DNA from: a phage | Strand: one strand, 5' to 3' | Assembly (NCBI GenBank): GCA_032986305.1 | Contig: GCA_032986305.1_3672.1 | Length of the DNA stretch: 64,000 bases | Shown here: positions 1 through 64,000 of the stretch, piece by piece | Position numbering within the stretch: position 1 is the first letter of the stretch | How the letters are laid out: each line of letters opens with the position of its first letter | The notes under the pieces: generated by a model | Database searches by the model: none | What the model was told of the DNA's origin: nothing | Seen by the model: only the letters and a program-made list of their open reading frames with translations | Position numbers and translations under genes: made by a program

Positions 1-3000
1 GCGATGGTGAACGGTCTAGGTGCTAAATTATCAGTCATTGGGAATTTACAAAGGTCTGCTGCCCTAGTCACTGGTGAAGACCCTGTAGGGATAAACGAGG
101 ACTCACAAGATCCTAACTCAAACTGAGGTATTGCGACGTCAATCCAATCCCCTGCGGCGTGTTGAGAACCCTCCGGCGGGGCAATCTGGAACTGGCACCC
201 AATATTCATGTCAGAGGCCACTGCCTCAAACGTAGCAACAACCCTTATCCAAGCAGGTCCGGCTGTTTGCCATCTCTCAGCTTTTACTTTAATTCTCCCG
301 GCTGCACCACCTGTTGTTTTAACTTCAAGTGTTGACAGGTTAACATAGGCATCACCCTGGAATACTGTGGTGGATCCGTTATACATGTCGAATCTTACAC
401 GCAGTCTCTGGTGAGCTTTACCACCTCTTGCAATAATAGATCCAGTACAAAATTTCTCAGCACCTGTTACATCTGCACCTCGGGTGGCTGGAACTGTAGC
501 CAGGTTTAACGCCGTTGTTTCTACACCGGATACGTTGCTTACTGTAAATCTTGCACCTTTTGTGCCGTTGGTGTTTGTTACAGTGTTGCCGACCGTAATC
601 TGTGACTGGGCTCCCCATTTGCTCGGGTCTTCACTGTTAAGCATCAGATTTGTCCTTTGACCTTCAATGAGCAGACCATCTCTTTCGAAACGTGGTTGGT
701 TTGCCTGTGCAACAGCCATGACACCGCGCTTAGTGAAATATGTTGCTGTAGAAGGTCTGGAGAACACCATCTCACCTTCACCTAGTACAGGTTTTAGATT
801 AGAGGTTAAAGGCAACCACAGGTCAGGCATGACTGGGGCAGTTGTACTTTCTGGGAAGCTCGTTCTCTTCCAAGGGCTCCAGTTCATTCCGCTGCCAGTG
901 TTATTATAGTACCTTTCCCACGTTCCCCCAAGATACATTTTATATATCTGGACACAACCTGTACCTTCGTTGGCAGAGTTTCTAAGCACGATCAGCGTAC
1001 CAGCCATCTGCTGCCCTGGTGGGTAGTGTCTTTCCGCTGTGGCGTTGGCATTTGCCTCTTGATGGTAAATACCTTCGCGATCCGCTTTGTAATCGTTAAG
1101 GTCACTAGTCCCCAACCCTTGACCACGGTGCTGAATAACTTTGTTCCACGCTCTGTGGTTACCCTGCTCTATGGAACGGGTGTACAGCTGATCTAAACGA
1201 CCTGCCATCTGGAAAGCATAGTTTCCAGAAAACGCCACAGACAGACCGCCAACAACCATCGAACCTTCTGGCCCGTTGACGTTGCCAGCCATTATTTTGG
1301 ACGGATTATTATTTCCGAACTGGTTGTTCCAGTCTGCACCTGTGTGGCATACAAAACCACCAGGGGCCGAGAAAGTACCGTCTTTGTTGAAATTGTAGAA
1401 TCTGTGAGCGGAACCTACAACATCACGAACAATAACTTGACCAGCTTCTGGAGTAGACCTGAACTCTGCTTGGCCTTGGAGGCCAGCACCATTGCCGCAT
1501 TTAGAGGTAAACGTACCGTTAGTCAGGTCATCTGTCCCATCCGATGCGCACTGGAATCCTGCATTAGAGAATAACGCCTTTCTAGGACTGCCGTAGCACA
1601 AATAATCAATACCGTCTGCCCATAGCTCGACTTTTGGCATGTTCATTTTGCTCATCACCGCATAGCGTTCAGCAGTGCCTATATAGTGCCACTGTGTGCC
1701 GCCACCAGTGTAGAACCCAGAGGTACCTTTGAAGTCAACAATAGGTCTGGTGTTGGTATTGTTATCTCCAAGAACAGCCAGATTTAAATCTGCTGACTGG
1801 AGAGGTGCAACGAACTTAACACCGTCCTGATTGTTTGTTACAGAGCCAACTTGATAATCTTGCTCTCTGGTAAACACTTCGACAACATTTCTACTTGCGT
1901 ATATGCTGACAGGGAAAGCACGAGCCTCTGCATAGAAAGCAACATACTCTTGTTTACCCCTTGTCGGAGCAACCATCCCAAGAAGTGCTTTTTCATTTTG
2001 ATAGAAATTCACTACCCCGTAGAAAGAGTCCCCTCTATCTGTCCAACCGCCAGTTCTATAGTGGCACTGTAAGGTGGCGCAGTTCATAGGGTCACCGCCA
2101 GATGACGATCTGGTGACTAAGGTAATATCAGTGCCAGTTGCTGGAGCATAATACGGATCTGTTCTAACGATGATTGGGTAATATTTCCCATCTTCCATCC
2201 CTGCAGTTCTTGGCAGTGTTAAGAAATCTTTGACACCCGCAGCTATAGGAACTTTGAACAGATTCTGAGCATCTGCCAGGGTTGTAGCCCCTGTACCACC
2301 TGCAGCTTGAGGTAAAGGCTCCCACTTGGCCTTCCGGTTGTTATAAACACCCCACTCAAGCGTTCCTTCACCTTGCTCGTCCATACCGCCATCCCAGATG
2401 ACCATCTTGGCGGCTTTCTTAGATCCCCAGAAACCTCTTTCTGCTCCTGAACTGCGGATCCATTCTCCAAGTCCCCAGTTTGCCATCTGACCGTTCAGAT
2501 CACCAACCTGCATATATTTAGGACAATCTAAGACCCCATCCTCACGGAAACCTAAATATCTATGAGTTTCAGATCCTTTTGCACCTTTGTGCAGGTGGAT
2601 TGTTAACCACGCCCTATTGTCGTTTCTTACCTCGGAGTAGATCCTATAACCATGTTCAAGAACACCATCGGTGTTATATTTATCCCCATGGAGAATACCT
2701 GAAGCAGATTTAACATCTCCTGAGTATTGAGCTAAGTAAAGGTGCCCGAAAGCAGGGGAGTTGTTTTTACCAAGGCCGATATGAGATCTGAAGGTGTCAT
2801 CATTCCGAGGTCTGACCATCGGCTGCCATGCAGTCCACTGGTTTGTGTTGGCCTGATAGGTTCTCAAATACCAAACATCCACGTTAGAGAATGGATAGTA
2901 TTCCTGACGACAGCCTGTGCCACCGTTAGCATTGTTCTGCCAAACAATCAGGTGACCAGCACCAGAACCTGCAGGATAACCATTTGCCTCAGTTGCATTA

Positions 3001-4007
3001 GCAGTCATCGGCTGGTAGTATATGCCGTCCTGATTACCAGTCAAGTTATTGATATTGAAATTTTCCTCAAGGGCTGCACGTTGCTTATAGAAAGCACCGA
3101 TATTGATACGGACTCCAGCAGCATCTCTGGCTCCTGTACCGCCTTGCTCTATAGCAAGAGGTTGCCACGAGGCTGTTTGTTGGTTCCACATACCCCAACG
3201 ACCTGCTGCATCAAGCTGCAAGTACCCTGCCGTGTTTAAATCATCTCCGGCACGGATAACTGTTCTTGTTGGGTTGTTTGCCTCCAGGCGTTTAAATTCA
3301 TCACGAAGTGCTATTCTTTTTGTTGTTGCTACACCGTTGGTTACTGCAATGGTATACATGGCTCCAGAGGTAGCGCCACGGAAAACACCATCAACAGTCG
3401 TAGTATCACGACGAGATACCACACCGTTCAGAAATTTTTCACCAGCTGCTTCAGAAGGGTAGTTAGTAGTTCTTCCCTCTTCAATAACTGCAGGACCAAC
3501 AAAGTTGACAAGGTGAATAACATCACCTACAGTATGCACTGTACCAAAATCTACCCGCTGTGCAAGCGCTTTAGCATCGTTGGCTGTCTGAACCGTAACA
3601 TCCATTACATCCTGTACAGACTGCCCCTCGGCTGTCATGATCATAGATGCGCCAATGGTAGACTCCAGCTCCTCCCTTAAGGACGGGTCTGTATACACCA
3701 TCCATGCAGCGTCGGTGATCCCACCGTCAGAGTATGGTGAAGACAGTGCAGGAACAGTATGTGGAAATTCGCCTTTCCAACGCAGGTAGAGGTCTTCCTC
3801 TTCGAAGTAGGCAAAATCCATTGGGCCGTTTAACTTACCACCTTCCTTAAAGGAGATTACATGAGAAACAGTCCCATCCACATGGACAACATCGCCAATT
3901 TTTACACGACGGGTCAGGTCTGGTTGTTGAACAACCAGGTAATCATCCTCTGTCACTGCGGTAGTGGCAGGAAGAGATTCAATTCTGACAACTTTAATAT
4001 CAGCCAT
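1..4007 (-). CDS. large tail fibre/tailspike protein, 3'-truncated by window edge (at least ~1335 codons in window)
   Basis: ATG at 4007-4005 (reverse) with AGGAGA 6 nt upstream; spot translations in this frame (around 2030-2072 and 1-150) are stop-free and protein-like; absent from ORF track presumably because no stop lies inside the window; distal end of tail module. Confidence 0.5.
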   Translation of the reverse strand, partial: MADIKVVRIESLPATTAVTEDDYLVVQQPDLTRRVKIGDVVHVDGTVSHVISFKEGGKLNGPMDFAYFEEEDLYLRWKGEFPHTVPALSSPYSDGGITDAAWMVYTDPSLREELESTIGASMIMTAEGQSVQDVMDVTVQTANDAKALAQRVDFGTVHTVGDVIHLVNFVGPAVIEEGRTTNYPSEAAGEKFLNGVVSRRDTTTVDGVFRGATSGAMYTIAVTNGVATTKRIALRDEFKRLEANNPTRTVIRAGDDLNTAGYLQLDAAGRWGMWNQQTASWQPLAIEQGGTGARDAAGVRINIGAFYKQRAALEENFNINNLTGNQDGIYYQPMTANATEANGYPAGSGAGHLIVWQNNANGGTGCRQEYYPFSNVDVWYLRTYQANTNQWTAWQPMVRPRNDDTFRSHIGLGKNNSPAFGHLYLAQYSGDVKSASGILHGDKYNTDGVLEHGYRIYSEVRNDNRAWLTIHLHKGAKGSETHRYLGFREDGVLDCPKYMQVGDLNGQMANWGLGEWIRSSGAERGFWGSKKAAKMVIWDGGMDEQGEGTLEWGVYNNRKAKWEPLPQAAGGTGATTLADAQNLFKVPIAAGVKDFLTLPRTAGMEDGKYYPIIVRTDPYYAPATGTDITLVTRSSSGGDPMNCATLQCHYRTGGWTDRGDSFYGVVNFYQNEKALLGMVAPTRGKQEYVAFYAEARAFPVSIYASRNVVEVFTREQDYQVGSVTNNQDGVKFVAPLQSADLNLAVLGDNNTNTRPIVDFKGTSGFYTGGGTQWHYIGTAERYAVMSKMNMPKVELWADGIDYLCYGSPRKALFSNAGFQCASDGTDDLTNGTFTSKCGNGAGLQGQAEFRSTPEAGQVIVRDVVGSAHRFYNFNKDGTFSAPGGFVCHTGADWNNQFGNNNPSKIMAGNVNGPEGSMVVGGLSVAFSGNYAFQMAGRLDQLYTRSIEQGNHRAWNKVIQHRGQGLGTSDLNDYKADREGIYHQEANANATAERHYPPGQQMAGTLIVLRNSANEGTGCVQIYKMYLGGTWERYYNNTGSGMNWSPWKRTSFPESTTAPVMPDLWLPLTSNLKPVLGEGEMVFSRPSTATYFTKRGVMAVAQANQPRFERDGLLIEGQRTNLMLNSEDPSKWGAQSQITVGNTVTNTNGTKGARFTVSNVSGVETTALNLATVPATRGADVTGAEKFCTGSIIARGGKAHQRLRVRFDMYNGSTTVFQGDAYVNLSTLEVKTTGGAAGRIKVKAERWQTAGPAWIRVVATFEAVASDMNIGCQFQIAPPEGSQHAAGDWIDVAIPQFELGSCESSFIPTGSSPVTRAADLCKFPMTDNLAPRPFTI

Positions 4008-4042
4008 TCTTTCTCCTGAAAGGGGGCAAACAGCCCCCTATG

Positions 4043-6640
4043 TTAAAGGTACAATCCACGGTATTGAGCATAAAGTCCCAGACCGCGAAGGATTTCGCCA
4101 GAGTGATAGCCTACCGGATCAGAAACTGCCCAGCAGCCGTTTAAAACATTATCCCCGTTAATGAAGTGGTGCTTTTGCAGTAACTTCACACAGGCTTCTA
4201 CAACAATATCTATTTGAGGTATTGTCTCTGAATACCCGCACAGACCTAGCCAGCAGCAACCTGCAAGCCATTCACCTACCACCCACATCCTGTCCCCTCT
4301 GTCTTGATAAGAATATCCACCAGAGGTGTTAAAGTCTGTAGGTAGATTTCCTGAGTGAGAGGACTGGAATCTGTTGAGGAACCATGCCCATTTCTGGCAG
4401 AACAGGAACAGTCTTTCATCAACAGGTTCTTTATGTTTCTTAAGCTCATATAGTGTGCGACACGCAGCAACAAAGGCTCTTGATTGGAGTTTAGAGTTAT
4501 CTACCATCTCCCACCAACCAGTCAACCCCTCATTACCTCTCTGCCATACGTAGCGGGATGCAACTGGTCCTTCTGTTTTAAATGTGTTATTATACCAAAC
4601 TTGGGAGTCGTACATAAATCCAATCGTATTTGCCAATCTTTGACGATCTATGTTTTCCGCACCCATACAGTAGACTACCGGATATTGCATTCCGGGGTAG
4701 GGCCAATTTGGCCTTTCCTCTAGAAGATAATTTTCCTTATCTATCACCTTTCCGGCAGGGAACACACCTGGAGTGTGTCTGTATGCGCCTTGCTTGTAGT
4801 TTCTGACATAGCAATCACCAACCTTGGCTGTTGATTCTGTCTTGCTTGCCATCCATACACTAAACCAGATCAGATAAGCATCCCTATCTGCAACATAAAA
4901 TTGTGGCAGCGTGTTGACGCAATACAGATCGAACAAGCCATTGCCTATCTGCCTGTCGCTCAGATTGAAATCTACAGAGGTAATTCCTTTAGGGTTAGCA
5001 AAGAAAGGTTTAATCTCATCTTCTGTGTGATGAGGTTGTGTTGGGTCTAGTTTAAAATCACCTAGGGTAAGAGTTTCTGTTATCCATTGTCCATTAGTGG
5101 CATATAGATCAGCATACCATAACCAACGGTCTTTGTCAAGAAATTTGACCCTTATCATCTCATCATCTGATCGATAAGTTACTGAGTTTAAAGAAATCTC
5201 TCTTCCAAAATTGAAAGTTACCTTGCCTCTTGCTATGTTGCAACGGGTGAAGTTGTCGGAGTGGTTATAAATGTCGGTATCATACTGCATACTAACACTA
5301 GCGCCACCGCTTACGACAATGTTTTCCTCTTTTGGTAAGAGATACGGGTTACCATCTTTACCAACCACCTCTACGAAATCAGTAACCTTGGCAACTGTCT
5401 CTGTTACCTCTGCCCCTCCAAAAGGGACACCTATCCTATACTGTTTTTTGTTATTGTTGCCATCGTTAAGGATGAAGTGTGGCTGGAACAGAACCCCTTC
5501 TCCTCCGAAATTCATAACAATTTCAGCATCTCTGCCTATCTTGTATGTAGTCCCTTTTTGAATTATTTCGCAAGGCTGACGTGCGTTCATTCTAAAATTG
5601 ATATACCCGTCGCTGTCCCTGCTCATGACAGGAACTGTTCCTGCGACTAGACAAGTACCATCTGTGAACGGTGCCTTAATTAACGTGGTCTTTCTAAACA
5701 GTTTGTCGTAGGCATTTATATCGCTGAAATTAAGCAGCTTATTATAAGACTGCTTAAACGCGGTGTAATACTTTTCCTCACCTGTCAAGGTGTAGAGTTG
5801 ATAACAAGCGTCACACCACATTTCTTCCCCGTCCAACTCTGGGGCTTGATTGTCTGCAACCACGTTTATAGGATTTACAATTACAGGGGATCCAGCAGGT
5901 ATCACTGATCCACCCTGCTCTTGTGGCAATCTCACACAGTAGGTTACCTTGTGGCTGCCTGTAACACCCTTATCCTGCAGTTGGATTGTGCCGAACTCTA
6001 CAGACGTATGACCGCTGTCGGCTATGCTACCGTTAGCCCAATAGCGATTACCATCCCATGCTATATACCACTCAACCCACCAACTTAACCCAGATGTTGT
6101 CCAATTTGGGTTAGCATCTGTGCCGCCGTAAACATCAGAGTCTACAGTGTTTCTTCCTAGCACACCGTTATACGCTTGGAATGCCTTATCTAGGTATTCA
6201 CCCCATGTCGGAGATCCGGCTGGGATTTTTCCTCTACCATTGGTAAAAGACACCACTACATCTTTAAACCCGCCATGTGATGGAACCCCATCTGTGGATA
6301 ATGGGTAGTGGGACAATCTTTGCATTTTACTTTCTACTGCATAGGCACCCAGAAGATGACTGTTGTAGGCTTCCCAAGCTTCTTTGGCCCTATCTAGGTA
6401 AAAATCGCTTTTTGATGCCCTGTATGCCTCAATGTACCCCAGAATCAACACAGCCTGAGCTTCATGCATTGCCCAATCATTATTTATCTTACTTCCTGAC
6501 CAACCTGACGCTATAAGTCCATCCTGGTTTACCAGTTTGTTCTGCGTGGGGAGATTGGTAATGCCTGTGTTGTTATCGAGGCACTTCCTGTGCCCCTCAA
6601 TCATCTGAAATACGTTATCAATGTTGTGTTGAATACGCAT
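4043..6640 (-). CDS. tail fibre/tailspike protein (865 aa)
   Basis: long ORF with AGGAG RBS, directly downstream of baseplate genes; size and position typical of receptor-binding fibre. Confidence 0.5.
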   Translation of the reverse strand: MRIQHNIDNVFQMIEGHRKCLDNNTGITNLPTQNKLVNQDGLIASGWSGSKINNDWAMHEAQAVLILGYIEAYRASKSDFYLDRAKEAWEAYNSHLLGAYAVESKMQRLSHYPLSTDGVPSHGGFKDVVVSFTNGRGKIPAGSPTWGEYLDKAFQAYNGVLGRNTVDSDVYGGTDANPNWTTSGLSWWVEWYIAWDGNRYWANGSIADSGHTSVEFGTIQLQDKGVTGSHKVTYCVRLPQEQGGSVIPAGSPVIVNPINVVADNQAPELDGEEMWCDACYQLYTLTGEEKYYTAFKQSYNKLLNFSDINAYDKLFRKTTLIKAPFTDGTCLVAGTVPVMSRDSDGYINFRMNARQPCEIIQKGTTYKIGRDAEIVMNFGGEGVLFQPHFILNDGNNNKKQYRIGVPFGGAEVTETVAKVTDFVEVVGKDGNPYLLPKEENIVVSGGASVSMQYDTDIYNHSDNFTRCNIARGKVTFNFGREISLNSVTYRSDDEMIRVKFLDKDRWLWYADLYATNGQWITETLTLGDFKLDPTQPHHTEDEIKPFFANPKGITSVDFNLSDRQIGNGLFDLYCVNTLPQFYVADRDAYLIWFSVWMASKTESTAKVGDCYVRNYKQGAYRHTPGVFPAGKVIDKENYLLEERPNWPYPGMQYPVVYCMGAENIDRQRLANTIGFMYDSQVWYNNTFKTEGPVASRYVWQRGNEGLTGWWEMVDNSKLQSRAFVAACRTLYELKKHKEPVDERLFLFCQKWAWFLNRFQSSHSGNLPTDFNTSGGYSYQDRGDRMWVVGEWLAGCCWLGLCGYSETIPQIDIVVEACVKLLQKHHFINGDNVLNGCWAVSDPVGYHSGEILRGLGLYAQYRGLYL

Positions 6641-6641
6641 C

Positions 6642-7310
6642 TTAGATAGCTCCTGCTATAATCAGTGCCCCGTACCAAGTTAGCCCGTTGTCGTAGGTTT
6701 CTAACTTGAAAATATCTGTTGCACCAGCTGTAAATGTTAGGATAGGATCTCTTCCGTATGCCCATTTAACATTATCAGGCCAATAGACTTTGTTGCCTCC
6801 AGAGGTCTGAGTAATGCATACGGTTATAGTTCTCGCCACCCCTTCAAGGCCTTCTGTTTGATTTTCAAAAGAGATTGTGGTATTTGAAGTTAGTCGAACT
6901 TTAAAAGTGTCCGCAACTTCAAGATCCATATCAAGCTGACCACCAATAGATCCGTAATCAACTATTCTGCCAGAAGAAGTTGCAGCAAGCTCCCCAAAAA
7001 CAGACCAGGCTTTTGCAGACACACCCCCAGCACCCTCTACAGTAGAGTCTGGAAGGATTATTTTAGGATAATCCCCGTTCCACGTGTAGTAGCGCTTGGT
7101 CTCTGGGTCATAAGCAAAGTCCTTCTTGCTCTTAAGATAACCACCCTCTGTGAAATAGACTATTTTGGTAATGCTGAGATCGTTGACAACATCGTCAATC
7201 TTAGCCTTTCTTGTCCCATCAGTCTGATTGACAACCAAGAAGTCATCACTCAGGACTGTTTCTGCATCTTCAAGATCTGGAATTGGTATTGTAGGATAAG
7301 CTACAGCCAT
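6642..7310 (-). CDS. tail/baseplate-associated protein (222 aa)
   Basis: ORF tightly packed in tail module; no recognised motif. Confidence 0.35.
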   Translation of the reverse strand: MAVAYPTIPIPDLEDAETVLSDDFLVVNQTDGTRKAKIDDVVNDLSITKIVYFTEGGYLKSKKDFAYDPETKRYYTWNGDYPKIILPDSTVEGAGGVSAKAWSVFGELAATSSGRIVDYGSIGGQLDMDLEVADTFKVRLTSNTTISFENQTEGLEGVARTITVCITQTSGGNKVYWPDNVKWAYGRDPILTFTAGATDIFKLETYDNGLTWYGALIIAGAI

Positions 7311-7319
7311 GATTTCTCC

Positions 7320-8036
7320 TTAGTTAACATCAATAGCACGACCAGACTGGTTGGCAATAGCCTCATCATTAGAGGTAGCAATAACACCAGAGTATTCGCG
7401 CTCATCTGGAGCAAGCGTCCAGGTATTGCGGTTAATGGTTTGTTCTGCCTCGGTCATCAGCAGATCTTTATCCTGAGTCAACAGAGAGCCGACAGGGATC
7501 GGGTTTTCCATCTCAGGACCAGCATACTGGTTCCACCATGTGGCATCTCCGGTTCTAGGCAACCTGAAGTTGATCAGGTAATACAGTTTATTAGCCCACT
7601 TAATCCAACCTTCATCATCACATAGAGAGGTTGTCCCAGAATCAGGTTGTGGATAGGTAAACTGATCAAGACCTACGAAAGCAAGTCTTACAATCTCGTT
7701 CTCCTTGGTAACAACCTCAAAGAACGCTTGATATGTTCTCGATCTTCGATCCATGGTAGATTGGAAGTTTATGATGTTTAGCACATCCGGCTCTTGTCTT
7801 GCCACTTCCATAATCTTGTTATCAAGAACAGTCTTCATGACTTTCTTGCTAAGAAAGTCCATATAAGGGAAGCCAAACAATTCGTCAAAGTACCAGCTCC
7901 CTTTCCAGGTATTAAACCTCATCCACAGGCGCTGGCGCAGACTTACTTGGTTCGAGTCTATCAACTTAAGACCTTTGTCTATCGCCAAATCGCCTGTCTG
8001 TGGGTCCATCAATATATCACTATAAAGCGTAGCCAT
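7320..8036 (-). CDS. baseplate protein (238 aa)
   Basis: ORF in baseplate block; function from position only. Confidence 0.35.
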   Translation of the reverse strand: MATLYSDILMDPQTGDLAIDKGLKLIDSNQVSLRQRLWMRFNTWKGSWYFDELFGFPYMDFLSKKVMKTVLDNKIMEVARQEPDVLNIINFQSTMDRRSRTYQAFFEVVTKENEIVRLAFVGLDQFTYPQPDSGTTSLCDDEGWIKWANKLYYLINFRLPRTGDATWWNQYAGPEMENPIPVGSLLTQDKDLLMTEAEQTINRNTWTLAPDEREYSGVIATSNDEAIANQSGRAIDVN

Positions 8037-8048
8037 GCAAGCCCTCTA

Positions 8049-8726
8049 TTAGTGCGGTCCACTTGTCTCACCATCAGGGCAAGAGTGGGTATGACCTTTA
8101 TATTCTGCATAGAATGAGTCCAAATCCACACCAGCAGCAGTTATGATTCTGCCCGATGGGTCTATTGTGGCACCATTCATTCTAATATTTCCGTCCACAG
8201 CAGCTCGTAAATTGGCAGCTCCGTTGGTGAAAGAAAACTCCCCGCTGCTGTCGCACCGTAATGTCCCACCGGGTGTTTGAAGCTCAAAATCACCAGAAGG
8301 TGTAAGCTTAAAATAAACCCTATCATTCCATAACTCTACATTATCAGGATCGATCTGCAGAGCGTTAGAGTCTGAATGAACAGAGGTTATTGCCCACCCT
8401 GGAAACAGGCCGTGAGTTTGTTGATCATCATTATTGTTTTCATTTCTCTCTGAAAACTGCAATCCTACAACATCTCCAGCCTTAATAGGAAGTGTTAACC
8501 TTGCCTTCCCACTGTTTGCAGACATCACCTGGATTGGCACATCATAGATAAGAGGGTATCTCTCAACATCTCCGTCATCAAACGTGGTTTCAGCTATTGG
8601 CTGCACTGCTGCGGAGGGGATACTGTAATCTACACTGACAACTCTGGCCCTGATACTGGTGTGGTAGTCCCTCATTATTTTTTCTATAAAGGATCTTACA
8701 GCAGCATCTTTCCTATTTATTGCCAT
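8049..8726 (-). CDS. baseplate central spike protein, P2 gpV-like (tentative)
   Basis: 225 aa; C-terminal HxH motif (..GHTHSCPDG..) resembling the metal-binding apex of gpV-type spikes; position in baseplate block. Confidence 0.4.
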   Translation of the reverse strand: MAINRKDAAVRSFIEKIMRDYHTSIRARVVSVDYSIPSAAVQPIAETTFDDGDVERYPLIYDVPIQVMSANSGKARLTLPIKAGDVVGLQFSERNENNNDDQQTHGLFPGWAITSVHSDSNALQIDPDNVELWNDRVYFKLTPSGDFELQTPGGTLRCDSSGEFSFTNGAANLRAAVDGNIRMNGATIDPSGRIITAAGVDLDSFYAEYKGHTHSCPDGETSGPH

Positions 8727-9724
8727 TATACCTCCTCAGTTTTGTCAACAACTCCACCCACTGTTTCCCCAAGGCCAAGCTCTGTAGTGTAATCACCACC
8801 TTCTATGGTGCCCTTATGATGCACTGTGATCACCTTATAGAAGCCTGTGTACTGCCTGCTTTTAAGATAAATGGTGGACTCTGGGAGGATAGCTCCGTTG
8901 AGACATGTGGTTACAGTAAGACCAACATCCTCTCTCGGGTTTTTCTTTTTCTTACTTGTGCCACCTTTCGCAGCAGCTTTAGCTTTTCGTTTTTTAGCAG
9001 GTTCTGGGTTTTTAGGAGTAGGTGATCCGTGCATCCCAGATTCTGCACTTATTTCAAACACAGAATCCTTGAACCTTTTTCCAACCTTGGTCCAATACAA
9101 AGCCCCATCCTGAACGCTAAACGTCGAGTTGGTCAGCCTTGCAAACCTGCGGAGGTTCTCTGCAGTGTTTCCAGAGAAAGCCATAGAGTATTGCAAAGTC
9201 TGGTTTCCAAAACCAACAACCCTACCTTTTGGCAAGTTCATATCCTTCAGTAGGTCATTAAGCACAGAGTTCAGAGGTGTACCTTTCTGATAAGATCTTG
9301 TGCTTTGGCACTTAATGATGTTCTCAGTGCCATCCCCAAAGATGAACTTAGTTTTTCTGGTCGGGCCTTCCCATCTGTCCTCAACAAACTCTACAGTTCC
9401 AGAGAATATCAACTGGTTCTCATTATCATAGCCAGCCTCAAACATAACTGCAAGAGCATCAGCTTGATGCATATCTAGATAGTTAACTGTATCGTCAGAC
9501 AGGTTGTAAACTGTCACATAGCCTTTGTTTGGCTCTTTGGTATTGTCCTTTTGTATGTCAAACTCTATATTGGCAGCACCAGTGTCCGAACTAATCTCAT
9601 AAACTCCGGAATCACTCTCTCCTTTCTTTTCAACAGATTTTGGGATATTGGTTTTTGATTTACCGCCATGTTCTACAGGACGACCAAACAATAATCGCCA
9701 TGTTCTACGTCTGTACTCTGCCAT
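8726..9724 (-). CDS. baseplate/tail protein (332 aa)
   Basis: ORF with lysine-rich segment; position in tail module. Confidence 0.35.
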   Translation of the reverse strand: MAEYRRRTWRLLFGRPVEHGGKSKTNIPKSVEKKGESDSGVYEISSDTGAANIEFDIQKDNTKEPNKGYVTVYNLSDDTVNYLDMHQADALAVMFEAGYDNENQLIFSGTVEFVEDRWEGPTRKTKFIFGDGTENIIKCQSTRSYQKGTPLNSVLNDLLKDMNLPKGRVVGFGNQTLQYSMAFSGNTAENLRRFARLTNSTFSVQDGALYWTKVGKRFKDSVFEISAESGMHGSPTPKNPEPAKKRKAKAAAKGGTSKKKKNPREDVGLTVTTCLNGAILPESTIYLKSRQYTGFYKVITVHHKGTIEGGDYTTELGLGETVGGVVDKTEEV

Positions 9725-10104
9725 TATTCTAACCCTTGCTGTTCCTTGTAAAGATCAACTGGGGTACCGTATACAAGTTGCAGCTCAGACCTTGCTCCAA
9801 GGTTGTATCTTCCAACCCTTCCCCAATATTGATCGTCTTTAAACGACAGCACCATCAATCTACCTTTCGGTAAATCGTCTCTGTAATGCAGTCCGTCTAG
9901 AATATCTTGACAAGCTGTTACTTTTCTAGTTACTAAAGGGCTGTCACCTACCGGACCAAGAGATAACCACCAGGACTCATCCCTCTCATTCCATTGCATA
10001 CGCATTTCATACGTCTCATTGTCTAAAACAACACGCATGGTTTGATCAGGAAAGCCGTCAATGTCCCACACAAAGGTGATTATGCACCAATCTTTAAGTT
10101 CCAT
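9724..10104 (-). CDS. tail protein (126 aa)
   Basis: ORF, start overlaps upstream stop; position only. Confidence 0.35.
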   Translation of the reverse strand: MELKDWCIITFVWDIDGFPDQTMRVVLDNETYEMRMQWNERDESWWLSLGPVGDSPLVTRKVTACQDILDGLHYRDDLPKGRLMVLSFKDDQYWGRVGRYNLGARSELQLVYGTPVDLYKEQQGLE

Positions 10105-10117
10105 TACACGCTCCCCC

Positions 10118-11002
10118 TTATTTTCCGTTAACTTTGTTGTAGTTTCCCTGCTCAGATGGGACTATGGTAGAAGGTCTTCCATATTCCTGATAATACCAAT
10201 CAGCAGCAGATTGGGTAACACCGTTTTCATCCGTCCACATCATAGATTTGTATGGCTGCCACTCTTCTGCGGCATTTGTGGATGCAGTGTCTGCAAATGC
10301 CCCTGTGTCCCTCTTGTTACCTACGTTACTGCCATTCTTACAGTCGTTGACAGCACCTTTTTGCTGGGTCTTGCCTACTTTCTTAGGGTTGCTGTATACA
10401 GTTGCATTAACAACCTTGTTCAAGTAGAATGTGCGGAACTCTGTAAGTTCTACATCAAACACCATCGCAGCACCTTCACCAACAGACTTGTTGGCAGAAA
10501 GGCTGGTTATGATGTAGTTCTCAAGGAGTCTTTCCTCGGTAACCAAAGAAACCAACTGGCGCTTATTAATGATCTCAGTCAAAGCCTCCAGTGCAGCGCC
10601 CGGTCGCATAGATGCTGCAGGGTTTTTAGAGTCAGTATTCCTGTCAATGTAGTTTTGCTCATAGATTATATGTGGTGATGTATTTACCCTGCCAGTAAAA
10701 GAAAATACACCATCTTTAATTACAGCGTGGTCTGACAGGGTAGATTTATCTTCCACCGCAAAATCAGTCTTATCAACAGTATGTTTGAAAGAGTAGTTCT
10801 CAATCTGATCGAAGATGATGGCAAGATCGTTAGTAAAGTTTTTACCCTTCATCTCCGTATTGCGACCACCATAGTTAAGACCGCTGACAAACATAGTGTA
10901 CTTTACATCGCTTTCAGTTTGCTGTTCTGCCTTTTCAGCCTTTGGAGATTTAACCTCTTGAGGCTTGTACAGGTCTTTTTCATCAACTATATTGCTTGGC
11001 AT
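10118..11002 (-). CDS. tail protein (start moved to internal ATG with GGAGAGG RBS)
   Basis: ORF track 10118-11029; internal Met (MPSNIV..) has a better RBS. Confidence 0.35.
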   Translation of the reverse strand: MPSNIVDEKDLYKPQEVKSPKAEKAEQQTESDVKYTMFVSGLNYGGRNTEMKGKNFTNDLAIIFDQIENYSFKHTVDKTDFAVEDKSTLSDHAVIKDGVFSFTGRVNTSPHIIYEQNYIDRNTDSKNPAASMRPGAALEALTEIINKRQLVSLVTEERLLENYIITSLSANKSVGEGAAMVFDVELTEFRTFYLNKVVNATVYSNPKKVGKTQQKGAVNDCKNGSNVGNKRDTGAFADTASTNAAEEWQPYKSMMWTDENGVTQSAADWYYQEYGRPSTIVPSEQGNYNKVNGK

Positions 11003-11065
11003 AACCTCTCCAGGACACTCCGATACCATCTAAATATTGTATCATAAAATAGCCGTTTTTACAAC

Positions 11066-11096
11066 ACCGATAAAATAAAGGGGGCCGGAGCCCCCC
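11066..11096 (-). terminator. intrinsic terminator downstream of tape measure gene
   Basis: GC stem (GGGGG..CCCCC, 11080-11096) followed on the minus strand by a U-rich tract. Confidence 0.45.
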
Positions 11097-11109
11097 TGTG
11101 TGCTGTTTA

Positions 11110-13452
11110 TTACCAAAGATCTGTTGACATAAAGTTAATATCTTTGTTATTCTCCCACTCAAGTTTTGCATCAAGTATTTTGCTAAACTCCCCCTCATCT
11201 ATTGAAATCGTGATTTTGCCATCACTGATCTCTAAAGGTAGCATTTCCATAGTTCTTAATTGAGAAGCAAAACCAGGACCACCCGGCAACGGAAGAGTCC
11301 CTCCCGGTAAGGTGTCCAAAGGATCAACAAACCCGTTACCTCCCGATATGATATCTTTGCGAATCATATCGCTGATAGTATCCAGTTGCTGATTTCTCTC
11401 ACTCAGCGGGTTGAAACGGTCATTAAATAACTCCCCGGCACTTAATATTGTACCGATAATACCAAGCTTCCCAAGCAGGCCAACTTTACCGCCAGGTGTC
11501 TTGAGGCCACCTCCCCCTTTTCCTGCCGCACCACCACCACCAGATCCTTCTGTGGTAGCTGCACCTGCACCTGCTGCTCCAGCTGCGCCTCTTATAGAAC
11601 TAAGGAATTTGAAGGTTTTTACAAGCATAGATGCCATGACAAAACCTTTTGTCAGGGCGTTCACTACCAGCATGATGGCAGCAGCAAACCCTGCCCATTT
11701 AGCATAGCTAAAGGTGTCATTAAGCTCTTCAGAATATTCCTTCGTCTTAGCTGTTATGAATCCCCATTTAATCCCCCATTCAAGGAAAAACATGCGGATC
11801 TTGACTATGGTATTGTTTAGTTCACCAACTACCCAGTTGAGGCCTCTCATAAACCCGCTAACAAAATCACCAGAGGCATCCCACACAAATTGCAAAGTCT
11901 CACCTGTGCGAATCAGTGTATAATAGAACTCTGTTAATTCATCAGCCCAACGGGTGAACAGCTTCTGACGAGATAGTTCGATGAAGGTTTTCAGCCTGTT
12001 TTCTGCCAGTACGTTAGACTTCTGCATTCTTTCATAACCAGCTGCAGATGCCTCGTTCATGTACTTAGCCACATACTTCATGATCTTGGCTGTTTTAACC
12101 TCACCTTTCTTCATCATGTCCATGAACTGATCCATGGATAGTTCAGAAAGACCAAAAGCCTCTTTGGTGGCTTTGATAAAAGGTTCGTATGCACCAGGCA
12201 ATGCTTCAGCAAGTTGTTGCTTCAGTTCTTCGGACATTACCTGTCCTTTACCGAGCATTTGCTGGATTGCCATGATGCCACGCTGGTATTTTACCTCATC
12301 GGCACCGTAAGCAGCAGCATACTGTGAGTATGCAGAGAATAGCTCATGCACCTCTTGATTTGTCATCTGGTTTTTGGCGTTTACCGCCATCTGGGCGTAA
12401 CCTTGAAGACCAGATTTGAGATCAAAACCAAGACGCATAGCCTCTTGCTGGACAAACGCAACCTCACTGTTGGCTTTGTTTGGATCTCCAGTAACAGCAG
12501 TAAGAGCAGCACTTGCCCCCTCCATCATGTGACCAGATCTGTTCACAGCAGTAAATCCAGAGAAAGCCGTATACGCAGCTGTTGCATTAATAACAGATCT
12601 ACGTAAGTCTCTCATGGCATCGCCTAGTGTAAGCGTTTGGCTGGTGGCGCTTTTAAATCCAGACTGCAGCGCTGACAGGTGGGCGTTAAAGGTTGACTTT
12701 TTCATCTCCCCGCGAGCAAACCTGGACTCTAACTCTGAGTATCCTGGCAAGCTTCCACGGAATCCGGCTCCATACTTGGCAGAAAGTCTTATCGCAGAGT
12801 TGTAGAGGTGGGTTCTCCTTGCCTCACGATCCGACATAAGCCTATTATCCATACCAGCTTTACTGTCTCTTCTTAGCTGTCTATGATAACGATTCATAGC
12901 GGCTGTTTGAGCTTTCACAAGGTTAGGGTCGGAAGCCACACCACCCATATTAGGGTTACCTGGGATATACTTGAAAGATTTGGCATTAGCCAGAACTCTT
13001 GCCTTGGGTGCCTTATAACCGCCGTAAGACACTGGTGTAGATTTGGCAGCCTTTTTGGCCTCTTTAGCTTGCTGCTGGTAGAACTTACGCATCCTAGCCA
13101 TTTCTGGATTTTTAGCGGTAAGATTACCCACAGCTTGTTTGCGTCTCGCGTTCTCCCTACGTTCTATTGCAGCCCTTACTGCAGCCTCTTTCTTGGCTTG
13201 TGCTACGCTCTCCCTGTGCAGTTTAGCATTTGCCTGAGATTGCTGTCTGGCAACCCGTTGCATTGTTTGCTGGGTTTTAACAGCCACTGCCTGCCATCTA
13301 CTCATTGGGTTGGCTGAGTTAAAATCCTCGCCAAGTTTCCTGAACTCCCTCCCAATACTGCGAATTTTCTCTACAGCTTTTTTGTAGGAGGAGTTCTCTA
13401 TCTCAAAGCCAATCTTGTTGACTGTTGTGGCAACTATTTTGTTTGTAGCCAT
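11110..13452 (-). CDS. tail tape measure protein (780 aa)
   Basis: long ORF immediately after chaperone pair; coiled-coil-like Ala/Gln/Lys-rich N-terminal half and Gly-rich segment; canonical position. Confidence 0.7.
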   Translation of the reverse strand: MATNKIVATTVNKIGFEIENSSYKKAVEKIRSIGREFRKLGEDFNSANPMSRWQAVAVKTQQTMQRVARQQSQANAKLHRESVAQAKKEAAVRAAIERRENARRKQAVGNLTAKNPEMARMRKFYQQQAKEAKKAAKSTPVSYGGYKAPKARVLANAKSFKYIPGNPNMGGVASDPNLVKAQTAAMNRYHRQLRRDSKAGMDNRLMSDREARRTHLYNSAIRLSAKYGAGFRGSLPGYSELESRFARGEMKKSTFNAHLSALQSGFKSATSQTLTLGDAMRDLRRSVINATAAYTAFSGFTAVNRSGHMMEGASAALTAVTGDPNKANSEVAFVQQEAMRLGFDLKSGLQGYAQMAVNAKNQMTNQEVHELFSAYSQYAAAYGADEVKYQRGIMAIQQMLGKGQVMSEELKQQLAEALPGAYEPFIKATKEAFGLSELSMDQFMDMMKKGEVKTAKIMKYVAKYMNEASAAGYERMQKSNVLAENRLKTFIELSRQKLFTRWADELTEFYYTLIRTGETLQFVWDASGDFVSGFMRGLNWVVGELNNTIVKIRMFFLEWGIKWGFITAKTKEYSEELNDTFSYAKWAGFAAAIMLVVNALTKGFVMASMLVKTFKFLSSIRGAAGAAGAGAATTEGSGGGGAAGKGGGGLKTPGGKVGLLGKLGIIGTILSAGELFNDRFNPLSERNQQLDTISDMIRKDIISGGNGFVDPLDTLPGGTLPLPGGPGFASQLRTMEMLPLEISDGKITISIDEGEFSKILDAKLEWENNKDINFMSTDLW

Positions 13453-13506
13453 GCTTTCCTCATAATAAAAAGGGCCAGATCCCAGAAAAGGAATCCGGCC
13501 CTTAGA

Positions 13507-14240
13507 TTATCCTCTCCTGCGTTTAGCTTTCGCAGCAGCTGCGGCAGCCTTCTGCTCCCGCTCCATTTCCCTGTTTTGGACGGTATCTAGGAATTCTTCG
13601 ATATCAAGATACTCACAGAGCTTCAGGAAATACGCCATATCTGCAAGATTTAGCGATTCAAAATTTTCCCCTTTGAAATTCTTGAGCACCCTGCACCAAA
13701 GAAAGTCGAACCAGTTAAGTGAACTGTTCTTGGCTGCCCACTCACTGGCCCTCACAACAACCTTGCTTATTCCTGCTCTTCCGGAGTCTGATCCAGATTG
13801 TTCACCTGCTGGATCATACCCATCTGCTGTAACATCTCCAGAAGGCTTCCTAAACCGTCTTGTGTGAAAAAACAGCCGTAGTTAACCTCCAGAACCTTAC
13901 CTGCCAGCTTAATCATCTCTAGCAGATGCCCTGCAAACACAACATCAGGGTTAAGCTTATCCACACCATCCACGGTAATATCTTCGAACAAGATTTTAAA
14001 TAACTCTTCAATAGAGTTGTCATCAAGTTCTTGGAACAGGTAAGCCAGGGCTGTAGGAAGGACCTCTGCCATATTCTGACCGCCTGAGAGAATAGATCCA
14101 CCGATAGCACCTAGCGGGACAGCCACAATCTTACCGATTTTAGGCATGTTTTTCATTGCTTTCATCGGTCCCCAGTGGGTGATCACAAAGTTGTGCCCTG
14201 CTAAATCAATCTCTGTTGTAGGTCTAAAATTTATAGCCAT
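13507..14240 (-). CDS. tail assembly chaperone frameshift product (G-T-like fusion via -1 programmed frameshift)
   Basis: -1 frame is open from the heptamer TTTTTTC (reverse of 13866-13872) through ORF 13507-13755; read by hand the shifted frame continues ..FHTRRFRKPSGDVTADGYDPAGEQSGSDSGRAGISKVVVRASEW.. Confidence 0.5.
13767..14240 (-). CDS. tail assembly chaperone (G-like, 157 aa)
   Basis: ORF between tail tube and tape measure genes; overlapping -1 frame ORF downstream. Confidence 0.55.
   Translation of the reverse strand: MAINFRPTTEIDLAGHNFVITHWGPMKAMKNMPKIGKIVAVPLGAIGGSILSGGQNMAEVLPTALAYLFQELDDNSIEELFKILFEDITVDGVDKLNPDVVFAGHLLEMIKLAGKVLEVNYGCFFTQDGLGSLLEMLQQMGMIQQVNNLDQTPEEQE
13866..13872 (-). 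other. slippery heptamer U UUU UUC for -1 ribosomal frameshift
   Basis: X XXY YYZ pattern in the G reading frame (codons tgt ttt ttc). Confidence 0.45.
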
Positions 14241-14350
14241 TTTATAGCATCCTTATTAGTCATGTTGTGCACCATATTTGTGTATTTTACCATGATTATG
14301 GTGCATTGTCAATTTAACCTTTCAAGCAATTCAAGAACGTGTGTCAAAAC

Positions 14351-14384
14351 CATAAAAGCAAAAAGCCCCACCCGAAGGTGAGGC
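14351..14384 (-). terminator. intrinsic terminator after tail tube gene
   Basis: minus strand GCCTCACC-TTCG-GGTGGGGC hairpin followed by TTTTTGCTTTTAT. Confidence 0.5.
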
Positions 14385-14402
14385 TTATGCTAAAGTGTGC
14401 CC

Positions 14403-14876
14403 TTAGATAATACCTGCAAGACCTGCGAGGCCAGTAAGAGCACCAGTGATGTTATCACGGTTGAGCCATGCATCCAGAATACCGATATCCCAGTCCAATT
14501 GACCTACTTCGGTTCCGTAAGTCAGGTCAGGCTGTTTCTGGATCCAACCAATTGTGGAAATACCAGGACCCTGGCTACCTTCCAGCAGAACCGGGAAGAA
14601 TACCAGGCCAGTAATCGATGCCTGTTTCTGCCAGTCAGAAAGGTAAGCGTTCCATACAGAAGTGTTCTGCAAAGATACAGTCATAACACCAGATTGGTTA
14701 CGAGACAGGGCCGCAGACATTTCGCCATCCACACCAACGTGAGGGTAGATGTTATCTTCATTTCTTGAAACAACGATCTTGGTGTCAGCAGCGAAGCCAG
14801 TGACACGCTGCTGCATCAGGTACAGTTTGACCTTTTTAGGGTCATAAGCATAAGGAGTTAAAATTTGAGTTTCCAT
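14403..14876 (-). CDS. tail tube protein (157 aa)
   Basis: small ORF immediately downstream of the 458-aa sheath-sized gene; AAGGAAG RBS. Confidence 0.55.
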   Translation of the reverse strand: METQILTPYAYDPKKVKLYLMQQRVTGFAADTKIVVSRNEDNIYPHVGVDGEMSAALSRNQSGVMTVSLQNTSVWNAYLSDWQKQASITGLVFFPVLLEGSQGPGISTIGWIQKQPDLTYGTEVGQLDWDIGILDAWLNRDNITGALTGLAGLAGII

Positions 14877-14886
14877 CTAGTCTTCC

Positions 14887-16263
14887 TTATTCAGTCATTG
14901 CAACAGCATTGGTGGATTTAGAACCAACTTTGTCCAGAAGGACGTTGATCCGGATACGAACGAAGTGCAGGGCGTTGTTATACACCAGTTCTACTTTCAC
15001 ACCTTCCAGAACACGAGCAGCCAACTGATTGGTTGGGATCTCTGCACGTTTAGGAACTGTGATGATCGGGTCGTAGAACACATTGTTGTCTTCGTCAAAA
15101 CCTGTCAGGATCGCGCCATTCTTAATGCCAGTATTGATCGGGTTGTTCATCAGAACAGACTTGATAACCGGAAGATCATCATCAGACATCTTCATGCTTA
15201 AACCCATATTAGAGCGACGATGCATGTACCCAAACATAGATTCTTCAGATCTGAACTTGATCCAGTGTGCAAAACGAATAGCGTCTGCATACTGACCTGA
15301 AGCACACTTGCCTTCCCAGAAAGCGCCAACACCGTTAATCATTCTGTAGAAGTTAACGTGGTTTTCCCAAATCGCCATACGCTGAGTTAAAGTCAGAGAT
15401 GGTGCAATCACACCAGGCATCTGTTTTAAATGCAAGCTGTCGCCATAGGACGGATCGTTAGATGCCATAGCGCCTATGATACCACCCTCTGGAAAATCTT
15501 TATCAGCACGAGGATCGTACATGCCAACACTGTCATATTGTGCAGCCATCAGTTTGGTGGCGATGTTATTATCTTTACCCGTCACATCTTCTGCAGTAGA
15601 GTAGACATGCAGCTTGTAGTTAGCCTGAGCCCACTTAGCACATGCTTCAATGTCGGTGTGGTCTTCATGGCACAGGAAGTACCAATTGTCACGCTCAGCA
15701 TTGATCTTATCAACTACTGTAGAAGGTTTTTCAGCATTGGCGATATTTTTGATTGTATAGTTACCAGTATGGTAACCAACAGTACAGTCACCAGTGATGG
15801 TGATAACACCATCGGCAGCCTCTACAGTGATATCGTCCAAGTTATCATCTGCTTCGATCTTAGTCTTCATTGACTCTGCAATCTGAGTTGCACCTGTTCC
15901 ACCAGAGATAGGTACTATCAAAGAAGTATTGTAGCTACCTTTTGCAATAGTCATTACGACATCGGTATCAGCTGCGGCAGCAATACCTTTAAAATCTACA
16001 GTGGTCTTTTCTTTGGCCTGTCTGCCGATCATAACGTATTGTGGAGGGAATACACCACCAAAAGCTTTTGCTGCAAACTCATACGCTGCAGAGCCTTGTG
16101 CGAAACCATCTTCCACCATCTGATCCAGCTCTGCATATACGCGAGCTCGCTCAGTAAAGTTGTTGTGGATAGCGATGAACAGGGGAGTTTCGAAACCTAC
16201 AGTGTCAATAGGCTGGGTTCCGAGGTTAACTGTAACATCTACCACTTTATCTAAATATGGCAT
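14887..16263 (-). CDS. tail sheath protein (458 aa)
   Basis: size and position (before tube, chaperone, tape measure) typical of contractile-tail sheath. Confidence 0.55.
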   Translation of the reverse strand: MPYLDKVVDVTVNLGTQPIDTVGFETPLFIAIHNNFTERARVYAELDQMVEDGFAQGSAAYEFAAKAFGGVFPPQYVMIGRQAKEKTTVDFKGIAAAADTDVVMTIAKGSYNTSLIVPISGGTGATQIAESMKTKIEADDNLDDITVEAADGVITITGDCTVGYHTGNYTIKNIANAEKPSTVVDKINAERDNWYFLCHEDHTDIEACAKWAQANYKLHVYSTAEDVTGKDNNIATKLMAAQYDSVGMYDPRADKDFPEGGIIGAMASNDPSYGDSLHLKQMPGVIAPSLTLTQRMAIWENHVNFYRMINGVGAFWEGKCASGQYADAIRFAHWIKFRSEESMFGYMHRRSNMGLSMKMSDDDLPVIKSVLMNNPINTGIKNGAILTGFDEDNNVFYDPIITVPKRAEIPTNQLAARVLEGVKVELVYNNALHFVRIRINVLLDKVGSKSTNAVAMTE

Positions 16264-16335
16264 TTGTTTCCTCTTAATATCTGTGCACGGATATCAAACA
16301 CGCAGTGTAATCATTACACTACACAATTATAACGA

Positions 16336-16887
16336 TTACTGACCACTGTCTGTAACCGCTTTACCAGAATTGGGTGAAGGGAAGTGTGTGGTTATTTCAG
16401 CCTTAATTCCCTGAAGATCCTCAAAAGCCCCAATGTCTGTTTCAACAAACCTTACGTTAAATGTCAGCATCACAGTGGCTCTATTTTCATACGTCTGCTT
16501 ATTCAACGGCACTCTTTGAGGTGAGATTGTTGAATTGTTAGAGTAGGCAAAGCACGATCCCAGAGGGAAATACTTGTCATAAAACATTGGAAGGTTTATT
16601 GCTTGCAATACTCTGCTAAGTGCAGCATATGCCCTGCCACGATAAGCTGTTAGCAGATAGGTAACAGTGTAGCTGTGGGTGACATAAGCATTACCCTCTG
16701 CATCTTGAAACTCATTATCTTCCCAAGTGGTAGGATTGATCGCCAAGGTTTGTAAAAGTACAAACTCACCTTCCGGCTTCGGTATGGTAGAGCTTTCTGC
16801 CAGAACTACAGTTCTTCCTGTGGCAACCTTGACAAGCTTAGCAATGGTTGTTTCAAGATCAGAAAAAACTTTTTCGAAAGCTTCCAT
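16336..16887 (-). CDS. virion structural protein (183 aa)
   Basis: ORF between head and tail modules. Confidence 0.3.
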   Translation of the reverse strand: MEAFEKVFSDLETTIAKLVKVATGRTVVLAESSTIPKPEGEFVLLQTLAINPTTWEDNEFQDAEGNAYVTHSYTVTYLLTAYRGRAYAALSRVLQAINLPMFYDKYFPLGSCFAYSNNSTISPQRVPLNKQTYENRATVMLTFNVRFVETDIGAFEDLQGIKAEITTHFPSPNSGKAVTDSGQ

Positions 16888-17312
16888 CAGTTTTCTCCTT
16901 CAGGCTCTTCTACCACAAAAAATCTATATCTCCCACCACCAGAGGTAACATATGCATCGCATTTTAAAACGGTAAACCATTTCAAGTCACCACGGATGTC
17001 AGGAAGTTGAATTTGATCAGCCATTGCATATGTTCCTTCATCTGGACTATACAACTTGGTTGAGGAGTAAACTGTAAAAGCCTCGTACTGTCTGTCACCT
17101 TCAGGGTTTATTTGAGAGGAGTAATCTTTGGCTGCCCTTCCTGTCAACGGCTGCACAACACACTCTAAGACATCAAACTCTTCATACTCAAGTTCTAACC
17201 CCTCGTTGGCAAAAGGGCCACCAACTGTTTTGTTATACACTCTGTGGCGACCTTTGAATGTTTTACGAGGTATTAGTCTGTTCTTTCCTATCAGCTTATA
17301 ACCTGCTGCCAC
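16887..17312 (-). CDS. virion structural protein (141 aa)
   Basis: ORF; start overlaps upstream stop. Confidence 0.3.
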   Translation of the reverse strand: MAAGYKLIGKNRLIPRKTFKGRHRVYNKTVGGPFANEGLELEYEEFDVLECVVQPLTGRAAKDYSSQINPEGDRQYEAFTVYSSTKLYSPDEGTYAMADQIQLPDIRGDLKWFTVLKCDAYVTSGGGRYRFFVVEEPEGEN

Positions 17313-17328
17313 TCAACCCCCTTATTTT

Positions 17329-17799
17329 TTACTGTCCGATTTTAAAGGTTGCAGATTCAAGCAGCACATCGTAATGCCGCATAGCCTCGTTGAAGCCTTT
17401 CTCTTGTGCCCACTGCTCGCTAACAGTAGGATTACTAAACTGCCCAGCCTCAATAACAAACTGGATAGCTTTGGCCCCTGTGTCCCCCATCTGCTTAAGA
17501 ATAGCCTCTGCACTTGATCCTCTAGCCATAGCTCTCAACAATTTTTCTGTCAAGGTCTGTAGTTGAGTGCTGTGAAATGCAAAGGCTGTCTCCATGAAAT
17601 TGCGAACAGGCAGCCCGTTCCAACCGAAGTTGTGAATGGCTGCCAATGTTGCCATATTTAAGCCTGACGGGTGAGGTTCGTCATAAAAGCCGTAGGTTAT
17701 TGTTTTACTTTCAAGTCTCACAAGTTCTTTGTAGAAGCGATCTAAACGCTTTAGGTTGAACCTTGTTTGACATCTAACCTTTAGCATTATATCCCTCAC
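17329..17799 (-). CDS. head-tail connector/completion protein (156 aa, tentative)
   Basis: position only. Confidence 0.3.
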   Translation of the reverse strand: MRDIMLKVRCQTRFNLKRLDRFYKELVRLESKTITYGFYDEPHPSGLNMATLAAIHNFGWNGLPVRNFMETAFAFHSTQLQTLTEKLLRAMARGSSAEAILKQMGDTGAKAIQFVIEAGQFSNPTVSEQWAQEKGFNEAMRHYDVLLESATFKIGQ

Positions 17800-17840
17800 T
17801 AATGTATTTTACCACAAAGATACATCAAAAGCAACAATTT

Positions 17841-18461
17841 TTAAAAACTGCGTTTGCGTCTTGGGTGGCGAGGAGGTTGGTTATTTAGACCACTGATAGG
17901 TGTAATACCCTGGACATCGAACGGCCCGTTGCTGTTTTCATTAAATTTAACCCGAATTCCTTCATCTACACGAACACCACCAATGATAATCATTCTGCTG
18001 TAAGCATCTAGCTCAGAATCTACATAGTCTGGGTGTGCCAGCAGCCAATCAAGGAAATCTTTCCATTGAGCGTAGGAAGATCCGCCACGAATCTCTATGG
18101 TCTCATCACCTATTTTTTCCAGACGGGAAGTTATACTTGCATTACCGCTGGACACTTCCTGCATCATCAGCCACCGCACAAGTTGCACAAGCACATTGTA
18201 CTTAAGCAGAGGTAGCTTATCAGGATCTGCCGGATAATTTAGTTTCAACTTCTCCATGTCAAGGAATGTTTTAATTACCTCATCAGGGAGAGTTTCCTCA
18301 TCAACATTGCCGAGCAACAACCTCATAATATTAATAAGAGGTTGGTCTGGATCAGGTTCCGGAAGTACAGGATCTTCTTTTGGTGGTTCTTCTGGGGTAT
18401 CGACTACACCATTATGGTTAGGCGGGGACGGGATAATCTCTTCATCTTCATACCATGCCAT
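17841..18461 (-). CDS. virion structural protein (start at internal ATG with GAGGT RBS)
   Basis: ORF track 17841-18518; MAWYEDEE.. start has an RBS; Pro/Glu-rich N-terminal region. Confidence 0.3.
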   Translation of the reverse strand: MAWYEDEEIIPSPPNHNGVVDTPEEPPKEDPVLPEPDPDQPLINIMRLLLGNVDEETLPDEVIKTFLDMEKLKLNYPADPDKLPLLKYNVLVQLVRWLMMQEVSSGNASITSRLEKIGDETIEIRGGSSYAQWKDFLDWLLAHPDYVDSELDAYSRMIIIGGVRVDEGIRVKFNENSNGPFDVQGITPISGLNNQPPRHPRRKRSF

Positions 18462-18520
18462 TTGAAAATACCTCGTAAAAATAAAGCCCCATTCCTGATT
18501 TGGAAGGGGCCTTAACAAAA

Positions 18521-19360
18521 TTATGCCAGTGCAGCCTCAAAATCTTTCATCATATTTTGGAAAGTTTTTGCCTTACTTAAGGTAACACCGTGCTCTTTGG
18601 CGAAGGTTTGGAGTGCATCTTTTGAACCACTTTTGTCATCTTCGTTGTTAAGAGCTGCAGCCTGCTGCAGTATGGCATCAATATCATTGTGAGAAGATCT
18701 TGATTCTTGTGCCTGTTCAGGCTCCTGCTCAGCACCTCCTGGTGCAGCCGGATCTGGAGATTCCTCACCACCAGGTTCAGTAGGACCTACAGGCGGCTCC
18801 GGCTCTGGTTCAGGCGGTGGAGCTATCGTAGAGACAAGTCCAAGATTTACAACCTGAGAACGTTTCTTAGGCCACTCAATGGTGAAAGTTTGGGTATCTT
18901 CTTCATAAACAACGTTGCATTGCTCATCGTTTATGGTCACTTTTTTGGGCATCCCTTCAGGGTCCCACAGATGACCTTCTGCTACGGAAACCTTGAAAGC
19001 AGCATCTACCTCTTTAAACACCGAAGGAGTGAGTGTAATATTGACATCACCGCTTTGAAGTGTTAAAGTGCTTTCATCAAGATTTTCTGTGAAGAACAGA
19101 AGAATAACACCCATACGGATGGTTGAAATGCCTGTATCAATTGGCAGGCCTGTGTGTTTTGCAATCTTCTCGAAGAAGTCTACAATCGTTCTGCATGGAT
19201 AGTGAACACTTCCAATAACGAACTCTGTTGGTGGAAGCAGGGCTGATAAACCAACATTGATTTCTGGATTGTATTGTGCTAAAAATTGATAAAAACTTAA
19301 CTGATTGTTGAAAACTCTTAATAGAGGATCATACTCGACTGGATATACGGCTCTCTTCAC
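18521..19360 (-). CDS. virion structural protein (279 aa) with PEPEPEPP linker
   Basis: ORF directly downstream of major capsid gene terminator. Confidence 0.3.
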   Translation of the reverse strand: MKRAVYPVEYDPLLRVFNNQLSFYQFLAQYNPEINVGLSALLPPTEFVIGSVHYPCRTIVDFFEKIAKHTGLPIDTGISTIRMGVILLFFTENLDESTLTLQSGDVNITLTPSVFKEVDAAFKVSVAEGHLWDPEGMPKKVTINDEQCNVVYEEDTQTFTIEWPKKRSQVVNLGLVSTIAPPPEPEPEPPVGPTEPGGEESPDPAAPGGAEQEPEQAQESRSSHNDIDAILQQAAALNNEDDKSGSKDALQTFAKEHGVTLSKAKTFQNMMKDFEAALA

Positions 19361-19381
19361 GGGACACTCCTGTTAAACCCT

Positions 19382-19417
19382 AATAAATAAAAAAGGGGAG
19401 GGGAGAACCCCCTCCCC
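19382..19417 (-). terminator. strong intrinsic terminator after major capsid gene
   Basis: GGGGAGGGG/CCCCTCCCC stem followed on minus strand by a 6-U run. Confidence 0.6.
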
Positions 19418-19441
19418 ATATGGGATGAATCACATTAGTGA

Positions 19442-20464
19442 TTATTCACTTTTCAGAGTTACTTTAACAACCAGCTCTGGGCGGGTGTTAACTGCCAGCA
19501 TGGAAGTTTCAGATTCGATTTTCTGTTCTCTCAGGTAGGCAGAGTGTTTATACCACATATACAGCTCTTGAGCTGGGGTATTTGCATCTTCCAGAGTGTC
19601 AGCCGGAGCAAAGTGCAGCTGGAACATCTGATCGATACCCATAGGCATCAGACGAGCCTCACCGTCCGGAATGTTGCCAGAGATGTCTTCGATGAAGGTC
19701 ATACCCTTGTGTTCAAACACACGGTAAATGCTCTGTTCACCACCTGCACCCAGACGACGACGCAGCGGTTCCTGAGAAGAGCTGTAGTAGGTGTAAGCCA
19801 GCTCTACCAGCGGGTGATGAACCAGTGCTGAGAAGAATTTCGGAGAGCACAGCGCGATGATGTTATAAGCACCAGCGTTGTCACCAGCCTGCAGAGCAAT
19901 GTGCAGACGTGCATCTTCGATTACTTCCATCGGGTCCTGTGCTGCATTTTTAGGATCGATTTCGATAGATTTCTGGGAAACGCCCCACAGTTTGTAATAG
20001 TCATACTGACAGGTGGTGTCGCCAGGGGCATATGATTTACCCAGAACTGCAGCAAACAGCGCTTTTTCACGCAGAGTTTCGTGGGTCAGACGGATACGAC
20101 GAACCACACGGGTAACTACGTCCTGAACAGTTTTCGGTGCATCAGGGGTGAAGTAGCGACGGAAGTTCTGAACATCTGCAGCGGTGATGCCTTTATCCAG
20201 CGGGAAGAACGGGATGTTCAGGTTTTTGATCTGAGCACGTTCGCTACCAACGTAGTTACGTTCACCACCACGGCGACGTGCAGCAATATCACCAACCACT
20301 TCATCTGCACGTTCAATCTGTGCGATTGTTGAGGTGCCTAGATGAGTTTCAAACAGATCCATACCAGTGATCAGTCGGAATTGGCGCGGAACCAGTTCAA
20401 GAGTAGCACCTAAATCAACAATACCAAAATCATCTTTACGGGTGTTAGCCATTATTTTCTCCAA
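19442..20464 (-). CDS. major capsid protein (lambda gpE-like size, 340 aa)
   Basis: 340 aa ORF after a 124-aa decoration-like gene and scaffold; GGAGAA RBS; followed by strong terminator (high expression unit). Confidence 0.6.
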   Translation of the reverse strand: MEKIMANTRKDDFGIVDLGATLELVPRQFRLITGMDLFETHLGTSTIAQIERADEVVGDIAARRRGGERNYVGSERAQIKNLNIPFFPLDKGITAADVQNFRRYFTPDAPKTVQDVVTRVVRRIRLTHETLREKALFAAVLGKSYAPGDTTCQYDYYKLWGVSQKSIEIDPKNAAQDPMEVIEDARLHIALQAGDNAGAYNIIALCSPKFFSALVHHPLVELAYTYYSSSQEPLRRRLGAGGEQSIYRVFEHKGMTFIEDISGNIPDGEARLMPMGIDQMFQLHFAPADTLEDANTPAQELYMWYKHSAYLREQKIESETSMLAVNTRPELVVKVTLKSE

Positions 20465-20498
20465 ATAACTTTAAAATTTATTTCCCAAAGATCTAGGA

Positions 20499-20873
20499 TT
20501 ATTCCTGAACTTTGTTGCCTTTGGCTTCAAGCGCTGCCAGAACTGCTTCAGCTGCCGCTGTGCCGCCAGCAACTTTCAAATGAGCTTTAGCGAAGGTTAC
20601 ACCGCGAACAGCAACAACCAGCTTGTACTTCTCGCCAACTTTCAGCGGTTCTGCAAGATTTACACGACCAGCAGAGTCGGGCAGAAGCGCACGGTCAACC
20701 AGCACACCAAAGGTGTCTGAACCATCTTGATTAGCCAGAGTACCGGTTTTGGTAACTACTGCGCCAGCAACGTGATCAGCAGTGAGAGTGATTTCAATTT
20801 CTTTAAAGTTGAAACCTGCATCGCTAGAATCAACTTTGCCGAGCACGATATCAGAATATTGAGTGGTGATCAT
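20499..20873 (-). CDS. head decoration protein (lambda gpD-like, tentative)
   Basis: 124 aa ORF immediately upstream of capsid gene. Confidence 0.45.
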   Translation of the reverse strand: MITTQYSDIVLGKVDSSDAGFNFKEIEITLTADHVAGAVVTKTGTLANQDGSDTFGVLVDRALLPDSAGRVNLAEPLKVGEKYKLVVAVRGVTFAKAHLKVAGGTAAAEAVLAALEAKGNKVQE

Positions 20874-20894
20874 TATTTTCCCCTATTAAACAAA

Positions 20895-21875
20895 TTATTT
20901 ATTGGATTCTTTACGTGCGCGAGCCAGAGCTTTAGCGACGTTTTCAGCAATAATGTCTTCAGCAGATTTAGCAATGTCGTCCACCACGACATCACCATCT
21001 TTACCTTGCTCTGTGGTTGCGAACTCTTCTTTAGCTTTTTCAACTTTAGCTTCCAGTTCAGCAATACGAGCTTGAGCTTTTTCCAGCAATTCAACAACAG
21101 GGGCGTTAGCTTTATCCAGCATGAATTCGACCAGAGGTGCGTGGTCTTCTTCAGTGGTGAAGCTTAACGCCTGAGCTTTTTCCAGCATTTTAGCTTTTTC
21201 AACTTCTACCTGAGCCTTGATGATTTCTTCAGCTTTTTCATTGGTAGCTTTCAGTTCTTCGAACTGTTTCAGCAGGTCCAGGTACTCTTGAGACTTGGTT
21301 ACGTCTTCCACCGGATTCTCCTCGGTATTTGCGGATTTATCAACATTGTCCACAGCGTCTGTAACAACTTCTTCTGTGGTTTCCTGTGCCGCTTTAATAA
21401 GTTTCCCTTCTTCATCGAAGAGATCAGCGGTCATCTGCTCAAAAACTTGTTGGGTTTTCAACAGAGTGTATTGGTCAACAATACTTAAATCTTTACCTTC
21501 TTTAGCAGCTTTGTGAATGGTTACGTTATCACAACGTTCTTCTAACCACTGCACACAAGCCTCTGCATCAGCCTGTGCCCACTCCCAATCTGGGTGTTCT
21601 TTTGCCCAAGCTTCTTCCTCAATCTCGAACCCAAGCAGGTGAGCCAGTGCCTTAGCATCGTCATACCACATATCGAAAAAACGACGCAGGTATTCTTCAA
21701 AGCTAAGTTCAACAGTAACTTGGCGAAGAGCCTTAACGATATCCTCTGTTAACTGCTCGGGCTTAAGATCGCTCTTCATTAAAAGAGATACAGGCCTATT
21801 GTTAGCGCTATAGCCTTGCGCCTTGTGGCACAGGGCAATCCCTTTCTCTTTAATAGTGATTGTTTTTTCAGACAT
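20895..21875 (-). CDS. head scaffolding protein
   Basis: 326 aa, acidic, Glu/Lys/Ala-rich coiled-coil-like C-terminal half; between portal and capsid genes. Confidence 0.45.
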   Translation of the reverse strand: MSEKTITIKEKGIALCHKAQGYSANNRPVSLLMKSDLKPEQLTEDIVKALRQVTVELSFEEYLRRFFDMWYDDAKALAHLLGFEIEEEAWAKEHPDWEWAQADAEACVQWLEERCDNVTIHKAAKEGKDLSIVDQYTLLKTQQVFEQMTADLFDEEGKLIKAAQETTEEVVTDAVDNVDKSANTEENPVEDVTKSQEYLDLLKQFEELKATNEKAEEIIKAQVEVEKAKMLEKAQALSFTTEEDHAPLVEFMLDKANAPVVELLEKAQARIAELEAKVEKAKEEFATTEQGKDGDVVVDDIAKSAEDIIAENVAKALARARKESNK

Positions 21876-22290
21876 TACTCATTGCCCTCTTCTACAACAC
21901 TGATCCCGAAGTTTACGTTGGTGATCTCGCCAGTTTCTTCATCAACATTGCCAGTTGCCTGAATGCTTAGTCCACCAACAATGCCAGCCTTCTTAGCTTC
22001 CCATAATTCAGGATTGTTGTATTTAACTTTAGCAACCCAAGAGCCAGCCTTGATGACCTGCTCAGTACCAATTACCACAACATCAAACTCTTCTTGAATC
22101 CACGTCTTTTCAATAGTGAATGCATCTGTGGAGGTCAAGTGGAAAAGGTTTTCAGAAACTAGGCCTGCGGCGTATGCTGCGTCCCAATTATCTTTAGCCT
22201 TTTTGATGGTGTCTTTACTCATCCACTCACCGTGAGCGTCTTTAGTGTCCGGTTCGTAGATGATTTCGTAGGAAATCATTTCTTCCTGTG
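21875..22290 (-). CDS. head morphogenesis protein (start uncertain)
   Basis: ORF track 21875-22447 overlaps portal 3' end; internal ATGs with weak RBS. Confidence 0.3.
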
Positions 22291-22361
22291 GCATCTTATT
22301 CCCCATGTGGATTATTTTATCACGCCAAAGGAGGTTTTGCAACCCCCTGTGTTGATAATTT

Positions 22362-23918
22362 TTAATTTTCCATGTTGGATATGGAATTATCTCTGGTTGA
22401 TGACATCTTAGAAGTGCCGTTGCCAGTGGATCCTGCAGCCATTCCATCGCCAGCCCTACTGATGTCCTGGCCCAAGAGCTTCATTAGCTCTTCCTGATCC
22501 ATGTCCTCGTCAAATCTTTCATCAAACCCACCTACTTCAAGAATCTTATTAATTACTGCAGGAGTTTTTGGCAAGTAACCTACAGCACCGATCCTCTGGA
22601 CAAACTTGGAGAAGCTCTCCATGTCCACCTCTTCAATCAGGCCAGGTTTCAGTTTAGGCATATCATCATCTTCAAGGATGATACCATTCAATGCCAGAAG
22701 CTGTGGAATAAGATCTTTATTGAAGGCCTCAGTGATAATATCTATATCACGCTGAACAAAATGACCATGGATAGACTGTTTTGACTCAGACAGAGAGAAG
22801 GATCCGACGTTATCGTTACCGAGGTTAATAAAGCCAGCACCGAAACGGTCAAGAATCGCCTTCTTACGGGCATCAATCAAATCTTTAGTTGAATACTGCT
22901 TGCCCATACCGTCAACCCCCTTCAGGGTCATGGAGTAAAGCTCTTTACCAGACTTATCTCTATCAGACGGAAGTATAAAGAAACTTTGCTCCCCACTATG
23001 GGCGTTTGCTGCGTCAAGCATAAGATCTGCAACCATTCTCCCTTCCATTGAATTCGGGTCAATACTGGCCTTGTTCAAAATATTGGAAGGAATTTTCAGC
23101 TCAAGCACACCACCAAGGTCTTTGGAACAGCCAACAACCTCAAGGTTTTCAATCAAAACTTTCTCACGGAAAGATCTGTAGCAACCTATCATCGGTGACA
23201 CACCTGCAGGGTTAGATTCTGTTCCTGACAGAGTCATGAGCATAAGCTTTTTAGCAGGGATGAAAATTTCAGGCTCATTAAAGCCTTTTGAAGGCATTGC
23301 AGCAAGAGGTCCAGCCCAGCGTGCATTCTGAGTGTTTAGAAATGCATTAGGTGACTGATAAATACCTGTCAGTGTTCTACTATTCTTGTCAAAGACAAAC
23401 GGCTCTGATCTGGACAGACTGGCCTGAGGTCGGAATGCAATTTTATCAATAAGGAGCATCCCGGCATATTTACCTTCTTTCTCTCTGCGGTATACTTTCT
23501 CAAACAGTGAAAAACCATACTCGTTAAAGGTAGCTGCGCTTCTTGCAATATCCCGAAGGGTTTGTTGGTTTGCTAAATTACGCAAAGAATACTCTATAAG
23601 CTCGGCAGCTTTCTTAGAGTCTTCACTTTTAACATTATAAAGGATCTTAAAATCATTGAATGCTTTCGTGATGAAAACATATTTTGTATCTAAGGCAGTA
23701 GCAACTGTGGAATCACATTTCATAGTCTCCACTGTGGCAATCAGCTGAGGCCAACGCAATTCCTCAACCATCATAGATTGCGATTCTGCCATGATTTGGG
23801 AAAGTGCGCCAGAACCGATCTCACTCATACGAACATTATGAGTTGGTGCGCCTGCGTTCCCAGATTTATTCACAGTTTTGGCTGTGGCGTTGTGTTTCCT
23901 GCGGTTCTTTTTGGACAC
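22362..23918 (-). CDS. portal protein (518 aa; start GTG or downstream ATG)
   Basis: size and position between terminase and scaffold; annotated start is GTG. Confidence 0.6.
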   Translation of the reverse strand: MSKKNRRKHNATAKTVNKSGNAGAPTHNVRMSEIGSGALSQIMAESQSMMVEELRWPQLIATVETMKCDSTVATALDTKYVFITKAFNDFKILYNVKSEDSKKAAELIEYSLRNLANQQTLRDIARSAATFNEYGFSLFEKVYRREKEGKYAGMLLIDKIAFRPQASLSRSEPFVFDKNSRTLTGIYQSPNAFLNTQNARWAGPLAAMPSKGFNEPEIFIPAKKLMLMTLSGTESNPAGVSPMIGCYRSFREKVLIENLEVVGCSKDLGGVLELKIPSNILNKASIDPNSMEGRMVADLMLDAANAHSGEQSFFILPSDRDKSGKELYSMTLKGVDGMGKQYSTKDLIDARKKAILDRFGAGFINLGNDNVGSFSLSESKQSIHGHFVQRDIDIITEAFNKDLIPQLLALNGIILEDDDMPKLKPGLIEEVDMESFSKFVQRIGAVGYLPKTPAVINKILEVGGFDERFDEDMDQEELMKLLGQDISRAGDGMAAGSTGNGTSKMSSTRDNSISNMEN

Positions 23919-23937
23919 AAGCTTTACCCCTCAAAAC

Positions 23938-23970
23938 AGTATAACAAAATAGCCCTCGTGTTAGAGGGCT
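23938..23970 (-). terminator. terminator-like hairpin between terminase and portal genes
   Basis: AGCCCTC..GAGGGCT stem followed by AUUUUGUUAU on minus strand. Confidence 0.3.
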
Positions 23971-24020
23971 AGTATCTCCGATTACTCTATTCTACCACAT
24001 CTAATTAAGATTGGCAACAC

Positions 24021-24827
24021 TTAGATAAAACGCTTGAACATAGAAGGTGATGAGATTGATGGAATCACACAAGGAAGTGCTACCTCCTCTTTCTCCAGGA
24101 AATTAATTGCAGAAGCTACACAGTCAGCCCAGTCGTCTTTTCTGTTAAATGTTGATCTTTCCCCGTTGAATTTTTCAAGTTCAGTCAGAAATGCTTCCAG
24201 AGTATCAGGATGGAAACTGGATTTTACAATCCTAACCATTCCTTGTTGGGCAAGATTGGCAAAAGGTGAGAACCTTGTCAGTTTAGATTTGTTGGAAGGC
24301 ATTGGGTCTTCTTCAACCCTAAACCCTTCGGCGAGCAAGGATCTGGAGGATGTTAAGAACTCACTCTTACCTGCCTGACCGGGGTCCACAGAGAATACGA
24401 TTATACAATCATCACCATCAAACTGCGCCTGTTTCCTGATGATCACATCTCGTTCACCAGCCTTTTTACAGAACTTGCCTTCCAGACCTGTGGAATACCT
24501 CCCGTCATCCACGTTTTCAGGACAATAATCCCCTGACAGGTAATAAAAGCCGTCGCTATCTTTACTTACCTTAACACTGGCGGTAAAGTCAGGAAATTTA
24601 TTACCGGAAGTTCTGTCGGTTCCTGCCTTATCCCATGCCCTGCAAGATACTGATCCAAGGGGTACTCTATCGGCATCACGAAGGAAAGATCTTTGAAAAT
24701 AGTTTGCACCCTCAGGCTTTGCAAACCAGTTGCCATGAAGAAGCTGGGCTTTTTCAAGCTCGGGCAGACCTTCAAGAAAAGCAAGGTATTCTGGGTTGTC
24801 TCTCAAGCAGACAGGATTATCGAATCC
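24021..24827 (-). CDS. terminase large subunit, exon 2 (nuclease domain); 5' boundary approximate
   Basis: 261-aa ORF; continues the reading frame of exon 1 after removal of the intervening intron. Confidence 0.65.
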   Translation of the reverse strand, partial: GFDNPVCLRDNPEYLAFLEGLPELEKAQLLHGNWFAKPEGANYFQRSFLRDADRVPLGSVSCRAWDKAGTDRTSGNKFPDFTASVKVSKDSDGFYYLSGDYCPENVDDGRYSTGLEGKFCKKAGERDVIIRKQAQFDGDDCIIVFSVDPGQAGKSEFLTSSRSLLAEGFRVEEDPMPSNKSKLTRFSPFANLAQQGMVRIVKSSFHPDTLEAFLTELEKFNGERSTFNRKDDWADCVASAINFLEKEEVALPCVIPSISSPSMFKRFI

Positions 24828-25804
24828 TTATATTCAAAGGTGGTCGCAACACCACCTTCCGCACCTTTACGTGCTGCTGCATGTTACCATGCAGAGTAGA
24901 CTATATCACCACCCATTTCAGGGTGCTTCGCTTTTCGAGCGCCATAAGCTTGCGCCCTACTCCCTCTCGGGATAGTCGTTGAACTACATTACCAATCGTA
25001 ATTGTTTGAAATATAGGTGTAAGTCTTACGGTCTTTTATTCCTTTAACAACACTAAAACTTACTCCCCACTTCTTAGCTATTTTATTTACACACAAGACC
25101 TTATCACTAAGATCCTCGCAGATACCTATTATCTTGTGCTCACTTATCCGATTAGAGGTTGGCACTTTTCTAAAGTTAAACTCTTTAGAAATATCTGGGT
25201 ATACTGAGCCATTCTTTATACCACTTACAAGTGGTTGATTGACACCAAACATTTCACAAATGTCTTTTACCCTTGCGCCTTGCTCTAACAGCCTACATAT
25301 TTCAAGAGCAGTGGCATCATCCAGGGACCTGTATTTATTGACATAGTCCTTTTTAAGTCCCATTTCATGAGCGTGATGTGTGTTTTCCTCAGGCGTTGTC
25401 CACTCAAGGTTCCATGCGGCGTTATTCAACTTATTACCATCTAGGTGGTTTACTTGAGTTTTCACGCTGGGATTGTCATTATCAACAAAAGTCATAGCAA
25501 TCACTCTGTGAACGAGCACTTGGAACTTTTTACCGTCCTCGCACAAAGTTACCATAGCATAGCCAGTCTTTTTCTGCACATTAGGATGGAGGAATTTATT
25601 AGAATACAGACTGTAAATTCTGCCATCGTATGTAGCACAATAATGATTGTAGCCTAAAAAGCCTAAATTTTTCATTTCAAACATCTCCCTACTACAGGTT
25701 CGGAAGGGTAATTATAGCTGCTGATTGTCCGTTTAGCAATCGGATTTCCCAGCAATTAACGAAGTTATTCGACGTGCATTTCTGCACGAAGCCACTATCA
25801 TTTA
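24828..25804 (-). mobile_element. group I intron in terminase large subunit gene, carrying an HNH homing endonuclease ORF (boundaries +/- ~20 nt)
   Basis: R-like GTTCAACGACTATC (reverse of 24962-24975) and S-like GATATAGTCT (reverse of 24897-24906) core elements; 3' core nearly identical to the nrdD intron at 53500-53545; interrupts a single terminase reading frame. Confidence 0.65.
24989..25675 (-). CDS. HNH homing endonuclease (intron-encoded)
   Basis: motif ..VHRVIAMTFVDNDNPSVKTQVNHLDGNKLNNAAWNLEW.. (HNH_3-type); ORF lies inside the intron; stop 12 nt before the R element. Confidence 0.7.
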   Translation of the reverse strand: MKNLGFLGYNHYCATYDGRIYSLYSNKFLHPNVQKKTGYAMVTLCEDGKKFQVLVHRVIAMTFVDNDNPSVKTQVNHLDGNKLNNAAWNLEWTTPEENTHHAHEMGLKKDYVNKYRSLDDATALEICRLLEQGARVKDICEMFGVNQPLVSGIKNGSVYPDISKEFNFRKVPTSNRISEHKIIGICEDLSDKVLCVNKIAKKWGVSFSVVKGIKDRKTYTYISNNYDW

Positions 25805-26547
25805 ATGGTTGCGCCTATAAACGAGAATGACAACGGTCTTGGCTTGATCTCCACACCCAGTCCGTTAACCGTGGTGTATTTCTCTATCAACTCTTCTTTA
25901 GAGTCTCCCCAAATAAATTCACCGTCGCGTCGGATAAAATATCTTTTCTTACCGCATTTCTCCGGATCTGGATACCCTTCATCGTCCAACCACCATCTAA
26001 CCAGTTTGGCAAGCATGTGTTCTGAATCGGGGTTACAGCTGATAACCATTCTTGATGGATACTTTGACTGAGATCGCAGACGAGACATCAGATAGTCTAT
26101 CTGCTCCCATTCGAACTGCGTTCCCTCATCGAAGCAAACCATGGTGTACTCAAGCCCTTGATGGTTAAGCTTATCTTGTACATACTCCATGTGGCAGTAT
26201 TTTACAACAGCTCCCTTTTTGCTCCTATCCCACTTGCCAGTGTTCGGATCAAACCGTGGAAAAATGAACTTATGATCCTTCTCTCTGAACTTTGGCTTAA
26301 TGTTTTCAGGCAGATCACTATAAATAGCTACTGCTTTAGGCCATAGTCCACCCTCACCTTCCAACTGTGGGGTTGTTCTTCGGAACATAACCACAGAGCT
26401 GTGGGGGTCATCAATAATTTTAAGCGGCATCAACTGCAAGAGGAACGACTTGCCAGACCCTGCGGCACCGCCGATTACCAAAATATCTGCATCATTTTCG
26501 AGGATCATCTTCTGCTTTTCAGAACACGGTCCGTAAATCTTAGACAT
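25805..26547 (-). CDS. terminase large subunit, exon 1 (ATPase domain); 3' boundary approximate
   Basis: Walker A GGAAGSGKS near the N-terminus; ORF ends at a stop lying just inside the intron. Confidence 0.7.
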
Positions 26548-26834
26548 TAACCTCTCTCCTTTGGAAAAAGTGTTCTAATATAGTCTTGCAAAATGATCAA
26601 TTTAGCTCTATCATTGCTACAAGACAGATTATTATCCCTCATAATGCCAGAGTTCACTGCATCTGGCGCACCTTTCTTCAAAGGCATAGCTTTAGCAGGT
26701 GGTTTCATGGCACCTTCCGGGGGCTTAACAATCAACCTTCCTACATCTGGAGGGTCAATCTTGTATTCTTTCTCAACACTGGTTGCACACCCACATAATA
26801 ACAAGCACGCAATAAACAGTGTAGCAACTCTCAT
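26547..26834 (-). CDS. o-spanin-like outer-membrane lipoprotein
   Basis: signal peptide with L-C-G-C lipobox, Pro-rich periplasmic part, 95 aa; overlaps upstream gene by 4 nt. Confidence 0.45.
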   Translation of the reverse strand: MRVATLFIACLLLCGCATSVEKEYKIDPPDVGRLIVKPPEGAMKPPAKAMPLKKGAPDAVNSGIMRDNNLSCSNDRAKLIILQDYIRTLFPKERG

Positions 26835-27229
26835 CGATCCTCCTGATTGATACTCTCATTATAAATATCTATAAGCTGATCAGGAAGTGTTGACTTCTTA
26901 CCTTCAGGTGATTGGAGGTAGATAATCTGCTTTTCTCTACCTTCCCTCTCAGCCATATTTAATTTATCCTGCAGATCAGAAAGAGATTTTTCAAGGTTTT
27001 TAACCTCCTCTGCGTGGCCCATTTTAATTTTGTCGGCCTGCTTTTGTTGCTGATCAAGGATCCGTTCCCACTTTAACTCTGTTGCTGACACACCCTCTTG
27101 GTAGGCATCATTAAGCTTAGAGTTAAACCAATACACGGCCCCAAGATAAGCTGCACCTATAGCCGCTGCAAAAACTAAACCTTTTATGATCCCTCTATAC
27201 CTACTCAGCCATGTTAAACCTGAAATCAT
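26831..27229 (-). CDS. i-spanin-like protein
   Basis: N-terminal transmembrane helix followed by a charged coiled-coil-like region, 132 aa; paired with the lipoprotein gene. Confidence 0.45.
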   Translation of the reverse strand: MISGLTWLSRYRGIIKGLVFAAAIGAAYLGAVYWFNSKLNDAYQEGVSATELKWERILDQQQKQADKIKMGHAEEVKNLEKSLSDLQDKLNMAEREGREKQIIYLQSPEGKKSTLPDQLIDIYNESINQEDR

Positions 27230-27244
27230 TTTAAGGCTCCAGAA

Positions 27245-27278
27245 ACGAAAAAACCCCGCAGCTATACAGCTAACGGGG
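27245..27278 (-). terminator. intrinsic terminator between tRNA region and spanin genes
   Basis: CCCCG..CGGGG stem then TTTTTT on minus strand. Confidence 0.45.
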
Positions 27279-27334
27279 CGGGTTAAAATTGAGTAACCTA
27301 AATAGATCGAAACTAACTAAAAGGAGACTAATAC

Positions 27335-27603
27335 TTATCGAGGCACTCGGTGGATGATTCTAACAGTAACTGCATTTTCATTCATCAAGTATGCATCTAC
27401 ATCTCTGTAAATATAAAACTTCTGCTCACTATCAACAACACAAGCTACCGCCCCTTCAGAGTTGTCTTCAAAAAAGACCACCACTGCATCGCAGCTGAGT
27501 TCATGATATGACTCTCGAAGATTTACAGCCAGAGGATTGAAATCGTCACGAAAATCTACAGTATTTGTTGGATTTACACGCTCTACAATTTTAAGTGTAT
27601 ACA
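27335..27603 (-). CDS. hypothetical protein (89 aa; start moved to internal ATG)
   Basis: ORF track start overlaps tRNA-Pro; internal MYTLK start has AAGGAA RBS. Confidence 0.35.
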
Positions 27604-27649
27604 TTTTAAAGGTTCCTTTTGTGTGTATATGTTTAAAGTATAACTGAAA

Positions 27650-27726
27650 GTGGTCTCCACGGAGTGATTCGAACACTCGACCTCCTGATCCCAAATCAGG
27701 CGCTCTACCAAGCTGAGCTACGCGGA
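27650..27726 (-). tRNA. tRNA-Pro (anticodon UGG)
   Basis: hand-folded cloverleaf: acceptor CTCCGCG/CGTGGAG, T-loop TTCGAAT, anticodon loop TTTGGGA, CCA encoded. Confidence 0.8.
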
Positions 27727-27737
27727 GTATTTACTAT

Positions 27738-27812
27738 TTGGTGGCCCTGGGTGGAATTGAACCACCGTCTGGCGATTATGAGTCGCTTGCTTGAACCTTC
27801 CAGCTACAGGGC
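27738..27812 (-). tRNA. tRNA-Met (anticodon CAU; elongator or Ile-lysidine type)
   Basis: acceptor GGCCCTG/CAGGGCC, T-loop TTCAATT, anticodon loop CTCATAA, CCA encoded. Confidence 0.75.
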
Positions 27813-27813
27813 C

Positions 27814-27889
27814 TTGGTGCTGATGGCAGGACTTGAACCTGCAACCTATTGATTACAAATCAATTGCACTACCAATTGTGCTACATCAG
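27814..27889 (-). tRNA. tRNA-Thr (anticodon UGU)
   Basis: acceptor GCTGATG/CATCAGC, D-stem GCAC/GTGC, anticodon loop TTTGTAA, T-loop TTCAAGT, CCA encoded. Confidence 0.8.
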
Positions 27890-27894
27890 CAAAA

Positions 27895-27993
27895 AGGTGC
27901 TAGGCGGTGGAATCGAACCACCTATGTATTCAACGACTACCTCGTCTATTTTCAGGATTAAAAATCCTCGCCCTTGCCAAAGGGCTTACCTAG
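27895..27993 (-). tRNA. atypical tRNA-like gene, possibly tRNA-Lys (anticodon UUU) with ~30-nt extra region; may be a pseudo-tRNA
   Basis: perfect 7-bp acceptor pairing GCTAGGT/GCCTAGC, canonical T-arm GGTGG-TTCGATT-CCACC, D-stem GCCC/GGGC, 4-bp anticodon stem with loop TTTTTAA, but ~99 nt long and no CCA. Confidence 0.35.
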
Positions 27994-28091
27994 CTCAGTA
28001 TGTTGACCATGTTGCTAGTCGGCGATGACGACTGTAACATTTGATAATCCGGTTCTGCTTCCGGCTTTCGCTTAATTACAAGGTCAACAAT

Positions 28092-28182
28092 GTGGCGGAG
28101 AGTAATGGAATCGAACCATCATCGAGTCATCCTCAATGGGACGGTTTTCAAGACCGCTTGAGCACCATTGCTCCCTACCCTC
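28092..28182 (-). tRNA. tRNA-Ser (anticodon UGA), long variable arm
   Basis: acceptor GGAGGGT/ACTCTCC, anticodon loop CTTGAAA, extended variable arm, discriminator G, CCA encoded. Confidence 0.7.
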
Positions 28183-28189
28183 CTTTATA

Positions 28190-28218
28190 AATTATACTGA
28201 TAATGACACTGATTTTCG
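28190..28218 (-). promoter_or_regulatory. sigma70-like promoter upstream of tRNA-Ser
   Basis: minus strand TCGAAA-N17-TATAAT, -10 ending 7 nt before the tRNA 5' end. Confidence 0.4.
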
Positions 28219-28296
28219 AGCAGTTAGTGACTAGTATAAACGACGATAAATATCAATGCCATTATCTGTATTATTTACGCATCTAAAAATATAAAT

Positions 28297-28383
28297 TTGG
28301 TGGGGAGTGGTGGAGTCGAACCACCCGAGTCGCAATGACAATAGATTTACAGTCTACACCGCTACCTCTACGGGATAACTCCC
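28297..28383 (-). tRNA. tRNA-Tyr (anticodon GUA)
   Basis: acceptor GGGGAGT/ACTCCCC, anticodon loop CTGTAAA, long variable arm, T-loop TTCGACT, CCA encoded. Confidence 0.75.
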
Positions 28384-28387
28384 CAAT

Positions 28388-28462
28388 TTGGCACCCCGTA
28401 CTGGACTCGAACCAGTGTCAACGGCTTAGAAGGCCGCTGCTTTATCCACTAAGCTAACAGGG
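28388..28462 (-). tRNA. tRNA-Arg (anticodon UCU)
   Basis: anticodon stem-loop GCGGC-CTTCTAA-GCCGT, T-arm ACTGG-TTCGAGT-CCAGT, CCA encoded. Confidence 0.7.
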
Positions 28463-28559
28463 CACTGGGTGGCTTTCTTTTACACCTTAGCCGCCAGAAA
28501 AGGTGGGAGACCATGTTTACAATATTACACTGTTAAGCAAAGTTTGTCAAGAAAATATT

Positions 28560-28898
28560 TTAGCTATTGCTAACAGGCTGTATTTCTGTAGTAAATGGCA
28601 TAAAAGGTGCTGGTTTTTCAGCCTCTTCCACTACCATCTCTTCCTCTTCACCAAACATCTCATCATATTCTTCCTGCATTCGGTCTGCCTTATCAAGAAC
28701 ATACTCTGCAATGCTTTGACGAATATTTTGTTTGGTTTTCGGGTCCAACATCAGCTCTCTTAAAACTTTGTGAGCTTCTGGAACCATCGCTATAAAAGAT
28801 TCCTTCATATCAAGGATGTTCTTCTCTAGCTGAATGGCGTTGGACTCCTCTTTCAGAGGTCTGCCTCTACGGCGACGCTTTTTAGTTGTATCCGCCAT
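28560..28898 (-). CDS. hypothetical small basic/acidic protein with AT-hook-like KRRRRGRP motif
   Basis: start moved to MADTTKK.. with GGAGGA RBS; acidic C-terminal tail. Confidence 0.4.
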   Translation of the reverse strand: MADTTKKRRRRGRPLKEESNAIQLEKNILDMKESFIAMVPEAHKVLRELMLDPKTKQNIRQSIAEYVLDKADRMQEEYDEMFGEEEEMVVEEAEKPAPFMPFTTEIQPVSNS

Positions 28899-28904
28899 GT
28901 TTCC

Positions 28905-29200
28905 TCCATTATCACGTGATAGGTGGATTTTATCATAGCAAATACTGATTGTCAAGTTCGCCGCAGGGTGGTATTCCCTGCGACTTGTCCAGCGTCCTGG
29001 ACCAGCAAGACCCAACAAGTGGGTTACCAGAGGCCTATTACCCGCGCTTCGGCTCGACCTTGTTACAGGTTGGCTGGGGTCACATCGTCATGTGCTGGCT
29101 GCCCCTACCATTTTAAGTGTGGTGCACTATCAAGCCCTCTAAGGGGAACTCAGCCTTCTCCGAACCCTGTTTCAAAGCATCCAGAGATAAAGCCATCAAA
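28905..29200. ncRNA. GC-rich non-coding island, candidate structured RNA (strand and function unknown)
   Basis: GC content visibly above flanking DNA; hairpins CGCAGGG..CCCTGCG and GTCCAG-CGTC-CTGGAC; only an Arg-rich implausible ORF spans it. Confidence 0.25.
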
Positions 29201-29244
29201 TTCATCTTTAAATTGGATATTCATCATGATACACGAAAACAACC

Positions 29245-29487
29245 TCATTGTAAAGCACAAATAAATAAAACATACTTAATTTGTTTGTTATCAGGCTCAG
29301 GGTAGAAGTAGAAGATCTTGCTATCACCGATCTGAACACCACCATCCCAACAACATAGCCCATAACCTGTATTCATACAAGCTAAGTCGTTGGCAAAATC
29401 TATTGCATCATCCAGTGCACGAAATTCACCTTCATCTTCTAAATAATCCTCATTCATGGAACGAAAAACGAGCTTAACCTTAAACAT
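29245..29487 (-). CDS. hypothetical protein (80 aa)
   Basis: ORF only. Confidence 0.3.
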   Translation of the reverse strand: MFKVKLVFRSMNEDYLEDEGEFRALDDAIDFANDLACMNTGYGLCCWDGGVQIGDSKIFYFYPEPDNKQIKYVLFICALQ

Positions 29488-29563
29488 AGCATTACCTGTA
29501 GACCTCGTAAGTTAAAATTGCATCACATCATATTGCAGATCTTATCAGGTAACACTATTTTTG

Positions 29564-29773
29564 TCAACAGATTCCGGCCTTATCCTTCCTGTCTGCGTAT
29601 TCTTTAATCGCAACCTCATCTGCATTAGTGACCAGGTCTTCAAAGTAACTCTCAAGCTCCTCGTCAATGTCAGGAGACCAGCCCTTTTTCCTGTCAGTGT
29701 GAATCGCAGACTTGTTAAACTTAGTACAGTTCTTTGCTACCGGATTGTTCATTAAGCACCCCTCAGCGTTCAT
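29564..29773 (-). CDS. hypothetical protein (69 aa)
   Basis: ORF only. Confidence 0.3.
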   Translation of the reverse strand: MNAEGCLMNNPVAKNCTKFNKSAIHTDRKKGWSPDIDEELESYFEDLVTNADEVAIKEYADRKDKAGIC

Positions 29774-30341
29774 AGTAAATCTTATTTAACATTACCTCAT
29801 CCTTTGCAGAAAGGATATCTAGATATGCATCACCGAATCTACCTGCAACAACCTCTGCATGATACATCACTTCGTTAATATCGTCAAGAGGGATAACTGG
29901 ATGACCGTATCTCTCTGAGTATTGTCTCAGAGTGCGATGTAGGGAGTCATCATCATAGGCAGACTTTTTAATATCGCAAACACGACGAATAGCCTTGATG
30001 TCGAAAAACCCTGTACGATACCAACCAAGAAAAAGGTTTCGTGCAGTGTCAACATCTACATCAATACCATTAAGAACCTTATCTACAAGATAGCTGTCAT
30101 CCTTTGGACCAGCTTCCTTAGTGCGAATGTAGTTGCCATCTTTTCCAGGTGACATCTCCTTCTCATCACCAACCTGCATGCCATCATTTGGCGGTGTTAG
30201 CCACTTATCCGGATGCTTACGATCACGAGCGTTAGAATGATTACGCTGGAAACCAGGCTTCCACTTGAAAGTTTTCTCCATCTGTTCTTCATTCTGATAA
30301 CGTTTTGCAATCTTTTCACGGTCATCTTTGCGTGAACCCAT
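29763..30341 (-). CDS. hypothetical protein (192 aa)
   Basis: ORF with GAGGAGG RBS. Confidence 0.4.
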   Translation of the reverse strand: MGSRKDDREKIAKRYQNEEQMEKTFKWKPGFQRNHSNARDRKHPDKWLTPPNDGMQVGDEKEMSPGKDGNYIRTKEAGPKDDSYLVDKVLNGIDVDVDTARNLFLGWYRTGFFDIKAIRRVCDIKKSAYDDDSLHRTLRQYSERYGHPVIPLDDINEVMYHAEVVAGRFGDAYLDILSAKDEVMLNKIYYER

Positions 30342-30454
30342 AGCTGCCTCCTCTTCAAGTTATAGAAAAACTCACTGTATCACTTTGTAACGAGCTTTTC
30401 TATCAAACTGGTGCGATTGCATTACCTGGTATAGTTTATATAGCTGTGGAGCGA

Positions 30455-30710
30455 TTTAGGGGCCTTCTTGTCAGTTTCCACACATAAACTTCATCCAAGC
30501 TCGCGCGGGAGGCTCTCAACCGACTCCTTACGGCGCTGGCAAGCTTTCGTCGGTGGTCCACATCAGTGCTCGGCCTTTGGCCTGCGCTATCGCTTCGCTC
30601 CCACACATGTTAACAGACCTGCATGTATGCACTTCTGTTATTGTGTGCACCAAGGAGGCCCGGCATCTCGCCCCTCGTAGGCGAGTGCCAATGAAGGGCC
30701 GACACTACCT
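30455..30710. ncRNA. GC-rich non-coding island, candidate structured RNA (strand and function unknown)
   Basis: ~250 bp GC-rich block between AT-rich DNA; hairpins CTCGCC..GGCGAG and GGCC-TTT-GGCC; GGGGCCTTC at one end nearly complementary to GAAGGGCC at the other; only a low-complexity ORF. Confidence 0.25.
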
Positions 30711-30843
30711 ATAGTAAGTAATAATTTTAAAACATGGTACTTAGGATCTAGTATATTCTACATAAGTTAAGTATATGTACTTAGTACCATAAGTACTAGA
30801 TCTTTTATTTTTTATTATTTAGTTATTTTAGTTATATTCTTTA

Positions 30844-30927
30844 TGTGTCCGTATCACGGACAGTTAGTGTCCGTATTACGGACAGATGTGTCCGCGTGAC
30901 GGACAGTAGTGTCCGTATCACGGACAG
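30844..30927. repeat. four tandem ~21-22 bp palindromic repeats GTGTCCGT-N3-5-ACGGACAG (operator or iteron array)
   Basis: copies centred at about 30854, 30876, 30898, 30918; each is a 7-bp inverted repeat; 20-22 bp periodicity; AT-rich palindrome-rich DNA lies next to it at 30720-30840. Confidence 0.6.
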
Positions 30928-31001
30928 TTACTGACCTCTGTTCCAGAGCGAACATAAAACATACGAATCCTTATAGTACAGATATTTAAGTTTTTACTGG
31001 T

Positions 31002-31352
31002 CTAACCAGTTGTTGACATTCGAATAACCTCTTCTGGTGGCAAAACTTTGGAAAATGTACATCTTTTACCTCTCCCTTGTGTGGATATTTCAACCACTCC
31101 TGCACATTCTAAAGTTTTAACACACGCTGCTGCTTTTGTTTTCTTTATCCCAACATCTGCTGCAATTTTCCTTGTGCTGGGTGTGAAGCGTGAATTTCCT
31201 CCAAGCTTATACCAGTTGTGCAGGTAGCAGTATACGATCTTGTCATATAAGTCAAGAACAACAACCTCCCCAGTTGTGTCATTCAAAACTTTTGACATAG
31301 ACAGTATTTCAAGGGGGACTTTAAGATATAGCAGCTTATCCCCATCTTTCAT
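31002..31352 (-). CDS. small helix-turn-helix-like DNA-binding protein (tentative)
   Basis: 116 aa; segment ..STRKIAADVGIKKTKAAACVKTLECAGVVEI.. resembles an HTH; gene ends ~75 bp before the palindromic repeat array. Confidence 0.35.
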   Translation of the reverse strand: MKDGDKLLYLKVPLEILSMSKVLNDTTGEVVVLDLYDKIVYCYLHNWYKLGGNSRFTPSTRKIAADVGIKKTKAAACVKTLECAGVVEISTQGRGKRCTFSKVLPPEEVIRMSTTG

Positions 31353-31399
31353 ATCTCCTGATTCTCCTTGTGTGGCAATTTTCTTTAAAATAGCAGGGA

Positions 31400-31954
31400 T
31401 TACTCCCCGCTGTCAATAGCAAGACTCATTGCAATACGGTATGCCTCTTCTAATGGTAAGAGTCTCCCCCACACATCCCAACCGACATCAAACTGCCTGC
31501 CAAACAACTGCTGTGTGGTTCCGTGAGCATGACCGAACAGTTGGACTGATCCGTGAGGCTTTCTGTTCCACTTTGCAAACTGGTAATGGCTCATACAGAT
31601 CAAATTCTTGTTGTGGCGAAGCTCGTAATAATCTACAACCTCATGACCGAACTCTTTCATAATTCTGACAGTCGTCCTTGTGTCATGGTTACCACGAACA
31701 AGAATAATATGTCCGTTCAACATATTTAGAACATCTGGGAGCAATTTGTTGATATTCTTATCATTAGTGCACGCAATATCTCCCAAGTGAAACACAGTGT
31801 CTGCAGGTGACACAACAGAGTTCCACTTGGTGATGATTCCCGCATTCATACTGTCAAGATTGTGATCATACTGAGATCTGTGTTTTTGACATGAATCGAA
31901 CTCCATGACCCGCTGGTGGAGAAAGTGTGTGTCGCTTGTTACAAAGTATTTCAT
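31400..31954 (-). CDS. calcineurin-like metallophosphoesterase (start at internal MKYFVTSDTHF)
   Basis: motifs D-x-H (SDTHF), GDIA, GNHD, GHAH in canonical order. Confidence 0.6.
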   Translation of the reverse strand: MKYFVTSDTHFLHQRVMEFDSCQKHRSQYDHNLDSMNAGIITKWNSVVSPADTVFHLGDIACTNDKNINKLLPDVLNMLNGHIILVRGNHDTRTTVRIMKEFGHEVVDYYELRHNKNLICMSHYQFAKWNRKPHGSVQLFGHAHGTTQQLFGRQFDVGWDVWGRLLPLEEAYRIAMSLAIDSGE

Positions 31955-31961
31955 ACATTCC

Positions 31962-32372
31962 TCATTTAAGTTTAATGCAGTTTTTAAGCTGGCGTTCCAT
32001 ACGATCCACAACCCTGTCTGGAACATCATGAATGCTTTTATTACCATGGCGGTTTTCAACCACGATCACGGTATAACTATACCCATGACTGATCGCCATG
32101 TCAATATATTCTTGCACATATTTTTCTTTTGTAAACGTATTACTTACCACGATACGGTCGTATCCCATACGCATCATATCTTCTACGTTATCTTTGCACC
32201 ATTTTGCTGCAAGTGTTACTTTACTTGCATCCCAGTTATAATTTCCATCATCGTCGTACCAGAACATGTCGTTCTCAAAATGTGGATACAGACCGTCTAA
32301 AGATAGCGCATTTGCCAGTGTTGATTTGCCAGACCCTGGCAGACCACGCACGATATATAGCATTTTAGACAT
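31962..32372 (-). CDS. P-loop polynucleotide kinase-like protein (T4 Pnk kinase-domain-like)
   Basis: Walker A ..IVRGLPGSGKST.. near N-terminus; start MSKML with GGAGGA RBS; adjacent to phosphatase and divergent from RNA ligase. Confidence 0.55.
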   Translation of the reverse strand: MSKMLYIVRGLPGSGKSTLANALSLDGLYPHFENDMFWYDDDGNYNWDASKVTLAAKWCKDNVEDMMRMGYDRIVVSNTFTKEKYVQEYIDMAISHGYSYTVIVVENRHGNKSIHDVPDRVVDRMERQLKNCIKLK

Positions 32373-32400
32373 AGTAATCCTCCGTTTTAATTTCAACGAT

Positions 32401-32429
32401 AGTATACCTGACTGTTTTGTTAATTTCAA
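32401..32429 (-). promoter_or_regulatory. sigma70-like promoter for kinase-phosphatase operon
   Basis: minus strand TTGAAA-N17-TATACT. Confidence 0.45.
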
Positions 32430-32432
32430 GTG

Positions 32433-32461
32433 TTGACACTAGGTTATTTGTGTGGCAGGAT
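32433..32461 (+). promoter_or_regulatory. candidate early promoter (good -35 TTGACA, weak -10)
   Basis: TTGACA at 32433-32438, back to back with the divergent minus-strand -35. Confidence 0.3.
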
Positions 32462-32472
32462 AGGCTGACAAA

Positions 32473-33408
32473 ATGACAAATGAGGAACGTATGATGAAGT
32501 ATTTTAATGCAGATGACCTAGTAGACAAAGGTCTTGTAACCAGTCGGTATTATCCAGATCTTGGATTAAAGATCTATAAATATGCCAGAAAAGTATTCTA
32601 CAACAATCTGTGGCATTTGTCTCCGCGTTTACTGGAGTGCCGAGGTATTGTTGTTGGCAATGAGGGGAATGTTGTGGCATGGCCTTTCACAAAAGTATTC
32701 AACTTAGGAGAAAACTCCACCAACCTACCGGACAGTAAACTTGTTACTGCGGTAGAGAAAAAGAACGGATTCCTTGGTGTGGTATCATCTCATAAAGGTG
32801 AACTATTGTTCTCAACAACCGGATCTCTTGATTCTCCATATTGTAACCTCACAAAGGAAACCATCCAAGAGCAATGTGGTAATTTAGATCTTATCAAGAA
32901 GGTTATGGGCAATGAAAACATGACATTCATGTTTGAAATTTGTCACCCTTCAGATCCGCATATTGTTCAGGAAGATCATGGCGCATATTTGATAGGTTGC
33001 AGATATAATGATTCTGGAATAATGCTGCCAGAAGCAGCTTTAGATGGGATTGCCAAATACCTTGGCGCAAAACGTCCTCACACTGTGCGTGAAATTCCGT
33101 TCAGCTATGCAAAAGAATTGGCTGCAGAAACAAGAGGTGAAGGGTATATGATTCGTAAGCCTTACTACCCTTATGATCTGCAGCTGAAGATCAAGTCTCC
33201 ATACTATCTGGCACGGAAGGCCGTAATGAGGGGTAAAGCTTGGAAGATTTGGGATGATGATATCTTTAAACGTGTTGACGAAGAGTTTTACGGCATGGTA
33301 AACTTCATTCGTAGCAATTACACAGAAGATGTGTGGAACTGCCTACTGGAGCAGGAACGCAGGGAGATACTCGACCACTATTTCCACAACGAGGACTATA
33401 TGCAATGA
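32473..33408 (+). CDS. RNA ligase, T4 Rnl1-like (alternative start at 32491)
   Basis: recalled T4 Rnl1 motifs: ECRGI, FNLGEN, nucleotidyltransferase motif I KKNG (K-x-[DN]-G), EGYMIRK..LKIKS. Confidence 0.6.
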   Translation: MTNEERMMKYFNADDLVDKGLVTSRYYPDLGLKIYKYARKVFYNNLWHLSPRLLECRGIVVGNEGNVVAWPFTKVFNLGENSTNLPDSKLVTAVEKKNGFLGVVSSHKGELLFSTTGSLDSPYCNLTKETIQEQCGNLDLIKKVMGNENMTFMFEICHPSDPHIVQEDHGAYLIGCRYNDSGIMLPEAALDGIAKYLGAKRPHTVREIPFSYAKELAAETRGEGYMIRKPYYPYDLQLKIKSPYYLARKAVMRGKAWKIWDDDIFKRVDEEFYGMVNFIRSNYTEDVWNCLLEQERREILDHYFHNEDYMQ

Positions 33409-33755
33409 AGAAGTTGATTGTGTGGCTGGATGATTTGAGAGATCCGTCAAATTATGGACTCCCAGACGCTGTTTGGCTGAAGAATTCCTCCGAGTTTATG
33501 GATTTTATTAACGATAATGGAAAGCTCTACAGACGCGTTTCTGAGTGGCATATGGACAACGACTTAGGAGAAGTATTCGAAGGATATGATTGCCTATCCA
33601 TGTTGGAGGAAAAATTTGTATTCGGTAAGCCTCCCGTGGTTGACAACGTGAAGATTTTCGTACATACTTCTAATCCATCAGCGGCTCGTAAATTCATGCT
33701 TGCAGCTGACTCGTTTAAAAAGTTTGGAATAGAGATTAAACAAAACATCTACTGA
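33405..33755 (+). CDS. hypothetical protein, possibly flavodoxin-like/receiver-like fold
   Basis: 116 aa; KKLIVWLDD start and later DxD and VHTSNP segments loosely resemble a receiver-type domain; ATGA overlap with ligase stop. Confidence 0.3.
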   Translation: MKKLIVWLDDLRDPSNYGLPDAVWLKNSSEFMDFINDNGKLYRRVSEWHMDNDLGEVFEGYDCLSMLEEKFVFGKPPVVDNVKIFVHTSNPSAARKFMLAADSFKKFGIEIKQNIY

Positions 33756-33763
33756 GGACACTT

Positions 33764-34525
33764 ATGCGACGACTGATTATTATCTCCGGTGCTGGTTTGA
33801 GCGCTGAATCTGGTATTCCCACTTTCCGATCTGGTAGCACTGCAATGTGGGAGAATTTCAGCATCGATGAGGTGTGCAACATCCACACCTTTGCCAAGAA
33901 CTACTATAAGGTGCATGACTTTTACAATGCACGTCGTGTAGCTCTGGGCAGTGTTGATCCTAACCTTGCACATCTTCGGATCGCTGAGTGGTATTCCCGC
34001 TGGTCTGGTCGTGTGATCAACCTTACCACCAATGTAGATGATTTGCTGGAGCGTGCTGGTGTAAAACATGAAGATATTTTACATGTCCACGGGTATTTGC
34101 CTGAAATCACCTACGAAGATGCTGAAGGTAATGATGTAATTAAAAATATCGGATACACGGAGGTAGATACAGGTAAGTATACCTGGGTTAAGCCCAATGT
34201 AGTGTTCTTCGGTGAGGTTGCTCCTAAGTATACAGACATGTATGACCTGTTGACATCTCTCACAAGCAATGATATGGTGATCCTGGTAGGTTGTTCTAAC
34301 ACAGTTATTAATTTTAACTGGGAATTGTTTCCTGCTACTTGTAAAGGCACAAAACTGCTGATTGTAAACAAGTATGATTCGCAGAGTGCAGATGGAAGTG
34401 GCATTTCACGTAGCGACCTTTATCAATATGAGGATCGCGGGATCCCTGTATGGTTTAACGGTGCTGTTGACGCTTTCTCTGATAAAGTATTTATTGAAAC
34501 TGTAGAAAACTTTATGGAACTTTAA
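33764..34525 (+). CDS. SIR2-family (sirtuin-like) NAD-dependent enzyme
   Basis: motifs GAGLSAESGIPTFR, TNVDDLLERAG, catalytic-type HG, VFFGE; no obvious zinc-ribbon cysteines. Confidence 0.65.
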   Translation: MRRLIIISGAGLSAESGIPTFRSGSTAMWENFSIDEVCNIHTFAKNYYKVHDFYNARRVALGSVDPNLAHLRIAEWYSRWSGRVINLTTNVDDLLERAGVKHEDILHVHGYLPEITYEDAEGNDVIKNIGYTEVDTGKYTWVKPNVVFFGEVAPKYTDMYDLLTSLTSNDMVILVGCSNTVINFNWELFPATCKGTKLLIVNKYDSQSADGSGISRSDLYQYEDRGIPVWFNGAVDAFSDKVFIETVENFMEL

Positions 34526-34538
34526 AAGGAGACCTTTA

Positions 34539-35252
34539 ATGCTGAATACTAAACTGATCGACAACCTGGAAAAACTGTCTCAGCCTGAAAACTACCTTTG
34601 GTCTGCCAACTGGGTGGAAAACTGGAACCGTGTGGCAGCTAAGGTGAAAAAATCATACACACCATTCGAATTACAGCTTAGCTTCATTGAGGAAGAGTTC
34701 AATGAAGTTTTGGAAGAGCTGGAGAAAGGTGATGGTGGAGATCACTTGCTAAAAGAGGCCTGCGATCTTCATGTTGTCACAAGTTATGCCGCTTATCTTG
34801 TTAATGACAATCACGAAAAGTGGTCAAACCTGTTTGATAATCCACGAGGTATTAAGTTCAAGATTGGTGAGTTCTATGATACACTGATCGCTGCGAAAAA
34901 CACCTCTAAGCAAAGAGCGTCTGCTTACCGCTTAGCAGAGTTGTCAACAGCTTTGCTGTTCCAGCTTCGCGGAGATGTGTGCGGGATGATGCGTAAGGTT
35001 CTCAAATCGAATGACAGCAAGTTTGCACGGGTCAACCATCTACGGTATTCACACGGTGCCAGTGCAGATATGCCTGCTGAACAACTCATCGAGTTGGAGA
35101 TTAAAGATCTTGAGCGACGCTTTGATGGTCGATATGAAGGTTTTGTTGCTAAGGAAGAATTCTACAACGGTAATAAAGTTATCATATTCCTTGACAGTAA
35201 AGGTAAGATCATGAAGCCTTCAAGCTTCAAGGATGTAACAGGGTATATTTAA
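34539..35252 (+). CDS. hypothetical protein, possibly MazG/HisE-like nucleotide pyrophosphohydrolase domain
   Basis: N-terminal EExxE-type acidic helix pattern (..FIEEEFNEVLEELEKG..); weak. Confidence 0.3.
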   Translation: MLNTKLIDNLEKLSQPENYLWSANWVENWNRVAAKVKKSYTPFELQLSFIEEEFNEVLEELEKGDGGDHLLKEACDLHVVTSYAAYLVNDNHEKWSNLFDNPRGIKFKIGEFYDTLIAAKNTSKQRASAYRLAELSTALLFQLRGDVCGMMRKVLKSNDSKFARVNHLRYSHGASADMPAEQLIELEIKDLERRFDGRYEGFVAKEEFYNGNKVIIFLDSKGKIMKPSSFKDVTGYI

Positions 35253-35259
35253 CAACATA

Positions 35260-35285
35260 GCCGGGATCACCCGGCTTTACTTGTT
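35260..35285 (+). terminator. intrinsic terminator
   Basis: GCCGGG-ATCA-CCCGGC hairpin followed by TTTACTTGTT. Confidence 0.45.
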
Positions 35286-35624
35286 GTGGAAAGTATGCAA
35301 GTGAGGCAGATAGTTATGTACAAGCACTCTAGAGATCTTGAAAACGATGCTGTGTTTGGGGATCAGATGAAAGAGTTGGTTAAACTCATAGGCAGGATAG
35401 AGGATAAGTTTGACACTAAGATCTACATCGACAGCAAAGTATTCAACCACAAAATATGGACAAATCTGTGTGTTGGACTACATGGAGATAAAGATGTTGT
35501 AAATTTAGTTGTAATTAAGTTCATAGTGTGGCAGAATAAGACTATACGTTATTCCGATCCACACTTACTTGTTTATCCTATAAAAGACCTACTACAGAAA
35601 GAGGACTGCAATGCCGTTATTTAA
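35286..35624 (+). CDS. hypothetical protein (112 aa)
   Basis: ORF only. Confidence 0.3.
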   Translation: MESMQVRQIVMYKHSRDLENDAVFGDQMKELVKLIGRIEDKFDTKIYIDSKVFNHKIWTNLCVGLHGDKDVVNLVVIKFIVWQNKTIRYSDPHLLVYPIKDLLQKEDCNAVI

Positions 35625-35880
35625 TCTTGCTAAACCTGTAGAAGCCCACCAGTTTGACGGAAGCTCTTCATCAGTATCTGATCTGCAACGGTGGATTGAT
35701 ACAGGTGTGTTTACATCGTCACCTGTTCGGACCAGAGATCTTCGTCGCATGTGTGAGCTTGTCGAGCCTTTTGGTAACCTTGTCTTGTACCAAGGAGATT
35801 GGCTAGTTGACTTTATGGGAGACTGGTTGGTAATGAGTAAAGAAGAGATGTTTAAAATTTTTAAGGAAGAGGCCGAGTAA
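35611..35880 (+). CDS. hypothetical protein (89 aa)
   Basis: ORF, overlaps neighbours. Confidence 0.3.
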   Translation: MPLFNLAKPVEAHQFDGSSSSVSDLQRWIDTGVFTSSPVRTRDLRRMCELVEPFGNLVLYQGDWLVDFMGDWLVMSKEEMFKIFKEEAE

Positions 35881-37163
35881 TGCATCAAATCAAAACAACA
35901 CTGTACGCACTGAACAAAGATGGCAGCTACCAACAGTGGAAAGTATTCACTGATGGCGAAAAGGTTATCGTAGAGTTTGGCAAGCTTGACGGTAAATTGC
36001 AGTACAAAGAGACGGTATGCACACCTAAGAACGTAGGTCGTGCCAATGAGACTACAGCTGAGCAACAGGCCGAGCTTGAGGCTATCAGCAAGTGGGAAAA
36101 ACAAGTCCGTCTGGGGTATGTTGAAAACATGGAAGATTGCGAGCAGGGTGTTGATCTTTTACCCATGCTGGTGCATGACTACCTGAAGCGTGGCAAGGCA
36201 CTTAAACTACCTTGCTGGATCTTGCGTAAGTTAGATGGCCTTCGTCTGCTTGTTGTTTTCCAAAATGGTGAGCCTAAATTTATTTCCCGTGGTAATAAGT
36301 CCTACCCTATTCAAGGAAAGCTTTTAGAGCAACTTCGTTCTTTCCATTCTACCACTGGGATTAAACAACTTGATGGGGAACTATACATTCATGGTCTTCC
36401 TTTGCAGAAAATAGTGTCTCTTGCTAAACGGTGGCGAACACAGGAAGAGATTCAGGCCGAGATCGATAAAGACTATGAGGCAGATAAAAAACGCCGTCAT
36501 ACCGCAATTAAGGCAGGCTTATCAACATACAAAAACTTCAACAAGGTAGATATTCCTGTCGATGTTGAGCCTGTTCGTGATGATTTGCGTTACGGTGGGT
36601 ACTGTAGCTACGATCTTGAGTATCACATTTTTGATATTCCTAGCGACAAGGTGTGGTGGGATCCAGAAACAGAGTCTGGACGCTGCAAGGATCTTATGGA
36701 TGCAGAGGATACCGTTACCACTCTGATGCTTGACCATATCAAGGTTGTTGACGCAGAGCTTGCGTACACAGTTGATCATTGCGAAGAATCTGTTGGTATA
36801 TTCATGTCCGAAGGATATGAAGGTACTATCATGCGTAATTTCTGCGGTAAATATGAGTATGGTCAGAGAACATCTGAAGCATTGAAATGGAAAAAGTTCA
36901 ACGACGCAGAGGTGAAAGTTATTGACGTTGAGAAAGATAAGAATGATGAAGGTGTTCTTATCTGTGTTGACAAGGAAGGTGTTGTTGTTAAAATGAAGAT
37001 GAAAGGCACGCACGAGGAGCGTAGCTATGACAGGATGCAGGAAATGATCGGCAAGTTTGTCACCTTCAAATATCAAGCAAGGACAGAAGACAACAACTAC
37101 CAATTCCCTGTCGGTATCTGCGTCCGAAATGTTAACCCAGACACTTGGGAGGTGCTGGAATAA
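35880..37163 (+). CDS. ATP-dependent DNA ligase
   Basis: motif I K-L-D-G-L-R (..ILRKLDGLRLLVV..), motif IV/V-like EGTIMR and LKWKKF, OB-fold-like C-terminus. Confidence 0.65.
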   Translation: MHQIKTTLYALNKDGSYQQWKVFTDGEKVIVEFGKLDGKLQYKETVCTPKNVGRANETTAEQQAELEAISKWEKQVRLGYVENMEDCEQGVDLLPMLVHDYLKRGKALKLPCWILRKLDGLRLLVVFQNGEPKFISRGNKSYPIQGKLLEQLRSFHSTTGIKQLDGELYIHGLPLQKIVSLAKRWRTQEEIQAEIDKDYEADKKRRHTAIKAGLSTYKNFNKVDIPVDVEPVRDDLRYGGYCSYDLEYHIFDIPSDKVWWDPETESGRCKDLMDAEDTVTTLMLDHIKVVDAELAYTVDHCEESVGIFMSEGYEGTIMRNFCGKYEYGQRTSEALKWKKFNDAEVKVIDVEKDKNDEGVLICVDKEGVVVKMKMKGTHEERSYDRMQEMIGKFVTFKYQARTEDNNYQFPVGICVRNVNPDTWEVLE

Positions 37164-37316
37164 TTTAGGTATGCTTAGTAGATAACGGTAGCCAATTGAA
37201 TAAGTGTTTTCAATTTGCACCTACATATACCCTGATGTATGCACTGTGCAACCTAGCCACACCACACAGTGGTGCTGATCGGGGCCTCGTTATGAGTGAA
37301 CTGGAGAGTATGAAAA

Positions 37317-37787
37317 ATGAAACTTGATAAAAATGTTCAACGAAAAGCTTTCTTGGATATGATCGCATATTCGGAAGGCACAGATAATGGTAGACAACCA
37401 ACTAAGGATCGGGGATACGATGTCATAGTTGGTGGCAAGCTGTTTAGCGATTACAGCAAGCATCCAGGTGTGTACGTTAAGCTAAATGCTAAACTTACCT
37501 CCTCCGCTGCTGGGCGTTACCAGGTTTTGGAGAAGTTTGCTAAACACTACATGGAACAGTTAGGATTGCCAGATTTTGGCCCTGCCAGTCAGGACAAGAT
37601 TGCGTTGCAACTGATCCGTGAGTGCAAGGCTCTCTCCGACATTGACGAAGGGCGTATCCACGAGGCTATCCATAAATGCCGTTCCCGCTGGGCTTCGTTA
37701 CCTGGTGCTGGATATGGTCAGCATGAACAGAAGATCGAGAAGTTGATCGAGGTGTTTAAAAAGGCAGGCGGTGTTGTCCTTGATTGA
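37317..37787 (+). CDS. endolysin, lambda R-like lytic transglycosylase
   Basis: close match to recalled lambda R sequence along most of its length (QRKAFLDM..SEGTDNGRQ..GYDVIVGG..DYS.HP..AGRYQ..WASLPGAGYGQ). Confidence 0.85.
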   Translation: MKLDKNVQRKAFLDMIAYSEGTDNGRQPTKDRGYDVIVGGKLFSDYSKHPGVYVKLNAKLTSSAAGRYQVLEKFAKHYMEQLGLPDFGPASQDKIALQLIRECKALSDIDEGRIHEAIHKCRSRWASLPGAGYGQHEQKIEKLIEVFKKAGGVVLD

Positions 37788-37790
37788 TCA

Positions 37791-37819
37791 TTGACATAAC
37801 CACACGGACGTGGTATTGT
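37791..37819 (+). promoter_or_regulatory. sigma70-like promoter
   Basis: TTGACA-N17-TATTGT. Confidence 0.45.
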
Positions 37820-37850
37820 TACCTCATAAAATGTTTAGCAGGGTTTAACC

Positions 37851-38057
37851 ATGAAAGATTTTCTGTTGGCAATTTTGTTCATGGCAGCATGTCTGGCCTG
37901 TGGTGTCGTGTTTGCAGGTGAAACAGCGTATCTTGTCGATGTATATCGGGACAATGGTAAACGTATTTGCCTTTATGAGACAAGTCAAGGTGAGCTCTAC
38001 GAGCTTGTGAAACAAGGCGAGGCTGGATCTTGTCCTCGCACCCATTTCTTTGAATGA
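37851..38057 (+). CDS. small secreted or lipoprotein-like protein (68 aa)
   Basis: hydrophobic N-terminus with Cys in lipobox-like context. Confidence 0.35.
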   Translation: MKDFLLAILFMAACLACGVVFAGETAYLVDVYRDNGKRICLYETSQGELYELVKQGEAGSCPRTHFFE

Positions 38058-38066
38058 GGAGAATAC

Positions 38067-38531
38067 GTGGAAGACGGACGTTTAATGAAGTCTGAACGCA
38101 GGCTTATTGTGCAACTGATCCCAGAAACAGCTTGGTATAATAACCTCCGAAACGCTGTGAAGAAGAGTGAGTGGGATAAGATCCGTAAGAAGTGCTACAG
38201 AGAAGCCAACTACACTTGTGAGGTGTGCGGAGGCAAAGGCAGCAAACACCCTGTGGAGTGTCATGAACTTTACACTTTCGAAGAGGGAGTGATCCGGCTT
38301 GTCGGACTGATAGCGTTGTGCCCGGATTGTCACACATCGGTGCATCCTGGGTTAGCAAATATCCGTGGGAAGTATGCTCAGGCAGTTAGTCAGTTAGCTA
38401 AGGTGAATAAGATCACCAAGGGTATGGCGGAGGCCTATTACCGAGACTGCTTTGCAGAGTGGCGTGAGCTTAGTAAAGTTCCAGAATGGAAGACTGACTT
38501 TTCGTGGATAGAGGGTTACCTTGATGGCTAA
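38067..38531 (+). CDS. HNH-type (His-Me finger) nuclease-like zinc-binding protein
   Basis: C-x2-C .. H-x .. L-x2-L-C-P-D-C-H pattern (CEVCGG..ECHEL..LCPDCH). Confidence 0.4.
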   Translation: MEDGRLMKSERRLIVQLIPETAWYNNLRNAVKKSEWDKIRKKCYREANYTCEVCGGKGSKHPVECHELYTFEEGVIRLVGLIALCPDCHTSVHPGLANIRGKYAQAVSQLAKVNKITKGMAEAYYRDCFAEWRELSKVPEWKTDFSWIEGYLDG

Positions 38532-38814
38532 GAAACCTGTAAAAGAGAAATTTGATAAGACAGCTTTTGTATTCGATACACCTTTGGACGATATCATCAG
38601 AGGTATGCAAGACTTGTATCGGAAGGCTGAATCTGAGCAGCTGTCAGAATCAGAGCTTTACTGGTTGGGTTGGTGGGAGCTTAATCTACCTAAAGCTGAA
38701 AGATCTGATCTAAAAACCGTTAAAACGTGTGCCCAAGAAAATGCTGCACTTGGAATTTACCACAAAAGAAAAAGATCAACAAAAAGCTCTCCAAGAAAGA
38801 CTAAAAAGTCTTGA
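38521..38814 (+). CDS. hypothetical protein with basic C-terminal tail (97 aa)
   Basis: ORF only. Confidence 0.3.
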   Translation: MMAKKPVKEKFDKTAFVFDTPLDDIIRGMQDLYRKAESEQLSESELYWLGWWELNLPKAERSDLKTVKTCAQENAALGIYHKRKRSTKSSPRKTKKS

Positions 38815-38840
38815 CAAATGAGTCTCTGATCTGATATTAT
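38811..38840 (+). promoter_or_regulatory. sigma70-like promoter
   Basis: TTGACA-N18-TATTAT. Confidence 0.45.
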
Positions 38841-38873
38841 CAGTTAACTATTTATTAACTAGGAGAACTAGGT

Positions 38874-39182
38874 ATGCTTAAAATTTTTATTGTTGAAGAT
38901 AAAGATATCGTCCAGTTGTATGCAAATGAGAATCACAAAGGTATGATTCTGAAGAAGGCAAAAAACCTTCATGAAAACACAATTCAACCGGGTGATGTAA
39001 TTAAGATCTGTGGTTATATGATACCAGACTCCTTGATGAAAATAACCCACCACTGGGGGTCTAATCCGTTCCTTTTTGAAAAGTATTGGGATGTTGAGTC
39101 ACTTATTGCAGAGAGTGATGATGCATTTCATTACAGCATCCAACCATCTTGCAGAATAACTAACAGGAGGGGCTTTGAGTAG
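38874..39182 (+). CDS. hypothetical protein (102 aa)
   Basis: ORF with RBS. Confidence 0.3.
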   Translation: MLKIFIVEDKDIVQLYANENHKGMILKKAKNLHENTIQPGDVIKICGYMIPDSLMKITHHWGSNPFLFEKYWDVESLIAESDDAFHYSIQPSCRITNRRGFE

Positions 39183-40314
39183 AGAATATCCACTTATTGA
39201 ATCTGTAGATTGTCTTGCTGATCTTCTCGAACCTGACGCTATAGTTTATTATGACTTCGACCAGGTTGCATATCAAGCTGCGGCAAGTTGTGAAAAAAGG
39301 ACAATTGAGGTAACACACAAAGCCTCCGGACGCAAGAAGATGTTTAAAACACGAACAGAGTTCTGGGGGCGGCAGAAAAACACCGTTGGTGGTTGGTTAA
39401 AAGCTGAGAATACCAACCGTGAAGCCGCATGTAAAAAGGCTGGAAAGGAGTTTATTCCGTGGACACGCGAAGATTTCGATGTCTTGGATATCCAAACCCC
39501 TGATCCTGTAGAGAACTGCTTACACACAATTAAGTGTAAAGCTAATGCAGTTCTTAACTATCTTGGTATTCCGGAAGAGCGATGTGTCGGGGTGTTGGGA
39601 GGCACAGGTAACTTCAGACTAGATCTTCCAATGCCGGAAAGATACAAAGCCAACCGTAACAATACTCTTCGACCACTGCTGCTTGGAGATGCAAGACAGT
39701 ATCTCCAAAAGCAGTATAATGCTCAAGTGATCAACGGTATCGAGGCTGACGACTGGTTAGCTATCCAGCAATTTGAAGGTTGGAACCACTACCAAAAAAC
39801 AGGAAAGTTCAACAAGTTTATTATCTCTATTGATAAGGACCAAAGAACACTACCGGGGCTTGTGTTCGATCCTATGCGAAACGATAAGGGAGATTTTGTA
39901 AGGGAAACCCCTATGCTGATCGATAACGGTATGGGGAACATCTTCATGAAGCCTAATGGAGAGGTTGGTGGTTACGGAATGCTGTTCTTCGGATACCAAA
40001 TGCTGTGTGGTGACTCTGCTGACAATATCAAGCCGTATCAAGGACTTATCGGTAAGGGTAAGTTCGGGGATGCCTCAGCATTCTACCTACTGTCTCAGTG
40101 CAGCACTCCAAAGGAGATGTGGGTGGCTATTATTGATCAGTACAAGAAGTGGTTCCCGAAAGGTGTTGTTAAGTACACTGATTTCAATGGTATTGATCGT
40201 AGAATTTCCGTAGGTCAATGGATGAGTATAATTTTTGACTGTTTGTATATGAAGCGAACATTCAATGATCAGACAAAACTTGTTAACGTTCTTAGAAATG
40301 TTGGAGCAATTTGA
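39175..40314 (+). CDS. 5'-3' exonuclease / flap endonuclease (FEN-like)
   Basis: GIEADDWLA acidic motif and LCGDSADNIKPYQGLIGKG helix-hairpin-helix-type motif. Confidence 0.6.
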   Translation: MSREYPLIESVDCLADLLEPDAIVYYDFDQVAYQAAASCEKRTIEVTHKASGRKKMFKTRTEFWGRQKNTVGGWLKAENTNREAACKKAGKEFIPWTREDFDVLDIQTPDPVENCLHTIKCKANAVLNYLGIPEERCVGVLGGTGNFRLDLPMPERYKANRNNTLRPLLLGDARQYLQKQYNAQVINGIEADDWLAIQQFEGWNHYQKTGKFNKFIISIDKDQRTLPGLVFDPMRNDKGDFVRETPMLIDNGMGNIFMKPNGEVGGYGMLFFGYQMLCGDSADNIKPYQGLIGKGKFGDASAFYLLSQCSTPKEMWVAIIDQYKKWFPKGVVKYTDFNGIDRRISVGQWMSIIFDCLYMKRTFNDQTKLVNVLRNVGAI

Positions 40315-40646
40315 TGACTAAAAATTCTGTAGATAGTGCAATTATGGAAGCTGTTTTTGAGGATGATCATACAACAGGGACCATTAAAACAAAAAATACA
40401 TTTATTGTTGCCACAGGTATGTGGCGGTTGTATGAAGATGACACTATTGCATACATCTTGTATACTGATGATTACGCAGATGATCGTGTATGGTCTGCTG
40501 TTTTAAAAGAGGATTGTGAGCTGATTGAGGGCGAGCGGTTATGCATGTTCACCAGTGTGGAAACAGATGTTAAGCTTTGCTCTCTCGTCTTGTTCAAAGA
40601 TAAGGCTTATGCTCCTGATGAAGGAGAGGAGGATGAGGAAGCATGA
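40311..40646 (+). CDS. hypothetical acidic protein (111 aa)
   Basis: ORF only. Confidence 0.3.
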   Translation: MMTKNSVDSAIMEAVFEDDHTTGTIKTKNTFIVATGMWRLYEDDTIAYILYTDDYADDRVWSAVLKEDCELIEGERLCMFTSVETDVKLCSLVLFKDKAYAPDEGEEDEEA

Positions 40647-41272
40647 GAGAGCGCCTATTATCCATAGACCAGTCGTTGACACACACAGCTTGCGTTGTAT
40701 GGGACGATGGAAAGCCTGTTCATAAGGTTGTGTTACGAACTCAAAGCTCATCTGCAAAAGAGAAGAAACCAGGGACGGTTTCTTTTGCAACAGCTGCTGA
40801 GCGTATTGACTGGATCTGCAAACAGGTCAGATATTATATCCACACGCACGGAGTTGACACCGTGGTTATGGAAGGGCTTTCCTTTGGATCACGCGGAGAT
40901 GCCACACGTGAACTGGCCGGGTTGTTTTACGGTCTTGAAATTATGCTTTGGGATGCCTTAGCTGATTGTGAAAATGACGGCCTGTTTAAGGTCCACACAG
41001 TGACACCAACAACTGCCAAAAAGTTTGCTCGCAGTCATCTTCCTGAAGAACTTGCTTTTGAGGAGAAGAAAAAGCTTGACAAAAAGACAGGTAAAGAGCA
41101 TACTGTGAAGAAACCTGTTACAATGGATAAAAAGTTGATGGTTAAGGCCTGCGAAGTATCTGAACCGGGGTTCCTAGACGGGATCAATTTGGTACAAGGT
41201 AAGGCCGATCTCGCAGATGCTTATTGGATAGGCAGGGCTCATCTGGAGGGATTATCGCAAAGCGTAAAATAA
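40643..41272 (+). CDS. RuvC-like Holliday junction resolvase
   Basis: N-terminal LSIDQS..ACVVWD, VVMEGLSF, ADAYWIG segments matching the RNase H-fold RuvC acidic-residue pattern. Confidence 0.5.
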   Translation: MRERLLSIDQSLTHTACVVWDDGKPVHKVVLRTQSSSAKEKKPGTVSFATAAERIDWICKQVRYYIHTHGVDTVVMEGLSFGSRGDATRELAGLFYGLEIMLWDALADCENDGLFKVHTVTPTTAKKFARSHLPEELAFEEKKKLDKKTGKEHTVKKPVTMDKKLMVKACEVSEPGFLDGINLVQGKADLADAYWIGRAHLEGLSQSVK

Positions 41273-41829
41273 GAAAGAAAGCTGTCAAAGCCCCAGTTCA
41301 TAACGGGTGGTTAAAAGATTCTAAGGACATAGCCAACTTTCGAAAAGAATTGTCAGAGGAGCAGGATGGTCTTGATCCGATCTTGTGCGAGCCACTTCGT
41401 AAGCCTTGTTTAGATCATGATCATCTGACTGGTCGTTGCAGGGGTGTTTTGTCTCAGTGCACTAATACCTTTGAGGGGTATGTGCTTAAATACTGGATGA
41501 AATACTGTAACGAGTATACAGATTGCAGTTTATCAGAGGCGTTGCGCCGGATGGCTGACTATTTGGAGAAAGACTACAGCGACTTCCCGCTCCACAAAAA
41601 CTACAGAGATGATATGACAAAGTTCTTGAGGAGATGCTCTAAAGCTACGATTATTGCACGAGCAGAATCAGATCTCAATCTTGTCATTAATCCGGAGTGC
41701 ACCAAGCATGAGGCTATTGAGTTCTACATGCAGGAGTTTATAAAGAAAACTGAGGAGAGAGATTTCTATGGGGATGAAAAAGGTATTCAATCCTTGCGAC
41801 TCAGTCCTGATCAGGATGAAATACCGTAA
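41224..41829 (+). CDS. endonuclease VII-like (T4 gp49-type) junction-resolving nuclease; start uncertain
   Basis: signature ..CLDHDHLTGRCRGVLSQCTN..; annotated start is TTG overlapping upstream gene. Confidence 0.55.
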   Translation: MDRQGSSGGIIAKRKIRKKAVKAPVHNGWLKDSKDIANFRKELSEEQDGLDPILCEPLRKPCLDHDHLTGRCRGVLSQCTNTFEGYVLKYWMKYCNEYTDCSLSEALRRMADYLEKDYSDFPLHKNYRDDMTKFLRRCSKATIIARAESDLNLVINPECTKHEAIEFYMQEFIKKTEERDFYGDEKGIQSLRLSPDQDEIP

Positions 41830-41989
41830 CTGGAAAGGTGTTGTTGCAGATCGCTGCGTTACTGAGCCTAATTTATGGTTTGGCTCTACAGAGTATCATA
41901 AAGAAGAGCAGTGGTTGATGCGTGCCTTCGATGTAGACAAGGGCGAATATCGTGACTTCGCTTTAAAAGACATTCTTCAGTTTTACTAA
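41768..41989 (+). CDS. hypothetical protein (73 aa)
   Basis: ORF only. Confidence 0.3.
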   Translation: MGMKKVFNPCDSVLIRMKYRNWKGVVADRCVTEPNLWFGSTEYHKEEQWLMRAFDVDKGEYRDFALKDILQFY

Positions 41990-42001
41990 GGAATCTTAAC
42001 G

Positions 42002-42985
42002 ATGATGACAAAGTTAACTCTTGAGCAAATTTTAACACTAAAGCAACAGGGATACACTAATAGACAAATTGCTCGTGAATTTTTAGGCCGTGAGTCACGT
42101 GAGAGCTGGATCCGACTACAGCTTAAACGTGCACAAGAGAATATGTCAGAGATTGTAGGAGAAGCAACGGAGCGCTTCCTTGAAGAGCACAAAGGTGCTA
42201 AAGTTTGGGTGTATGATACAGAGACATCCCCAACAAACGGCTGGTTCTTTGGGCACTATAAGACCAACATTCAAACCTGTGGTATTGAAGTTATGCCTTA
42301 TATGCTAACTTTCGCAGGTAAGTGGTTAGACAGCCCTAGTGTGGTTGACTGCGCTCTTCCAGATTACAAAATGTGGGATGAGGATATTCACAATGATCTC
42401 GAATTGATTCAGGATTTGTGGTATTATCTGGATAAATGCGATGTCGCAGTAGCCCACAATTCAGGTTTTGACTGCGGGTGGGCCAACCAACGATTTGCAT
42501 TTCACGGGTTGCCTCCAACAAGCCCCTACAAAGATGTTGACACCCTTAAAATGATCAAAAAGGCATTCCGTTTGAATGCAAACACTTTGGAGTATGCATG
42601 CAAATACTTCCAACTGGCCCGACAGAAACTGATTGATCACACATTTGAAATGTGGATCAAGTGTGTCCATGGCGATCTTGAGGCATTTAAACAGATGCGG
42701 GAGTATAATGTTGGTGATATCCTGTCTCTGGAAGGACTGTATTTGCTGGCTCGCCCGTTTGCTAAGCAGCACCCAAACATGTCATTGTACTACCAGGACG
42801 AGGAGCCAAAGGTTCGTTGCCCACGCTGTGGTGGAGAACACTTTCACGAGGAAGAAGCTTTGGCATATACTCAGCTGAGTGCATTTAAAACATACCGCTG
42901 CGAAGGTTGTGGATCTGTTGTTCGTGACCGTAACAACATCCGTACCAGAGAAGAAATGAAAAACACCCTGATTCAGATAATCTAA
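42002..42985 (+). CDS. DEDD-type 3'-5' exonuclease with N-terminal HTH and C-terminal zinc ribbon
   Basis: HTH-like GYTNRQIAREF; exonuclease motifs VWVYDTETS, AHNSGFDCGW, YNVGDILSLEGLY; CPRCGG..CEGCG. Confidence 0.5.
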   Translation: MMTKLTLEQILTLKQQGYTNRQIAREFLGRESRESWIRLQLKRAQENMSEIVGEATERFLEEHKGAKVWVYDTETSPTNGWFFGHYKTNIQTCGIEVMPYMLTFAGKWLDSPSVVDCALPDYKMWDEDIHNDLELIQDLWYYLDKCDVAVAHNSGFDCGWANQRFAFHGLPPTSPYKDVDTLKMIKKAFRLNANTLEYACKYFQLARQKLIDHTFEMWIKCVHGDLEAFKQMREYNVGDILSLEGLYLLARPFAKQHPNMSLYYQDEEPKVRCPRCGGEHFHEEEALAYTQLSAFKTYRCEGCGSVVRDRNNIRTREEMKNTLIQII

Positions 42986-42993
42986 CAATTATA

Positions 42994-43021
42994 GGGAGGC
43001 TTGCGCCTCCCTTTTCCTTTT
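42994..43021 (+). terminator. intrinsic terminator
   Basis: GGGAGGC-TTGC-GCCTCCC then TTTTCCTTTT. Confidence 0.55.
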
Positions 43022-43030
43022 GGAGGCACT

Positions 43031-43849
43031 TTGAGCAAGAAAGAGTCCAACGACAAATATTACACAAACCCTGAGTATGCAGAATATCTTGTTGGTAAAG
43101 TAAAAGACAAGTATGGGAATTGTGCATACGTTGAGCCTTCTGCTGGAAGGGGTTCTTTTTCAAAACTATTTTCAAAGATACTGTCGTACGATCTAGTACC
43201 AGATCCTGAATTTGAAGGACCAACACAGTGCATTCAGGCAAACTTCTTGGAGGTGCATCCCAAGGCAGATGTCTTCATAGGTAACCCACCATTTGGCAAG
43301 AATTCATCTTTAGCTTGCAAATTCTTTAACCATTGTGCATCATTGCTAGAGCTTGGCGGGGCTATAGCCTTCATATTGCCACGGACATTTGAAAAAATAT
43401 TTTTTGCAAACAAACTGGACATGTCTATGCACCTTGTCTACAGCGAAAGGTGCCCTAAGAACTCGTTTTTACTTAATGGCAAACCTTACGACGTGCCATG
43501 TGTTTTCCAAATTTGGGAGAAAAAGGCGTGCAATAGGGATCCTGTAGAGATTGGAGAGAATAAGTTATTTTCTTTTAGCACTCCAGATGACTACGACTTC
43601 TGTGTAAGACGTGTTGGGTATAATGCTGGAAAAGTATTGGGGGATGATGACCCAAAATCTGAAGAATCGACATATTTCATAAAATCTTTAGTTGACGGTG
43701 TTGACAGAGTGTTTGCCGAATGCTATTCTTCTTTTCAAGAAGAAGCAGGTAAGACTGCTGGAATGAAGAGTATAGGCAAGAAAGAACTACAATACATTTT
43801 GGAGACCCGGTATGATCAAAAGCATAGACTTGACCAAAGAACTTACTGA
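43031..43849 (+). CDS. DNA N6-adenine methyltransferase (TTG start after terminator)
   Basis: motif IV FIGNPPFG, motif I-like EPSAGRGSF. Confidence 0.55.
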   Translation: MSKKESNDKYYTNPEYAEYLVGKVKDKYGNCAYVEPSAGRGSFSKLFSKILSYDLVPDPEFEGPTQCIQANFLEVHPKADVFIGNPPFGKNSSLACKFFNHCASLLELGGAIAFILPRTFEKIFFANKLDMSMHLVYSERCPKNSFLLNGKPYDVPCVFQIWEKKACNRDPVEIGENKLFSFSTPDDYDFCVRRVGYNAGKVLGDDDPKSEESTYFIKSLVDGVDRVFAECYSSFQEEAGKTAGMKSIGKKELQYILETRYDQKHRLDQRTY

Positions 43850-44270
43850 TGCAAAAGCTTTTGGTGAGACAGCGGTACAAAGAGGCCAGGCGATGGGACT
43901 GGCACTACCTTTCGTCTTAAAAGAGCACTTTACAGATTTTCAACTTATCAAAGGTGATAAGGGAATGCTTATCCTGGAGCATAAGTTGAGTAAGAAACGC
44001 TACAAAGTTGTTTTTAATTCTAAAGCCCCAACAAAACTTGGATTCAGAACTTACAATCTCAACCCATCCTATACTAAGGGTGTTGGAAGGGTAGAACAAC
44101 AGCATTTCAGTGCTAGAGCTTCTTTAGCCCCTTTGATGCTAAATTTCTCAGGGGTGGCTTTAGGATACCTTGATAAGAAAAGAGTTCTTCATGTCCGTTT
44201 CACAGACTTTGTAACGCTTTTAGCTAACAACGAAGTTGATGAAAAGGGACGTGTAAAAACAAACTTCTAA
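43812..44270 (+). CDS. hypothetical protein (152 aa)
   Basis: ORF only. Confidence 0.3.
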   Translation: MIKSIDLTKELTDAKAFGETAVQRGQAMGLALPFVLKEHFTDFQLIKGDKGMLILEHKLSKKRYKVVFNSKAPTKLGFRTYNLNPSYTKGVGRVEQQHFSARASLAPLMLNFSGVALGYLDKKRVLHVRFTDFVTLLANNEVDEKGRVKTNF

Positions 44271-44285
44271 TAACGCATAGTATGA

Positions 44286-44489
44286 TTGGAGACCGCAATG
44301 ACACTAAAGTTAACAATTACAGACAGCTTTTCAGAAAACTTTATCCCAGAAATGATGGGTAAGATGCGATCATTGCTTGATCAGATTGAGGAAGCTGTTT
44401 GGGAAGACGATGCTGTAGTGGCTAACGAGCTAGTAGATAAGTGTAAAAGTATTATTGATGCAGTTGAAGAATATCACGGAGGTTTTTGA
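44286..44489 (+). CDS. hypothetical acidic protein (67 aa)
   Basis: ORF with RBS. Confidence 0.3.
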   Translation: METAMTLKLTITDSFSENFIPEMMGKMRSLLDQIEEAVWEDDAVVANELVDKCKSIIDAVEEYHGGF

Positions 44490-45103
44490 TGGATATTATT
44501 GTTCTTAACGCCCCACCTAGCAGCGGCAAGGATCACATTGCAGATCTCTTGTTGGAAGCTATTCCTAACTCACACCACCGTGAGGTTAAGGAGATGCTCT
44601 TCAGTGTGGCAATTAAGGCAGCTGGTGTAACTCCTCAACTCTGGAATGCACTTTATGACCGCCACTACAAAGAAGAGCCTTGCCCTTTCTTAATGATAGA
44701 CGGCAAGCATGTTTCTCCGCGAGAGTGGATGATCCATTGTAGTGAAAATCTGATTAAACCTATCTTTGGTGAAGATGCTTTCGGTAAGGCCGCAGTCACA
44801 TCCTTGAAGAAAGATTTCCCTAAAGGTAAAGGGGTTGTTGTTTACTCCGATGGTGGATTCAAAGAGGAGCTGGCATGCCTTAGTGAGTACGCATACAGCA
44901 CAGGTGGAGATCTGTTGTTGTTCCGTATTCACCGTGTCGGATATGACTGGGGAAATGATTCCAGAACCTATCTAAGCCTGGAAAAGAACGGAATAAAAGG
45001 GATTGAGTTCGATGTTGTAAATCCTGAAGGTGCACCTTGGGAATGTGCATCGGAGATTGTGTGCAAGTATATTGATGCTAAAGAGGCCCAAGAAGAATGT
45101 TAA
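44486..45103 (+). CDS. P-loop nucleotide kinase-like protein (possible dNMP kinase)
   Basis: N-terminal ..IVLNAPPSSGKD.. P-loop-like; in nucleotide metabolism cluster. Confidence 0.4.
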   Translation: MMDIIVLNAPPSSGKDHIADLLLEAIPNSHHREVKEMLFSVAIKAAGVTPQLWNALYDRHYKEEPCPFLMIDGKHVSPREWMIHCSENLIKPIFGEDAFGKAAVTSLKKDFPKGKGVVVYSDGGFKEELACLSEYAYSTGGDLLLFRIHRVGYDWGNDSRTYLSLEKNGIKGIEFDVVNPEGAPWECASEIVCKYIDAKEAQEEC

Positions 45104-45690
45104 TCGGAATTGATGTAGATTTGACACTGGTAGATTCAGGAACAGCATGGTGGGAGTGGTTGGAGCGTTTGTATGGTCCAGCCAGTAAGACAGTCGTTAA
45201 ACCTTCTAATGGGCTGATGTATTACGATCTGTCAAAGTATTGGCCTGATCGCCCCAAAGAAAACATCATAGGACCTTTTGATTTCTGGAGTGATCCGTTC
45301 CTCTACGACTTTCTTAAGCCTGAAGAGGGGGCTATTGAGGTTATGAAAGATTTGGTGGCTCGCGGTCACAAGCTCGCATTTATCTCGGTATGCAAGAAAG
45401 GTCACCTTGCATCTAAATCAAGGTTCTTAAAGCGCTGGACCAGTGATTTTATGGATCTGGATGATCACACCCAGGGTCACGGCTTCTACGCCACACATTT
45501 CAAAGGTAATGTGGCTGTAGATGTTATAATTGATGACAGGCATGAATACCTGAACCAATTCGCTTCACGACCTGAAGTTATTAAAATCCTAAAAGACACG
45601 CCTTATGAGCAATTCGAAGAGTTAAAGGTCAGTGTTGACTATACCGCTAATAGCTGGTATAAAATAGGAAAGTTTTTAGAAGGTATTTGA
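45097..45690 (+). CDS. HAD-superfamily phosphatase (possible 5'-nucleotidase)
   Basis: N-terminal DxDxT motif (GIDVDLTLVD). Confidence 0.45.
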   Translation: MLIGIDVDLTLVDSGTAWWEWLERLYGPASKTVVKPSNGLMYYDLSKYWPDRPKENIIGPFDFWSDPFLYDFLKPEEGAIEVMKDLVARGHKLAFISVCKKGHLASKSRFLKRWTSDFMDLDDHTQGHGFYATHFKGNVAVDVIIDDRHEYLNQFASRPEVIKILKDTPYEQFEELKVSVDYTANSWYKIGKFLEGI

Positions 45691-45691
45691 A

Positions 45692-45892
45692 ATGGGCAGA
45701 TGTTCTAAAGGTGGCGATCCTGTAGTCAGATACGGTGACTGGCTAGAGGTGTATGATCTGGGAGGTAAGCTGGTGTATGCCTCCAGGATCACCCAAGACA
45801 TGTGCTCCGATATGTTCAACAGATACCTTGCATTTAAGGCTAACATAAACCCAGACGAAATTTCCAAAATTAAAACAAGGAGAGCTAAATAA
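45692..45892 (+). CDS. hypothetical protein (66 aa)
   Basis: ORF only. Confidence 0.3.
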   Translation: MGRCSKGGDPVVRYGDWLEVYDLGGKLVYASRITQDMCSDMFNRYLAFKANINPDEISKIKTRRAK

Positions 45893-46875
45893 TGCTAAAA
45901 CTGTGCACTGCAAAGATCATTGCTGACAGCATTTCCGAGAAAGGTAAGCGTATCACCACTTTTGAGCTAGAGTATCCTCGAATTATTCACTCAGAGCTTA
46001 TGACACATCGAGTGTTCAGCCGAAACGCCATGTCTTCCCGTGCAGTGCCTGTAGGCAAGATGCTACAACAGATTGTGGAGAATCCGGCAATGCCAGTTCG
46101 CTTCGGTGTAAATAAGCGAGGGATGGAAGATGGTGGGAAGCACGATCAAAAGATCCGTGTAGAGTACACCGACATGGAGCTAACTCCTGAAGAGTTTTGG
46201 AAAGAAGCTGCAAAAAACGCCGCTTGGCATGCAGAGAAGTTCGCCCTTGCTGGTTACCATAAGCAAGTATGTAACCGCTTAGTGGAGCCGTTTCAGCGCA
46301 TGAAAACAGTTGTAACAAGCACAGAGTGGAATAATTTCTTCCATCTCCGTTGTTGGCACGATGCTGACCCTACTATTCAGATGTTGGCTAATTGCATGTG
46401 GGAGGCTCTTATGAATAGCACTCCTGAAATCCTTAAACCGGGTCAATGGCACACTCCATATGTAGAGCACGTTTATTTGGACGGAGAGTTTAACTACGCT
46501 GTACGTGACACAGAAGGAAAGCTCTGTATTCTCGATACTAAAGAAGCTCTGTCTATTAGTGCTAGTTGCTGTGCACAAGTATCTTATCGAAATATTGACA
46601 GCACGTTTGAAAAGGCAGATAGTGTGGCTAAAAAATTGATTGGTGGGGATCGTATTCATGCAAGCCCTTACGAGCACCAGGCAACACCTATGGATCACGA
46701 TAACGCAATGGAACGTTTAAACTACTATCTATCTTCATGTGAAATCACACAAGACAGCTGTGTTTGGCAGGAAGGTGTAACCCATCAAGACCGTGATGGT
46801 AAATTCTGGTCTGCCAACTTTTGTGGGTGGGTTCAGCACAGACAACTGCTTAATAACCACTTTGTGAAAGGTTAA
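45892..46875 (+). CDS. thyX: flavin-dependent thymidylate synthase ThyX
   Basis: ThyX signature ..MTHRVFSRNAMSSRA.. (RHR-x-S-type motif); ~330 aa. Confidence 0.8.
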   Translation: MLKLCTAKIIADSISEKGKRITTFELEYPRIIHSELMTHRVFSRNAMSSRAVPVGKMLQQIVENPAMPVRFGVNKRGMEDGGKHDQKIRVEYTDMELTPEEFWKEAAKNAAWHAEKFALAGYHKQVCNRLVEPFQRMKTVVTSTEWNNFFHLRCWHDADPTIQMLANCMWEALMNSTPEILKPGQWHTPYVEHVYLDGEFNYAVRDTEGKLCILDTKEALSISASCCAQVSYRNIDSTFEKADSVAKKLIGGDRIHASPYEHQATPMDHDNAMERLNYYLSSCEITQDSCVWQEGVTHQDRDGKFWSANFCGWVQHRQLLNNHFVKG

Positions 46876-46904
46876 TCCTATCACAGCGATAGGTAACTTT
46901 TGTG

Positions 46905-46933
46905 TTGACTAATAGTATCAGATAGTCTATAAT
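46905..46933 (+). promoter_or_regulatory. sigma70-like promoter
   Basis: TTGACT-N17-TATAAT. Confidence 0.5.
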
Positions 46934-46973
46934 AATGGCTCACTTTGTTGGTGAGCCAGAAATGGAGACAGAT

Positions 46974-47435
46974 ATGAGTAATGTTATGATTCCTAAAAAG
47001 ACATTTATTTCAGTTACTTTAGATTTCCTAGCTACCGTCCCTGGGTTTAACGTTCGCACACGAAACGGTCTCCGAGCTGCACTCTTCACCGTAGGGTTTG
47101 ATTTAAAAAATATTGATGTTCTTCGTGGAAAAAACGTTAGATGCAAAAATAAGCCAACCCATTATCGAAAGGCAGATGTATTTGCTGGTGTCATGCGTGC
47201 AGACTTTAGATACCCACAAATGTATAACGGTGTAGATATTTTAGATGTAGATAAAGCACCTGGTGAGGCAATGCTTGTTCAAGATCTTCCGTATGATATC
47301 TCTGTAGAGGATCGTGTTAATGTAAGAAAGTATACAAAACAATCTGAAAAGGCTGAAGATATTCATATTGTTGATGAACCTTTCAATTTTGAAGATCTGC
47401 ATCGCCTGGAAAAATTATTCGGTATTGAAAGCTAA
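46974..47435 (+). CDS. hypothetical protein (start at ATG after promoter)
   Basis: ORF track start 46935 would precede the predicted transcription start; MSNVMIPKK start has GGAGA RBS. Confidence 0.3.
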   Translation: MSNVMIPKKTFISVTLDFLATVPGFNVRTRNGLRAALFTVGFDLKNIDVLRGKNVRCKNKPTHYRKADVFAGVMRADFRYPQMYNGVDILDVDKAPGEAMLVQDLPYDISVEDRVNVRKYTKQSEKAEDIHIVDEPFNFEDLHRLEKLFGIES

Positions 47436-47445
47436 GGTGGTGAAG

Positions 47446-47676
47446 ATGAGTCATAACTCCAAGTGGAAGGATCTTGGTTTTGCAAGTCGGGCAGAATATG
47501 TTGGTTGGCTTTGGTTCAACGGCCTGACAAACGATATTAAAATGTATGATGATGTTTATTATGATGAGTATACAGGTAAAATTATAAATATCTCTGTAGA
47601 AGAGGATACCTTTATTCAGCAAGATACTGATACCTGCCTTGATAAATACGTTAATGAAGTGGAGGAAGCAAATTGA
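47446..47676 (+). CDS. hypothetical protein (76 aa)
   Basis: AAGGTGGTG RBS before MSHNSKW. Confidence 0.3.
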   Translation: MSHNSKWKDLGFASRAEYVGWLWFNGLTNDIKMYDDVYYDEYTGKIINISVEEDTFIQQDTDTCLDKYVNEVEEAN

Positions 47677-49988
47677 TCACCAAGGTAATTAAAAGCAACG
47701 GATGTGAAGTGGCATTCGACCCAGAACGTTTAAATAAGGCAGCTATTTTCGGTGACGACGGTAACGGCAATTGGTCACACATTGCACTGGATGCATACAA
47801 ACGACTGTATGATGGATGTACAACCAAAGAAGTTAACCAAGCTATCATAGACTCCTGTGTTAGCCGTAAAGACGAAGCACATTCCCGTATGGCTGGTCGT
47901 GTTCTTATTGGTCAGATTTATAAAGAGGCTTTTGGAGGGTTTACAAAGATCCCTTCCTTACCATCATTTTACAACGACATGGTTGAGAAAGGGTATTGGG
48001 AGGATATGGGTTATAGCTTTACCGAGCTAAATACTTTAGACGCTGTTATTGACCACAGCAAAGATCTCGGTTACGGCTATGCAGTCCTTAAACAGTTTCG
48101 CGACAAATACGGGATCAAGGATACTCTTAAAGACACCCTGTTTGAATCTCCCCAGATGATGTTTATGGGGATAGCAATGGCTGTCATGAAGAATATGCCG
48201 AAAGAACGTCGTATCAACGATGTTGTAAAATTATACACTTATCTGTCCGACTTAAAGATCAATGCTCCGACACCGTACTTAAACGGGCTGCGCACAGGTA
48301 AGACAGGGTATGCATCTTGTTGTGTAATAAAAGCGGATGATACAGCAAAATCTATTGGTGTGGCACGTGAAGTTGCGTACACAATGACGGTTAACCAAGC
48401 AGGTATCGGCTACTATTTATCATCAAGATCTGCAGGCGATGGTGTTCGTGGTAACACTATTAAACACATGGGTAAGATTCCATATTATCGAGGTATTGAT
48501 GCTGGGGTTAAGGAGAACAGACAACAATCGCGTGGCGGTTCTGCAACAGTATCATTCCTTGCACTAGACCCGCAGATTGATGAGCTAATCCGTTTGAGAA
48601 ACCCTATGACTGTTGCTTCAAAAAGAATCAACACCATGGACTACTCTATAGGTATTAATAGGTCGTTTATCAACCGTGTGGCTAAGAATTTAGATTGGAT
48701 GCTTGTTTCTTATAAGCACGCTCCTCAACTGCATGAAGGTATCTTCACCATGTCTATGGAGGAGTTTGATGCAGAGGTTGATCGTATCGCTAAAGATGAC
48801 AGTATTCCTAAAACATGGATCCGAGCTAGAGATCTTGCTGTTGAGCTGATCACGCAGCGTACCGAAGTGGGGAGGCTGTACGTATACTGGACAGATGAGA
48901 TGAATAGACATACACCTTTTAAAGATGTGATCTACTCAAGTAACCTGTGTGCAGAAATAGCCCTCCCGACAAAAGGCTATTCAGATATGCGTAATATCTT
49001 CAAGTACGATGCTGATGATGGCGAGGTTGCATTGTGCTTCCTGTCATCTCTTGTAGCTGGAAGGGTTACCCCAGAGGAGTATGAGGATGTTGCATACTAC
49101 ACGGTGCTTATGATTGACAATGTTATGGAAATCATGACATATCCGTATGAAAATATGGAGAGCACTGTTAAAAAACGCAGATCCATCGGGGTTGGCCTTA
49201 CCAATGTTGCACATTTTATTGCCAGCCACAAGGTTACTTACGGATCTCCTGAAAGTAAACAGCTTGTTCACGATCTTGCAGAACTTCACAGCTACAGCTT
49301 GCATAAGGCAAGTTTACGGTTGGCAAAAGAGCGTGGTGTCTGCGAGTGGATGCATAAAACAAAATATCCAGAAGGTTGGTTACCAATCGACACCTATAAC
49401 AAAGAGGTAGATAGCGTGGTGAAAGATCCTTCTCTTAAACAGGATTGGGAAGGGTTACGTAAAGAAATCATTGAAAATGGTGGGCTACGTAATAGCGTTC
49501 TTGAAGCATATATGCCTAATGAAAGCTCTTCGCTGGCAACAAACACCACTAATGGGGTTTATCCTGTCCGTGAGCACATTATCTTTAAAAAATCGCCACA
49601 AGGGCAGGTGCTGTTTATCGTTCCTGACTATGATGAGTTGAAAGAGTATTACACCTCGGCTTGGGACGTTGATACTAACGACATGATCGATATGTATGCT
49701 GTGATTCAAAAATTCACAGGTCAGGCAATCAGCGCGGATTTATACATAGACTACACCAAGTTGAAAGATGGTAAAATTTCAATGAAGGAGCAGCTAGGGT
49801 ACCTTATCCGTGCCACTAAATTCGGGATGAAGACATGGTATTATTTAAACTCTAGGGTTGGTGCTGGTGACTCCTTGGCAGAGGAACTTCATGCCAAGAA
49901 ACAGGCTGAAGATGAAACCAGAAAGAACTACCCTTTGATTGCAGATAGTTCAGTTGAAGATCCGTATTGCGAAAGCTGTGCACTATAA
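47673..49988 (+). CDS. nrdA: ribonucleotide reductase class Ia large subunit NrdA
   Basis: 771 aa; active-site motif SNLCAEIALP, C-terminal redox cysteine pair YCESCAL. Confidence 0.85.
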   Translation: MITKVIKSNGCEVAFDPERLNKAAIFGDDGNGNWSHIALDAYKRLYDGCTTKEVNQAIIDSCVSRKDEAHSRMAGRVLIGQIYKEAFGGFTKIPSLPSFYNDMVEKGYWEDMGYSFTELNTLDAVIDHSKDLGYGYAVLKQFRDKYGIKDTLKDTLFESPQMMFMGIAMAVMKNMPKERRINDVVKLYTYLSDLKINAPTPYLNGLRTGKTGYASCCVIKADDTAKSIGVAREVAYTMTVNQAGIGYYLSSRSAGDGVRGNTIKHMGKIPYYRGIDAGVKENRQQSRGGSATVSFLALDPQIDELIRLRNPMTVASKRINTMDYSIGINRSFINRVAKNLDWMLVSYKHAPQLHEGIFTMSMEEFDAEVDRIAKDDSIPKTWIRARDLAVELITQRTEVGRLYVYWTDEMNRHTPFKDVIYSSNLCAEIALPTKGYSDMRNIFKYDADDGEVALCFLSSLVAGRVTPEEYEDVAYYTVLMIDNVMEIMTYPYENMESTVKKRRSIGVGLTNVAHFIASHKVTYGSPESKQLVHDLAELHSYSLHKASLRLAKERGVCEWMHKTKYPEGWLPIDTYNKEVDSVVKDPSLKQDWEGLRKEIIENGGLRNSVLEAYMPNESSSLATNTTNGVYPVREHIIFKKSPQGQVLFIVPDYDELKEYYTSAWDVDTNDMIDMYAVIQKFTGQAISADLYIDYTKLKDGKISMKEQLGYLIRATKFGMKTWYYLNSRVGAGDSLAEELHAKKQAEDETRKNYPLIADSSVEDPYCESCAL

Positions 49989-50026
49989 TTTTAAAGGGGC
50001 TTCGGCCCCATTTTAGAGGTAGAATA

Positions 50027-51115
50027 ATGGCTGTATTTAATGCTGAGAACACCGCTCATAAAACTGGTGACTATCCGCTGTTTCTGGGACAGCAAATGGG
50101 TATGTACGACTCTATCAACAAAAAATATCCACAACTGTTCGAACTGTACAAAAAACAAAAAGAACAAGACTGGGCAGAGGATGAAGTGGATTTGTCGCAA
50201 TCTATTTCAGATTTTGTAACATGCTCCAAGTCAACTTATGATGTGATGGTGCAGACCTTGATGTGGCAATGGGAGGCTGATAGCGTTGCGGCAAGATCGA
50301 TCATCTGCCTCTTTTCACCATTCATCACTAATAGTGAGCTTTTCACTCTATTGATGAAACAGTCAGAGATTGAAGTTCTTCACGCGCTAACTTACTCAGA
50401 GATTGTTAGACAATGCCTCCCCAATGCCCGTGAGATTATAGAAGAGATTCAGGAAAACCAAAACGTTCTGAGCAGATCTGGCGTTATTGTCAAATACATG
50501 CAAGAGCTTGAGGTTATTGGTGCAAAATACCGACTGGATCCTTCTAGTGTTGAAGAAGATATTGTGCGGAAATGCATTCTTAGAGCGCTTTTTGCACTTT
50601 TAGCCCTGGAAAGTATTGAGTTTATTGCAAGTTTTGCATGCACTTTCGCAGTAGCTGAACAGGGTATTTTTGTTCAGGTGGCGCAGCTTGTTCAAAAAAT
50701 CATGCTTGACGAAATGCTACATTCGAAAGGTGATTTTGCCATCATTGATATCCTGCTTAATGATCCGGCATGGGAGAAAAGCTTCCTTGAGATAAAAGGG
50801 GAGTTAAAAGAGATTCTTGATGAAGTACGAACCAAAGAGTACGGTTGGAGTGACTATATTTTCAGCGAAGGAAGAGCGATTATAGGTCTTAACTCACCAT
50901 TGCTTAAAGAATGGGTTGACTATAACTGCTCACCGATTTATGATTACTACGGCATCGACAAAGACTTTGTGCCGCCAACAAAGGACCCTCTACCGTTTAT
51001 GCAGGTGTGGATGAAACCTTCATTGCAACAGACGGCGAACCAAGAAATGTCGAACACTGACTACCGCGTCAACACAACTGTTAATGACGCTGAAGAAGAA
51101 ATTTGGGAGTTTTAA
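50027..51115 (+). CDS. nrdB: ribonucleotide reductase small subunit NrdB
   Basis: immediately downstream of nrdA; ~360 aa; start ATG with GAGG RBS. Confidence 0.75.
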   Translation: MAVFNAENTAHKTGDYPLFLGQQMGMYDSINKKYPQLFELYKKQKEQDWAEDEVDLSQSISDFVTCSKSTYDVMVQTLMWQWEADSVAARSIICLFSPFITNSELFTLLMKQSEIEVLHALTYSEIVRQCLPNAREIIEEIQENQNVLSRSGVIVKYMQELEVIGAKYRLDPSSVEEDIVRKCILRALFALLALESIEFIASFACTFAVAEQGIFVQVAQLVQKIMLDEMLHSKGDFAIIDILLNDPAWEKSFLEIKGELKEILDEVRTKEYGWSDYIFSEGRAIIGLNSPLLKEWVDYNCSPIYDYYGIDKDFVPPTKDPLPFMQVWMKPSLQQTANQEMSNTDYRVNTTVNDAEEEIWEF

Positions 51116-51118
51116 TAC

Positions 51119-51397
51119 ATGAGCTGTGAAAAATCTTTTTTCTTTATTATTTACGGTAAAGATAACTGCCCACATTGTGTAAGAGCAAAAGAATTTGCAG
51201 TCAGTAAAGGTCTGCCTTTTGTATATAAGACACTTGGCGAGGGTTACACAAAAGAAGAGCTTATTGAGAAGTGCAGTCCAATCGTACCCAGAACGTTGCC
51301 GCAGATCTTCTTAGAAAGCAATCTTGAAAGTGCCCATATAGGCGGTGCCGACGATTTCATCTCTTTTGTTAAGAATGGTTTTGGAGAGAAAAAGTGA
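51119..51397 (+). CDS. glutaredoxin/NrdH-like redoxin
   Basis: CPHC active-site motif (..YGKDNCPHCVRAKEF..). Confidence 0.7.
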   Translation: MSCEKSFFFIIYGKDNCPHCVRAKEFAVSKGLPFVYKTLGEGYTKEELIEKCSPIVPRTLPQIFLESNLESAHIGGADDFISFVKNGFGEKK

Positions 51398-52254
51398 AAG
51401 TTGTAAAACGGGACGGTAGAGAAGAGGTCTATAACGGAATTAAGGTGATCAAGGCGGCAGAGTCCGCCTTACTTGAGTCTGGACATACTGAAGAAGAAGC
51501 TTACCGGATCGCCTGCGCGGTTAATGAAGTTGTTGCTAACAATCTACCAACCGACCAGTGCACGATCTCTGTAAAAAATATCCATATCCTTGTTGAAGAC
51601 GCTCTTATGGATATGGGTTTAAAATGTGCAGCCAGAGAATACATCCAGTATAGGCAGACAAGAGATAATAACAGAGAGGCAGGTGGAAAACTGCTTGCAG
51701 ATATTAGTGGCTTCTTGGATCGCACTTGTGATGAATTTACAAAAGAAAACGCAAATAAGCCTACCAATCATGTACACACTCATCGTGACCTGCTTGCAGG
51801 CATCCTTAGCAAACACCTTGCATCAACACAGATCCTGCCAGACCGTGTCTCAGAAGAGCACAATAAAGGCTTCATCCATGTGCATGATCTTGACTACTTG
51901 ATCAGTCCGTTAACAAACTGTTGTTTGGTAAATTATCCAGATATGTTGGAAAACGGATTCAACATTGGTAACGCCCATGTCAGTAAGCCGAAGTCAATAG
52001 GGGTTGCAACAACAATCCTTAGCCAAATTTCTAGTGCAGTAGCTAGTGCTCAGTATGGGGGTCAGACTATGAGCCATATTGATCATTATCTGGCACAGTA
52101 TGCTGAGGCGACCTATGAGAAGAATCTTAAATTTTGCCAGGAACACTGGTTGCCAGATGCTGAGACTGTTGCAATGCAAATGACAGATAAAGACGTATTT
52201 GACAGCATGCAGACTTTGCTCTATCAAATCAATACGTTAACCTCTGTCAACGGT
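51394..52254 (+). CDS. nrdD: anaerobic ribonucleotide reductase NrdD, exon 1 (GTG start)
   Basis: N-terminal ATP-cone-like MKVVKRDGREEVYNG..; reading frame continues into exons 2 and 3 after intron removal. Confidence 0.7.
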
Positions 52255-52568
52255 TAACAAACTGGCCGTTTTAAAACTCTGCTAACCTCAGTATGAGGGG
52301 TCAGCTGATCGCTGGCTAACGGGGAACGCTAAGGCGAAAGCTATGCCAATCCCGTGACTAGCTTCACAAGGAGTGAGGCGGTTGTAACGACTAACCTTTT
52401 GGTGTAGGGATTATGGAAGATTCCGAAACGCAGAGGTCTGATTAAGAATCACACGGTGTGATTTCAGGCAAGAGATAGTCTGGCCTTGTGGAAACATAAG
52501 GGTGGGGACCGCAAACCCCTTTTATCACATTAAGTTTAGGTCTGGACACCTCAGTATTTGGTAGAATG
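52255..52568 (+). mobile_element. group I intron 1 in nrdD (ORF-less, ~314 nt)
   Basis: non-coding insertion between in-frame nrdD segments; R-like AACGACTAACC (52386-52396), S-like AGATAGTC (52473-52480); 5' exon ends in GGT, intron ends AATG; homologous to the other two introns. Confidence 0.55.
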
Positions 52569-52811
52569 ATTACCAAAAACTACTTGAAAGTCCACAAAAT
52601 GGGTCTTGGTGAAGAATGTATCACACCTGTGTTCCCTAAAGTGCTGTTCTTCCTAGAAGAGGGTGTCAACATGAACCCTGGAGATCCTAACTATGATTTG
52701 AAACGTTTAGCTCTGGAATGCTCTGCAGAGCGGATTTATCCTGACTTTGTTTCTGTTCCACTAAATCGTAAAGTGACAGGCTCGACAGATGGCAAAGTAA
52801 CGAGCATGGGT
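52569..52811 (+). CDS. nrdD: NrdD exon 2
   Basis: encodes ..VFPKVLFFLEEGVNMNPGDPNYDLKRLALECSAERIYPDF.. matching recalled class III RNR sequence; ends in GGT before intron 2. Confidence 0.6.
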
Positions 52812-53573
52812 AAACTATAACTGCTCATGTAAAATCTATCTAAACGGGGAAACTCCAGAACGGACAATCCCGTGCTAAACGTAACAGAACTCCTGACCAA
52901 GAGGAGTCCTGAAATGAGAAAACAAATTCGTGATTTTGAAGGTTATGAAATTGACGAGATGGGCAATGTTTATTGCACCCGCTACGAAAATGAAAGAATT
53001 ATTCATTCGTGGGAAGAGATAAACACAGGTTACCGTCTTGTTAGGATACGCAAGAACAAAAAGACTGTTTGCCTAAGGGTTCACAGACTTGTTGCTGAAG
53101 CGTTCTTACCAAATCCAGACAATTTACCCTATGTTAAGCACAAAGGGGACAACAGGAAAGATAACAGTGTATACAACCTTGAGTGGGGAGCTTGCCCAGA
53201 CAATACGCAAGAAGGATACAACAACAACTGTTATGCTTTTTACACAAGATGCCACGGTGTGAAAGCCACCAACAAATTAACTGGTGAGGTTTTCCACTTT
53301 AAAAGTCTGAGATGTTGTGCTGATGTTTTAGGAGTGGATAGAAAAAGAATATCTGCTATCCTGAAACGTGGTGCGCCTAATAACTATGATTACGAGTTCT
53401 GTTACGAAATGCCTAACGACTAACCGTGATGAATGTAGCGGTGTAGGGTGTAAGCCGATGACACTCGAAATGGTAGACACACTAAGTGTGAAGATATAGT
53501 CTGATCTGCATGGGAACATGCAGCAGCACGTAAAGGTGCGGGGGTGGACTTGCGAACCACCCTGAACATAATG
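52812..53573 (+). mobile_element. group I intron 2 in nrdD, carrying an HNH homing endonuclease ORF
   Basis: R-like AACGACTAACC (53415-53425), S-like AAGATATAGTC (53491-53501); 3' core near-identical to terminase intron; exons rejoin as ..TSMG|CRSFL.. Confidence 0.65.
52915..53423 (+). CDS. HNH homing endonuclease (intron-encoded)
   Basis: GAGGAG RBS; motif ..RVHRLVAEAFLPNPDNLPYVKHKGDNRKDNSVYNLEW..; stop codon lies inside the intron R element. Confidence 0.7.
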
Positions 53574-54536
53574 TGTAGAAGTTTCTTATCGAAATATAGC
53601 GACCCTGTAACAGGCGAGGAGAAATACCTTGGCAGATTTAACTTAGGCGTTGTTAGCCTTAACCTGCCAATGATTGCGGCAAAAGCCAAGACGGAAGGTG
53701 TTGATTTCTTTGCAGTTCTTGACGAATACTTGGATCTTGCATACGAGGCTCACCTTGTAAGGGTTAATCGTCTAAAAGGAACAAAGGCAGGGCAGAACCC
53801 CATCATGTGGTGTGAAGGCGCTCTTGCTCGCCTGGATCCTGAAGAGAGTGTTGATAAACTCTTCTATGACGGGTACGCTTCCATCAGTATTGGGTATATT
53901 GGTGTGTATGAAACCTGTCAGATTTTGGGTAGAGAGGGTGACAAGGCTTTAGCTCTTGGAATCCTTCAGCACATGAGAGATGCTTGTGAGCGATACAAGA
54001 AGGAAAGTAGACTAGCGTTTAGCTTGTACGGCACTCCTTCTGAGAGTCTATGCTATAAAGCTGCAACCTGTCTGGATCGTGAATATCCGGAAGTGTTGAA
54101 GCACGAGCATGAATATCTCACCAACAGTTTCCATCAGCCAGTATGGATAAATAGCTCTCCTTTTGATAAGTGGGAGTATGAGGAAGGTTTTGCTATGATC
54201 TCCTCTGGTGGCAACATCGGATACGTAGAAACACCTAACCTGAAAAACAACCTGGATGCTTTAGAGGCTCTTGTTGACTTCGGGTATAAACATATTATGT
54301 ACTTCGGTATAAACCAGCCTGTTGACCAATGCTTCAAGTGCGGTTTCCAGGGAGAATTTAAAGCCTCTCCAAGAGGTTTTATATGCCCTTGTTGTGGAAA
54401 CCATGAGGAGGGAACGATCAGTGTAATTAGACGTGTGTCTGGATACCTTTCCAGTCCTAACTCCCGTCCTTACAATAAAGGTAAGCAAGCGGAAGTTATA
54501 GAACGGGTTAAGCACTATGGAAGTTGTAGTTGCTGA
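53574..54536 (+). CDS. nrdD: NrdD exon 3 (glycyl-radical C-terminal part)
   Basis: CRSFL..GRFNLGVVSLNLPMIA, C-terminal Cys cluster CFKCG..CPCCG and glycyl-radical-like RRVSGYL. Confidence 0.7.
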   Translation, partial: CRSFLSKYSDPVTGEEKYLGRFNLGVVSLNLPMIAAKAKTEGVDFFAVLDEYLDLAYEAHLVRVNRLKGTKAGQNPIMWCEGALARLDPEESVDKLFYDGYASISIGYIGVYETCQILGREGDKALALGILQHMRDACERYKKESRLAFSLYGTPSESLCYKAATCLDREYPEVLKHEHEYLTNSFHQPVWINSSPFDKWEYEEGFAMISSGGNIGYVETPNLKNNLDALEALVDFGYKHIMYFGINQPVDQCFKCGFQGEFKASPRGFICPCCGNHEEGTISVIRRVSGYLSSPNSRPYNKGKQAEVIERVKHYGSCSC

Positions 54537-54539
54537 TAC

Positions 54540-54569
54540 TTGACAGAAGCCACAAGGATGTGGCATACT
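54540..54569 (+). promoter_or_regulatory. sigma70-like promoter
   Basis: TTGACA-N18-CATACT. Confidence 0.4.
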
Positions 54570-54602
54570 TGGCTAATCTATGAGAACCAAGAGGGATCAA
54601 AG

Positions 54603-55559
54603 ATGCCTAGAGGAAAACAACTTACAACTGAAGAATTTACAAAAAGAGCTAGAGAAGTACATGGCGATAAATATGACTATTCAAAAACCGTATATAAAAC
54701 TGCTAAAAGTAAGGTTGTAATTGTATGCCCTGTTCATGGTGAGTTTACGCAGATCGCTGGACATCATATCCTTGACGGTAGTGGGTGTCCTAAGTGTGGT
54801 AGAGTGCCAGTAGGCAATAAGCTTAGAAACGATTCTAGTGATATTATCAAAAAATTTGTAAAAATCCACGGTGACACCTATGATTATTCTAAGGTTGAAT
54901 ATGTTAACTATAAAACTCCTGTAAAAATTGTATGCCCTGAGCACGGAGTGTTCTTGCAATCCCCATCTAACCATTTGAAAGGCCAAGGGTGCCCTGAGTG
55001 TAGTAAACTCATTAGCGCAGCAAAAAGGAATAAAGGCCCTGAATTCATAGAAAGAGCCAAAGAAATCCATGGCGATAAATATGACTACTCTTTTGTAGAT
55101 TATATGACTTGCGAAGATAAGGTAGAGATAATCTGCAACACTTGTGGAAATCACTTCACCCAGACACCTTCTTGCCACCTGTCTGGTCGTGGATGCCCTA
55201 AATGTGCCAAAAACGGTTTCTTATCTCACAACTATGGGAAGCTTTACCTCATGGTTGATAACTTAGAAGCGCCAACACTTATGAAGATTGGTGTGAGCGT
55301 CAATGTAGAAGCGAGGAAGGGAAGGATATTAAGAGCATCCAAGAAGGCTGGTGCAGGTATTTATGATCTCCACATAGTAAAAACATGGGGCGGATCGACT
55401 GAAAACATGCTGAGTGTAGAAAAATCTGTGCATGAAGCCTTCAATAAGTATAAAATAAACTTCTCTAAAGTATTTAGTGGAAGCACTGAATTCTTTCACT
55501 ACAGACCTGAAGTGTTTAGCATAGTGGAAGCAGTATACAAAGAGATCTGTGGTAAATGA
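54603..55559 (+). CDS. free-standing homing-endonuclease-like protein: three zinc-finger repeats plus C-terminal T5orf172/GIY-YIG-related domain (tentative)
   Basis: three repeats of HGDKYDYS..C(P)..HG.F..H..G.GCP.C; C-terminal ..GKLYLMVDN..KIGVS..HIV..; between nrdD and nrdG. Confidence 0.45.
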   Translation: MPRGKQLTTEEFTKRAREVHGDKYDYSKTVYKTAKSKVVIVCPVHGEFTQIAGHHILDGSGCPKCGRVPVGNKLRNDSSDIIKKFVKIHGDTYDYSKVEYVNYKTPVKIVCPEHGVFLQSPSNHLKGQGCPECSKLISAAKRNKGPEFIERAKEIHGDKYDYSFVDYMTCEDKVEIICNTCGNHFTQTPSCHLSGRGCPKCAKNGFLSHNYGKLYLMVDNLEAPTLMKIGVSVNVEARKGRILRASKKAGAGIYDLHIVKTWGGSTENMLSVEKSVHEAFNKYKINFSKVFSGSTEFFHYRPEVFSIVEAVYKEICGK

Positions 55560-55611
55560 TCGTAGAAAGATACACATGTCTTAAATATGCTATTAACTAA
55601 GGAGGTGCAGT

Positions 55612-55728
55612 ATGTCATCGGGTATCTATAAAATCTGCAAGTGCGGTTGTCATTGTAATCTTCGTTGGTGCAAGGCACTGGACGATTTTATTTGGCATTG
55701 CCCTAAATGTGATGCGGAGTATCTATGA
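55612..55728 (+). CDS. small Cys-rich (zinc-ribbon-like) protein, 38 aa
   Basis: AAGGAGGTG RBS; MSSGIYKICKCGCHCNLRWCKALDDFIWHCPKCDAEYL; ATGA overlap with nrdG start; below ORF-track size cutoff. Confidence 0.4.
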   Translation: MSSGIYKICKCGCHCNLRWCKALDDFIWHCPKCDAEYL

Positions 55729-56198
55729 ATATTGCCGGATACACAGAAATATCTTACACCGAAGGGCCAGGTATTAGAACTGCCTTATGGGTATCTGGGT
55801 GCCCACACGCTTGCCCTGGTTGCTTTAATCAGGCATTTTGGTCAAAAGATAAGGGGAGAGAGTTTACTGAAGAAGACTTGCAAAAAATCTTGTCAGATTT
55901 AGATAACCCGTCTGTGTGCGGTATCTCTCTGCTGGGTGGAGAACCCTTAGCATACTATAATGAGCCAGATATTATTAGCCTGATGGAGAAAATTAAGGAA
56001 AAATTTGGTGACAAGAAAACTATTCTTGTATATACTGGGTTCACATTTGACCATATCTCTAGTGATGTTCTTAAACTGGCTGATATCATCATTGACGGTA
56101 AGTATGTAAAAGATTTACCAACCAAGAAACCGTTCCGAGGTAGTGATAACCAAAGAATGTTTAAAAAAGTATCAGGCGGTTGGGTTCAGGTAGACTAG
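55725..56198 (+). CDS. nrdG: anaerobic ribonucleotide reductase activating protein NrdG (radical SAM)
   Basis: 157 aa; N-terminal Cys cluster ..WVSGCPHACPGCFN..; adjacent to nrdD. Confidence 0.65.
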   Translation: MNIAGYTEISYTEGPGIRTALWVSGCPHACPGCFNQAFWSKDKGREFTEEDLQKILSDLDNPSVCGISLLGGEPLAYYNEPDIISLMEKIKEKFGDKKTILVYTGFTFDHISSDVLKLADIIIDGKYVKDLPTKKPFRGSDNQRMFKKVSGGWVQVD

Positions 56199-56201
56199 TT
56201 G

Positions 56202-56231
56202 TTGACAAAGCTTTGTTAAGTTGGTTATAAT
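56202..56231 (+). promoter_or_regulatory. sigma70-like promoter
   Basis: TTGACA-N18-TATAAT. Confidence 0.5.
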
Positions 56232-56260
56232 TGTCGTAATGAAAGCAGAGGAGGTGCCAA

Positions 56261-56374
56261 ATGGCTAAAAAAGCCTTGAAGAAGGCGTACAAGAAAGAGA
56301 TTGCGCTTGAGCTTAAGAAAAAACACAAGCGTGAAAAGAAACATCATGAGGATGAAGAGGGGGTGCAACAGTGA
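56261..56374 (+). CDS. small highly basic protein, 37 aa
   Basis: GAGGAGG RBS then MAKKALKKAYKKEIALELKKKHKREKKHHEDEEGVQQ; below ORF-track cutoff. Confidence 0.35.
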   Translation: MAKKALKKAYKKEIALELKKKHKREKKHHEDEEGVQQ

Positions 56375-56721
56375 CACAAGAACGTATCGATTTGGCTAAT
56401 AAGTTTGTAGATCTCATTTTGCCACGGTTAGTTACTCAACATGCAGACGCTATTTCTACTAATCTTGATGGCTTACGCCTAATGCTGAATCGCACAGATG
56501 ACCCTCGTATTCGGGCTGATTTAGAAGCCTCTGCCAACAAACTGGAAAAGTTCTTGCAAGTAGATACGCAAGAGGCCTTACACAAGATTATGGTGGAAGG
56601 TTTCTCTAAAGAATTTACCATTAAAGAGCTTAAGGAGCTGATCCACCAAGAAGAGATGAATATCCGAGTTCAGGCTGTTGCAAGCAGCATGGAAGCGGCT
56701 ATTGAAAAACTGTTGCAGTAA
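56371..56721 (+). CDS. hypothetical protein (116 aa, GTG start)
   Basis: ORF overlapping upstream stop. Confidence 0.3.
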   Translation: MTQERIDLANKFVDLILPRLVTQHADAISTNLDGLRLMLNRTDDPRIRADLEASANKLEKFLQVDTQEALHKIMVEGFSKEFTIKELKELIHQEEMNIRVQAVASSMEAAIEKLLQ

Positions 56722-56759
56722 AAGTGCTTGGTACATCTCAATCTGAAAGGAGTCCCAAC

Positions 56760-57548
56760 ATGGGTCGAGCTAAAGAAACAAAACGCATGCGTGATGAAGC
56801 TAGAGAGGCTCGCAAATCTGATCGCCTGCGTAAGGCTGCTGAGAAATTTGCTGACGAACGAGAGCACACCGCTCCAGCTCTCCGACCAATGAATAAGAAG
56901 CAGCAAAAGTATCTTGATTATCTAGGGTCACGTAAGATTATTATTGTAAACGGTGTGTTTGGATCCGGTAAGACATTCATGGCATCTGCATATGCAGGTG
57001 ATCTTCTGCGTAAGAACGAGATTGATAAGATCATTGTTGCACGTCCTTATGTACAGACCGGAAAATCAAGCGGATACAAACCGGGAACGTCAATGCAGAA
57101 GCTTTGGCCTTACCTTCGTAGTATGATGGACACTATTTGTCGTCGTGTTGGCAAAGGTGCTTTTGCCGCAATGCTAGGAGACGGTCAGAACAGCCGTATC
57201 GAGATTTGTGAAGTTGAAAGCATTCGTGGTCGTAGTTTCGATGAGCGATGCTTTGTCCTGATTGACGAGGCACAGCAAACTAACCCTGAAGAAATGTTGT
57301 CAATTATCACAAGGATCTCTGATCAGGCAACCCTTGTAATTATGGGCGATAATAGCCAACGTGACATCCCTGGTAAATCTGGCCTTGCATGGGTGACGGA
57401 TTTCTTTACTCGTCATCCAGATCCTGAGGTTGGAATGATCAGCTTTGATAGTCCAGACGATGTCGTTCGTTCCGGGTTGGGTCGTCAGATTGCACTCAAT
57501 CTTATTGAGGATCGTGCAAATCATATTTGGACCCCTGTTTCCGAGTAA
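56760..57548 (+). CDS. PhoH-like ATPase
   Basis: Walker A GVFGSGKT, Walker B-like LIDEAQ; start ATG with GAAAGGAG RBS. Confidence 0.6.
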   Translation: MGRAKETKRMRDEAREARKSDRLRKAAEKFADEREHTAPALRPMNKKQQKYLDYLGSRKIIIVNGVFGSGKTFMASAYAGDLLRKNEIDKIIVARPYVQTGKSSGYKPGTSMQKLWPYLRSMMDTICRRVGKGAFAAMLGDGQNSRIEICEVESIRGRSFDERCFVLIDEAQQTNPEEMLSIITRISDQATLVIMGDNSQRDIPGKSGLAWVTDFFTRHPDPEVGMISFDSPDDVVRSGLGRQIALNLIEDRANHIWTPVSE

Positions 57549-57555
57549 TACAGAA

Positions 57556-57580
57556 GGGTGGTTATTCCACCCTTAAATAT
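57556..57580 (+). terminator. terminator-like hairpin
   Basis: GGGTGG-TTATT-CCACCC followed by TTAAATAT. Confidence 0.35.
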
Positions 57581-57592
57581 CTAAAACAGTTG

Positions 57593-57621
57593 TTGACAAA
57601 TAGGCAAGCTTTAGATATTAT
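57593..57621 (+). promoter_or_regulatory. sigma70-like promoter
   Basis: TTGACA-N17-TATTAT. Confidence 0.5.
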
Positions 57622-57649
57622 TATCGGACAAAACAAGGAGGAGGACAGT

Positions 57650-57961
57650 ATGGCTACAATACAAGAGAAACTGAATAAAATATACTGCCTGTTTGTCTAT
57701 AACGGCGAGACAATTTTGGCAAATAAAGGATCCAAGAATGTGTGGATCAAGGACAGTGGTGGTAATATAATCAACTTAGCGTTGCTACGTGAGCGCCGAC
57801 ACAGATTCTTTATCGAGTCTCGGATTATTGAAAGCAGCACCTGCTACAGAACAGGCGATAAAGTAATTGTTGACAATGATACGTGGTATGTGGTAGACTG
57901 GCAATCATTGAGTTGTGATGCTTCTGACAATCGTAAGTATTCCATAGTGATTGCTAAATAA
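57650..57961 (+). CDS. hypothetical protein (103 aa)
   Basis: strong AAGGAGGAGG RBS before MATIQEK. Confidence 0.4.
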   Translation: MATIQEKLNKIYCLFVYNGETILANKGSKNVWIKDSGGNIINLALLRERRHRFFIESRIIESSTCYRTGDKVIVDNDTWYVVDWQSLSCDASDNRKYSIVIAK

Positions 57962-58021
57962 AGGTAAATGTGAATCAGGTTTAAATAAATAGCTTTCAAC
58001 TTCCAATATTAAGGATTTCTC

Positions 58022-59071
58022 ATGAATTTAACACCTCGCAGCACCATGGTACACGGCATGAAAGAAAAACAGAACGGTTTCGAACCTATGAGTAATAAAA
58101 TGTTTGGTATGCCGGGCGGTATCATGGAAACATACAGCTACCCAACACCTGTTGTTGACCACGTTCTTTATATCGACGATTTGGAAGACCTACAGGATCA
58201 TATGTCTCGTCTGCAGACGATCCGTATGGCTCAGCCGGAAGAAAGCATTCGGGTAATCATCAATAGCCCTGGGGGTTGCGTGCACATTGCAATGGCTTAT
58301 CTGCAGGCATTCCGCGAGTCTCAGGCAAGCGTTGTTGCACATGCTGAAGGGATGTGCTGCTCTGCTGGAACAATCCTATGGCTGGGTTGCAAAGAACGCA
58401 CCGTGGCTCCGGACACAGAGTTTATGTTCCACTACTATCAAGGCGGCACTTATGGTAACGGTGTGAACATGAATACTCAGGTCAGCTACTGGAAAAAACG
58501 TTTCGAACGCCTGATCGAAAAATACTACGGTGGGGTGCTTACAGAAGATGAGATCGCATCCATCACAGCTGGTGGCGAAGTGTGGTTGGACGGAGAAGAG
58601 CTGGCAGCACGCACTGGAGCTATTATTCTGGATGAAGGCAACATACAACGCATCCAGAACGGACAAAAACCGAAAAAGCTTCTGGCAAAAGGTGATGAAG
58701 AAGGCGTGTTAGGTGAAGCAGGTCTTCCGGAGATTCACCAGTGCACATCTTTAGATGAGTTAGTTCATGCTGTTGAATCTGCAAAAGCGGGTGGTTCGAA
58801 AGGTGATGTTCACACTGTGTTCCTGAATCTGCAGATGGAGAGTGGCGAGACCGTCAGAATTGCCCTGGGTGAGATTACTTCAGAAGATCTGCAGAGATTC
58901 TCTGTCGTTGAACTTCAGGATATTCTGTCTCAATTGAAGACTACTCTGAACGGCGGTGAAGAGGTTAAGGTGAAAGATAAGACTCGCAAGCGTCTGGTGG
59001 ACAATATTATTAAAACAGCAAAAGAGCTCAATGAAAAAATCCTGGGTGCAGGAATTGTCGAAGAAGCTTAA
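58022..59071 (+). CDS. ClpP-family serine protease-like protein with C-terminal extension
   Basis: ..IINSPGG.. motif, Ser in GMCCSAGT, His in MFHYYQ; 349 aa. Confidence 0.55.
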   Translation: MNLTPRSTMVHGMKEKQNGFEPMSNKMFGMPGGIMETYSYPTPVVDHVLYIDDLEDLQDHMSRLQTIRMAQPEESIRVIINSPGGCVHIAMAYLQAFRESQASVVAHAEGMCCSAGTILWLGCKERTVAPDTEFMFHYYQGGTYGNGVNMNTQVSYWKKRFERLIEKYYGGVLTEDEIASITAGGEVWLDGEELAARTGAIILDEGNIQRIQNGQKPKKLLAKGDEEGVLGEAGLPEIHQCTSLDELVHAVESAKAGGSKGDVHTVFLNLQMESGETVRIALGEITSEDLQRFSVVELQDILSQLKTTLNGGEEVKVKDKTRKRLVDNIIKTAKELNEKILGAGIVEEA

Positions 59072-59084
59072 ACATTAATTCTAA

Positions 59085-59108
59085 AGCCCTCTTCGGAGGG
59101 CTTTTATG
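59085..59108 (+). terminator. intrinsic terminator
   Basis: AGCCCTC-TTCG-GAGGGCT then TTTTAT. Confidence 0.55.
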
Positions 59109-59122
59109 ATCTGGAGATTTGC

Positions 59123-59656
59123 ATGACTTGTGCTAGAAAACCTGATGAACAACGTAACGCCTACGATGAGTATGTGACACCGGAGTGGTGTGCAGAAGGG
59201 CTGTATGACCTTATTCCGTTCCCAGAAGACTGGACCTACTTAGAGCCTTGCAGGAATAGTGCCTCAGGTGTGTTCTACTCCCGTATGCCGTTAGGATCTG
59301 CATGGGGAGAAATCCAAGAAGGTGTTGACTATCTGAATACAGAATACAACCATGTTGACTGTATTATCACCAACCCACCATACAGCCTGGCTCGTGAGTT
59401 TGTAGACAAGGCGTTGAAAGATGCTGACGTAGTTATTATGCTTTTGCGTCTTAATTTTCTGGAAAGCAAAACCAGATTCGAATGGTGGCTTGATAATGCA
59501 CCTACCACTGTGATCACAATATCTAAGCGCCCGTCATTCCAATCCAATGGTAGAACGGATGGGCAGGCATATGCATATTTTGTATGGGACAAGAAAAACC
59601 GTCTAGACTTGCCGCCATTTATGTGGTTGGCACCACCAGAGGCAGACTTGAAATGA
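59123..59656 (+). CDS. small DNA methyltransferase (N6-adenine type, motif IV NPPY)
   Basis: ..CIITNPPYSLA..; 177 aa. Confidence 0.5.
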   Translation: MTCARKPDEQRNAYDEYVTPEWCAEGLYDLIPFPEDWTYLEPCRNSASGVFYSRMPLGSAWGEIQEGVDYLNTEYNHVDCIITNPPYSLAREFVDKALKDADVVIMLLRLNFLESKTRFEWWLDNAPTTVITISKRPSFQSNGRTDGQAYAYFVWDKKNRLDLPPFMWLAPPEADLK

Positions 59657-59937
59657 AAATGAGTGCTAAGGACAAGTTGCACCAGTTAGCGCTAAAACGT
59701 CCTGTAACGCTCCCTGACGAGCTTAACTCCATTTATGATGCGATTGTAGGGGAGATACAAAATAAAGCGTTAGCAGGCTTTCTGGGATGCGGATTTTCGA
59801 TAAATCTACCCTCACATCTCTCAGATTACTTCCCACACATTGTTGGGGATTTGAGGGCAGGAGGTCTGCAGGTGGATGTTGTTGGCATCTCTCCGGAGAA
59901 AAATAACACAGTTGCCTACTTGACAGTGACCTGGTAG
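59653..59937 (+). CDS. hypothetical protein (94 aa)
   Basis: ATGA overlap with methyltransferase stop. Confidence 0.3.
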   Translation: MKMSAKDKLHQLALKRPVTLPDELNSIYDAIVGEIQNKALAGFLGCGFSINLPSHLSDYFPHIVGDLRAGGLQVDVVGISPEKNNTVAYLTVTW

Positions 59938-59974
59938 TAGTGTATTTTGTTTTCAACAAGAGGGGGGGTCATCC

Positions 59975-60214
59975 ATGTATAAGTCATTTTCAATTTACTC
60001 AAGACAGGCAAAACACTACACAGAGATTCTGATCACTCAGAAAAAATCTGTAGAAGGTGAGTGGGAATATCATCATAAAATGTTGCGTCCAGACTGGGTT
60101 TTTGATAGACTTATTGCTATGATCCCTCTTGGAGAAGTATACCCTATGACAGGCCATAGGGATGCTTGGGATTTAATTGACTATATAGATTCATTTAAGG
60201 AGCCCAGTGTATGA
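59975..60214 (+). CDS. hypothetical protein (79 aa)
   Basis: ORF only. Confidence 0.3.
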   Translation: MYKSFSIYSRQAKHYTEILITQKKSVEGEWEYHHKMLRPDWVFDRLIAMIPLGEVYPMTGHRDAWDLIDYIDSFKEPSV

Positions 60215-60609
60215 AGATTGAGATCACTAAAGAAGGTAAGAAAGTGTCTGGAGACTATGCAACAGTAATTCGAGATTTAATGTTTGAAACCACCAAGTTC
60301 GGCACATCTAAAGTTGGTCAAACTGTTAGTGTGCAAGGTAATATCGTCTCAGGAGAGAAGATAATCATCGTAATAAAAGGCCAGGACCCTGTAGAAGGGA
60401 CAGTGGGCCGAGGAGGCTACCTGTGTATCTCTGAAGAGCCTCGTATGCTAGTTGCTGATAACTCTACAGGTAAAAAGCGGGTATGTAACACGGACGAGGT
60501 GATGATTATCTATCCAGTCAACCCAGATGATCCGGCAACATGGATTGTGGGAAATGAAATCTTCTCTTTAGAAGAGTTATCCTTCCCAGCTCCGCGCTCT
60601 GTTCAGTAA
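60211..60609 (+). CDS. hypothetical protein (132 aa)
   Basis: ORF only. Confidence 0.3.
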   Translation: MKIEITKEGKKVSGDYATVIRDLMFETTKFGTSKVGQTVSVQGNIVSGEKIIIVIKGQDPVEGTVGRGGYLCISEEPRMLVADNSTGKKRVCNTDEVMIIYPVNPDDPATWIVGNEIFSLEELSFPAPRSVQ

Positions 60610-60648
60610 TAATTTATCTTACCAGGGACGGTAGAAGTAGGAGGTAGC

Positions 60649-60882
60649 ATGAAAGTTAAATTTCTTACAGATTTAGGGTACCCTTCCTTGGTTGACTGCA
60701 TTGGTAAAATTGTGGAAGCAAAACGGCTATCTGCAAACGATAATGTTGTCATGGTTAAGGGAAAAGATTTATTAGCTGCAGGTGCAGAGTCTGGCAGGAT
60801 CTCTCCTGACTATACATATTACCTATCTTTAAGTAATCTACCAGAACGAGGTGGCAAAGGCCTTGAAGTTGTGGAGGAGTGA
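60649..60882 (+). CDS. hypothetical protein (77 aa)
   Basis: GGAGG RBS. Confidence 0.3.
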   Translation: MKVKFLTDLGYPSLVDCIGKIVEAKRLSANDNVVMVKGKDLLAAGAESGRISPDYTYYLSLSNLPERGGKGLEVVEE

Positions 60883-61412
60883 CAGGTATGCTTCTTATTA
60901 ACTGGGAAGACCTCTATGGGGACAAAGACCCTGTTGCGTTTGTTGATCGTAGATGGAGATATACTGAAGAACAACTGGCTGCAAAAAATTTAACTGCGAA
61001 ACGCAGAAAGATCATCCAGTGCAAGTATAAATACGCACAGTTTGCTGCAAAAGTGTCTCCACAAATCGAGAGCTTTGTGCTTAAATTGTATGACGAGTAC
61101 CTCAAATTCAGATTGGATTTTGTACAGGTATACCGTACACAGTTGCGCCCAGATACTAGCATTTGTAGATGGAAGGTTGTTTGTGACGGTAAAGATTTGC
61201 CGCTCAGCTTGACAATTGAGCAGCGTTGTGGGTATCATGAGTGCGGTCTGTATGAGACTTGGGATGTCATTGTAGATCCTGCTAAGTACCTGAACACGGA
61301 GGAGCTGGAATATATCAATAAGGTTATTCTAGATATGTTTTTCAGCTACACCTGTGAAAACTCCAAGAAAGAACGGGATACTTTTCTTGACACCATAAGC
61401 AACCATCTGTAG
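60879..61412 (+). CDS. hypothetical protein (177 aa)
   Basis: ORF only. Confidence 0.3.
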   Translation: MTGMLLINWEDLYGDKDPVAFVDRRWRYTEEQLAAKNLTAKRRKIIQCKYKYAQFAAKVSPQIESFVLKLYDEYLKFRLDFVQVYRTQLRPDTSICRWKVVCDGKDLPLSLTIEQRCGYHECGLYETWDVIVDPAKYLNTEELEYINKVILDMFFSYTCENSKKERDTFLDTISNHL

Positions 61413-61442
61413 TATACAATTTAACCTACAAAGGGAGGGCTA

Positions 61443-61679
61443 ATGAGTATAAATGTTGTGTTAATAGGTTACCTGGTAATATCCGTTATAACAGCGGTAT
61501 TCTTGACAGGTATATGCATCGTGTCCAGACGAAGGGTGAAGTTTGATGATTTTATCACCATCATCACTGCTGCACCTTTTTGGCCTGTTGTTATCTTCAT
61601 AGTGATAATGTGTCTGGTTGATTACTACAAGAATATCCGTAAGGAGAAAAAGGAGAGTAGAGATGGATACCGCACCTAA
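61443..61679 (+). CDS. small membrane protein, two predicted transmembrane segments (78 aa)
   Basis: two hydrophobic stretches; AAGGGAGGG RBS. Confidence 0.35.
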   Translation: MSINVVLIGYLVISVITAVFLTGICIVSRRRVKFDDFITIITAAPFWPVVIFIVIMCLVDYYKNIRKEKKESRDGYRT

Positions 61680-61815
61680 AACTATCTATGCTGTTCTTAA
61701 AGAGATTGCGTTCTACGCAGATCTTAGCAAGGCACCTTTATGGGAAAAGAGCATGTATTTAAAATGGTGCGTTAATTTAGGGAGACCTTCTAGTGTTTCA
61801 AGCCATGTTTATTGA
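61663..61815 (+). CDS. hypothetical small protein (50 aa)
   Basis: AAGGAG RBS before MDTAPK. Confidence 0.25.
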   Translation: MDTAPKTIYAVLKEIAFYADLSKAPLWEKSMYLKWCVNLGRPSSVSSHVY

Positions 61816-61898
61816 GATGCTATCCGGGGTATTGTTACTGGTAGCCATCTTAGGTGGTGCAGTTCTGATGTATAACTATCTTGAAAAAGGAGACAGCA

Positions 61899-62084
61899 AT
61901 GGTAAAAAATAAATCTTTAGAGCAGGCTGAAAACCTTCTCCACGAGCTGGTAAAGGAGTGGAAAGTTGAATACTCAGATTTTAATGCACGAGAGGGTGAA
62001 GATTATTGGCCTACGGAGCGCTCAGAGGGAGAGTGGTATCAAGATTTTATAGAATGGCTATATCAGACGTGTGATGAGGGGTGA
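61899..62084 (+). CDS. hypothetical protein (61 aa)
   Basis: AAGGAGA RBS before MVKNK. Confidence 0.3.
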   Translation: MVKNKSLEQAENLLHELVKEWKVEYSDFNAREGEDYWPTERSEGEWYQDFIEWLYQTCDEG

Positions 62085-62542
62085 CGATGTTTGTTAAATA
62101 TGTAAAAACGTGCCTCAACAATCTTGGTAGAGAGCATTGGTACACCTTGCTTGAAAAAGGAGAAATTTTAACAAAATCTGGAAAGATAACTTTGATACCC
62201 TTGGACGATAAAGATCCGTCACTACTTATCATAGATGATTACGTTACAGGTGTGTCGTACGAGGTCTCTGTGGAGAGGTTAATACGTAGATCTGGAGGTC
62301 CTTATGACCGAAGAGAGTATGTTTTCGATTCTGTTACAGAGAAGGAAGATCCGTCTCTAATGTTTAGGATGGTAATCAGGGATATGAAATCATCTATAAA
62401 TAGGATCGTAAAGGACATTAAGGAGCCTTTTAGGGTAAAAGTTAAGAAGTTTTTTGATTCTAAGATTAACATACTTGCCGTTGTGCTAGGCGTAATTCAA
62501 CTTCTGTTAATTTTGCACTATCTTGAACTGTTGTTTAAGTAG
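62081..62542 (+). CDS. hypothetical protein with C-terminal hydrophobic segment (153 aa)
   Basis: ORF only. Confidence 0.3.
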   Translation: MTMFVKYVKTCLNNLGREHWYTLLEKGEILTKSGKITLIPLDDKDPSLLIIDDYVTGVSYEVSVERLIRRSGGPYDRREYVFDSVTEKEDPSLMFRMVIRDMKSSINRIVKDIKEPFRVKVKKFFDSKINILAVVLGVIQLLLILHYLELLFK

Positions 62543-62602
62543 CGTGCAATAAGGCACAAAGGATGTGCCATAATTAAATAGGTTAAGAAAGAGGTAGAGA
62601 GA

Positions 62603-62968
62603 ATGACAAATATTAAATCGATATTAAAATGGGTAGCTGCTATGGGGCTGGTAACCGTCGTGGCTTTTATAGGGTACTGGGTTTGGGAAACTGAATTAAA
62701 AGATATCGGATATACCAGTCTTGAGAGCAAGGCGTGTATTGGCATAACCGATGCATTCAGGCAAAATGCCATGGATCACGAATGTGTCGATGCAGATATA
62801 GATGAGAAACTGTCTAAGGACAAAGATTTTTACCATGGTCATGCCTTGCTTGATAGTGGTGACACTGTAGAATTCTGGTCGTGGTTCCGTGAAGATGGAA
62901 CAATAAAGACAGCAGTAAAGATTTCCAACAAAGAGTTAATGCTGTTGCAGCAGAAGGAGGTGCAATGA
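62603..62968 (+). CDS. hypothetical protein with N-terminal signal/anchor (121 aa)
   Basis: hydrophobic N-terminus; GAAAGAGG RBS. Confidence 0.3.
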   Translation: MTNIKSILKWVAAMGLVTVVAFIGYWVWETELKDIGYTSLESKACIGITDAFRQNAMDHECVDADIDEKLSKDKDFYHGHALLDSGDTVEFWSWFREDGTIKTAVKISNKELMLLQQKEVQ

Positions 62969-63252
62969 TTTGGATATCCTACACTGATGGCACCATGCTG
63001 TATACTGCAGGTACTAGGTATGAAGTCCAGGAGGACGATAAAAAATTTATCGTAAAAACATTTGACAAGGACGACAACCTTTTGTTAGAATTGACTTACA
63101 AGGTTGGGGAGGTATCTAGCATCCAATTGGATTGCGGTCATAAAGATAACCCGCTCAAGAAACCTGGGGTAGGTAAAGCTTCAGAAGAACGCCTGTCTCG
63201 TATTGCAGAAAGCGTTTCTGCACAAAAATCTAAGAAGGGGACTAGAAAATGA
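62965..63252 (+). CDS. hypothetical protein (95 aa)
   Basis: ORF only. Confidence 0.3.
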   Translation: MIWISYTDGTMLYTAGTRYEVQEDDKKFIVKTFDKDDNLLLELTYKVGEVSSIQLDCGHKDNPLKKPGVGKASEERLSRIAESVSAQKSKKGTRK

Positions 63253-63443
63253 AAAACTTACGTTTTAACACTTATTACTACAACACTTTGAATGATTTGT
63301 ATTATATTATTCGAAGTAAAAGTCCTGAAACAGTCCTATTCTGCCGCGAACCTTTCAAAGGAGAGGAAGTAGAGTCTGAGATGAATGTTAGCCATATTAC
63401 CTCTTTGTTGCTCTCAGGTGCAATGGAAGAAGCAATATTCTAA
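63249..63443 (+). CDS. hypothetical protein (64 aa)
   Basis: ORF only. Confidence 0.25.
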   Translation: MKNLRFNTYYYNTLNDLYYIIRSKSPETVLFCREPFKGEEVESEMNVSHITSLLLSGAMEEAIF

Positions 63444-63460
63444 ACCGGGCGGGAGGGTTT

Positions 63461-63646
63461 ATGAAGCACTATTGCCTGTTTGGTAGGATGGGTGTAGAGT
63501 GTGATTGGGTTTTCTTAAAACTTGTCAGCATCCGAGAGTCAATCCCAGAGGAAGAGCAAGAAAGTGAGCTGATGTCATGGATCAACTATTACGGCAACAC
63601 TTTCCGGTATGTCAAAATGGAAGGGCTGCCAAGCGAGGATGATTGA
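63461..63646 (+). CDS. hypothetical protein (61 aa)
   Basis: ORF with GGGAGGG RBS. Confidence 0.25.
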   Translation: MKHYCLFGRMGVECDWVFLKLVSIRESIPEEEQESELMSWINYYGNTFRYVKMEGLPSEDD

Positions 63647-63648
63647 TT

Positions 63649-63738
63649 ATGATTGCATCAATATTAACGTTTATGGGTGGCGTGGCAGTCGGATTCATTA
63701 TTTGCCTGTTTATAGTGATTATGTCTATGCGAGGCTGA
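63649..63738 (+). CDS. small hydrophobic peptide (29 aa)
   Basis: MIASILTFMGGVAVGFIICLFIVIMSMRG; below ORF-track cutoff. Confidence 0.2.
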   Translation: MIASILTFMGGVAVGFIICLFIVIMSMRG

Positions 63739-63741
63739 CTT

Positions 63742-64000
63742 ATGAAACTGTTCGAGTGGTTTAAAAAGTTTAAATATCGGGCCGTTGCTGTATCGAAATG
63801 GACCGTCCGCTGGGTGGACAATGATGGAACACAAATTCCCGGTGATCAGGATACCGGATACTGGGTTATGATGGAGAACGGATTTGGGAAAAGGAAGTTT
63901 AAATGTGTTGGTGCTCCTACTCTTTTAAATGTTAGAAGTGTGCCAGGGTACAGCACTATGGTTGTTTGGGAGCTATCCGGTGTTCCTCCTGCCAATGTGC
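63742..64000 (+). CDS. hypothetical protein, 3'-truncated by window end
   Basis: ATG at 63742, frame open to the window end. Confidence 0.3.
   Translation, partial: MKLFEWFKKFKYRAVAVSKWTVRWVDNDGTQIPGDQDTGYWVMMENGFGKRKFKCVGAPTLLNVRSVPGYSTMVVWELSGVPPANV

Follow-up and report, generated by a model that had tools for sequence, protein, structure and literature searches.

A small gene for a winged-helix protein, four palindromic repeats in tandem and a tract of very AT-rich DNA lie next to one another in the genome of an rV5-like myovirus of E. coli (genus Vequintavirus). Is this locus a replication origin of the iteron type, or a multi-operator switch? Both had been proposed from the letters of the sequence. 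The rV5 genome paper sought an origin by skew analysis and did not find one (PMC3606486). We examined the locus in a stretch of 64,000 nucleotides (the window, whose positions are used throughout unless rV5 is named) and in the complete rV5 genome (137,947 bp, put together from three fetched stretches). The origin is the reading that we favour: we give a probability of about 65 per cent to an iteron-type replication origin with an unwinding element and a stand-alone origin-binding domain.

Read along the minus strand, the order is promoter, winged-helix gene, 74-bp spacer, four repeats, AT tract, GC-rich block and an open reading frame (ORF) at 29763–30341. The features of the locus are as follows:

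31387–31416, minus strand: sigma-70-type promoter (TTGACA-18-TATTTT with TG, 10/12 matches), directly upstream of the winged-helix gene
31002–31352, minus strand: winged-helix gene (rV5 ORF79 / gp075), 116 aa, proposed origin-binding protein
30928–31001, no strand: spacer from the stop codon to the repeats, poorly conserved
30845–30927, no strand: four tandem iterons, G-TGTCCG-N5-CGGACA-G, with a period of 21–22 bp (about two helical turns)
30715–30844, no strand: AT-rich tract that abuts the array, ~130 bp, GC 0.19–0.20, proposed DNA unwinding element
30436–30714, no strand: conserved GC-rich block adjoining the AT tract, ~280 bp, GC 0.53–0.64, without a convincing ORF

Over 100 phage records match the region 30300–31400 with 98–99.6 per cent identity. 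Two GenBank records annotate the locus, and only as a 'repeat_region'.

The repeats contain four perfect copies of a 17-bp palindromic core, TGTCCG-N5-CGGACA, at 30846–30862, 30868–30884, 30889–30905 and 30910–30926. These cores start 22, 21 and 21 bp apart, which bears out the tandem array with 20–22 bp periodicity described in the sequence-only reading. The formula given there, GTGTCCGT-N-ACGGACAG, describes copies 1, 2 and 4 correctly (7-bp arms, TGTCCGT / ACGGACA) and is slightly too strict for copy 3, which has 6-bp arms around the centre CGTGA. At least two direct repeats of ~17–22 bp in helical phase are expected of an iteron origin, and the array provides them. It is the sole tandem repeat of the window at a TRF score of at least 40. 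With up to 2 mismatches allowed, the window holds 7 matches to the motif, compared with 1.08 ± 1.06 in shuffled sequences (0/100 shuffles reach 7); the 3 matches outside the array have 2 mismatches each. Across the complete rV5 genome, sites with at most 1 mismatch are confined to the array, whose place near 30.8 kb of the window corresponds to ~65.1 kb of rV5. Occurrence at one place only fits a single origin, not a regulon. Searching with the array by blastn gave no match in E. coli genomes and a single record among plasmids, itself an rV5-like genome.

The adjoining AT-rich tract was also present as first described, with its further palindromes (GTACTTAGTAC and AGATCT), except that it measures ~130 bp (30715–30844) and not 110 bp. 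It also contains an inverted pair (30734–44 / 30780–90), direct repeats of TAGTTAT and two GATC sites (30745, 30799). Nearest-neighbour energies make it the least stable duplex of the window and of the whole rV5 genome, whether measured over 60, 100 or 130 bp. At 130 bp its stability is −134 kcal/mol against an rV5 mean of −173.5 (sd 6.6), ~6 sd away, and the runner-up stands at −146. Iteron origins have an AT-rich unwinding element adjoining the iterons, and by computed duplex stability the tract is such an element, its melting being predicted. Scans for DnaA boxes, IHF sites and GATC gave background levels only: between 30300 and 31050 we found one DnaA-box-like and one IHF-like site, each with 1 mismatch, so this optional component of iteron origins is absent here. 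The runner-up AT-rich stretch of rV5 falls in a 2.6-kb ORF-free region at 104–106.6 kb, outside the window, and that region is a second origin candidate in its own right.

Within the non-coding DNA of the locus, conservation is highest in the repeats and the AT tract. In an alignment of 7 Vequintavirus genomes, variable columns make up 6 per cent of the repeats and 9 per cent of the AT tract, compared with 13–16 per cent of the flanking genes, 32 per cent of the spacer after the stop codon and 40 per cent of the divergent promoter region. One change within the array is a T-to-C substitution in copy 3 (TGCCCG), found in 3/5 genomes. In a metagenomic relative (L010) whose protein is 71 per cent identical, the spacer is wholly different while the repeats are kept: at the end of the contig the array begins CTGTCCG-TCACA-CGGACAG, followed by CTGTC. 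Because the half-sites are intact there and the centre differs, it is the half-sites that are under selection and not the central 5 bp, as predicted if a protein recognises two half-sites one helical turn apart. Synteny comparisons with Seunavirus and Phapecoctavirus found no module at the corresponding position; being limited to one genus and missing from its sister genera, it cannot be the ancestral origin of the subfamily. Locus searches with alignment A2 in viral contigs and with P0011 in genome contigs returned no confirmed relatives, and tblastn with P0011 gave no match in plasmids.

How the locus is transcribed bears on both readings. The promoter at 31387–31416 corresponds to P76 of the rV5 annotation (rV5 65693–65722). 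No terminator-like site was found in our scan between it and the repeats, and transcripts from P76 would cross the repeats and the AT tract. Standard and relaxed scans for promoters (sigma-70 type) and terminators gave nothing convincing within the repeats and the AT tract themselves. The best sigma-70 matches in or beside the repeats reach 9/12 with poor spacers of 15 or 19 bp, approximately the background for DNA this rich in AT, and none of the 33 promoters annotated in rV5 is placed at the repeats. An intrinsic terminator test at the array likewise called none, the sequence after the hairpins being A-rich or mixed on both strands. One string on the minus strand at 30700–30722 resembles a T7 promoter; we dismissed it because it is not conserved in Aya and because rV5, to our knowledge, has no T7-type RNA polymerase. 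At ~32440, 1.5 kb away from the locus, is a divergent switch, which corresponds to the skew change at 66.7 kb of rV5 that the rV5 authors ascribed to transcription (PMC3606486).

The GC-rich block beyond the AT tract is single-copy and restricted to the genus. Its fold z-scores are −2.0 on the minus strand and −2.9 on the plus strand; in rV5 an 18-nt deletion takes out one hairpin arm. The block has no Rfam family. Rfam searches of the window at the gathering threshold and of 28400–31100 at an E-value threshold found tRNAs and a chance match to rli43 (22.8 bits against a gathering score of 100). The block may be a GC-rich flanking element or else encode a non-coding RNA, and its place in an origin is uncertain.

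What the winged-helix protein is related to is central to the argument. Its ORF is the small HTH-like gene that had been noted ~75 bp away from the repeats; the stop codon lies 74 bp from the last repeat, so that a winged-helix initiator would be encoded in cis, as expected of an iteron origin. The gene is intact in 119/119 phage records, all Vequintavirus, at 88.8–100 per cent identity. The protein family is isolated, with one cluster at 50 per cent identity among 1.84 billion representatives; a word-indexed protein search and exhaustive HMMER, both with the single protein as query, gave that cluster and weak winged-helix matches. Existing labels for the gene disagree. The original rV5 annotation calls it a 'putative transcriptional regulator' with similarity to the GntR N-terminus. 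The protein belongs to phrog_12838, labelled 'replication initiation protein', and this membership explains the RefSeq / Pharokka label. In PHROG it matches families 12838, 8102, 428 and 270, all labelled 'replication initiation protein', the last three weakly; none is O-like, and Phage_rep_O is not among its Pfam matches. In Pfam, the protein of the window scores just below the cut-offs for DUF6945 (27.1 against 28) and HTH_36 (24.5 against 25). A homologue with 71 per cent identity (P0025) passes both, with 30.5 bits for DUF6945, and gp115 of Pseudomonas phage phiPMW reaches 42.6.

An AlphaFold model (pLDDT 80.5) shows an extended winged helix, in which a helix and a beta-hairpin precede the core and a helix follows it (H14-18, E21-23, E30-32, H35-49, H60-67, H71-83, E87-92, E97-103, H106-112). 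The N-terminal domain of DnaD and RepA_N align with this structure over 99 and 90 residues. The Vibrio cholerae satellite PLE has a replication initiator, RepA, whose N-terminal domain is the structure in PDB entry 4RO3; this domain is a dimer of RepA_N / DnaD type (PMC7145576). The likeness to 4RO3 is significant in both sequence and structure: E is 1.4e-6 for the single rV5 sequence and 1.8e-15 for the family profile. The match to RepA_N in sequence falls short of significance (E about 1.2).

Among the viral structural neighbours of the model is Odn (gp88) of phage ICP1. Its N-terminal domain is a strong member of DUF6945 (119.9 bits), matches 4RO3 at E 2.9e-22, and aligns with the rV5 family at 93 per cent probability (E 3.1e-7) over 83 columns that include the hairpin motif N..TGEV. 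The same domain is 42 per cent identical to that of PLE1 RepA, and the iterons are needed for Odn to cut the PLE origin (PMC8263062). Given the 4RO3 and Odn matches, DUF6945 is the origin-binding domain of PLE RepA type, and the rV5 protein appears to be a stand-alone copy of it. The protein stops at residue 116 and has no C-terminal effector domain; tblastn searches of rV5 with O-like initiators for a lost C-terminal domain gave nothing significant (all E > 0.1). We also considered ORF88 as a marker of ICP1's own origin and rejected it, since it lies at ~48 kb, compared with a published coverage peak near 60 kb (possibly in the coordinates of another isolate), and since its product is the anti-satellite nuclease Odn.

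The same repeat occurs in unrelated phages and in prophages. Searching 596 Gb of public contigs for two adjacent copies of the motif identified tandem TGTCCG-N5-CGGACA arrays in 17 viral and 37 bacterial contigs, with 3–7 copies at a period of 20–25 bp. By our own estimate, which counts 24 specified bases, chance would give ~0.02 matches in the 596 Gb. These contigs have no DNA-level likeness to the window, and their GC content ranges from 0.40 to 0.73. Most carry the array within a long open frame, ~90–200 codons from its start, and with respect to the gene both orientations of the motif are found among these other phages. Thirteen of the array-spanning ORFs were compared with PHROG families. 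Eight matched families of replication initiators, labelled 'replication initiation O-like', 'DnaD-like helicase loader' or 'replisome organizer', at E values down to 1.4e-26; 4 had no initiator match. The strongest matches were those of L042 ('DnaD-like helicase loader', E 1.4e-26; 'replisome organizer', E 8.7e-26) and L038 (phrog_270, E 2.4e-16; 'replication initiation O-like', E 3e-14), and those of L037, L014, L018, L021, L026 and L019 ranged from 1e-14 to 1e-4. Three array ORFs have an N-terminal HTH_36 domain above the Pfam threshold.

Several features connect these genes with the rV5 locus. Families phrog_270, 428 and 8102 are matched by array-bearing ORFs and, weakly, by the rV5 protein. 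A profile comparison of the N-terminal domains of the array-bearing initiators with the rV5 family gave 94.5 per cent probability (E 7.4e-8), which we treat as supportive only, because winged-helix cores often cross-match in such comparisons. The array begins just after the winged-helix domain and ahead of an AT-richer linker. Downstream of it the DNA is clearly AT-richer than the genome in most of ten genes examined (GC 0.24 against 0.46 in L037; 0.38–0.50 against 0.65 in L021), and there it encodes a linker rich in K, N and E. Winged-helix coding region, iterons and AT-rich DNA thus follow one another in the same order as in rV5, with the difference that in rV5 the reading frame stops before the iterons.

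Stand-alone family members elsewhere also have repeats beside them. One lineage (L013) encodes a 113-aa protein and has three tandem repeats with a GTAAA-N-TTTAC core directly after the stop codon (period 23–24 bp), followed by a ~70-bp AT-rich tract and then a long ORF-free region. In phiPMW, three GGACA-AAA-TGTCC repeats lie just upstream of the gene for gp115 (136 aa), in a divergent promoter region, a position that would suit autoregulation too. Thus, a small DUF6945 protein beside its own tandem palindromes recurs in large virulent phages.

The main competitor to an origin is an array of operators, with the winged-helix protein as a transcription factor and the four palindromes as its binding sites. 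Dimers bound there might keep transcripts of the early promoter from running on into the tRNA and structural genes downstream. Alternatively, they might govern a promoter in the AT tract that has escaped recognition and from which the GC-rich block or ORF 29763–30341 is expressed. Half-sites spaced by one helical turn in a palindrome are typical of operators, the original annotation is of a putative regulator with similarity to the GntR N-terminus, the related repeats of phiPMW lie between divergent promoters, and transcripts starting at 31416–31387 must traverse the array. Against this, the repeats lie beyond the 3' end of the gene, with ~500 bp between them and the next ORF downstream, and the adjoining promoter expected for the operators of a MarR-, GntR- or LexA-type repressor was not found (sigma-70 matches of 9/12 at best, none of them annotated in rV5). 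Operators also leave unexplained why the protein should have a single target in 138 kb, beside the least stable duplex of the genome. Elsewhere, moreover, the same arrays are inside the coding sequences of replication initiators, and the nearest characterised homologue is an origin-binding domain. We consider operators alone unlikely, and give them the weight that we do because initiators often double as repressors of transcription. The palindromes might instead act in RNA, as tandem hairpins of a transcript that serve as a processing, stability or attenuation signal. The array is probably transcribed from the upstream promoter and folds strongly (−48.2 kcal/mol, z = −6.5), but a high fold energy is automatic for any palindrome. 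Neither strand has a U-tract after the array, the TGCCCG of copy 3 (3/5 genomes) breaks pairing with no compensating change, and the occurrence of the motif in both orientations in other phages points to recognition of double-stranded DNA. We regard a role in RNA as hardly plausible.

Two further explanations seem to us highly improbable. Some packaging (pac) sites consist of repeated boxes and bent AT-rich DNA, and here the repeats and the AT-rich, possibly bent DNA might be recognised by a small terminase-like protein for headful packaging. GenBank records of the genus start at many positions, as would fit circular permutation, and this makes headful packaging with a pac site likely; in the stretches of rV5 that we read, no gene is annotated as a small terminase. 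The locus, however, is ~4.3 kb from the large terminase gene (23721–26566 of the window, by offset), with lysis genes and tRNAs in between, the fold and homologues of the protein are of RepA-NTD / DnaD type and not of small-terminase type, and arrays elsewhere are found in initiator genes. Alternatively, an O-like initiator gene with an internal origin could have been truncated, leaving a decaying remnant with repeats that no longer function. The order of winged-helix coding region, iterons and AT-rich DNA is that of intact O-like genes, the C-terminal domain is missing and the module is limited to one genus, which are points in favour of a remnant. Yet the repeats and AT tract vary less than the neighbouring genes, the adjoining spacer by contrast drifts freely, and the gene has kept its reading frame in each of the 119 phage records (88.8–100 per cent identity).

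Between the two possibilities raised at the outset, an iteron-type origin is therefore favoured over a multi-operator switch on four grounds: the protein has a homologue in the origin-binding domain of PLE RepA (4RO3); duplex stability reaches its genome-wide minimum in the AT tract; arrays of the same motif are found in O-like initiator genes, which is where lambda and SPP1 have their origins; and no convincing promoter overlaps or adjoins the repeats.

Building on the computed sites, with their uniqueness, phasing and conservation, on the extremely low computed stability of the AT tract and on what the protein is homologous to, we propose the following mechanism. The 116-aa protein would be made early, as its own sigma-70 promoter suggests, and would bind the four 17-bp palindromes with one dimer on each, a mode of binding suggested by PLE RepA homology and by the geometry of the sites. 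Because half-sites are about one turn apart and sites about two, all dimers would lie on one face of the helix. The resulting nucleoprotein array could then strain the adjoining 130-bp AT tract, whose computed stability makes it the probable place of opening. By analogy with PLE/ICP1, lambda and SPP1, the T7-type helicase-primase, perhaps with the SF1B (PIF1/RecD-like) helicase, would load there and bidirectional replication begin. Helicase recruitment is the weak point of this proposal, since the C-terminal domain is missing from the protein and nothing like it could be detected elsewhere in rV5. The protein is a DNA-binding domain alone, unlike every characterised relative, so recruitment would have to come from elsewhere: from another protein, from transcription starting at the upstream promoter, or from DNA structure alone. 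Phages of T7 or T4 type can do without a dedicated initiator and begin replication from transcripts or by recombination. That lambda O, PLE RepA, the RepA_N initiators and the array-bearing O-like proteins all have a C-terminal domain is an observation that counts against an origin here.

Taking these systems together, one may tentatively imagine, although we would sooner bet against it, that rV5-like phages, phiPMW and the L013 lineage all start replication with a minimal RepA-NTD-like initiator of 113–136 aa that has no effector domain and only marks or distorts iterons beside an extreme AT tract. The T7-type helicase-primase would then be loaded through the SF1B helicase or transcription and not through protein recruitment, the PLE replicon would be a captured and extended copy of such a module, and TGTCCG-N5-CGGACA would be a recognition code common to the winged-helix initiators of phages with widely differing hosts (GC 0.41–0.70).

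Iteron origins served by initiators of winged-helix type are classic (PMC4980987), and the gene already has its homology-based label of 'replication initiation protein'. What appear to be new are the candidate origin, an initiator cut down to its DNA-binding domain, its homology to the PLE RepA N-terminus, and the recurrence of one iteron motif inside the O-like initiator genes of unrelated phages. Literature searches on Vequintavirinae iterons, DUF6945, TGTCCG iterons and Vequintavirus transcriptomes gave nothing relevant, and we found no paper describing an origin of rV5-like phages. Vequintavirus phages are widely isolated and used in therapy and biocontrol, and their origin had never been located. 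The homology to PLE RepA ties a satellite replicon to modules native to lytic phages and bears on a question raised for PLE, namely how RepA_N-type proteins recruit the phage replisome (PMC7145576). With an origin and its binding protein defined, one could set up origin-plasmid assays, build engineered phages or phages that replicate conditionally, and begin to study how a T7-type replisome comes to be loaded when T7 RNA polymerase is absent. The recurring iteron motif is also a simple sequence signature for locating the origins of phages and prophages.

Among the known systems, lambda has a layout that parallels the array-bearing genes. Its origin lies inside gene O and comprises four ~19-bp iterons with internal dyad symmetry, bound by dimers of the N-terminal winged-helix domain, with an AT-rich region on one side; the C-terminal domain of O recruits P-DnaB. 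The O-like proteins with TGTCCG arrays that we found have this lambda-type architecture, and rV5 shares the order of DNA-binding-domain coding region, iterons and AT-rich DNA. The iterons of lambda are intragenic, however, whereas those of rV5 start 74 bp after the stop codon, and lambda O has the C-terminal domain that the rV5 protein lacks. In addition, rV5 brings its own helicase-primase.

SPP1 is similar in that a phage origin-binding protein, gp38, acts at repeats with an unwinding element (oriL, oriR), and in that an origin adjoins or lies within the initiator gene; oriL, with its direct repeats and AT-rich unwinding element, is inside gene 38 (PMC6316719). SPP1 differs in having a separate loader, gp39, a DnaB-type helicase, gp40, and two origins; we identified no gp39-like loader in rV5, and the likeness is architectural, with no sequence similarity claimed. 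Iteron plasmids also have tandem 17–22-bp iterons in helical phase, bound cooperatively, with melting of an adjoining unwinding element (PMC4980987), and the number of iterons in rV5, four, is that of plasmids F and pPS10. Classical plasmid iterons, though, lack palindromic symmetry and bind monomers, and the Rep proteins of plasmids possess a second domain and as a rule depend on DnaA boxes, which the rV5 locus does not have. For the RepA_N plasmid initiators of pSK41 and pTZ2162 (PDB 4PTA, 5KBJ), sequence similarity to the rV5 protein is not significant.

PLE with its helper ICP1 is close to rV5 in its components. In EMSA, PLE RepA bound an iteron repeat of semi-palindromic form, and origin-dependent replication requires it; repA together with the non-coding origin region is enough for replication, though only during ICP1 infection (PMC7145576). 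From ICP1 come a Pol I-type polymerase and a gp4d-type helicase-primase, and an SF1B helicase of ICP1 is required by PLE as well (PMC7145576). The rV5 paper describes a T7-type polymerase, a gp4d-type helicase-primase and a PIF1/RecD-like helicase (PMC3606486), so that ICP1 and rV5 have the same types of polymerase, helicase-primase and SF1B (PIF1/RecD-like) helicase. In rV5 the helicase-primase is ORF230 and the SF1B helicase ORF237. Both PLE and rV5 have tandem semi-palindromic iterons in a non-coding region. The iterons of PLE are three, of ~30 bp, and converge on a poly-A tract, whereas those of rV5 are four units of 21–22 bp with another sequence; PLE RepA has a C-terminal domain, and the 116-aa protein of rV5 corresponds to the N-terminal domain alone. 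Finally, PLE is a satellite, while the module of rV5 sits in the lytic phage itself.

Tandem TGTCCG-N5-CGGACA arrays were found within initiator genes of phages and prophages from very diverse hosts (viral and bacterial contigs L014-L067), including Treponema, Kiritimatiellae, Parachlamydiaceae, Myxococcales, Burkholderiales, and Streptomyces. The recurrence of the arrays in initiator genes across such different hosts suggests that TGTCCG-N5-CGGACA is an iteron code common to a subfamily of HTH_36 initiators. No family was matched by four of the thirteen array-spanning ORFs that were tested. The open frames of high GC may be spurious.

The AT-rich tracts beside the repeats may also have a feature in common. 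In phage phiPMW (L009, 2414-2460) the tract adjoining the repeats consists largely of AGATAGA-type purine repeats, as does the repeat-adjacent tract at 5413-5475 of L013, which encodes a 113-aa winged-helix homologue. Two of the array-bearing contigs (L021 and L026) have a similar tract following their arrays (GTAGATAAATCTAAGAAGAT). Purine repeats of this type may be a common feature of the unwinding element.

In the window, the winged-helix gene adjoins an RNA-repair set (31400-33408) and a tRNA cluster. The RNA-repair set comprises three genes:

31400-32059, metallophosphoesterase
31962-32429, AAA_33 kinase
32473-33408, RnlA-type RNA ligase

The same neighbourhood was found again around distant winged-helix homologues in phiPMW and at a further locus, L011, and may simply reflect an early-region organisation in common. 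ARAGORN identified two genes here, the first of them inside the tRNA cluster:

27896-27994, minus strand, 99-nt tRNA-like gene with a four-base anticodon (atcc)
28093-28183, tRNA-Ser

The annotation of phage naam lists the tRNA-like gene as 'tRNA-OTHER'; other annotations lack it. Neither of the two genes was among the Rfam tRNA matches at gathering score.

Two conserved blocks are GC-rich (up to 0.64, against 43% for the genome) and contain numerous short stable hairpins, including GCGAAGC:

30436-30714, block 1, no convincing ORF
28920-29244, block 2, no convincing ORF, ending at annotated promoter P74

The blocks could encode non-coding RNAs or act as single-strand initiation signals. Neither matched an Rfam family, the fold z-scores for block 1 were only -2.0 and -2.9, and rV5 is missing 18 nt of this block. 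Similar ORF-free, hairpin-rich regions flank the related winged-helix genes of L012 and L013.

Outside the window, rV5 provides a candidate for an alternative or second origin, lying between convergent transcription units:

NC_011041 104013-106618 (L008 4013-6618), 2.6-kb ORF-free region

Of all duplexes in the genome, the one around 105963 in this region is the second least stable, and weak tandem repeats of 15-16 bp are present in the region as well.

Eighteen GenBank records named 'Campylobacter phage' (MG065646-MG065690), most of which give Campylobacter jejuni as host, match the E. coli rV5-like region around the array, the best at about 99.5% identity; probably their host labels are wrong or the stocks were contaminated. 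The array is also present at 98% identity in PLSDB entry CP057073.1 (102619-102719), which comes from a culture of E. coli and is labelled 'non-mobilizable plasmid'. At 137,565 bp this entry is as large as an rV5-like genome and so probably represents a phage that was assembled together with its host and may have been in a carrier state.

Last, a metagenomic protein of 228 aa (P0013) joins an N-terminal GIY-YIG nuclease domain to a C-terminal DUF6945 domain. Odn, the anti-satellite nuclease of ICP1, combines these two kinds of domain in the opposite order. P0013 may be a further nuclease directed at an origin.

Follow-up and report, generated by a model that had tools for sequence, protein, structure and literature searches.

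Does a set of kinase, phosphatase and RNA ligase genes that differs in composition from that of phage T4 serve the repair of tRNAs? This question is raised by a locus in an Escherichia coli phage of the rV5 group (GenBank assembly GCA_032986305.1, contig GCA_032986305.1_3672.1). The analysed stretch of 64,000 nucleotides, here called the window, is 97-99% identical to genomes of Vequintavirus, the genus of phage V5. RNA-cutting defences, e.g., anticodon nucleases, are a common bacterial means against phages, and T4 Pnkp and Rnl1 restore tRNAs after cleavage of the anticodon loop by PrrC. To our knowledge, no viral answer other than this textbook case has been elucidated in detail. An earlier note, made from the sequence alone, had described an RNA repair gene set at the locus. 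The three enzyme families that it named were correct, while half of the cluster, i.e., the genes for cREC, Sir2 and MazG-like proteins, had been missed. As set out below, the locus probably encodes a heal-and-seal trio with lineage-specific add-ons, which is built around kinase, phosphoesterase and ligase and whose likely job is tRNA repair against RNA-cutting defences of the host.

Gene organization of the locus

The six cluster genes, encoding phosphoesterase, kinase, ligase, cREC, Sir2 and MazG-like protein, are all located within positions 31400-35252. The minus strand carries the genes for the metallophosphoesterase (31400..31954, 184 aa when counted from the ATG of the phage Murica annotation) and for the stand-alone P-loop polynucleotide-kinase-like protein (31962..32372, 136 aa), the latter preceded at a distance of 7 nt by the ribosome-binding site GGAGG. 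The gene for the Rnl1-family ATP-dependent RNA ligase (32473..33408, 311 aa) follows on the plus strand, such that the start codons of kinase and ligase face opposite ways across a divergent intergenic region of 100 bp (32373..32472). The divergent orientation of kinase and phosphoesterase relative to the ligase had been recognized earlier and was confirmed, with all three genes at the positions noted. Promoter-like sites in the intergenic region, TTGAAA-17-TATACT on the minus strand (32429-32401) and TTGACA on the plus strand (32433-32438), are consensus matches only.

With its end set at 33408, the region originally described stops inside an operon. The stop codon of the ligase gene overlaps the cREC start (ATGA), and the genes run on to a hairpin at 35259-35276. 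This operon comprises four overlapping or closely spaced plus-strand genes for the ligase, the cREC protein (33405..33755, 116 aa; a receiver-like domain with predicted cyclic-phosphate processing), a class III (CobB/SIRT5-like) sirtuin (33764..34525, 253 aa) and a MazG-like nucleotide pyrophosphohydrolase (34539..35252, 237 aa). It ends with the GC-rich plus-strand hairpin AGCCGGGATCACCCGGCT, which is followed by T-rich sequence and coincides in position with a terminator in the phage Murica annotation.

Family and fold assignments of the encoded proteins

Single-sequence searches of the PDB, run separately for ligase and kinase, returned nothing useful; the PDB matches for both proteins came from profiles built on homologues. 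The kinase matches Pfam AAA_33 (E 8e-10), a family that also includes non-RNA kinases, and PHROG_505 'polynucleotide kinase' (E 7.5e-10). Residues G15, K16 and T18 of the Walker A motif are invariant, as are D35, N78, T79, E106, N107, R108, H109 and H115; an obvious counterpart of R38 of T4 Pnk is absent. Top PDB profile matches were a Rhizopus kinase (9d8a), Pnkp1 (E 1e-5), T4 Pnk (1ly1/1ltq, E 5e-5) and CthPnkp. In Foldseek, an AF2 model (pLDDT 91) yielded TM values of 0.72-0.75 to T4 Pnk and Clostridium Pnk (1ly1: E 2e-6, TM 0.72). Zeta toxin as well as shikimate, gluconate and adenylate kinases ranked below polynucleotide kinases in the sequence searches and had lower TM values in the fold comparison. 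The protein thus groups with polynucleotide kinases, and membership in an unrelated NTPase family, which the earlier note had named as evidence against its reading, was not seen. On the basis of sequence and model, it is a candidate 5'-OH kinase that consists of the kinase domain only, without a fused C-terminal HAD (DxDxT) 3'-phosphatase domain.

The phosphatase had been read as a metallophosphoesterase rather than a HAD protein, encoded separately from the kinase, and both statements are correct. The protein matches Pfam Metallophos (E 5e-6) and Metallophos_2 (E 3.6e-6) at or above the cutoff and PHROG_547 'phosphoesterase' with E 5e-52. Its DxH, GD, GNH, H and GHxH motifs are complete, and the metal ligands D8, H10, D59, N89, H90, H123, H142 and H144, together with G58, G88 and G141, are invariant in 36 homologues of 28-49% identity. 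The nearest solved structure is that of aq_1665 from Aquifex (1xm7; profile E 1.9e-23), a protein of unknown function, and the phage protein falls into the aq_1665 branch, outside the branch of lambda phosphatase and CthPnkp. In bacterial Pnkp, 3'-end healing is carried out by a binuclear metallophosphoesterase, and 2',3'-cyclic phosphates are hydrolyzed by the binuclear enzymes CthPnkp and lambda phosphatase (PMC2190708). Judged by its sequence, the phage protein is a candidate healer of 2',3'-cyclic or 3'-phosphate RNA ends.

With regard to the ligase, Pfam RNA_lig_T4_1 (PF09511) is matched over profile positions 1-227 of 227 (E 1.1e-14; 55.2 bits vs. a cutoff of 28.3) and PHROG_562 with E 1.8e-65. 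All 54 sequences compared share K96, N98, G99, E155, E223, G224, K239 and K241 of the nucleotidyltransferase motifs I, III, IV and V, and the conserved residues align with K99, E159, E227/G228 and K240/K242 of T4 in the profile alignment. Profile and fold searches place the protein closest to T4 Rnl1 and fungal Trl1 (Trl1-LIG) and not to DNA ligases; its fold is clearly of the RNA-ligase type, with Rnl1 as the nearest clade. The searches and the invariant motif residues bear out the T4 Rnl1 motifs noticed earlier. The outcome that had been set against this reading, assignment to the DNA ligases, was not seen. On the other hand, the protein scores far below the cutoff for the T4 RnlA equivalog (NCBIfam TIGR02308; 35.9 vs. 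242 bits), its motif I reads KxNG vs. KxDG in T4, and it lacks the 120-aa C-terminal domain of T4 Rnl1 (tRNA specificity), carrying a short C-terminal domain of its own. Four invariant positions, N98, H163, K249 and R253, have no counterparts in T4 Rnl1; in linear spacing they resemble N150, H227, R334 and R337 of Trl1, residues that bind a 2'-phosphate mimic. In fungal Trl1-type (Rnl6) ligases, the 2'-phosphate pocket consists of the motif I Asn, a His located after motif III and an RxxR located after motif V.

PHROG_562 and many database records bear the label 'RNA ligase and tail fiber protein attachment catalyst'. According to this label, the ligase could mainly act in tail-fibre attachment, in analogy to the second activity of T4 gp63, and the neighbouring enzymes would be unrelated to it. 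We consider this extremely improbable, as the label has been passed on from T4 gp63 through homology, the nucleotidyl-transfer residues are invariant, the T4 C-terminal domain is absent and the ligase is linked or even fused to a kinase (see below). In addition, the gene is situated on the plus-strand side of the transcription switch together with genes for DNA ligase, exonuclease and RNase H, away from the terminase gene within the minus-strand block.

The remaining operon members were assigned as follows. The cREC protein matches PF20274 cREC_REC (E 2.3e-14), with D9, D10, D51, D53, T88 and K96 conserved in ten homologues. The sirtuin matches PF02146 (E 7e-28) and, as best PDB match, E. coli CobB (1s5p, E 3e-21). 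Its GAGxSxxSG, FYxxRR and TTNVDDL motifs and H109 are conserved, while the alignment reveals no cysteine where CobB has its zinc cysteines. The MazG-like protein found no match in Pfam and PDB sequence searches, and its identity rests on PHROG_671 (E 5.7e-22) and on the acidic motif EExxE...D (E52, E53, E56, D76) that is conserved in 14 homologues.

Linkage across related phages

Thirty-seven non-redundant phage loci were picked with the presence of a ligase relative as the sole criterion. In 35 of these the kinase is encoded no more than 8 kb from the ligase, and in 33 the phosphoesterase is; both are present in 31 loci and both lie within 1 kb in 22, a linkage that is far beyond chance. Phosphoesterase (MPE), ligase (RNL) and kinase (KIN) genes are arranged in two main orders, MPE-RNL-KIN (15 loci) and KIN-RNL-MPE (12 loci), and therefore the linkage survives rearrangement. 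The pair of kinase and phosphoesterase, which is encoded opposite to the ligase in the window, shares its strand in 34 of 35 other loci. In eleven related loci, a single ORF of about 420 aa encodes both kinase and ligase (the contig end truncates one of the copies), and one representative fusion was confirmed with Pfam. Furthermore, kinase and ligase match different parts (positions 2-109 and 441-686) of the same family, PHROG_8238 'RNA ligase' (737 positions). Genes for cREC, Sir2 and MazG, on the other hand, are present in only 11, 12 and 14 of 81 related loci, respectively, all from relatives of about 145 kb; their order varies, e.g., RNL-cREC-KIN-Sir2 in locus L003, and the genes remain interleaved. 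Three points are new: this ligase clade is constantly accompanied by kinase and phosphoesterase, in varying gene orders; kinase and ligase are fused in 11 loci; and cREC, Sir2 and MazG are lineage-specific.

The window also encodes an ATP-dependent DNA ligase (35880-37163), and 29 of the 81 loci have such a gene no more than 8 kb from the RNA ligase. DNA end repair is thus a rival reading: kinase and phosphoesterase could clean 5'-OH/3'-phosphate DNA ends for this nearby enzyme, and T4 Pnkp works on DNA, too. Alternatively, the proteins could act on free nucleotides or NAD derivatives, with the 'RNA ligase' using another substrate; a weak match of the kinase profile to nicotinamide riboside kinase (E 0.008) and the frequent presence of NAD salvage genes in the neighbourhood point in this direction. 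We nevertheless judge DNA end repair or nucleotide metabolism very unlikely. It is with the Rnl1-type ligase, a protein of RNA-ligase fold, that the kinase is linked most tightly and most constantly, fusions included; the DNA ligase is less constant, and small-molecule kinases fall behind polynucleotide kinases in sequence and fold searches.

Neighbours of the ligase in other phages comprise the NAD-reconstitution genes of NARP1 and NARP2, their Macro phosphatase and the Thoeris inhibitor Tad3, which suggests a counter-defence island. NAMPT-like genes were detected in 41, Macro in 18 and NadM-Nudix in six of 81 loci, and PRPS-like genes are also present. The Macro protein of the NARP anti-defence pathways is an ADPR-1''-phosphate phosphatase. 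We weighed the NAD-related neighbours as support for a 2'-phosphate pathway and dismissed them, since they correspond to genes of the anti-defence pathways NARP1, NARP1-AP and NARP2. In a Pfam census covering 331 ORFs near the ligase at 31 non-redundant loci, none of Tpt1/KptA, Sir2 and 2H was among the commonest neighbour families outside the Vequintavirus-like group.

Proposed repair pathway and relation to known systems

We infer the enzymatic activities, the substrate and the counter-defence role of the trio, which would be self-sufficient as a repair unit, as follows. The P-loop kinase would phosphorylate the 5'-OH end of a broken RNA, and the binuclear metallophosphoesterase would remove a 2',3'-cyclic or 3'-phosphate from the other end. 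The Rnl1-family ligase would then self-adenylate on K96 and join the healed ends. The cREC protein, the CobB-like sirtuin and the MazG-like pyrophosphatase, predicted to be co-transcribed with the ligase, are lineage-specific additions that may deal with other end chemistries (2'-phosphate) or with NAD-derived by-products. Host or phage-encoded tRNAs cut in the anticodon loop by RNA-cleaving defences of the host would be the likely substrates to be restored. Several observations run counter to the trio reading, i.e., the aq_1665 affiliation of the phosphoesterase, the absence of an obvious counterpart of T4 Pnk R38, the non-RNA kinases in AAA_33, the DNA ligase near 29 of 81 loci and the location of pair and ligase on opposite strands here.

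Compared with T4 Pnkp and Rnl1, the kinase stands alone, the phosphatase is a binuclear metalloenzyme instead of a HAD/DxDxT domain and the ligase differs in the features described above. The earlier claim of a non-T4 composition is therefore right, yet such a composition is not new, given the precedents of bacterial Pnkp (PMC2190708) and phage V5 (PMC9503650). The bacterial Pnkp/Hen1 systems (Clostridium thermocellum Pnkp; Capnocytophaga Pnkp1-Rnl-Hen1) likewise combine P-loop kinase, binuclear metallophosphoesterase and RNA ligase, and their kinase resembles that of the phage (TM 0.73-0.75; E 1e-5 for the Pnkp1 profile match). However, they consist of one polypeptide with a phosphoesterase of the lambda-phosphatase branch and an Rnl4 ligase, partnered by the methyltransferase Hen1, whereas three genes and the aq_1665 branch are found here. 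No methyltransferase-family match was obtained among the genes scanned at 29763-37163, and hence there is no Hen1 candidate. A scan of nine genes in the same interval, from the cluster and its flanks, detected neither 2H nor Tpt1/KptA families; relative to fungal and plant Trl1 and Tpt1, cREC and sirtuin are only predicted to take the place of 2H cyclic phosphodiesterase and Tpt1.

The gene neighbourhood as such is already known as a prediction. Iyer, Burroughs, Anantharaman and Aravind (2022) described a sirtuin-centred, predicted NAD-utilising RNA repair neighbourhood, type 2, with Escherichia phage V5 and Proteus phage Mydo as prototypes (PMC9503650). The sirtuin linked to T4-like ligase, cREC, kinase and MazG by which this type is defined is present in the window, and genus and gene content (T4-like tRNA ligase, cREC, nucleotide kinase, sirtuin, MazG pyrophosphatase, calcineurin-like phosphoesterase) do not differ. 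The cluster represents annotated genes and a rediscovered neighbourhood. The difference lies in the viewpoint: with the sirtuin at the centre the phosphoesterase is 'occasional', whereas with the ligase at the centre kinase and phosphoesterase are constant and the sirtuin is lineage-specific. We found no experiments in the literature on the activity of the ligase, kinase or phosphoesterase clade.

Iyer et al. (2022) proposed an NAD-dependent pathway of the fungal 2'-phosphate type. In this pathway, cREC or the metallophosphoesterase would open the 2',3'-cyclic phosphate to 2'-phosphate and 3'-OH, the kinase would make the 5'-phosphate and the ligase would seal only ends carrying a 2'-phosphate. 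The sirtuin would then move the 2'-phosphate at the junction onto NAD, as Tpt1/KptA does, and MazG or the phosphoesterase would clear the ADP-ribose cyclic phosphate by-product. This is consistent with the presence of ligase, cREC, Sir2 and MazG in one operon, with the interleaving that is kept in relatives despite changes in order, with the class III FYxxRR anion-binding motif and catalytic His of the sirtuin and with the four ligase residues spaced like those of Trl1 and missing from T4 Rnl1. It nevertheless appears unlikely to us. Most phages with this ligase clade carry kinase and phosphoesterase only, the neighbour census points away from Tpt1/KptA, Sir2 and 2H, the resemblance to Trl1 is one of linear spacing and the NAD-related neighbours elsewhere are accounted for by NARP1-AP. 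In addition, we know of no sirtuin acting on RNA 2'-phosphates.

It is conceivable, though distinctly unlikely, that the ligase clade is the viral counterpart of Trl1, preferring or requiring a 2'-phosphate at the 3'-end via a pocket of N98, H163, K249 and R253, and that the zinc-less sirtuin of Vequintavirus is an NAD-dependent RNA 2'-phosphotransferase. If so, this would be a new sirtuin activity and a functional analogue of Tpt1/KptA, and sirtuin-less phages would rely on the KptA of their hosts, thereby supplying substrates for the bacterial enzyme, for which we know of no natural substrate.

If, on the other hand, the heal-and-seal trio works as predicted, it would constitute a widespread second design for tRNA repair. 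At least 658 sequenced phages encode a ligase of this clade, among them Vequintavirinae and the PaoP5/K8-like Pseudomonas phages, which we take to be Pakpunavirus. Phages of both types are used in phage therapy, and knowing which host defences are beaten by the trio would help in predicting host range. Moreover, the published prediction of NAD-dependent RNA repair could be put to a direct biochemical test with the add-ons (sirtuin, cREC and MazG).

Finally, the repair genes had been described as lying next to a tRNA array. The array (27651..28463, minus strand; Pro, Met, Thr, one odd call, Ser, Tyr, Arg) is indeed near, but it is not adjacent because a gap of 2.9 kb with several small ORFs lies in between. 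ARAGORN identified seven tRNA genes, five of which reached the Rfam gathering score, while the remaining two were tRNA-like in an E-value scan. Among the 81 related loci, 35 have tRNA genes within 8 kb of the ligase, a raw count without a proper null model. Being located outside the operons, the array provides context and its tRNAs are possible substrates or replacements.

Organization of the predicted RNA repair cluster

The metallophosphoesterase gene (31400-31954, minus strand; Pfam Metallophos and Metallophos_2; PHROG_547, E 5e-52) and the P-loop kinase gene (31962-32372, minus strand; AAA_33, E 8e-10; PHROG_505 polynucleotide kinase, E 7.5e-10) are oriented leftwards. The kinase ATG, preceded at 7 nt by a GGAGG site, is located 100 bp from the start codon of the divergent RNA ligase gene (32473-33408, plus strand; RNA_lig_T4_1, E 1.1e-14; PHROG_562, E 1.8e-65). 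These positions bear out those proposed in an earlier note, and its three family calls agree with the Pfam and PHROG searches. Further genes follow on the plus strand: one for a cREC protein of 116 aa (PF20274, E 2.3e-14), the ATG of which overlaps the ligase stop codon, one for a sirtuin of 253 aa (33764-34525, 8 bases past cREC; PF02146, E 7e-28) and, 13 bases past the sirtuin gene, one for a MazG-like protein of 237 aa (PHROG_671, E 5.7e-22). A GC-rich hairpin (35259-35276) follows the latter, where a terminator is annotated in the Vequintavirus genome Murica. Because of the ligase-cREC overlap, the short spacings of the Sir2 and MazG genes and the terminal hairpin, the cluster is predicted to form two divergent transcription units, kinase plus phosphoesterase leftwards and ligase, cREC, Sir2 and MazG rightwards, and is bigger than first noted.

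The cluster is thus real and the earlier note had read it correctly in outline, as a set of RNA repair families, while missing its extension to cREC, Sir2 and MazG. It was already known as a prediction, since the neighbourhood listed by Iyer et al. (2022; PMC9503650) with phage V5 as prototype contains the same six components, making the cluster a member. It would function in the manner of T4 Pnkp plus Rnl1 and of bacterial Pnkp, yet belongs to neither system. No experimental paper on this repair neighbourhood was found in the literature. What is new is the ligase-centred view with kinase and phosphoesterase as the core, the existence of ORFs in which kinase and ligase are fused, a position of the ligase halfway between Rnl1 and Trl1, and a possible 2'-phosphate pocket in the phage ligase clade.

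Assignment of the three core enzymes

A PDB search with the single ligase sequence gave no match, while a profile of 54 homologues retrieved T4 Rnl1 as the best hit (E 3e-13), followed by an archaeal-type RNA ligase (E 0.01). Invariant among these homologues are K96, N98 and G99 (motif I), E155 (motif III), E223 and G224 (motif IV) as well as K239 and K241 (motif V). With the AlphaFold model (pLDDT 93), Foldseek ranked T4 Rnl1 alongside the ligase domains of fungal Trl1 (E ~1e-11 to 1e-12). Profile and model accordingly assign the protein to the RNA ligases of the Rnl1/Trl1 group. Orthology with T4 RnlA is rejected (35.9 bits vs. an equivalog cutoff of 242); the window ligase is 63 residues shorter and has its own short helical C-terminal domain. 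Some phages possess a pair of neighbouring RNA ligases, because in five related loci (L036, L037, L067, L070 and L071) a second, Rnl2-like enzyme (PF09414 with a PHA02142 OB domain) is encoded a few kb from the Rnl1-like one.

The kinase profile (52 homologues) matched, in rank order, a Rhizopus kinase (9d8a), Capnocytophaga Pnkp1, a p-loop protein (9drz) and T4 Pnk, with the Clostridium Pnkp kinase a few ranks below. The kinase model (pLDDT 91) aligns with T4 Pnk and CthPnk at TM 0.72-0.75, and Walker A residues G15, K16 and T18, D35 and the ENRH motif (E106-H109) are invariant. With T4 Pnk, Pnkp1 and CthPnk as profile and model matches, assignment to an unrelated NTPase family is rejected and the original kinase call stands.

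In the phosphoesterase, metal ligands D8, H10, D59, N89, H90, H123, H142 and H144 are invariant in 36 sequences with only 28-49% identity to the window protein. Among solved structures, Aquifex aq_1665 is the nearest (profile E 1.9e-23); the structure matches of the profile include neither lambda phosphatase nor CthPnkp. Hydrolysis of 2',3'-cyclic phosphates by this aq_1665-branch protein is plausible by analogy, because binuclear enzymes of the lambda phosphatase/CthPnkp branch catalyze it (PMC2190708).

Gene linkage and proposed repair mechanism

Searching 80 viral contigs carrying ligase relatives (35-89% identity) with the window's proteins gave 81 loci, with the kinase present in 73 and the phosphoesterase in 63. 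cREC (11/81), Sir2 (12/81) and MazG (14/81) occur exclusively in ~145-kb Vequintavirus relatives and are lineage-specific additions. Among 37 non-redundant loci (ligase identity <70%, flank at least 3 kb), the kinase is encoded in 35, the phosphoesterase in 33 and the pair in 31, with both lying within 1 kb in 22; the main gene orders are MPE-RNL-KIN (15) and KIN-RNL-MPE (12), i.e., arrangements of phosphoesterase, ligase and kinase. Since the linkage survives gene-order rearrangement, there is good evidence for a shared function of the three proteins. Kinase and ligase are even fused in a single ORF of ~420 aa in 11 loci (the contig end truncates one copy), as confirmed by Pfam in one representative, and the PHROG search of the window proteins yielded one 737-position 'RNA ligase' family whose start matches the kinase and whose end matches the ligase. 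The ligase clade is present in 658 cultured-phage genomes, including those of phages of Escherichia (199), Pseudomonas (175), Vibrio (83) and Streptomyces (50).

The best-supported model for the mechanism is a self-sufficient heal-and-seal trio, in which the kinase would make the 5'-phosphate, the phosphoesterase would clear the 3' end and the ligase would then seal. The main rival, a published proposal, likens the cluster to fungal tRNA splicing, where a 2'-phosphate remaining at the junction is removed with NAD; in the phage cluster the sirtuin would take the role of Tpt1 (PMC9503650). Four residues of Chaetomium Trl1 hold a 2'-phosphate mimic: N150 in motif I, H227, 9 residues past motif III, and R334 and R337, 9 and 12 residues past motif V (PMC6379707; PMC12440814). 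The phage clade has invariant N98 (motif I), H163 (8 residues past motif III), K249 and R253 (8 and 12 residues past motif V) at similar spacing, whereas T4 Rnl1 has D101 and I167 at the N98/H163 positions and no arginine past motif V. These invariant residues, a possible 2'-phosphate pocket judged by linear spacing only, keep the rival alive. The sirtuin, whose best match is E. coli CobB (E 3e-21), retains catalytic His109, the NAD-binding motifs and the class III FYxxRR motif; cysteines are missing at the CobB zinc-binding positions. Neither Tpt1/KptA nor 2H nor Sir2 was among the commonest families in a census of 331 neighbour ORFs from 31 loci. A Trl1-like, 2'-phosphate-dependent phage ligase with the sirtuin as RNA 2'-phosphotransferase appears improbable.

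Within 8 kb of the ligase, NAMPT-like genes occur in 41, Macro genes in 18 and NadM-Nudix genes in 6 of the 81 loci; other neighbours are PRPS-like genes, a 'Swiss army knife' HAD phosphatase and the Thoeris inhibitor Tad3. NAD reconstitution genes (NAMPT/Namat-like, NadM-Nudix, Macro phosphatase Adpp) accompany about half of the related loci (e.g., L015:5187-7186 and L050:4507-6948), and none is present in the 64-kb window. As support for an NAD-consuming repair step they are rejected, because they match the published anti-defence pathways NARP1, NARP1-AP and NARP2, where Macro functions as an ADPR-1''-phosphate phosphatase. The neighbourhood is more simply interpreted as a counter-defence gene island that includes the repair trio.

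Genomic surroundings

The tRNA array (27651-28463), described in the earlier note as next to the repair genes, is nearby and does not adjoin them; 2.9 kb containing small ORFs separate it from the phosphoesterase gene. In 35 of the 81 loci the ligase has tRNA genes no more than 8 kb away, a raw count without a null model that is suggestive of an association. Two tRNAs of the array are atypical: the 99-nt tRNA at 27896-27994 (minus strand), to which ARAGORN assigns a four-base anticodon (atcc), is 'tRNA-OTHER Asp|Gly' in Murica and reaches 31 bits in Rfam, just over threshold in a sensitive scan only, and the tRNA-Ser at 28093-28183 (minus strand) falls under the tRNA gathering threshold and better matches the tRNA-Sec model (41 bits).

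Gene strand flips from minus to plus at ~32.4 kb, coinciding with a sign change in GC skew. Near this change, four direct repeats (30845-30936) with a 21-22 bp period, each with the palindrome GTGTCCGT-N3-ACGGACA, adjoin an AT-rich stretch (~30770-30840); just upstream lies an HTH/DUF6945 gene (31002-31352) labelled replication initiation protein in PHROGs. The 30770-31352 site resembles an iteron-type replication origin or an operator array. A GC-rich stretch of ~270 nt (30440-30715, minus strand) within a 660-bp gap, unannotated in Murica too, contains no convincing ORF and gave a weak, chance-level Rfam match only; its predicted RNA fold is at -102.8 kcal/mol (z = -2.06 vs. shuffles). The stretch may encode a structured non-coding RNA or belong to the origin. 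Two small conserved ORFs (35286-35880; ~102 and ~89 aa) without Pfam match, located between the MazG terminator and an ATP-dependent DNA ligase gene, accompany the cluster in 145-kb relatives (11/81 loci each).

Over the 4.3 kb around the cluster, many Escherichia phages of the genus Vequintavirus (rV5 group), among them PDX, JES2013, FFH2 and Murica, share 97-99% identity with the window. In Murica the cluster genes are labelled phosphoesterase, ATPase, 'RNA ligase and tail attachment protein', hypothetical protein, Sir2 and nucleotide pyrophosphohydrolase, and the downstream neighbour ATP-dependent DNA ligase. About 20 GenBank records (MG0656xx; H1, H2, H8-H14 and others) are named 'Campylobacter phage' with Campylobacter jejuni as stated host; since they share 97-99% identity with E. 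coli Vequintavirus genomes over the cluster region, these host labels look doubtful.

Follow-up and report, generated by a model that had tools for sequence, protein, structure and literature searches.

A Sirtuin Gene within a Probable RNA-Repair Cluster of rV5-like Escherichia coli Phages

What use a phage has for a sirtuin is the question raised by a stretch of 64,000 nucleotides of phage DNA (NCBI GenBank assembly GCA_032986305.1, contig GCA_032986305.1_3672.1), called the window below. An initial annotation, made from the letters of the sequence, had pointed there to a block of three genes, a SIR2-family gene between a small receiver-like one and a MazG/HisE-like one. It had proposed that the phage protein, rather than depleting NAD as the SIR2 domains of bacterial defence systems do, could manipulate NAD metabolism or ADP-ribosylate host or phage targets, for example as counter-defence. 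With 99.7% identity to Escherichia phage JES2013, the window is of phage origin and comes from a Vequintavirus, that is, an rV5-like E. coli phage; 121 phage records are near-identical to it. The genes, the sirtuin gene included, are already annotated in GenBank.

It should be pointed out that both the neighbourhood and the central hypothesis have been in print since 2022, and that no new object is reported here. Iyer, Burroughs, Anantharaman and Aravind (Viruses 14:1977, PMC9503650, section 3.7.3) described the neighbourhood, taking phage V5 as the prototype, and predicted that the sirtuin removes RNA 2′-phosphates in the manner of KptA/Tpt1. The gene set of their configuration 2 ('Escherichia phage V5 / Proteus phage Mydo') is identical to the present one, namely sirtuin, T4-like RNA ligase, cREC (cyclic-phosphate-processing receiver domain), kinase, MazG and a calcineurin-like phosphoesterase, the last being only sometimes present in that configuration; the phage group is the same, and nothing essential is different. 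We add the operon boundaries, residue-level checks and context counts, as well as the observations that the MazG-like gene keeps company with the DNA ligase and that sirtuin and cluster are split by ~30 kb in some lineages. In the literature, we found no experimental test of KptA/Tpt1-like 2′-phosphate removal by a phage sirtuin.

The three open reading frames at issue lie on the + strand at 33405-33755 (116 aa), 33764-34525 (253 aa) and 34539-35252 (237 aa), and a GAGGA or AAGGAG ribosome-binding site precedes each start by 6-9 nt. Relatives of the sirtuin are encoded in 976 phage records and relatives of cREC in 349, so these two are not chance reading frames. The genes of the proposed block are thus real, but the unit to which they belong is a four-gene operon, consisting of an Rnl1-type RNA ligase, cREC, the sirtuin and a MazG-like pyrophosphatase, plus a divergent pair, the kinase and the metallophosphoesterase. 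The start codon of cREC overlaps the stop codon of the ligase (ATGA), indicating translational coupling, and the following intergenic gaps are 8 nt (cREC/sirtuin) and 13 nt (sirtuin/MazG-like). The operon ends at a hairpin terminator (35259..35276, + strand) located 7 nt past the stop codon of the MazG-like gene, with a 7 bp stem containing 6 G-C pairs (AGCCGGG-ATCA-CCCGGCT) and a T-rich tail; in the record of phage Murica, a terminator is annotated at the equivalent place. The operon and the divergent pair have a common intergenic region of 100 bp (32373..32472, no strand), which coincides with the point where both the coding strand and the GC skew of the genome switch. It contains a TTGACA hexamer on the + strand (32433-32438) and promoter-like sites on the - strand (32429-32401), and is presumed to drive both transcription units. 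All six genes fall within 31400-35252, and the catalytic residues are kept in all six proteins. A tRNA array is found 3 kb from the cluster.

What, then, do the neighbours of the sirtuin do? The RNA ligase (32473..33408, + strand) may alternatively start at 32494, where the ribosome-binding site is better. It matches RNA_lig_T4_1 (PF09511) at 1.1e-14, with 55.2 bits against a cut-off of 28.3, and its family profile matches T4 RNA ligase 1 (2c5u) at 1.5e-25. K96 is aligned with the motif-I lysine of the T4 enzyme, and K96, G99, E155, E223, G224, K239 and K241 are invariant in the family; these include the residues tested for motifs IV and V, EG (223-224) and KxK (239, 241). Compared to T4 RnlA, the protein stays below the equivalog cut-off (TIGR02308, 35.9 bits vs 242), and with its 311 aa it is best described as a divergent, shorter relative of that ligase. 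The P-loop kinase (31962..32372, - strand; ATG at 32372 with GGAGG 6 nt 5′) is matched by Pfam AAA_33 (8e-10) and by phrog_505, 'polynucleotide kinase' (7.5e-10). The best solved match of its family profile is the kinase domain of C. thermocellum Pnkp (4gp6, 2.8e-6), followed by Pnkp1 (4xrp) and T4 PNK (1ly1/1ltq), and it is probably a polynucleotide 5′-OH kinase.

Two further proteins could act on the other side of a break. The calcineurin-like metallophosphoesterase (31400..31954, - strand) is matched by Metallophos/Metallophos_2 (E about 4e-6) and phrog_547 (5e-52), and its nearest solved relative is aq_1665 (1xm7, 5.9e-22). Its metal ligands D8, H10, D59, N89, H90, H142 and H144 are invariant among 13 homologues, and it is a candidate for healing 2′,3′-cyclic or 3′-phosphate ends. 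The small receiver-like protein (33405..33755, + strand) proved to be a cREC, with 55.1 bits against the PF20274 cut-off of 27 (1.3e-14) and a phrog_1479 match at 2.5e-35. Its receiver-like active site, D9-D10, D51-N52-D53, T88-S89 and K96, is conserved in 20 homologues, no histidine kinase is found nearby in the window or in the other cREC-seeded loci, and the structure search yielded no solved relative. The protein is predicted to be a metal-independent cyclic phosphodiesterase.

The cluster as a whole probably serves RNA repair. The block first noted would then be the distal portion of a cluster by which the phage heals and seals RNA ends. It would act as counter-defence where ribonucleases of the host or of competitors have cut tRNA or other RNA, leaving 2′,3′-cyclic phosphate and 5′-OH ends. 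In such a scheme, the kinase would phosphorylate the 5′-OH end, cREC and/or the metallophosphoesterase would open the cyclic phosphate, the ligase would seal the break, and the sirtuin would finally remove the 2′-phosphate from the end or junction at the expense of NAD+. This last step would involve transfer of ADP-ribose to the phosphate with release of nicotinamide, as in Tpt1/KptA, the enzyme that carries out NAD+-dependent 2′-phosphate removal in the fungal and plant Trl1 pathway (PMC11417386, PMC10946426). The context of ligase, kinase, phosphoesterase and tRNA array favours NAD-dependent RNA-end repair, a counter-defence against toxins that cut RNA, over general NAD manipulation or ADP-ribosylation of host proteins by the sirtuin, which are possible but have less support. 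The initial proposal, which had missed this context, is supported in part.

The proposed logic is that of Trl1 plus Tpt1, combining a kinase, an enzyme that opens the cyclic phosphate, an Rnl1-family ligase and one that consumes NAD+. The parts are not homologous, however. Tpt1 has an ART-type fold where the phage has a sirtuin, and the 2H phosphodiesterase of Trl1 has cREC in its place. In the JES2013 record, positions 33,382-133,381 of 136,910 hold no annotated KptA/Tpt1, 2H, macro or Nudix genes. We have also considered the sirtuin as a KptA/Tpt1 homologue and rejected this, since by sequence and fold it is a sirtuin; functional analogy is proposed instead. The Rnl1-family ligase and the Pnkp/T4-PNK-like kinase are likewise common to T4 Pnkp with Rnl1 and to bacterial Pnkp/Hen1, the metallophosphoesterase is common to bacterial Pnkp, and the presumed purpose, repair of nuclease-cut tRNA, is also the same. 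Unlike the single multidomain protein of the Pnkp systems, the phage cluster consists of separate genes; it has neither HAD phosphatase nor Hen1 methyltransferase, and adds the sirtuin, cREC and the MazG-like enzyme. The kinase, metallophosphoesterase and Rnl1 could suffice by the T4 or Pnkp route, with no NAD-dependent step, and the need for a 2′-phosphate remover is therefore itself unproven. The gene context independently supports the prediction of Iyer et al., the 2′-phosphate chemistry being a prediction. We assign 2′-phosphate removal to the sirtuin only tentatively, at clearly less than even chances, and the account as a whole, an RNA end-healing and sealing cluster that acts in counter-defence with the sirtuin removing the 2′-phosphate, comes close to an even chance without quite reaching it.

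The identity of the sirtuin (33764..34525, + strand), which is predicted to be the NAD+-using component of the cluster, is clear. Profile and structure checks both agree with the first description of the gene: the match to Pfam SIR2 (PF02146) has 98.2 bits against a cut-off of 24 (E=7e-28) and covers profile positions 1-178 of 180, and the AF2 model (pLDDT 87.7) retrieves sirtuins as all of its top 50 Foldseek PDB matches. The nearest solved sequences are CobB (1s5p, 3e-21 with phmmer) and SIRT5, at 24-27% identity, and CobB also ranks first by structure (TM 0.73-0.83). The residues that do not vary among 23 clade members are G9, A10, G11, S13, F21, R22, T89, N90, V91, D92, H109, G110, F148, F149 and E151; at least 90% of the members also have G150. 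Fold, GAGxS, FR, N, D, the catalytic His, FGE and the YxxR pair are thus common to the phage protein and CobB/SIRT5. Y54 and R57 are invariant as well, and are aligned with the anion-binding motif FYNARR of CobB. In CobB and SIRT5, this YxxR pair binds the acyl carboxylate (succinyl or malonyl). Its conservation here is consistent with an anionic substrate.

These similarities make a plain protein deacylase a serious rival to a role in RNA repair. The sirtuin would in that case be an ordinary NAD+-dependent lysine deacylase, a desuccinylase or deacetylase like CobB/SIRT5, that strips acyl marks from host or phage proteins, such as the translation apparatus, ligases or metabolic enzymes, and its place among RNA-repair genes would be incidental or due to common expression timing. 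All residues for deacylation are kept (H109, N90 and D92, the class-III pair Y54/R57 and the FGE loop), and the resemblance in sequence and predicted fold to genuine protein deacylases, at 27% identity in the structural comparison, has to be counted against an RNA-repair role. The protein is nevertheless not an ordinary CobB. It fails the cut-off of every NCBIfam CobB equivalog or subfamily (NF040867, NF001755, NF001752, NF001753), with scores of 122.6 vs 243, 104 vs 320, 93 vs 318 and 72 vs 221, it has TNVD where QNID is usual (Q to T), and the four-cysteine zinc ribbon is absent, as residues 111-142 hold 0-1 cysteines in 23/23 clade sequences; β-strands are still predicted for the equivalent segment in the AF2 model. 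To our knowledge, nearly all deacylase sirtuins that have been characterised retain the zinc-binding cysteines. The clade is also essentially confined to phages, with 1 phage-like match in 185,579 species genomes.

The gene contexts of the clade, counted for 61 unique sirtuin genes from IMG/VR, bear on both sides of this choice. An RNA-end-processing gene lies within about 3 kb of the sirtuin in 43 of the 61, and these genes are of two unrelated kinds. The first comprises an RNA ligase at 1.3-3.1 kb (13/61) and cREC at 0.36-5.7 kb (9/61). The second is a HAD_SAK_2 'RNA-repair' phosphatase located -19 to +460 bp downstream in 29/61, in T5-like phages, with one outlier at 2.4 kb; it never occurs together with the ligase, cREC or kinase genes. 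Two unrelated RNA-end contexts are hard to reconcile with a general protein deacylase. In a jumbo phage of 608 kb, an Rnl1-type ligase lies 1.2 kb upstream of the clade sirtuin, and in Phapecoctavirus-like genomes the sirtuin and the cREC/ligase/kinase cluster are both retained, about 33 kb apart. On the other hand, ligase, cREC and kinase are all absent within 10 kb in 42/61, which counts against RNA repair by the sirtuin, and many of the approximately 976 phage records are T5-like, with no phage RNA ligase near the sirtuin. In some phages the sirtuin adjoins NAMPT, which fits any enzyme that consumes NAD and releases nicotinamide, a deacylase included. The synteny may in part reflect shared ancestry, as much of it comes from related Vequintavirinae-like phages. 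On balance, we give an ordinary deacylase clearly less than even chances. We give similar chances to the reading that this zinc-less sirtuin derived from class III acts on RNA rather than on proteins, by NAD+-dependent 2′-phosphate removal or by ADP-ribosylation of a terminal phosphate.

Transfer of ADP-ribose to a macromolecule as the end in itself was another option considered. The sirtuin would then cap 5′- or 3′-phosphate ends of RNA or DNA, or modify a host defence or translation protein, and trimming or reversal of the modification would fall to cREC, the phosphoesterase or the MazG-like enzyme. ADP-ribosyltransferases are indeed known among sirtuins (class M, SIRT4/6), and Tpt1 can cap RNA or DNA phosphate ends with ADP-ribose in vitro. 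In other phages the clade adjoins ADP-ribose-processing domains, NADAR (L015, L108) and one like nucleoside deoxyribosyltransferases (L073). Moreover, reviews, including PMC9503650, treat sirtuins as convergent with ARTs, and cREC is predicted to process ADP-ribose derivatives. In the window phage, however, no macro domain or known reversal enzyme adjoins the sirtuin, no target can be named, and the conserved YxxR pocket, like the catalytic His, belongs to deacylase-type chemistry. We consider this scenario improbable.

An enzyme acting on small molecules, either a NADase that remodels the NAD pool or a destroyer of NAD-derived immune signals (anti-Thoeris or anti-CBASS-like), a reading raised by the initial annotation, is the least probable of the possibilities considered, and we give it very little credence. 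It draws on the SIR2 domains of defence systems, which are NADases (PMC9503650, section 3.3.2), and on the NAMPT and NADAR links that in some phages tie the clade to NAD metabolism. With the defence SIR2 NADases (ThsA, DSR1/2, SIR2-HerA and the SIR2 partners of pAgo), the phage protein has the Rossmann core and the absent zinc ribbon in common. It differs from them in being encoded by a lytic phage, in its small single domain, in the absence of sensor or effector partners, with no HerA, TIR, pAgo or SLOG among its neighbours, and in being most similar to class III deacylases. PADLOC gave no defence-family match at E<=0.01, and Pfam SIR2_2, a defence-type family, reaches 13.2 bits where 24.5 are required (E=0.097), in agreement with the original suggestion that the phage SIR2 is unlike the NAD-depleting defence proteins of hosts. 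Furthermore, the phage would gain nothing obvious from NAD depletion, the JES2013 record (positions 33,382-133,381) has no annotated NAD-salvage genes for compensation, and the substrate-binding small domain with its YxxR pocket is typical of sirtuins directed at macromolecules.

The last gene of the operon (34539..35252, + strand) encodes an all-alpha NTP pyrophosphohydrolase of the MazG/HisE/dimeric-dUTPase superfamily, as the initial annotation had suspected. The metal-binding motif EXXE(12-28)EXXD is present on a helical bundle. The window protein itself is below the Pfam thresholds (PRA-PH, 13.5 bits vs 21.3), whereas 10/15 family members match PRA-PH (best 3.9e-7) and 5/15 match MazG. 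Compared to MazG, HisE and the dimeric dUTPases, it has an extra conserved C-terminal β-hairpin (GRYxG...GKIMKPxTF). The family is small, with 167 phage representatives at E<=1e-3 among 1.8 billion proteins.

Downstream of the operon follow two small + strand ORFs without assigned function (35286-35624 and 35611-35880) and an ATP-dependent DNA ligase (35880-37163, + strand; Pfam DNA_ligase_A_M and OB_2), with matches to phrog_114, phrog_7684 and phrog_14585 across these genes. In Mydovirus-like, Phapecoctavirus-like and other phages, the DNA ligase and the small ORFs accompany the phosphoesterase and MazG-like genes in shuffled order. In these other lineages the MazG-like gene tracks the DNA ligase more tightly than the sirtuin, and keeps to it also in phages that lack the sirtuin or carry it at a distance of about 30 kb. 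This counts against a unified block, and the three genes first grouped together do not form a natural unit. The MazG-like gene might be independent of the sirtuin, as a dUTPase or dNTP house-cleaner or as a hydrolase of App ends, and be last in the operon of Vequintaviruses by chance. Abortive ligation leaves such 5′-adenylylated (App-) ends. Against independence, the two genes are only 13 nt apart and have their terminator in common, and Iyer et al. list MazG as recurrent in the sirtuin neighbourhood (PMC9503650). In jumbo-phage versions, a Nudix pyrophosphatase fills the analogous place, which suggests a pyrophosphatase step in the pathway. We consider independence a distinct possibility, with somewhat less than even chances.

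The locus offers a well-defined and experimentally tractable target, a 253-aa enzyme, and the sirtuin is carried by about 1,000 sequenced phages of Escherichia, Salmonella, Klebsiella and Vibrio, many of which are candidates for phage therapy. If the proposed role is correct, sirtuin chemistry would reach beyond protein lysines to the phosphates of RNA, and a sirtuin would for the first time have been shown to act on a nucleic acid; as the idea is already published, what would be new is the demonstration. The rV5-like phages would run tRNA repair of the yeast type (Trl1/Tpt1-like) from non-homologous parts, with cREC replacing the 2H cyclic phosphodiesterase and the sirtuin replacing Tpt1, a clear example of an entire repair pathway being replaced non-homologously. 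It would also help to explain how these phages resist defences that cut tRNA or other RNA.

The sirtuin gene (33764-34525, plus strand, 253 residues) is preceded by a gene for a protein with a cyclic-phosphate-processing receiver (cREC) domain (33405-33755, plus strand, 116 residues) and followed by one for a MazG-like protein (34539-35252, plus strand, 237 residues). These are exactly the three ORFs delimited in the initial annotation. A ribosome-binding site, GAGGA or AAGGAG, lies immediately 5' of each, and the gaps are 8 nt between cREC and sirtuin and 13 nt between sirtuin and the MazG-like gene. Upstream, an Rnl1-type RNA ligase gene (32473 or 32494 to 33408, plus strand) ends in an ATGA that overlaps the cREC start codon, and 3' of the MazG-like gene there is a hairpin terminator (35259-35276, plus strand) with a 7-bp GC-rich stem and a T-rich tail. 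Terminator-like sites were not enriched overall in our scan; this hairpin is strong and independently annotated, the record of phage Murica having a terminator at the equivalent position. From the overlap, the short gaps and the 3' hairpin, we conclude that ligase, cREC, sirtuin and MazG-like genes form one transcription unit. The three genes originally singled out as a block are thus contiguous on one strand, but the unit is larger, and the idea of a self-contained three-gene block was dropped because the upstream ligase gene is translationally coupled to it and because elsewhere the MazG-like gene keeps company with a DNA ligase and not with the sirtuin.

On the far side of a 100-bp intergenic region, and divergent from this operon, lie genes for a P-loop kinase (31962-32372, minus strand) and, beyond it, a metallophosphoesterase (31400-31954, minus strand). 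The 100-bp region is also where strand and GC skew switch between leftward structural and rightward DNA-metabolism genes. A sigma-70 promoter scan returned 20 sites against 15.1 ± 3.7 expected in shuffled sequence, and as this is no enrichment, no promoter is claimed here. The small ORFs at 35286-35624 and 35611-35880 (phrog_7684 and phrog_14585, without a Pfam family) also occur, in shuffled order, with the genes for phosphoesterase, DNA ligase and MazG-like protein in Mydovirus-like phages and in others.

A tRNA array (27651-28463, minus strand) is found 3 kb to the left of the RNA-repair genes. ARAGORN calls seven genes in it, for Pro, Met, Thr, Ser, Tyr and Arg plus one odd call, and an Rfam search of 24000-37500 gave tRNAs and no other structured RNA. 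The odd call (27896-27994), 99 nt long and labelled 'tRNA-???', has a 4-base anticodon; it appears as 'tRNA-OTHER Asp|Gly' in the Murica annotation and is omitted from that of Escherichia phage JES2013; both it and the tRNA-Ser (28093-28183) fall below the Rfam tRNA gathering score. In the same part of the genome, the terminase large subunit (about 24411-26841, minus strand) is present as two annotated CDS with an endonuclease VII gene (about 25607-26086) between them, an arrangement suggestive of insertion by a homing endonuclease or of an intron-like split. In the Rfam scan, which began at 24000, no intron family attained its gathering score.

We now turn to the proteins around the sirtuin. 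The receiver-like features noticed earlier in the first protein belong to a cREC domain (PF20274, 1.3e-14), whose receiver-like active-site set (D9-D10, D51-N52-D53, T88-S89 and K96) is kept across 20 homologues; its family profile gave no solved relative by sequence. For the ligase and the kinase, single-sequence searches likewise found no solved relative, and family profiles were needed. The ligase profile matches T4 RNA ligase 1 (1.5e-25), with K96 aligned to the T4 motif-I lysine and with invariant EG and KxK motifs, while the best solved relatives of the kinase are the kinase domain of C. thermocellum Pnkp, followed by Pnkp1 and T4 polynucleotide kinase. The metallophosphoesterase retains its full set of metal ligands. 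Given the identities of these three enzymes, the block is very probably an RNA-repair cluster.

The middle protein is indeed SIR2-like, as first proposed. It matches Pfam SIR2 (7e-28), its closest solved sequences are E. coli CobB (3e-21) and SIRT5, and its AlphaFold model (pLDDT 87.7) superimposes best on CobB (TM 0.73-0.83, 27% identity), then on SIRT5 and Sir2Af1. When 23 members of its phage clade (49-93% identity) are aligned, GAGxS, F21-R22, T89-N90-V91-D92 and the catalytic H109-G110 are invariant, as is the KPxV-FF-E signature of the KPNVVFFGE segment, in which the other positions vary slightly. Y54 and R57, which align with the FYNARR motif of CobB, are also invariant. In CobB and SIRT5 succinyl- or malonyl-lysine is bound through its carboxylate by the equivalent pair, and the SIRT5 structure titles among the Foldseek matches are consistent with that role.

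The strongest rival explanation is a plain protein deacylase of the CobB/SIRT5 type: all residues for the chemistry are present, and the nearest relatives are deacylases. We consider this possible, at rather low probability. In contrast to CobB, every clade member lacks the zinc-ribbon cysteines (the corresponding segment has 0-1 Cys), all NCBIfam CobB equivalogs score far under cut-off for the window sirtuin (e.g. 122.6 vs 243), and phages are essentially the only carriers of the clade. The equivalog scores led us to drop membership of the CobB orthologue group, with CobB kept as a functional rival. The clade has 949 homologues in a large protein collection and relatives in 976 phage records, and a scan of 185,579 species genomes, bounded by its search patterns, gave a single locus, on a phage-like contig.

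Two other activities are less supported. That the enzyme is a macromolecular ADP-ribosyltransferase seems unlikely, and that it is a small-molecule NADase or signal-degrading enzyme, as was suggested initially, is very improbable. A defence-type or NADase SIR2 was rejected, there being no PADLOC match and no significant match to Pfam SIR2_2.

The gene context in other phages was examined by scanning with profiles up to 10 kb on each side of 61 unique clade sirtuin genes from IMG/VR. An RNA ligase is found 1.3-3.1 kb from the sirtuin in 13 of the 61 loci, a kinase at 0.4-2.2 kb in 13, and a cREC gene at 0.36-5.7 kb in 9. The loci bearing these genes are described as Vequintavirus- and Mydovirus-like, with variable gene order; at one (L038) the kinase lies between cREC and sirtuin, with a DNA ligase directly after, and the 13 ligase loci include a jumbo phage (L074) in which the ligase, of Rnl1 type, lies 1.2 kb upstream of the sirtuin. 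A different arrangement occurs at 29 loci, which are T5-like: a HAD_SAK_2 'Swiss-army-knife RNA repair' phosphatase lies downstream of the sirtuin, at -19 to +460 bp apart from one outlier at 2.4 kb. The two contexts are mutually exclusive among the 61 loci. Together they indicate that the link between sirtuin and RNA-end processing is recurrent, in at least two non-homologous forms. For the deacylase explanation it counts that ligase, cREC and kinase are all lacking within 10 kb of most members (42 of the 61).

At the 18 loci with neither context, the sirtuin adjoins NAMPT in two cases (L071 and L108), NADAR in one (L015) and a deoxyribosyltransferase-like gene in one (L073). In the T4-like contigs L071 (8057-9493) and L108 (6086-7528; 4664-5158) the sirtuin is immediately 3' of NAMPT, and L108 has a putative NADAR slightly farther upstream; NAMPT was identified by Pfam scan in L071, and both L108 genes only by reading translated ORFs. 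With NAMPT beside the sirtuin, the phage could recycle the nicotinamide that the sirtuin releases.

Phapecoctavirus-like genomes (among them ESCO5 and loci L045, L100 and L085) keep the cluster of cREC, phosphoesterase, ligase, kinase, DNA ligase and MazG, with the sirtuin some 33 kb away. In ESCO5 (NC_047776 / KX664695) it is at about 17.5 kb and cREC at about 51.6 kb. An RNA ligase or kinase was not detected in clusters L085, L086, L100 and L104.

The MazG/HisE-like guess for the third protein was correct. Its family is a small one of phages, which numbers 167 representatives in 1.8 billion proteins (E<=1e-3) and has an additional conserved C-terminal beta-hairpin, GRYxG...GKIMKPxTF. No PDB sequence matched it even at E<=10, and a BFVD fold search gave mainly unnamed viral proteins and one mislabelled 'Sir2-like'. 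The latter entry, A0A7H0XDZ2 of Escherichia phage vb_EcoM_bov22_2, is 98% identical to the MazG-like protein, yet carries the name 'Sir2-like protein' in UniProt/BFVD, which appears to be displaced by one gene. The MazG-like gene is most constantly accompanied by that of an ATP-dependent DNA ligase. The pairing is seen in the window (34539-37163) and at loci L075-L078, L081, L084-L087 and L093, and in L075-L078 and L081 it holds where sirtuin, cREC and RNA ligase are all absent within 10 kb. The link between sirtuin and MazG-like protein is therefore looser. There are hints of a ligase-related role, e.g. clearing adenylylated ends, or of one in the nucleotide pool, and that such an enzyme would be functionally independent of the sirtuin is a substantial possibility, somewhat short of an even chance.

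The window is from a Vequintavirus, an rV5-like myophage of E. coli. Its 33300-35300 region is 99.7% identical to JES2013 and 100% identical to the unannotated 'Campylobacter phage D1' and 'D#' records (MG065646/7), and has at least 80% identity to 121 phage records, at least 90% in all except one. About 25 'Campylobacter phage' records contain this E. coli Vequintavirus sequence, and their host label looks wrong. In GenBank the middle gene is already named 'Sir2 (NAD-dependent deacetylase)' and the third 'nucleotide pyrophosphohydrolase', and newer records call the first 'cyclic-phosphate processing receiver domain-containing protein'.

The definition of the cREC domain goes back to a 2021 paper on jumbo phages (PMC7824862) by the group that also described the neighbourhood, Iyer et al. 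2022 (PMC9503650). They give its members as sirtuin, T4-like tRNA ligase, cREC, nucleotide kinase, MazG pyrophosphatase and, in some cases, a calcineurin-like phosphoesterase, and report two variants, one of T5 type (SP15) with HAD and one from jumbo phages that has 2H, Nudix, cREC and PIN. Our literature search on phage sirtuin or cREC returned comparative-genomics papers only and no experimental work. The feature is thus real, conserved and biologically interesting, but it has been annotated and interpreted in print for this phage group and is already known. The initial observation is confirmed, and its interpretation is partly supported.

The present analysis establishes which genes make up the cluster, how the operon is built, that the catalytic residues are intact and that the association with RNA-end enzymes recurs. 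The mechanism that we favour, in which the removal of a 2'-phosphate is a prediction of Iyer et al. 2022, would start from a ribotoxin cut leaving 2',3'-cyclic phosphate and 5'-OH ends. The kinase would supply the 5'-phosphate, cREC and/or the metallophosphoesterase would open the cyclic phosphate, and the Rnl1-type ligase would seal the break. The sirtuin would then take off a remaining 2'-phosphate using NAD+, in parallel to the Trl1/Tpt1 route (PMC10946426, PMC11417386), and the ADP-ribose cyclic-phosphate by-product would be disposed of by cREC, the phosphoesterase or the MazG-like enzyme. No KptA, 2H, macro or Nudix gene is annotated in 33,382-133,381 of the JES2013 record (136,910 in all). 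This, and the anion pocket formed by the invariant Y54/R57 pair, are compatible with 2'-phosphate removal, neither being decisive. We give that step well under an even chance of being right. That the sirtuin acts on RNA is a prediction to which we assign a rather low probability; it would be notable if demonstrated.
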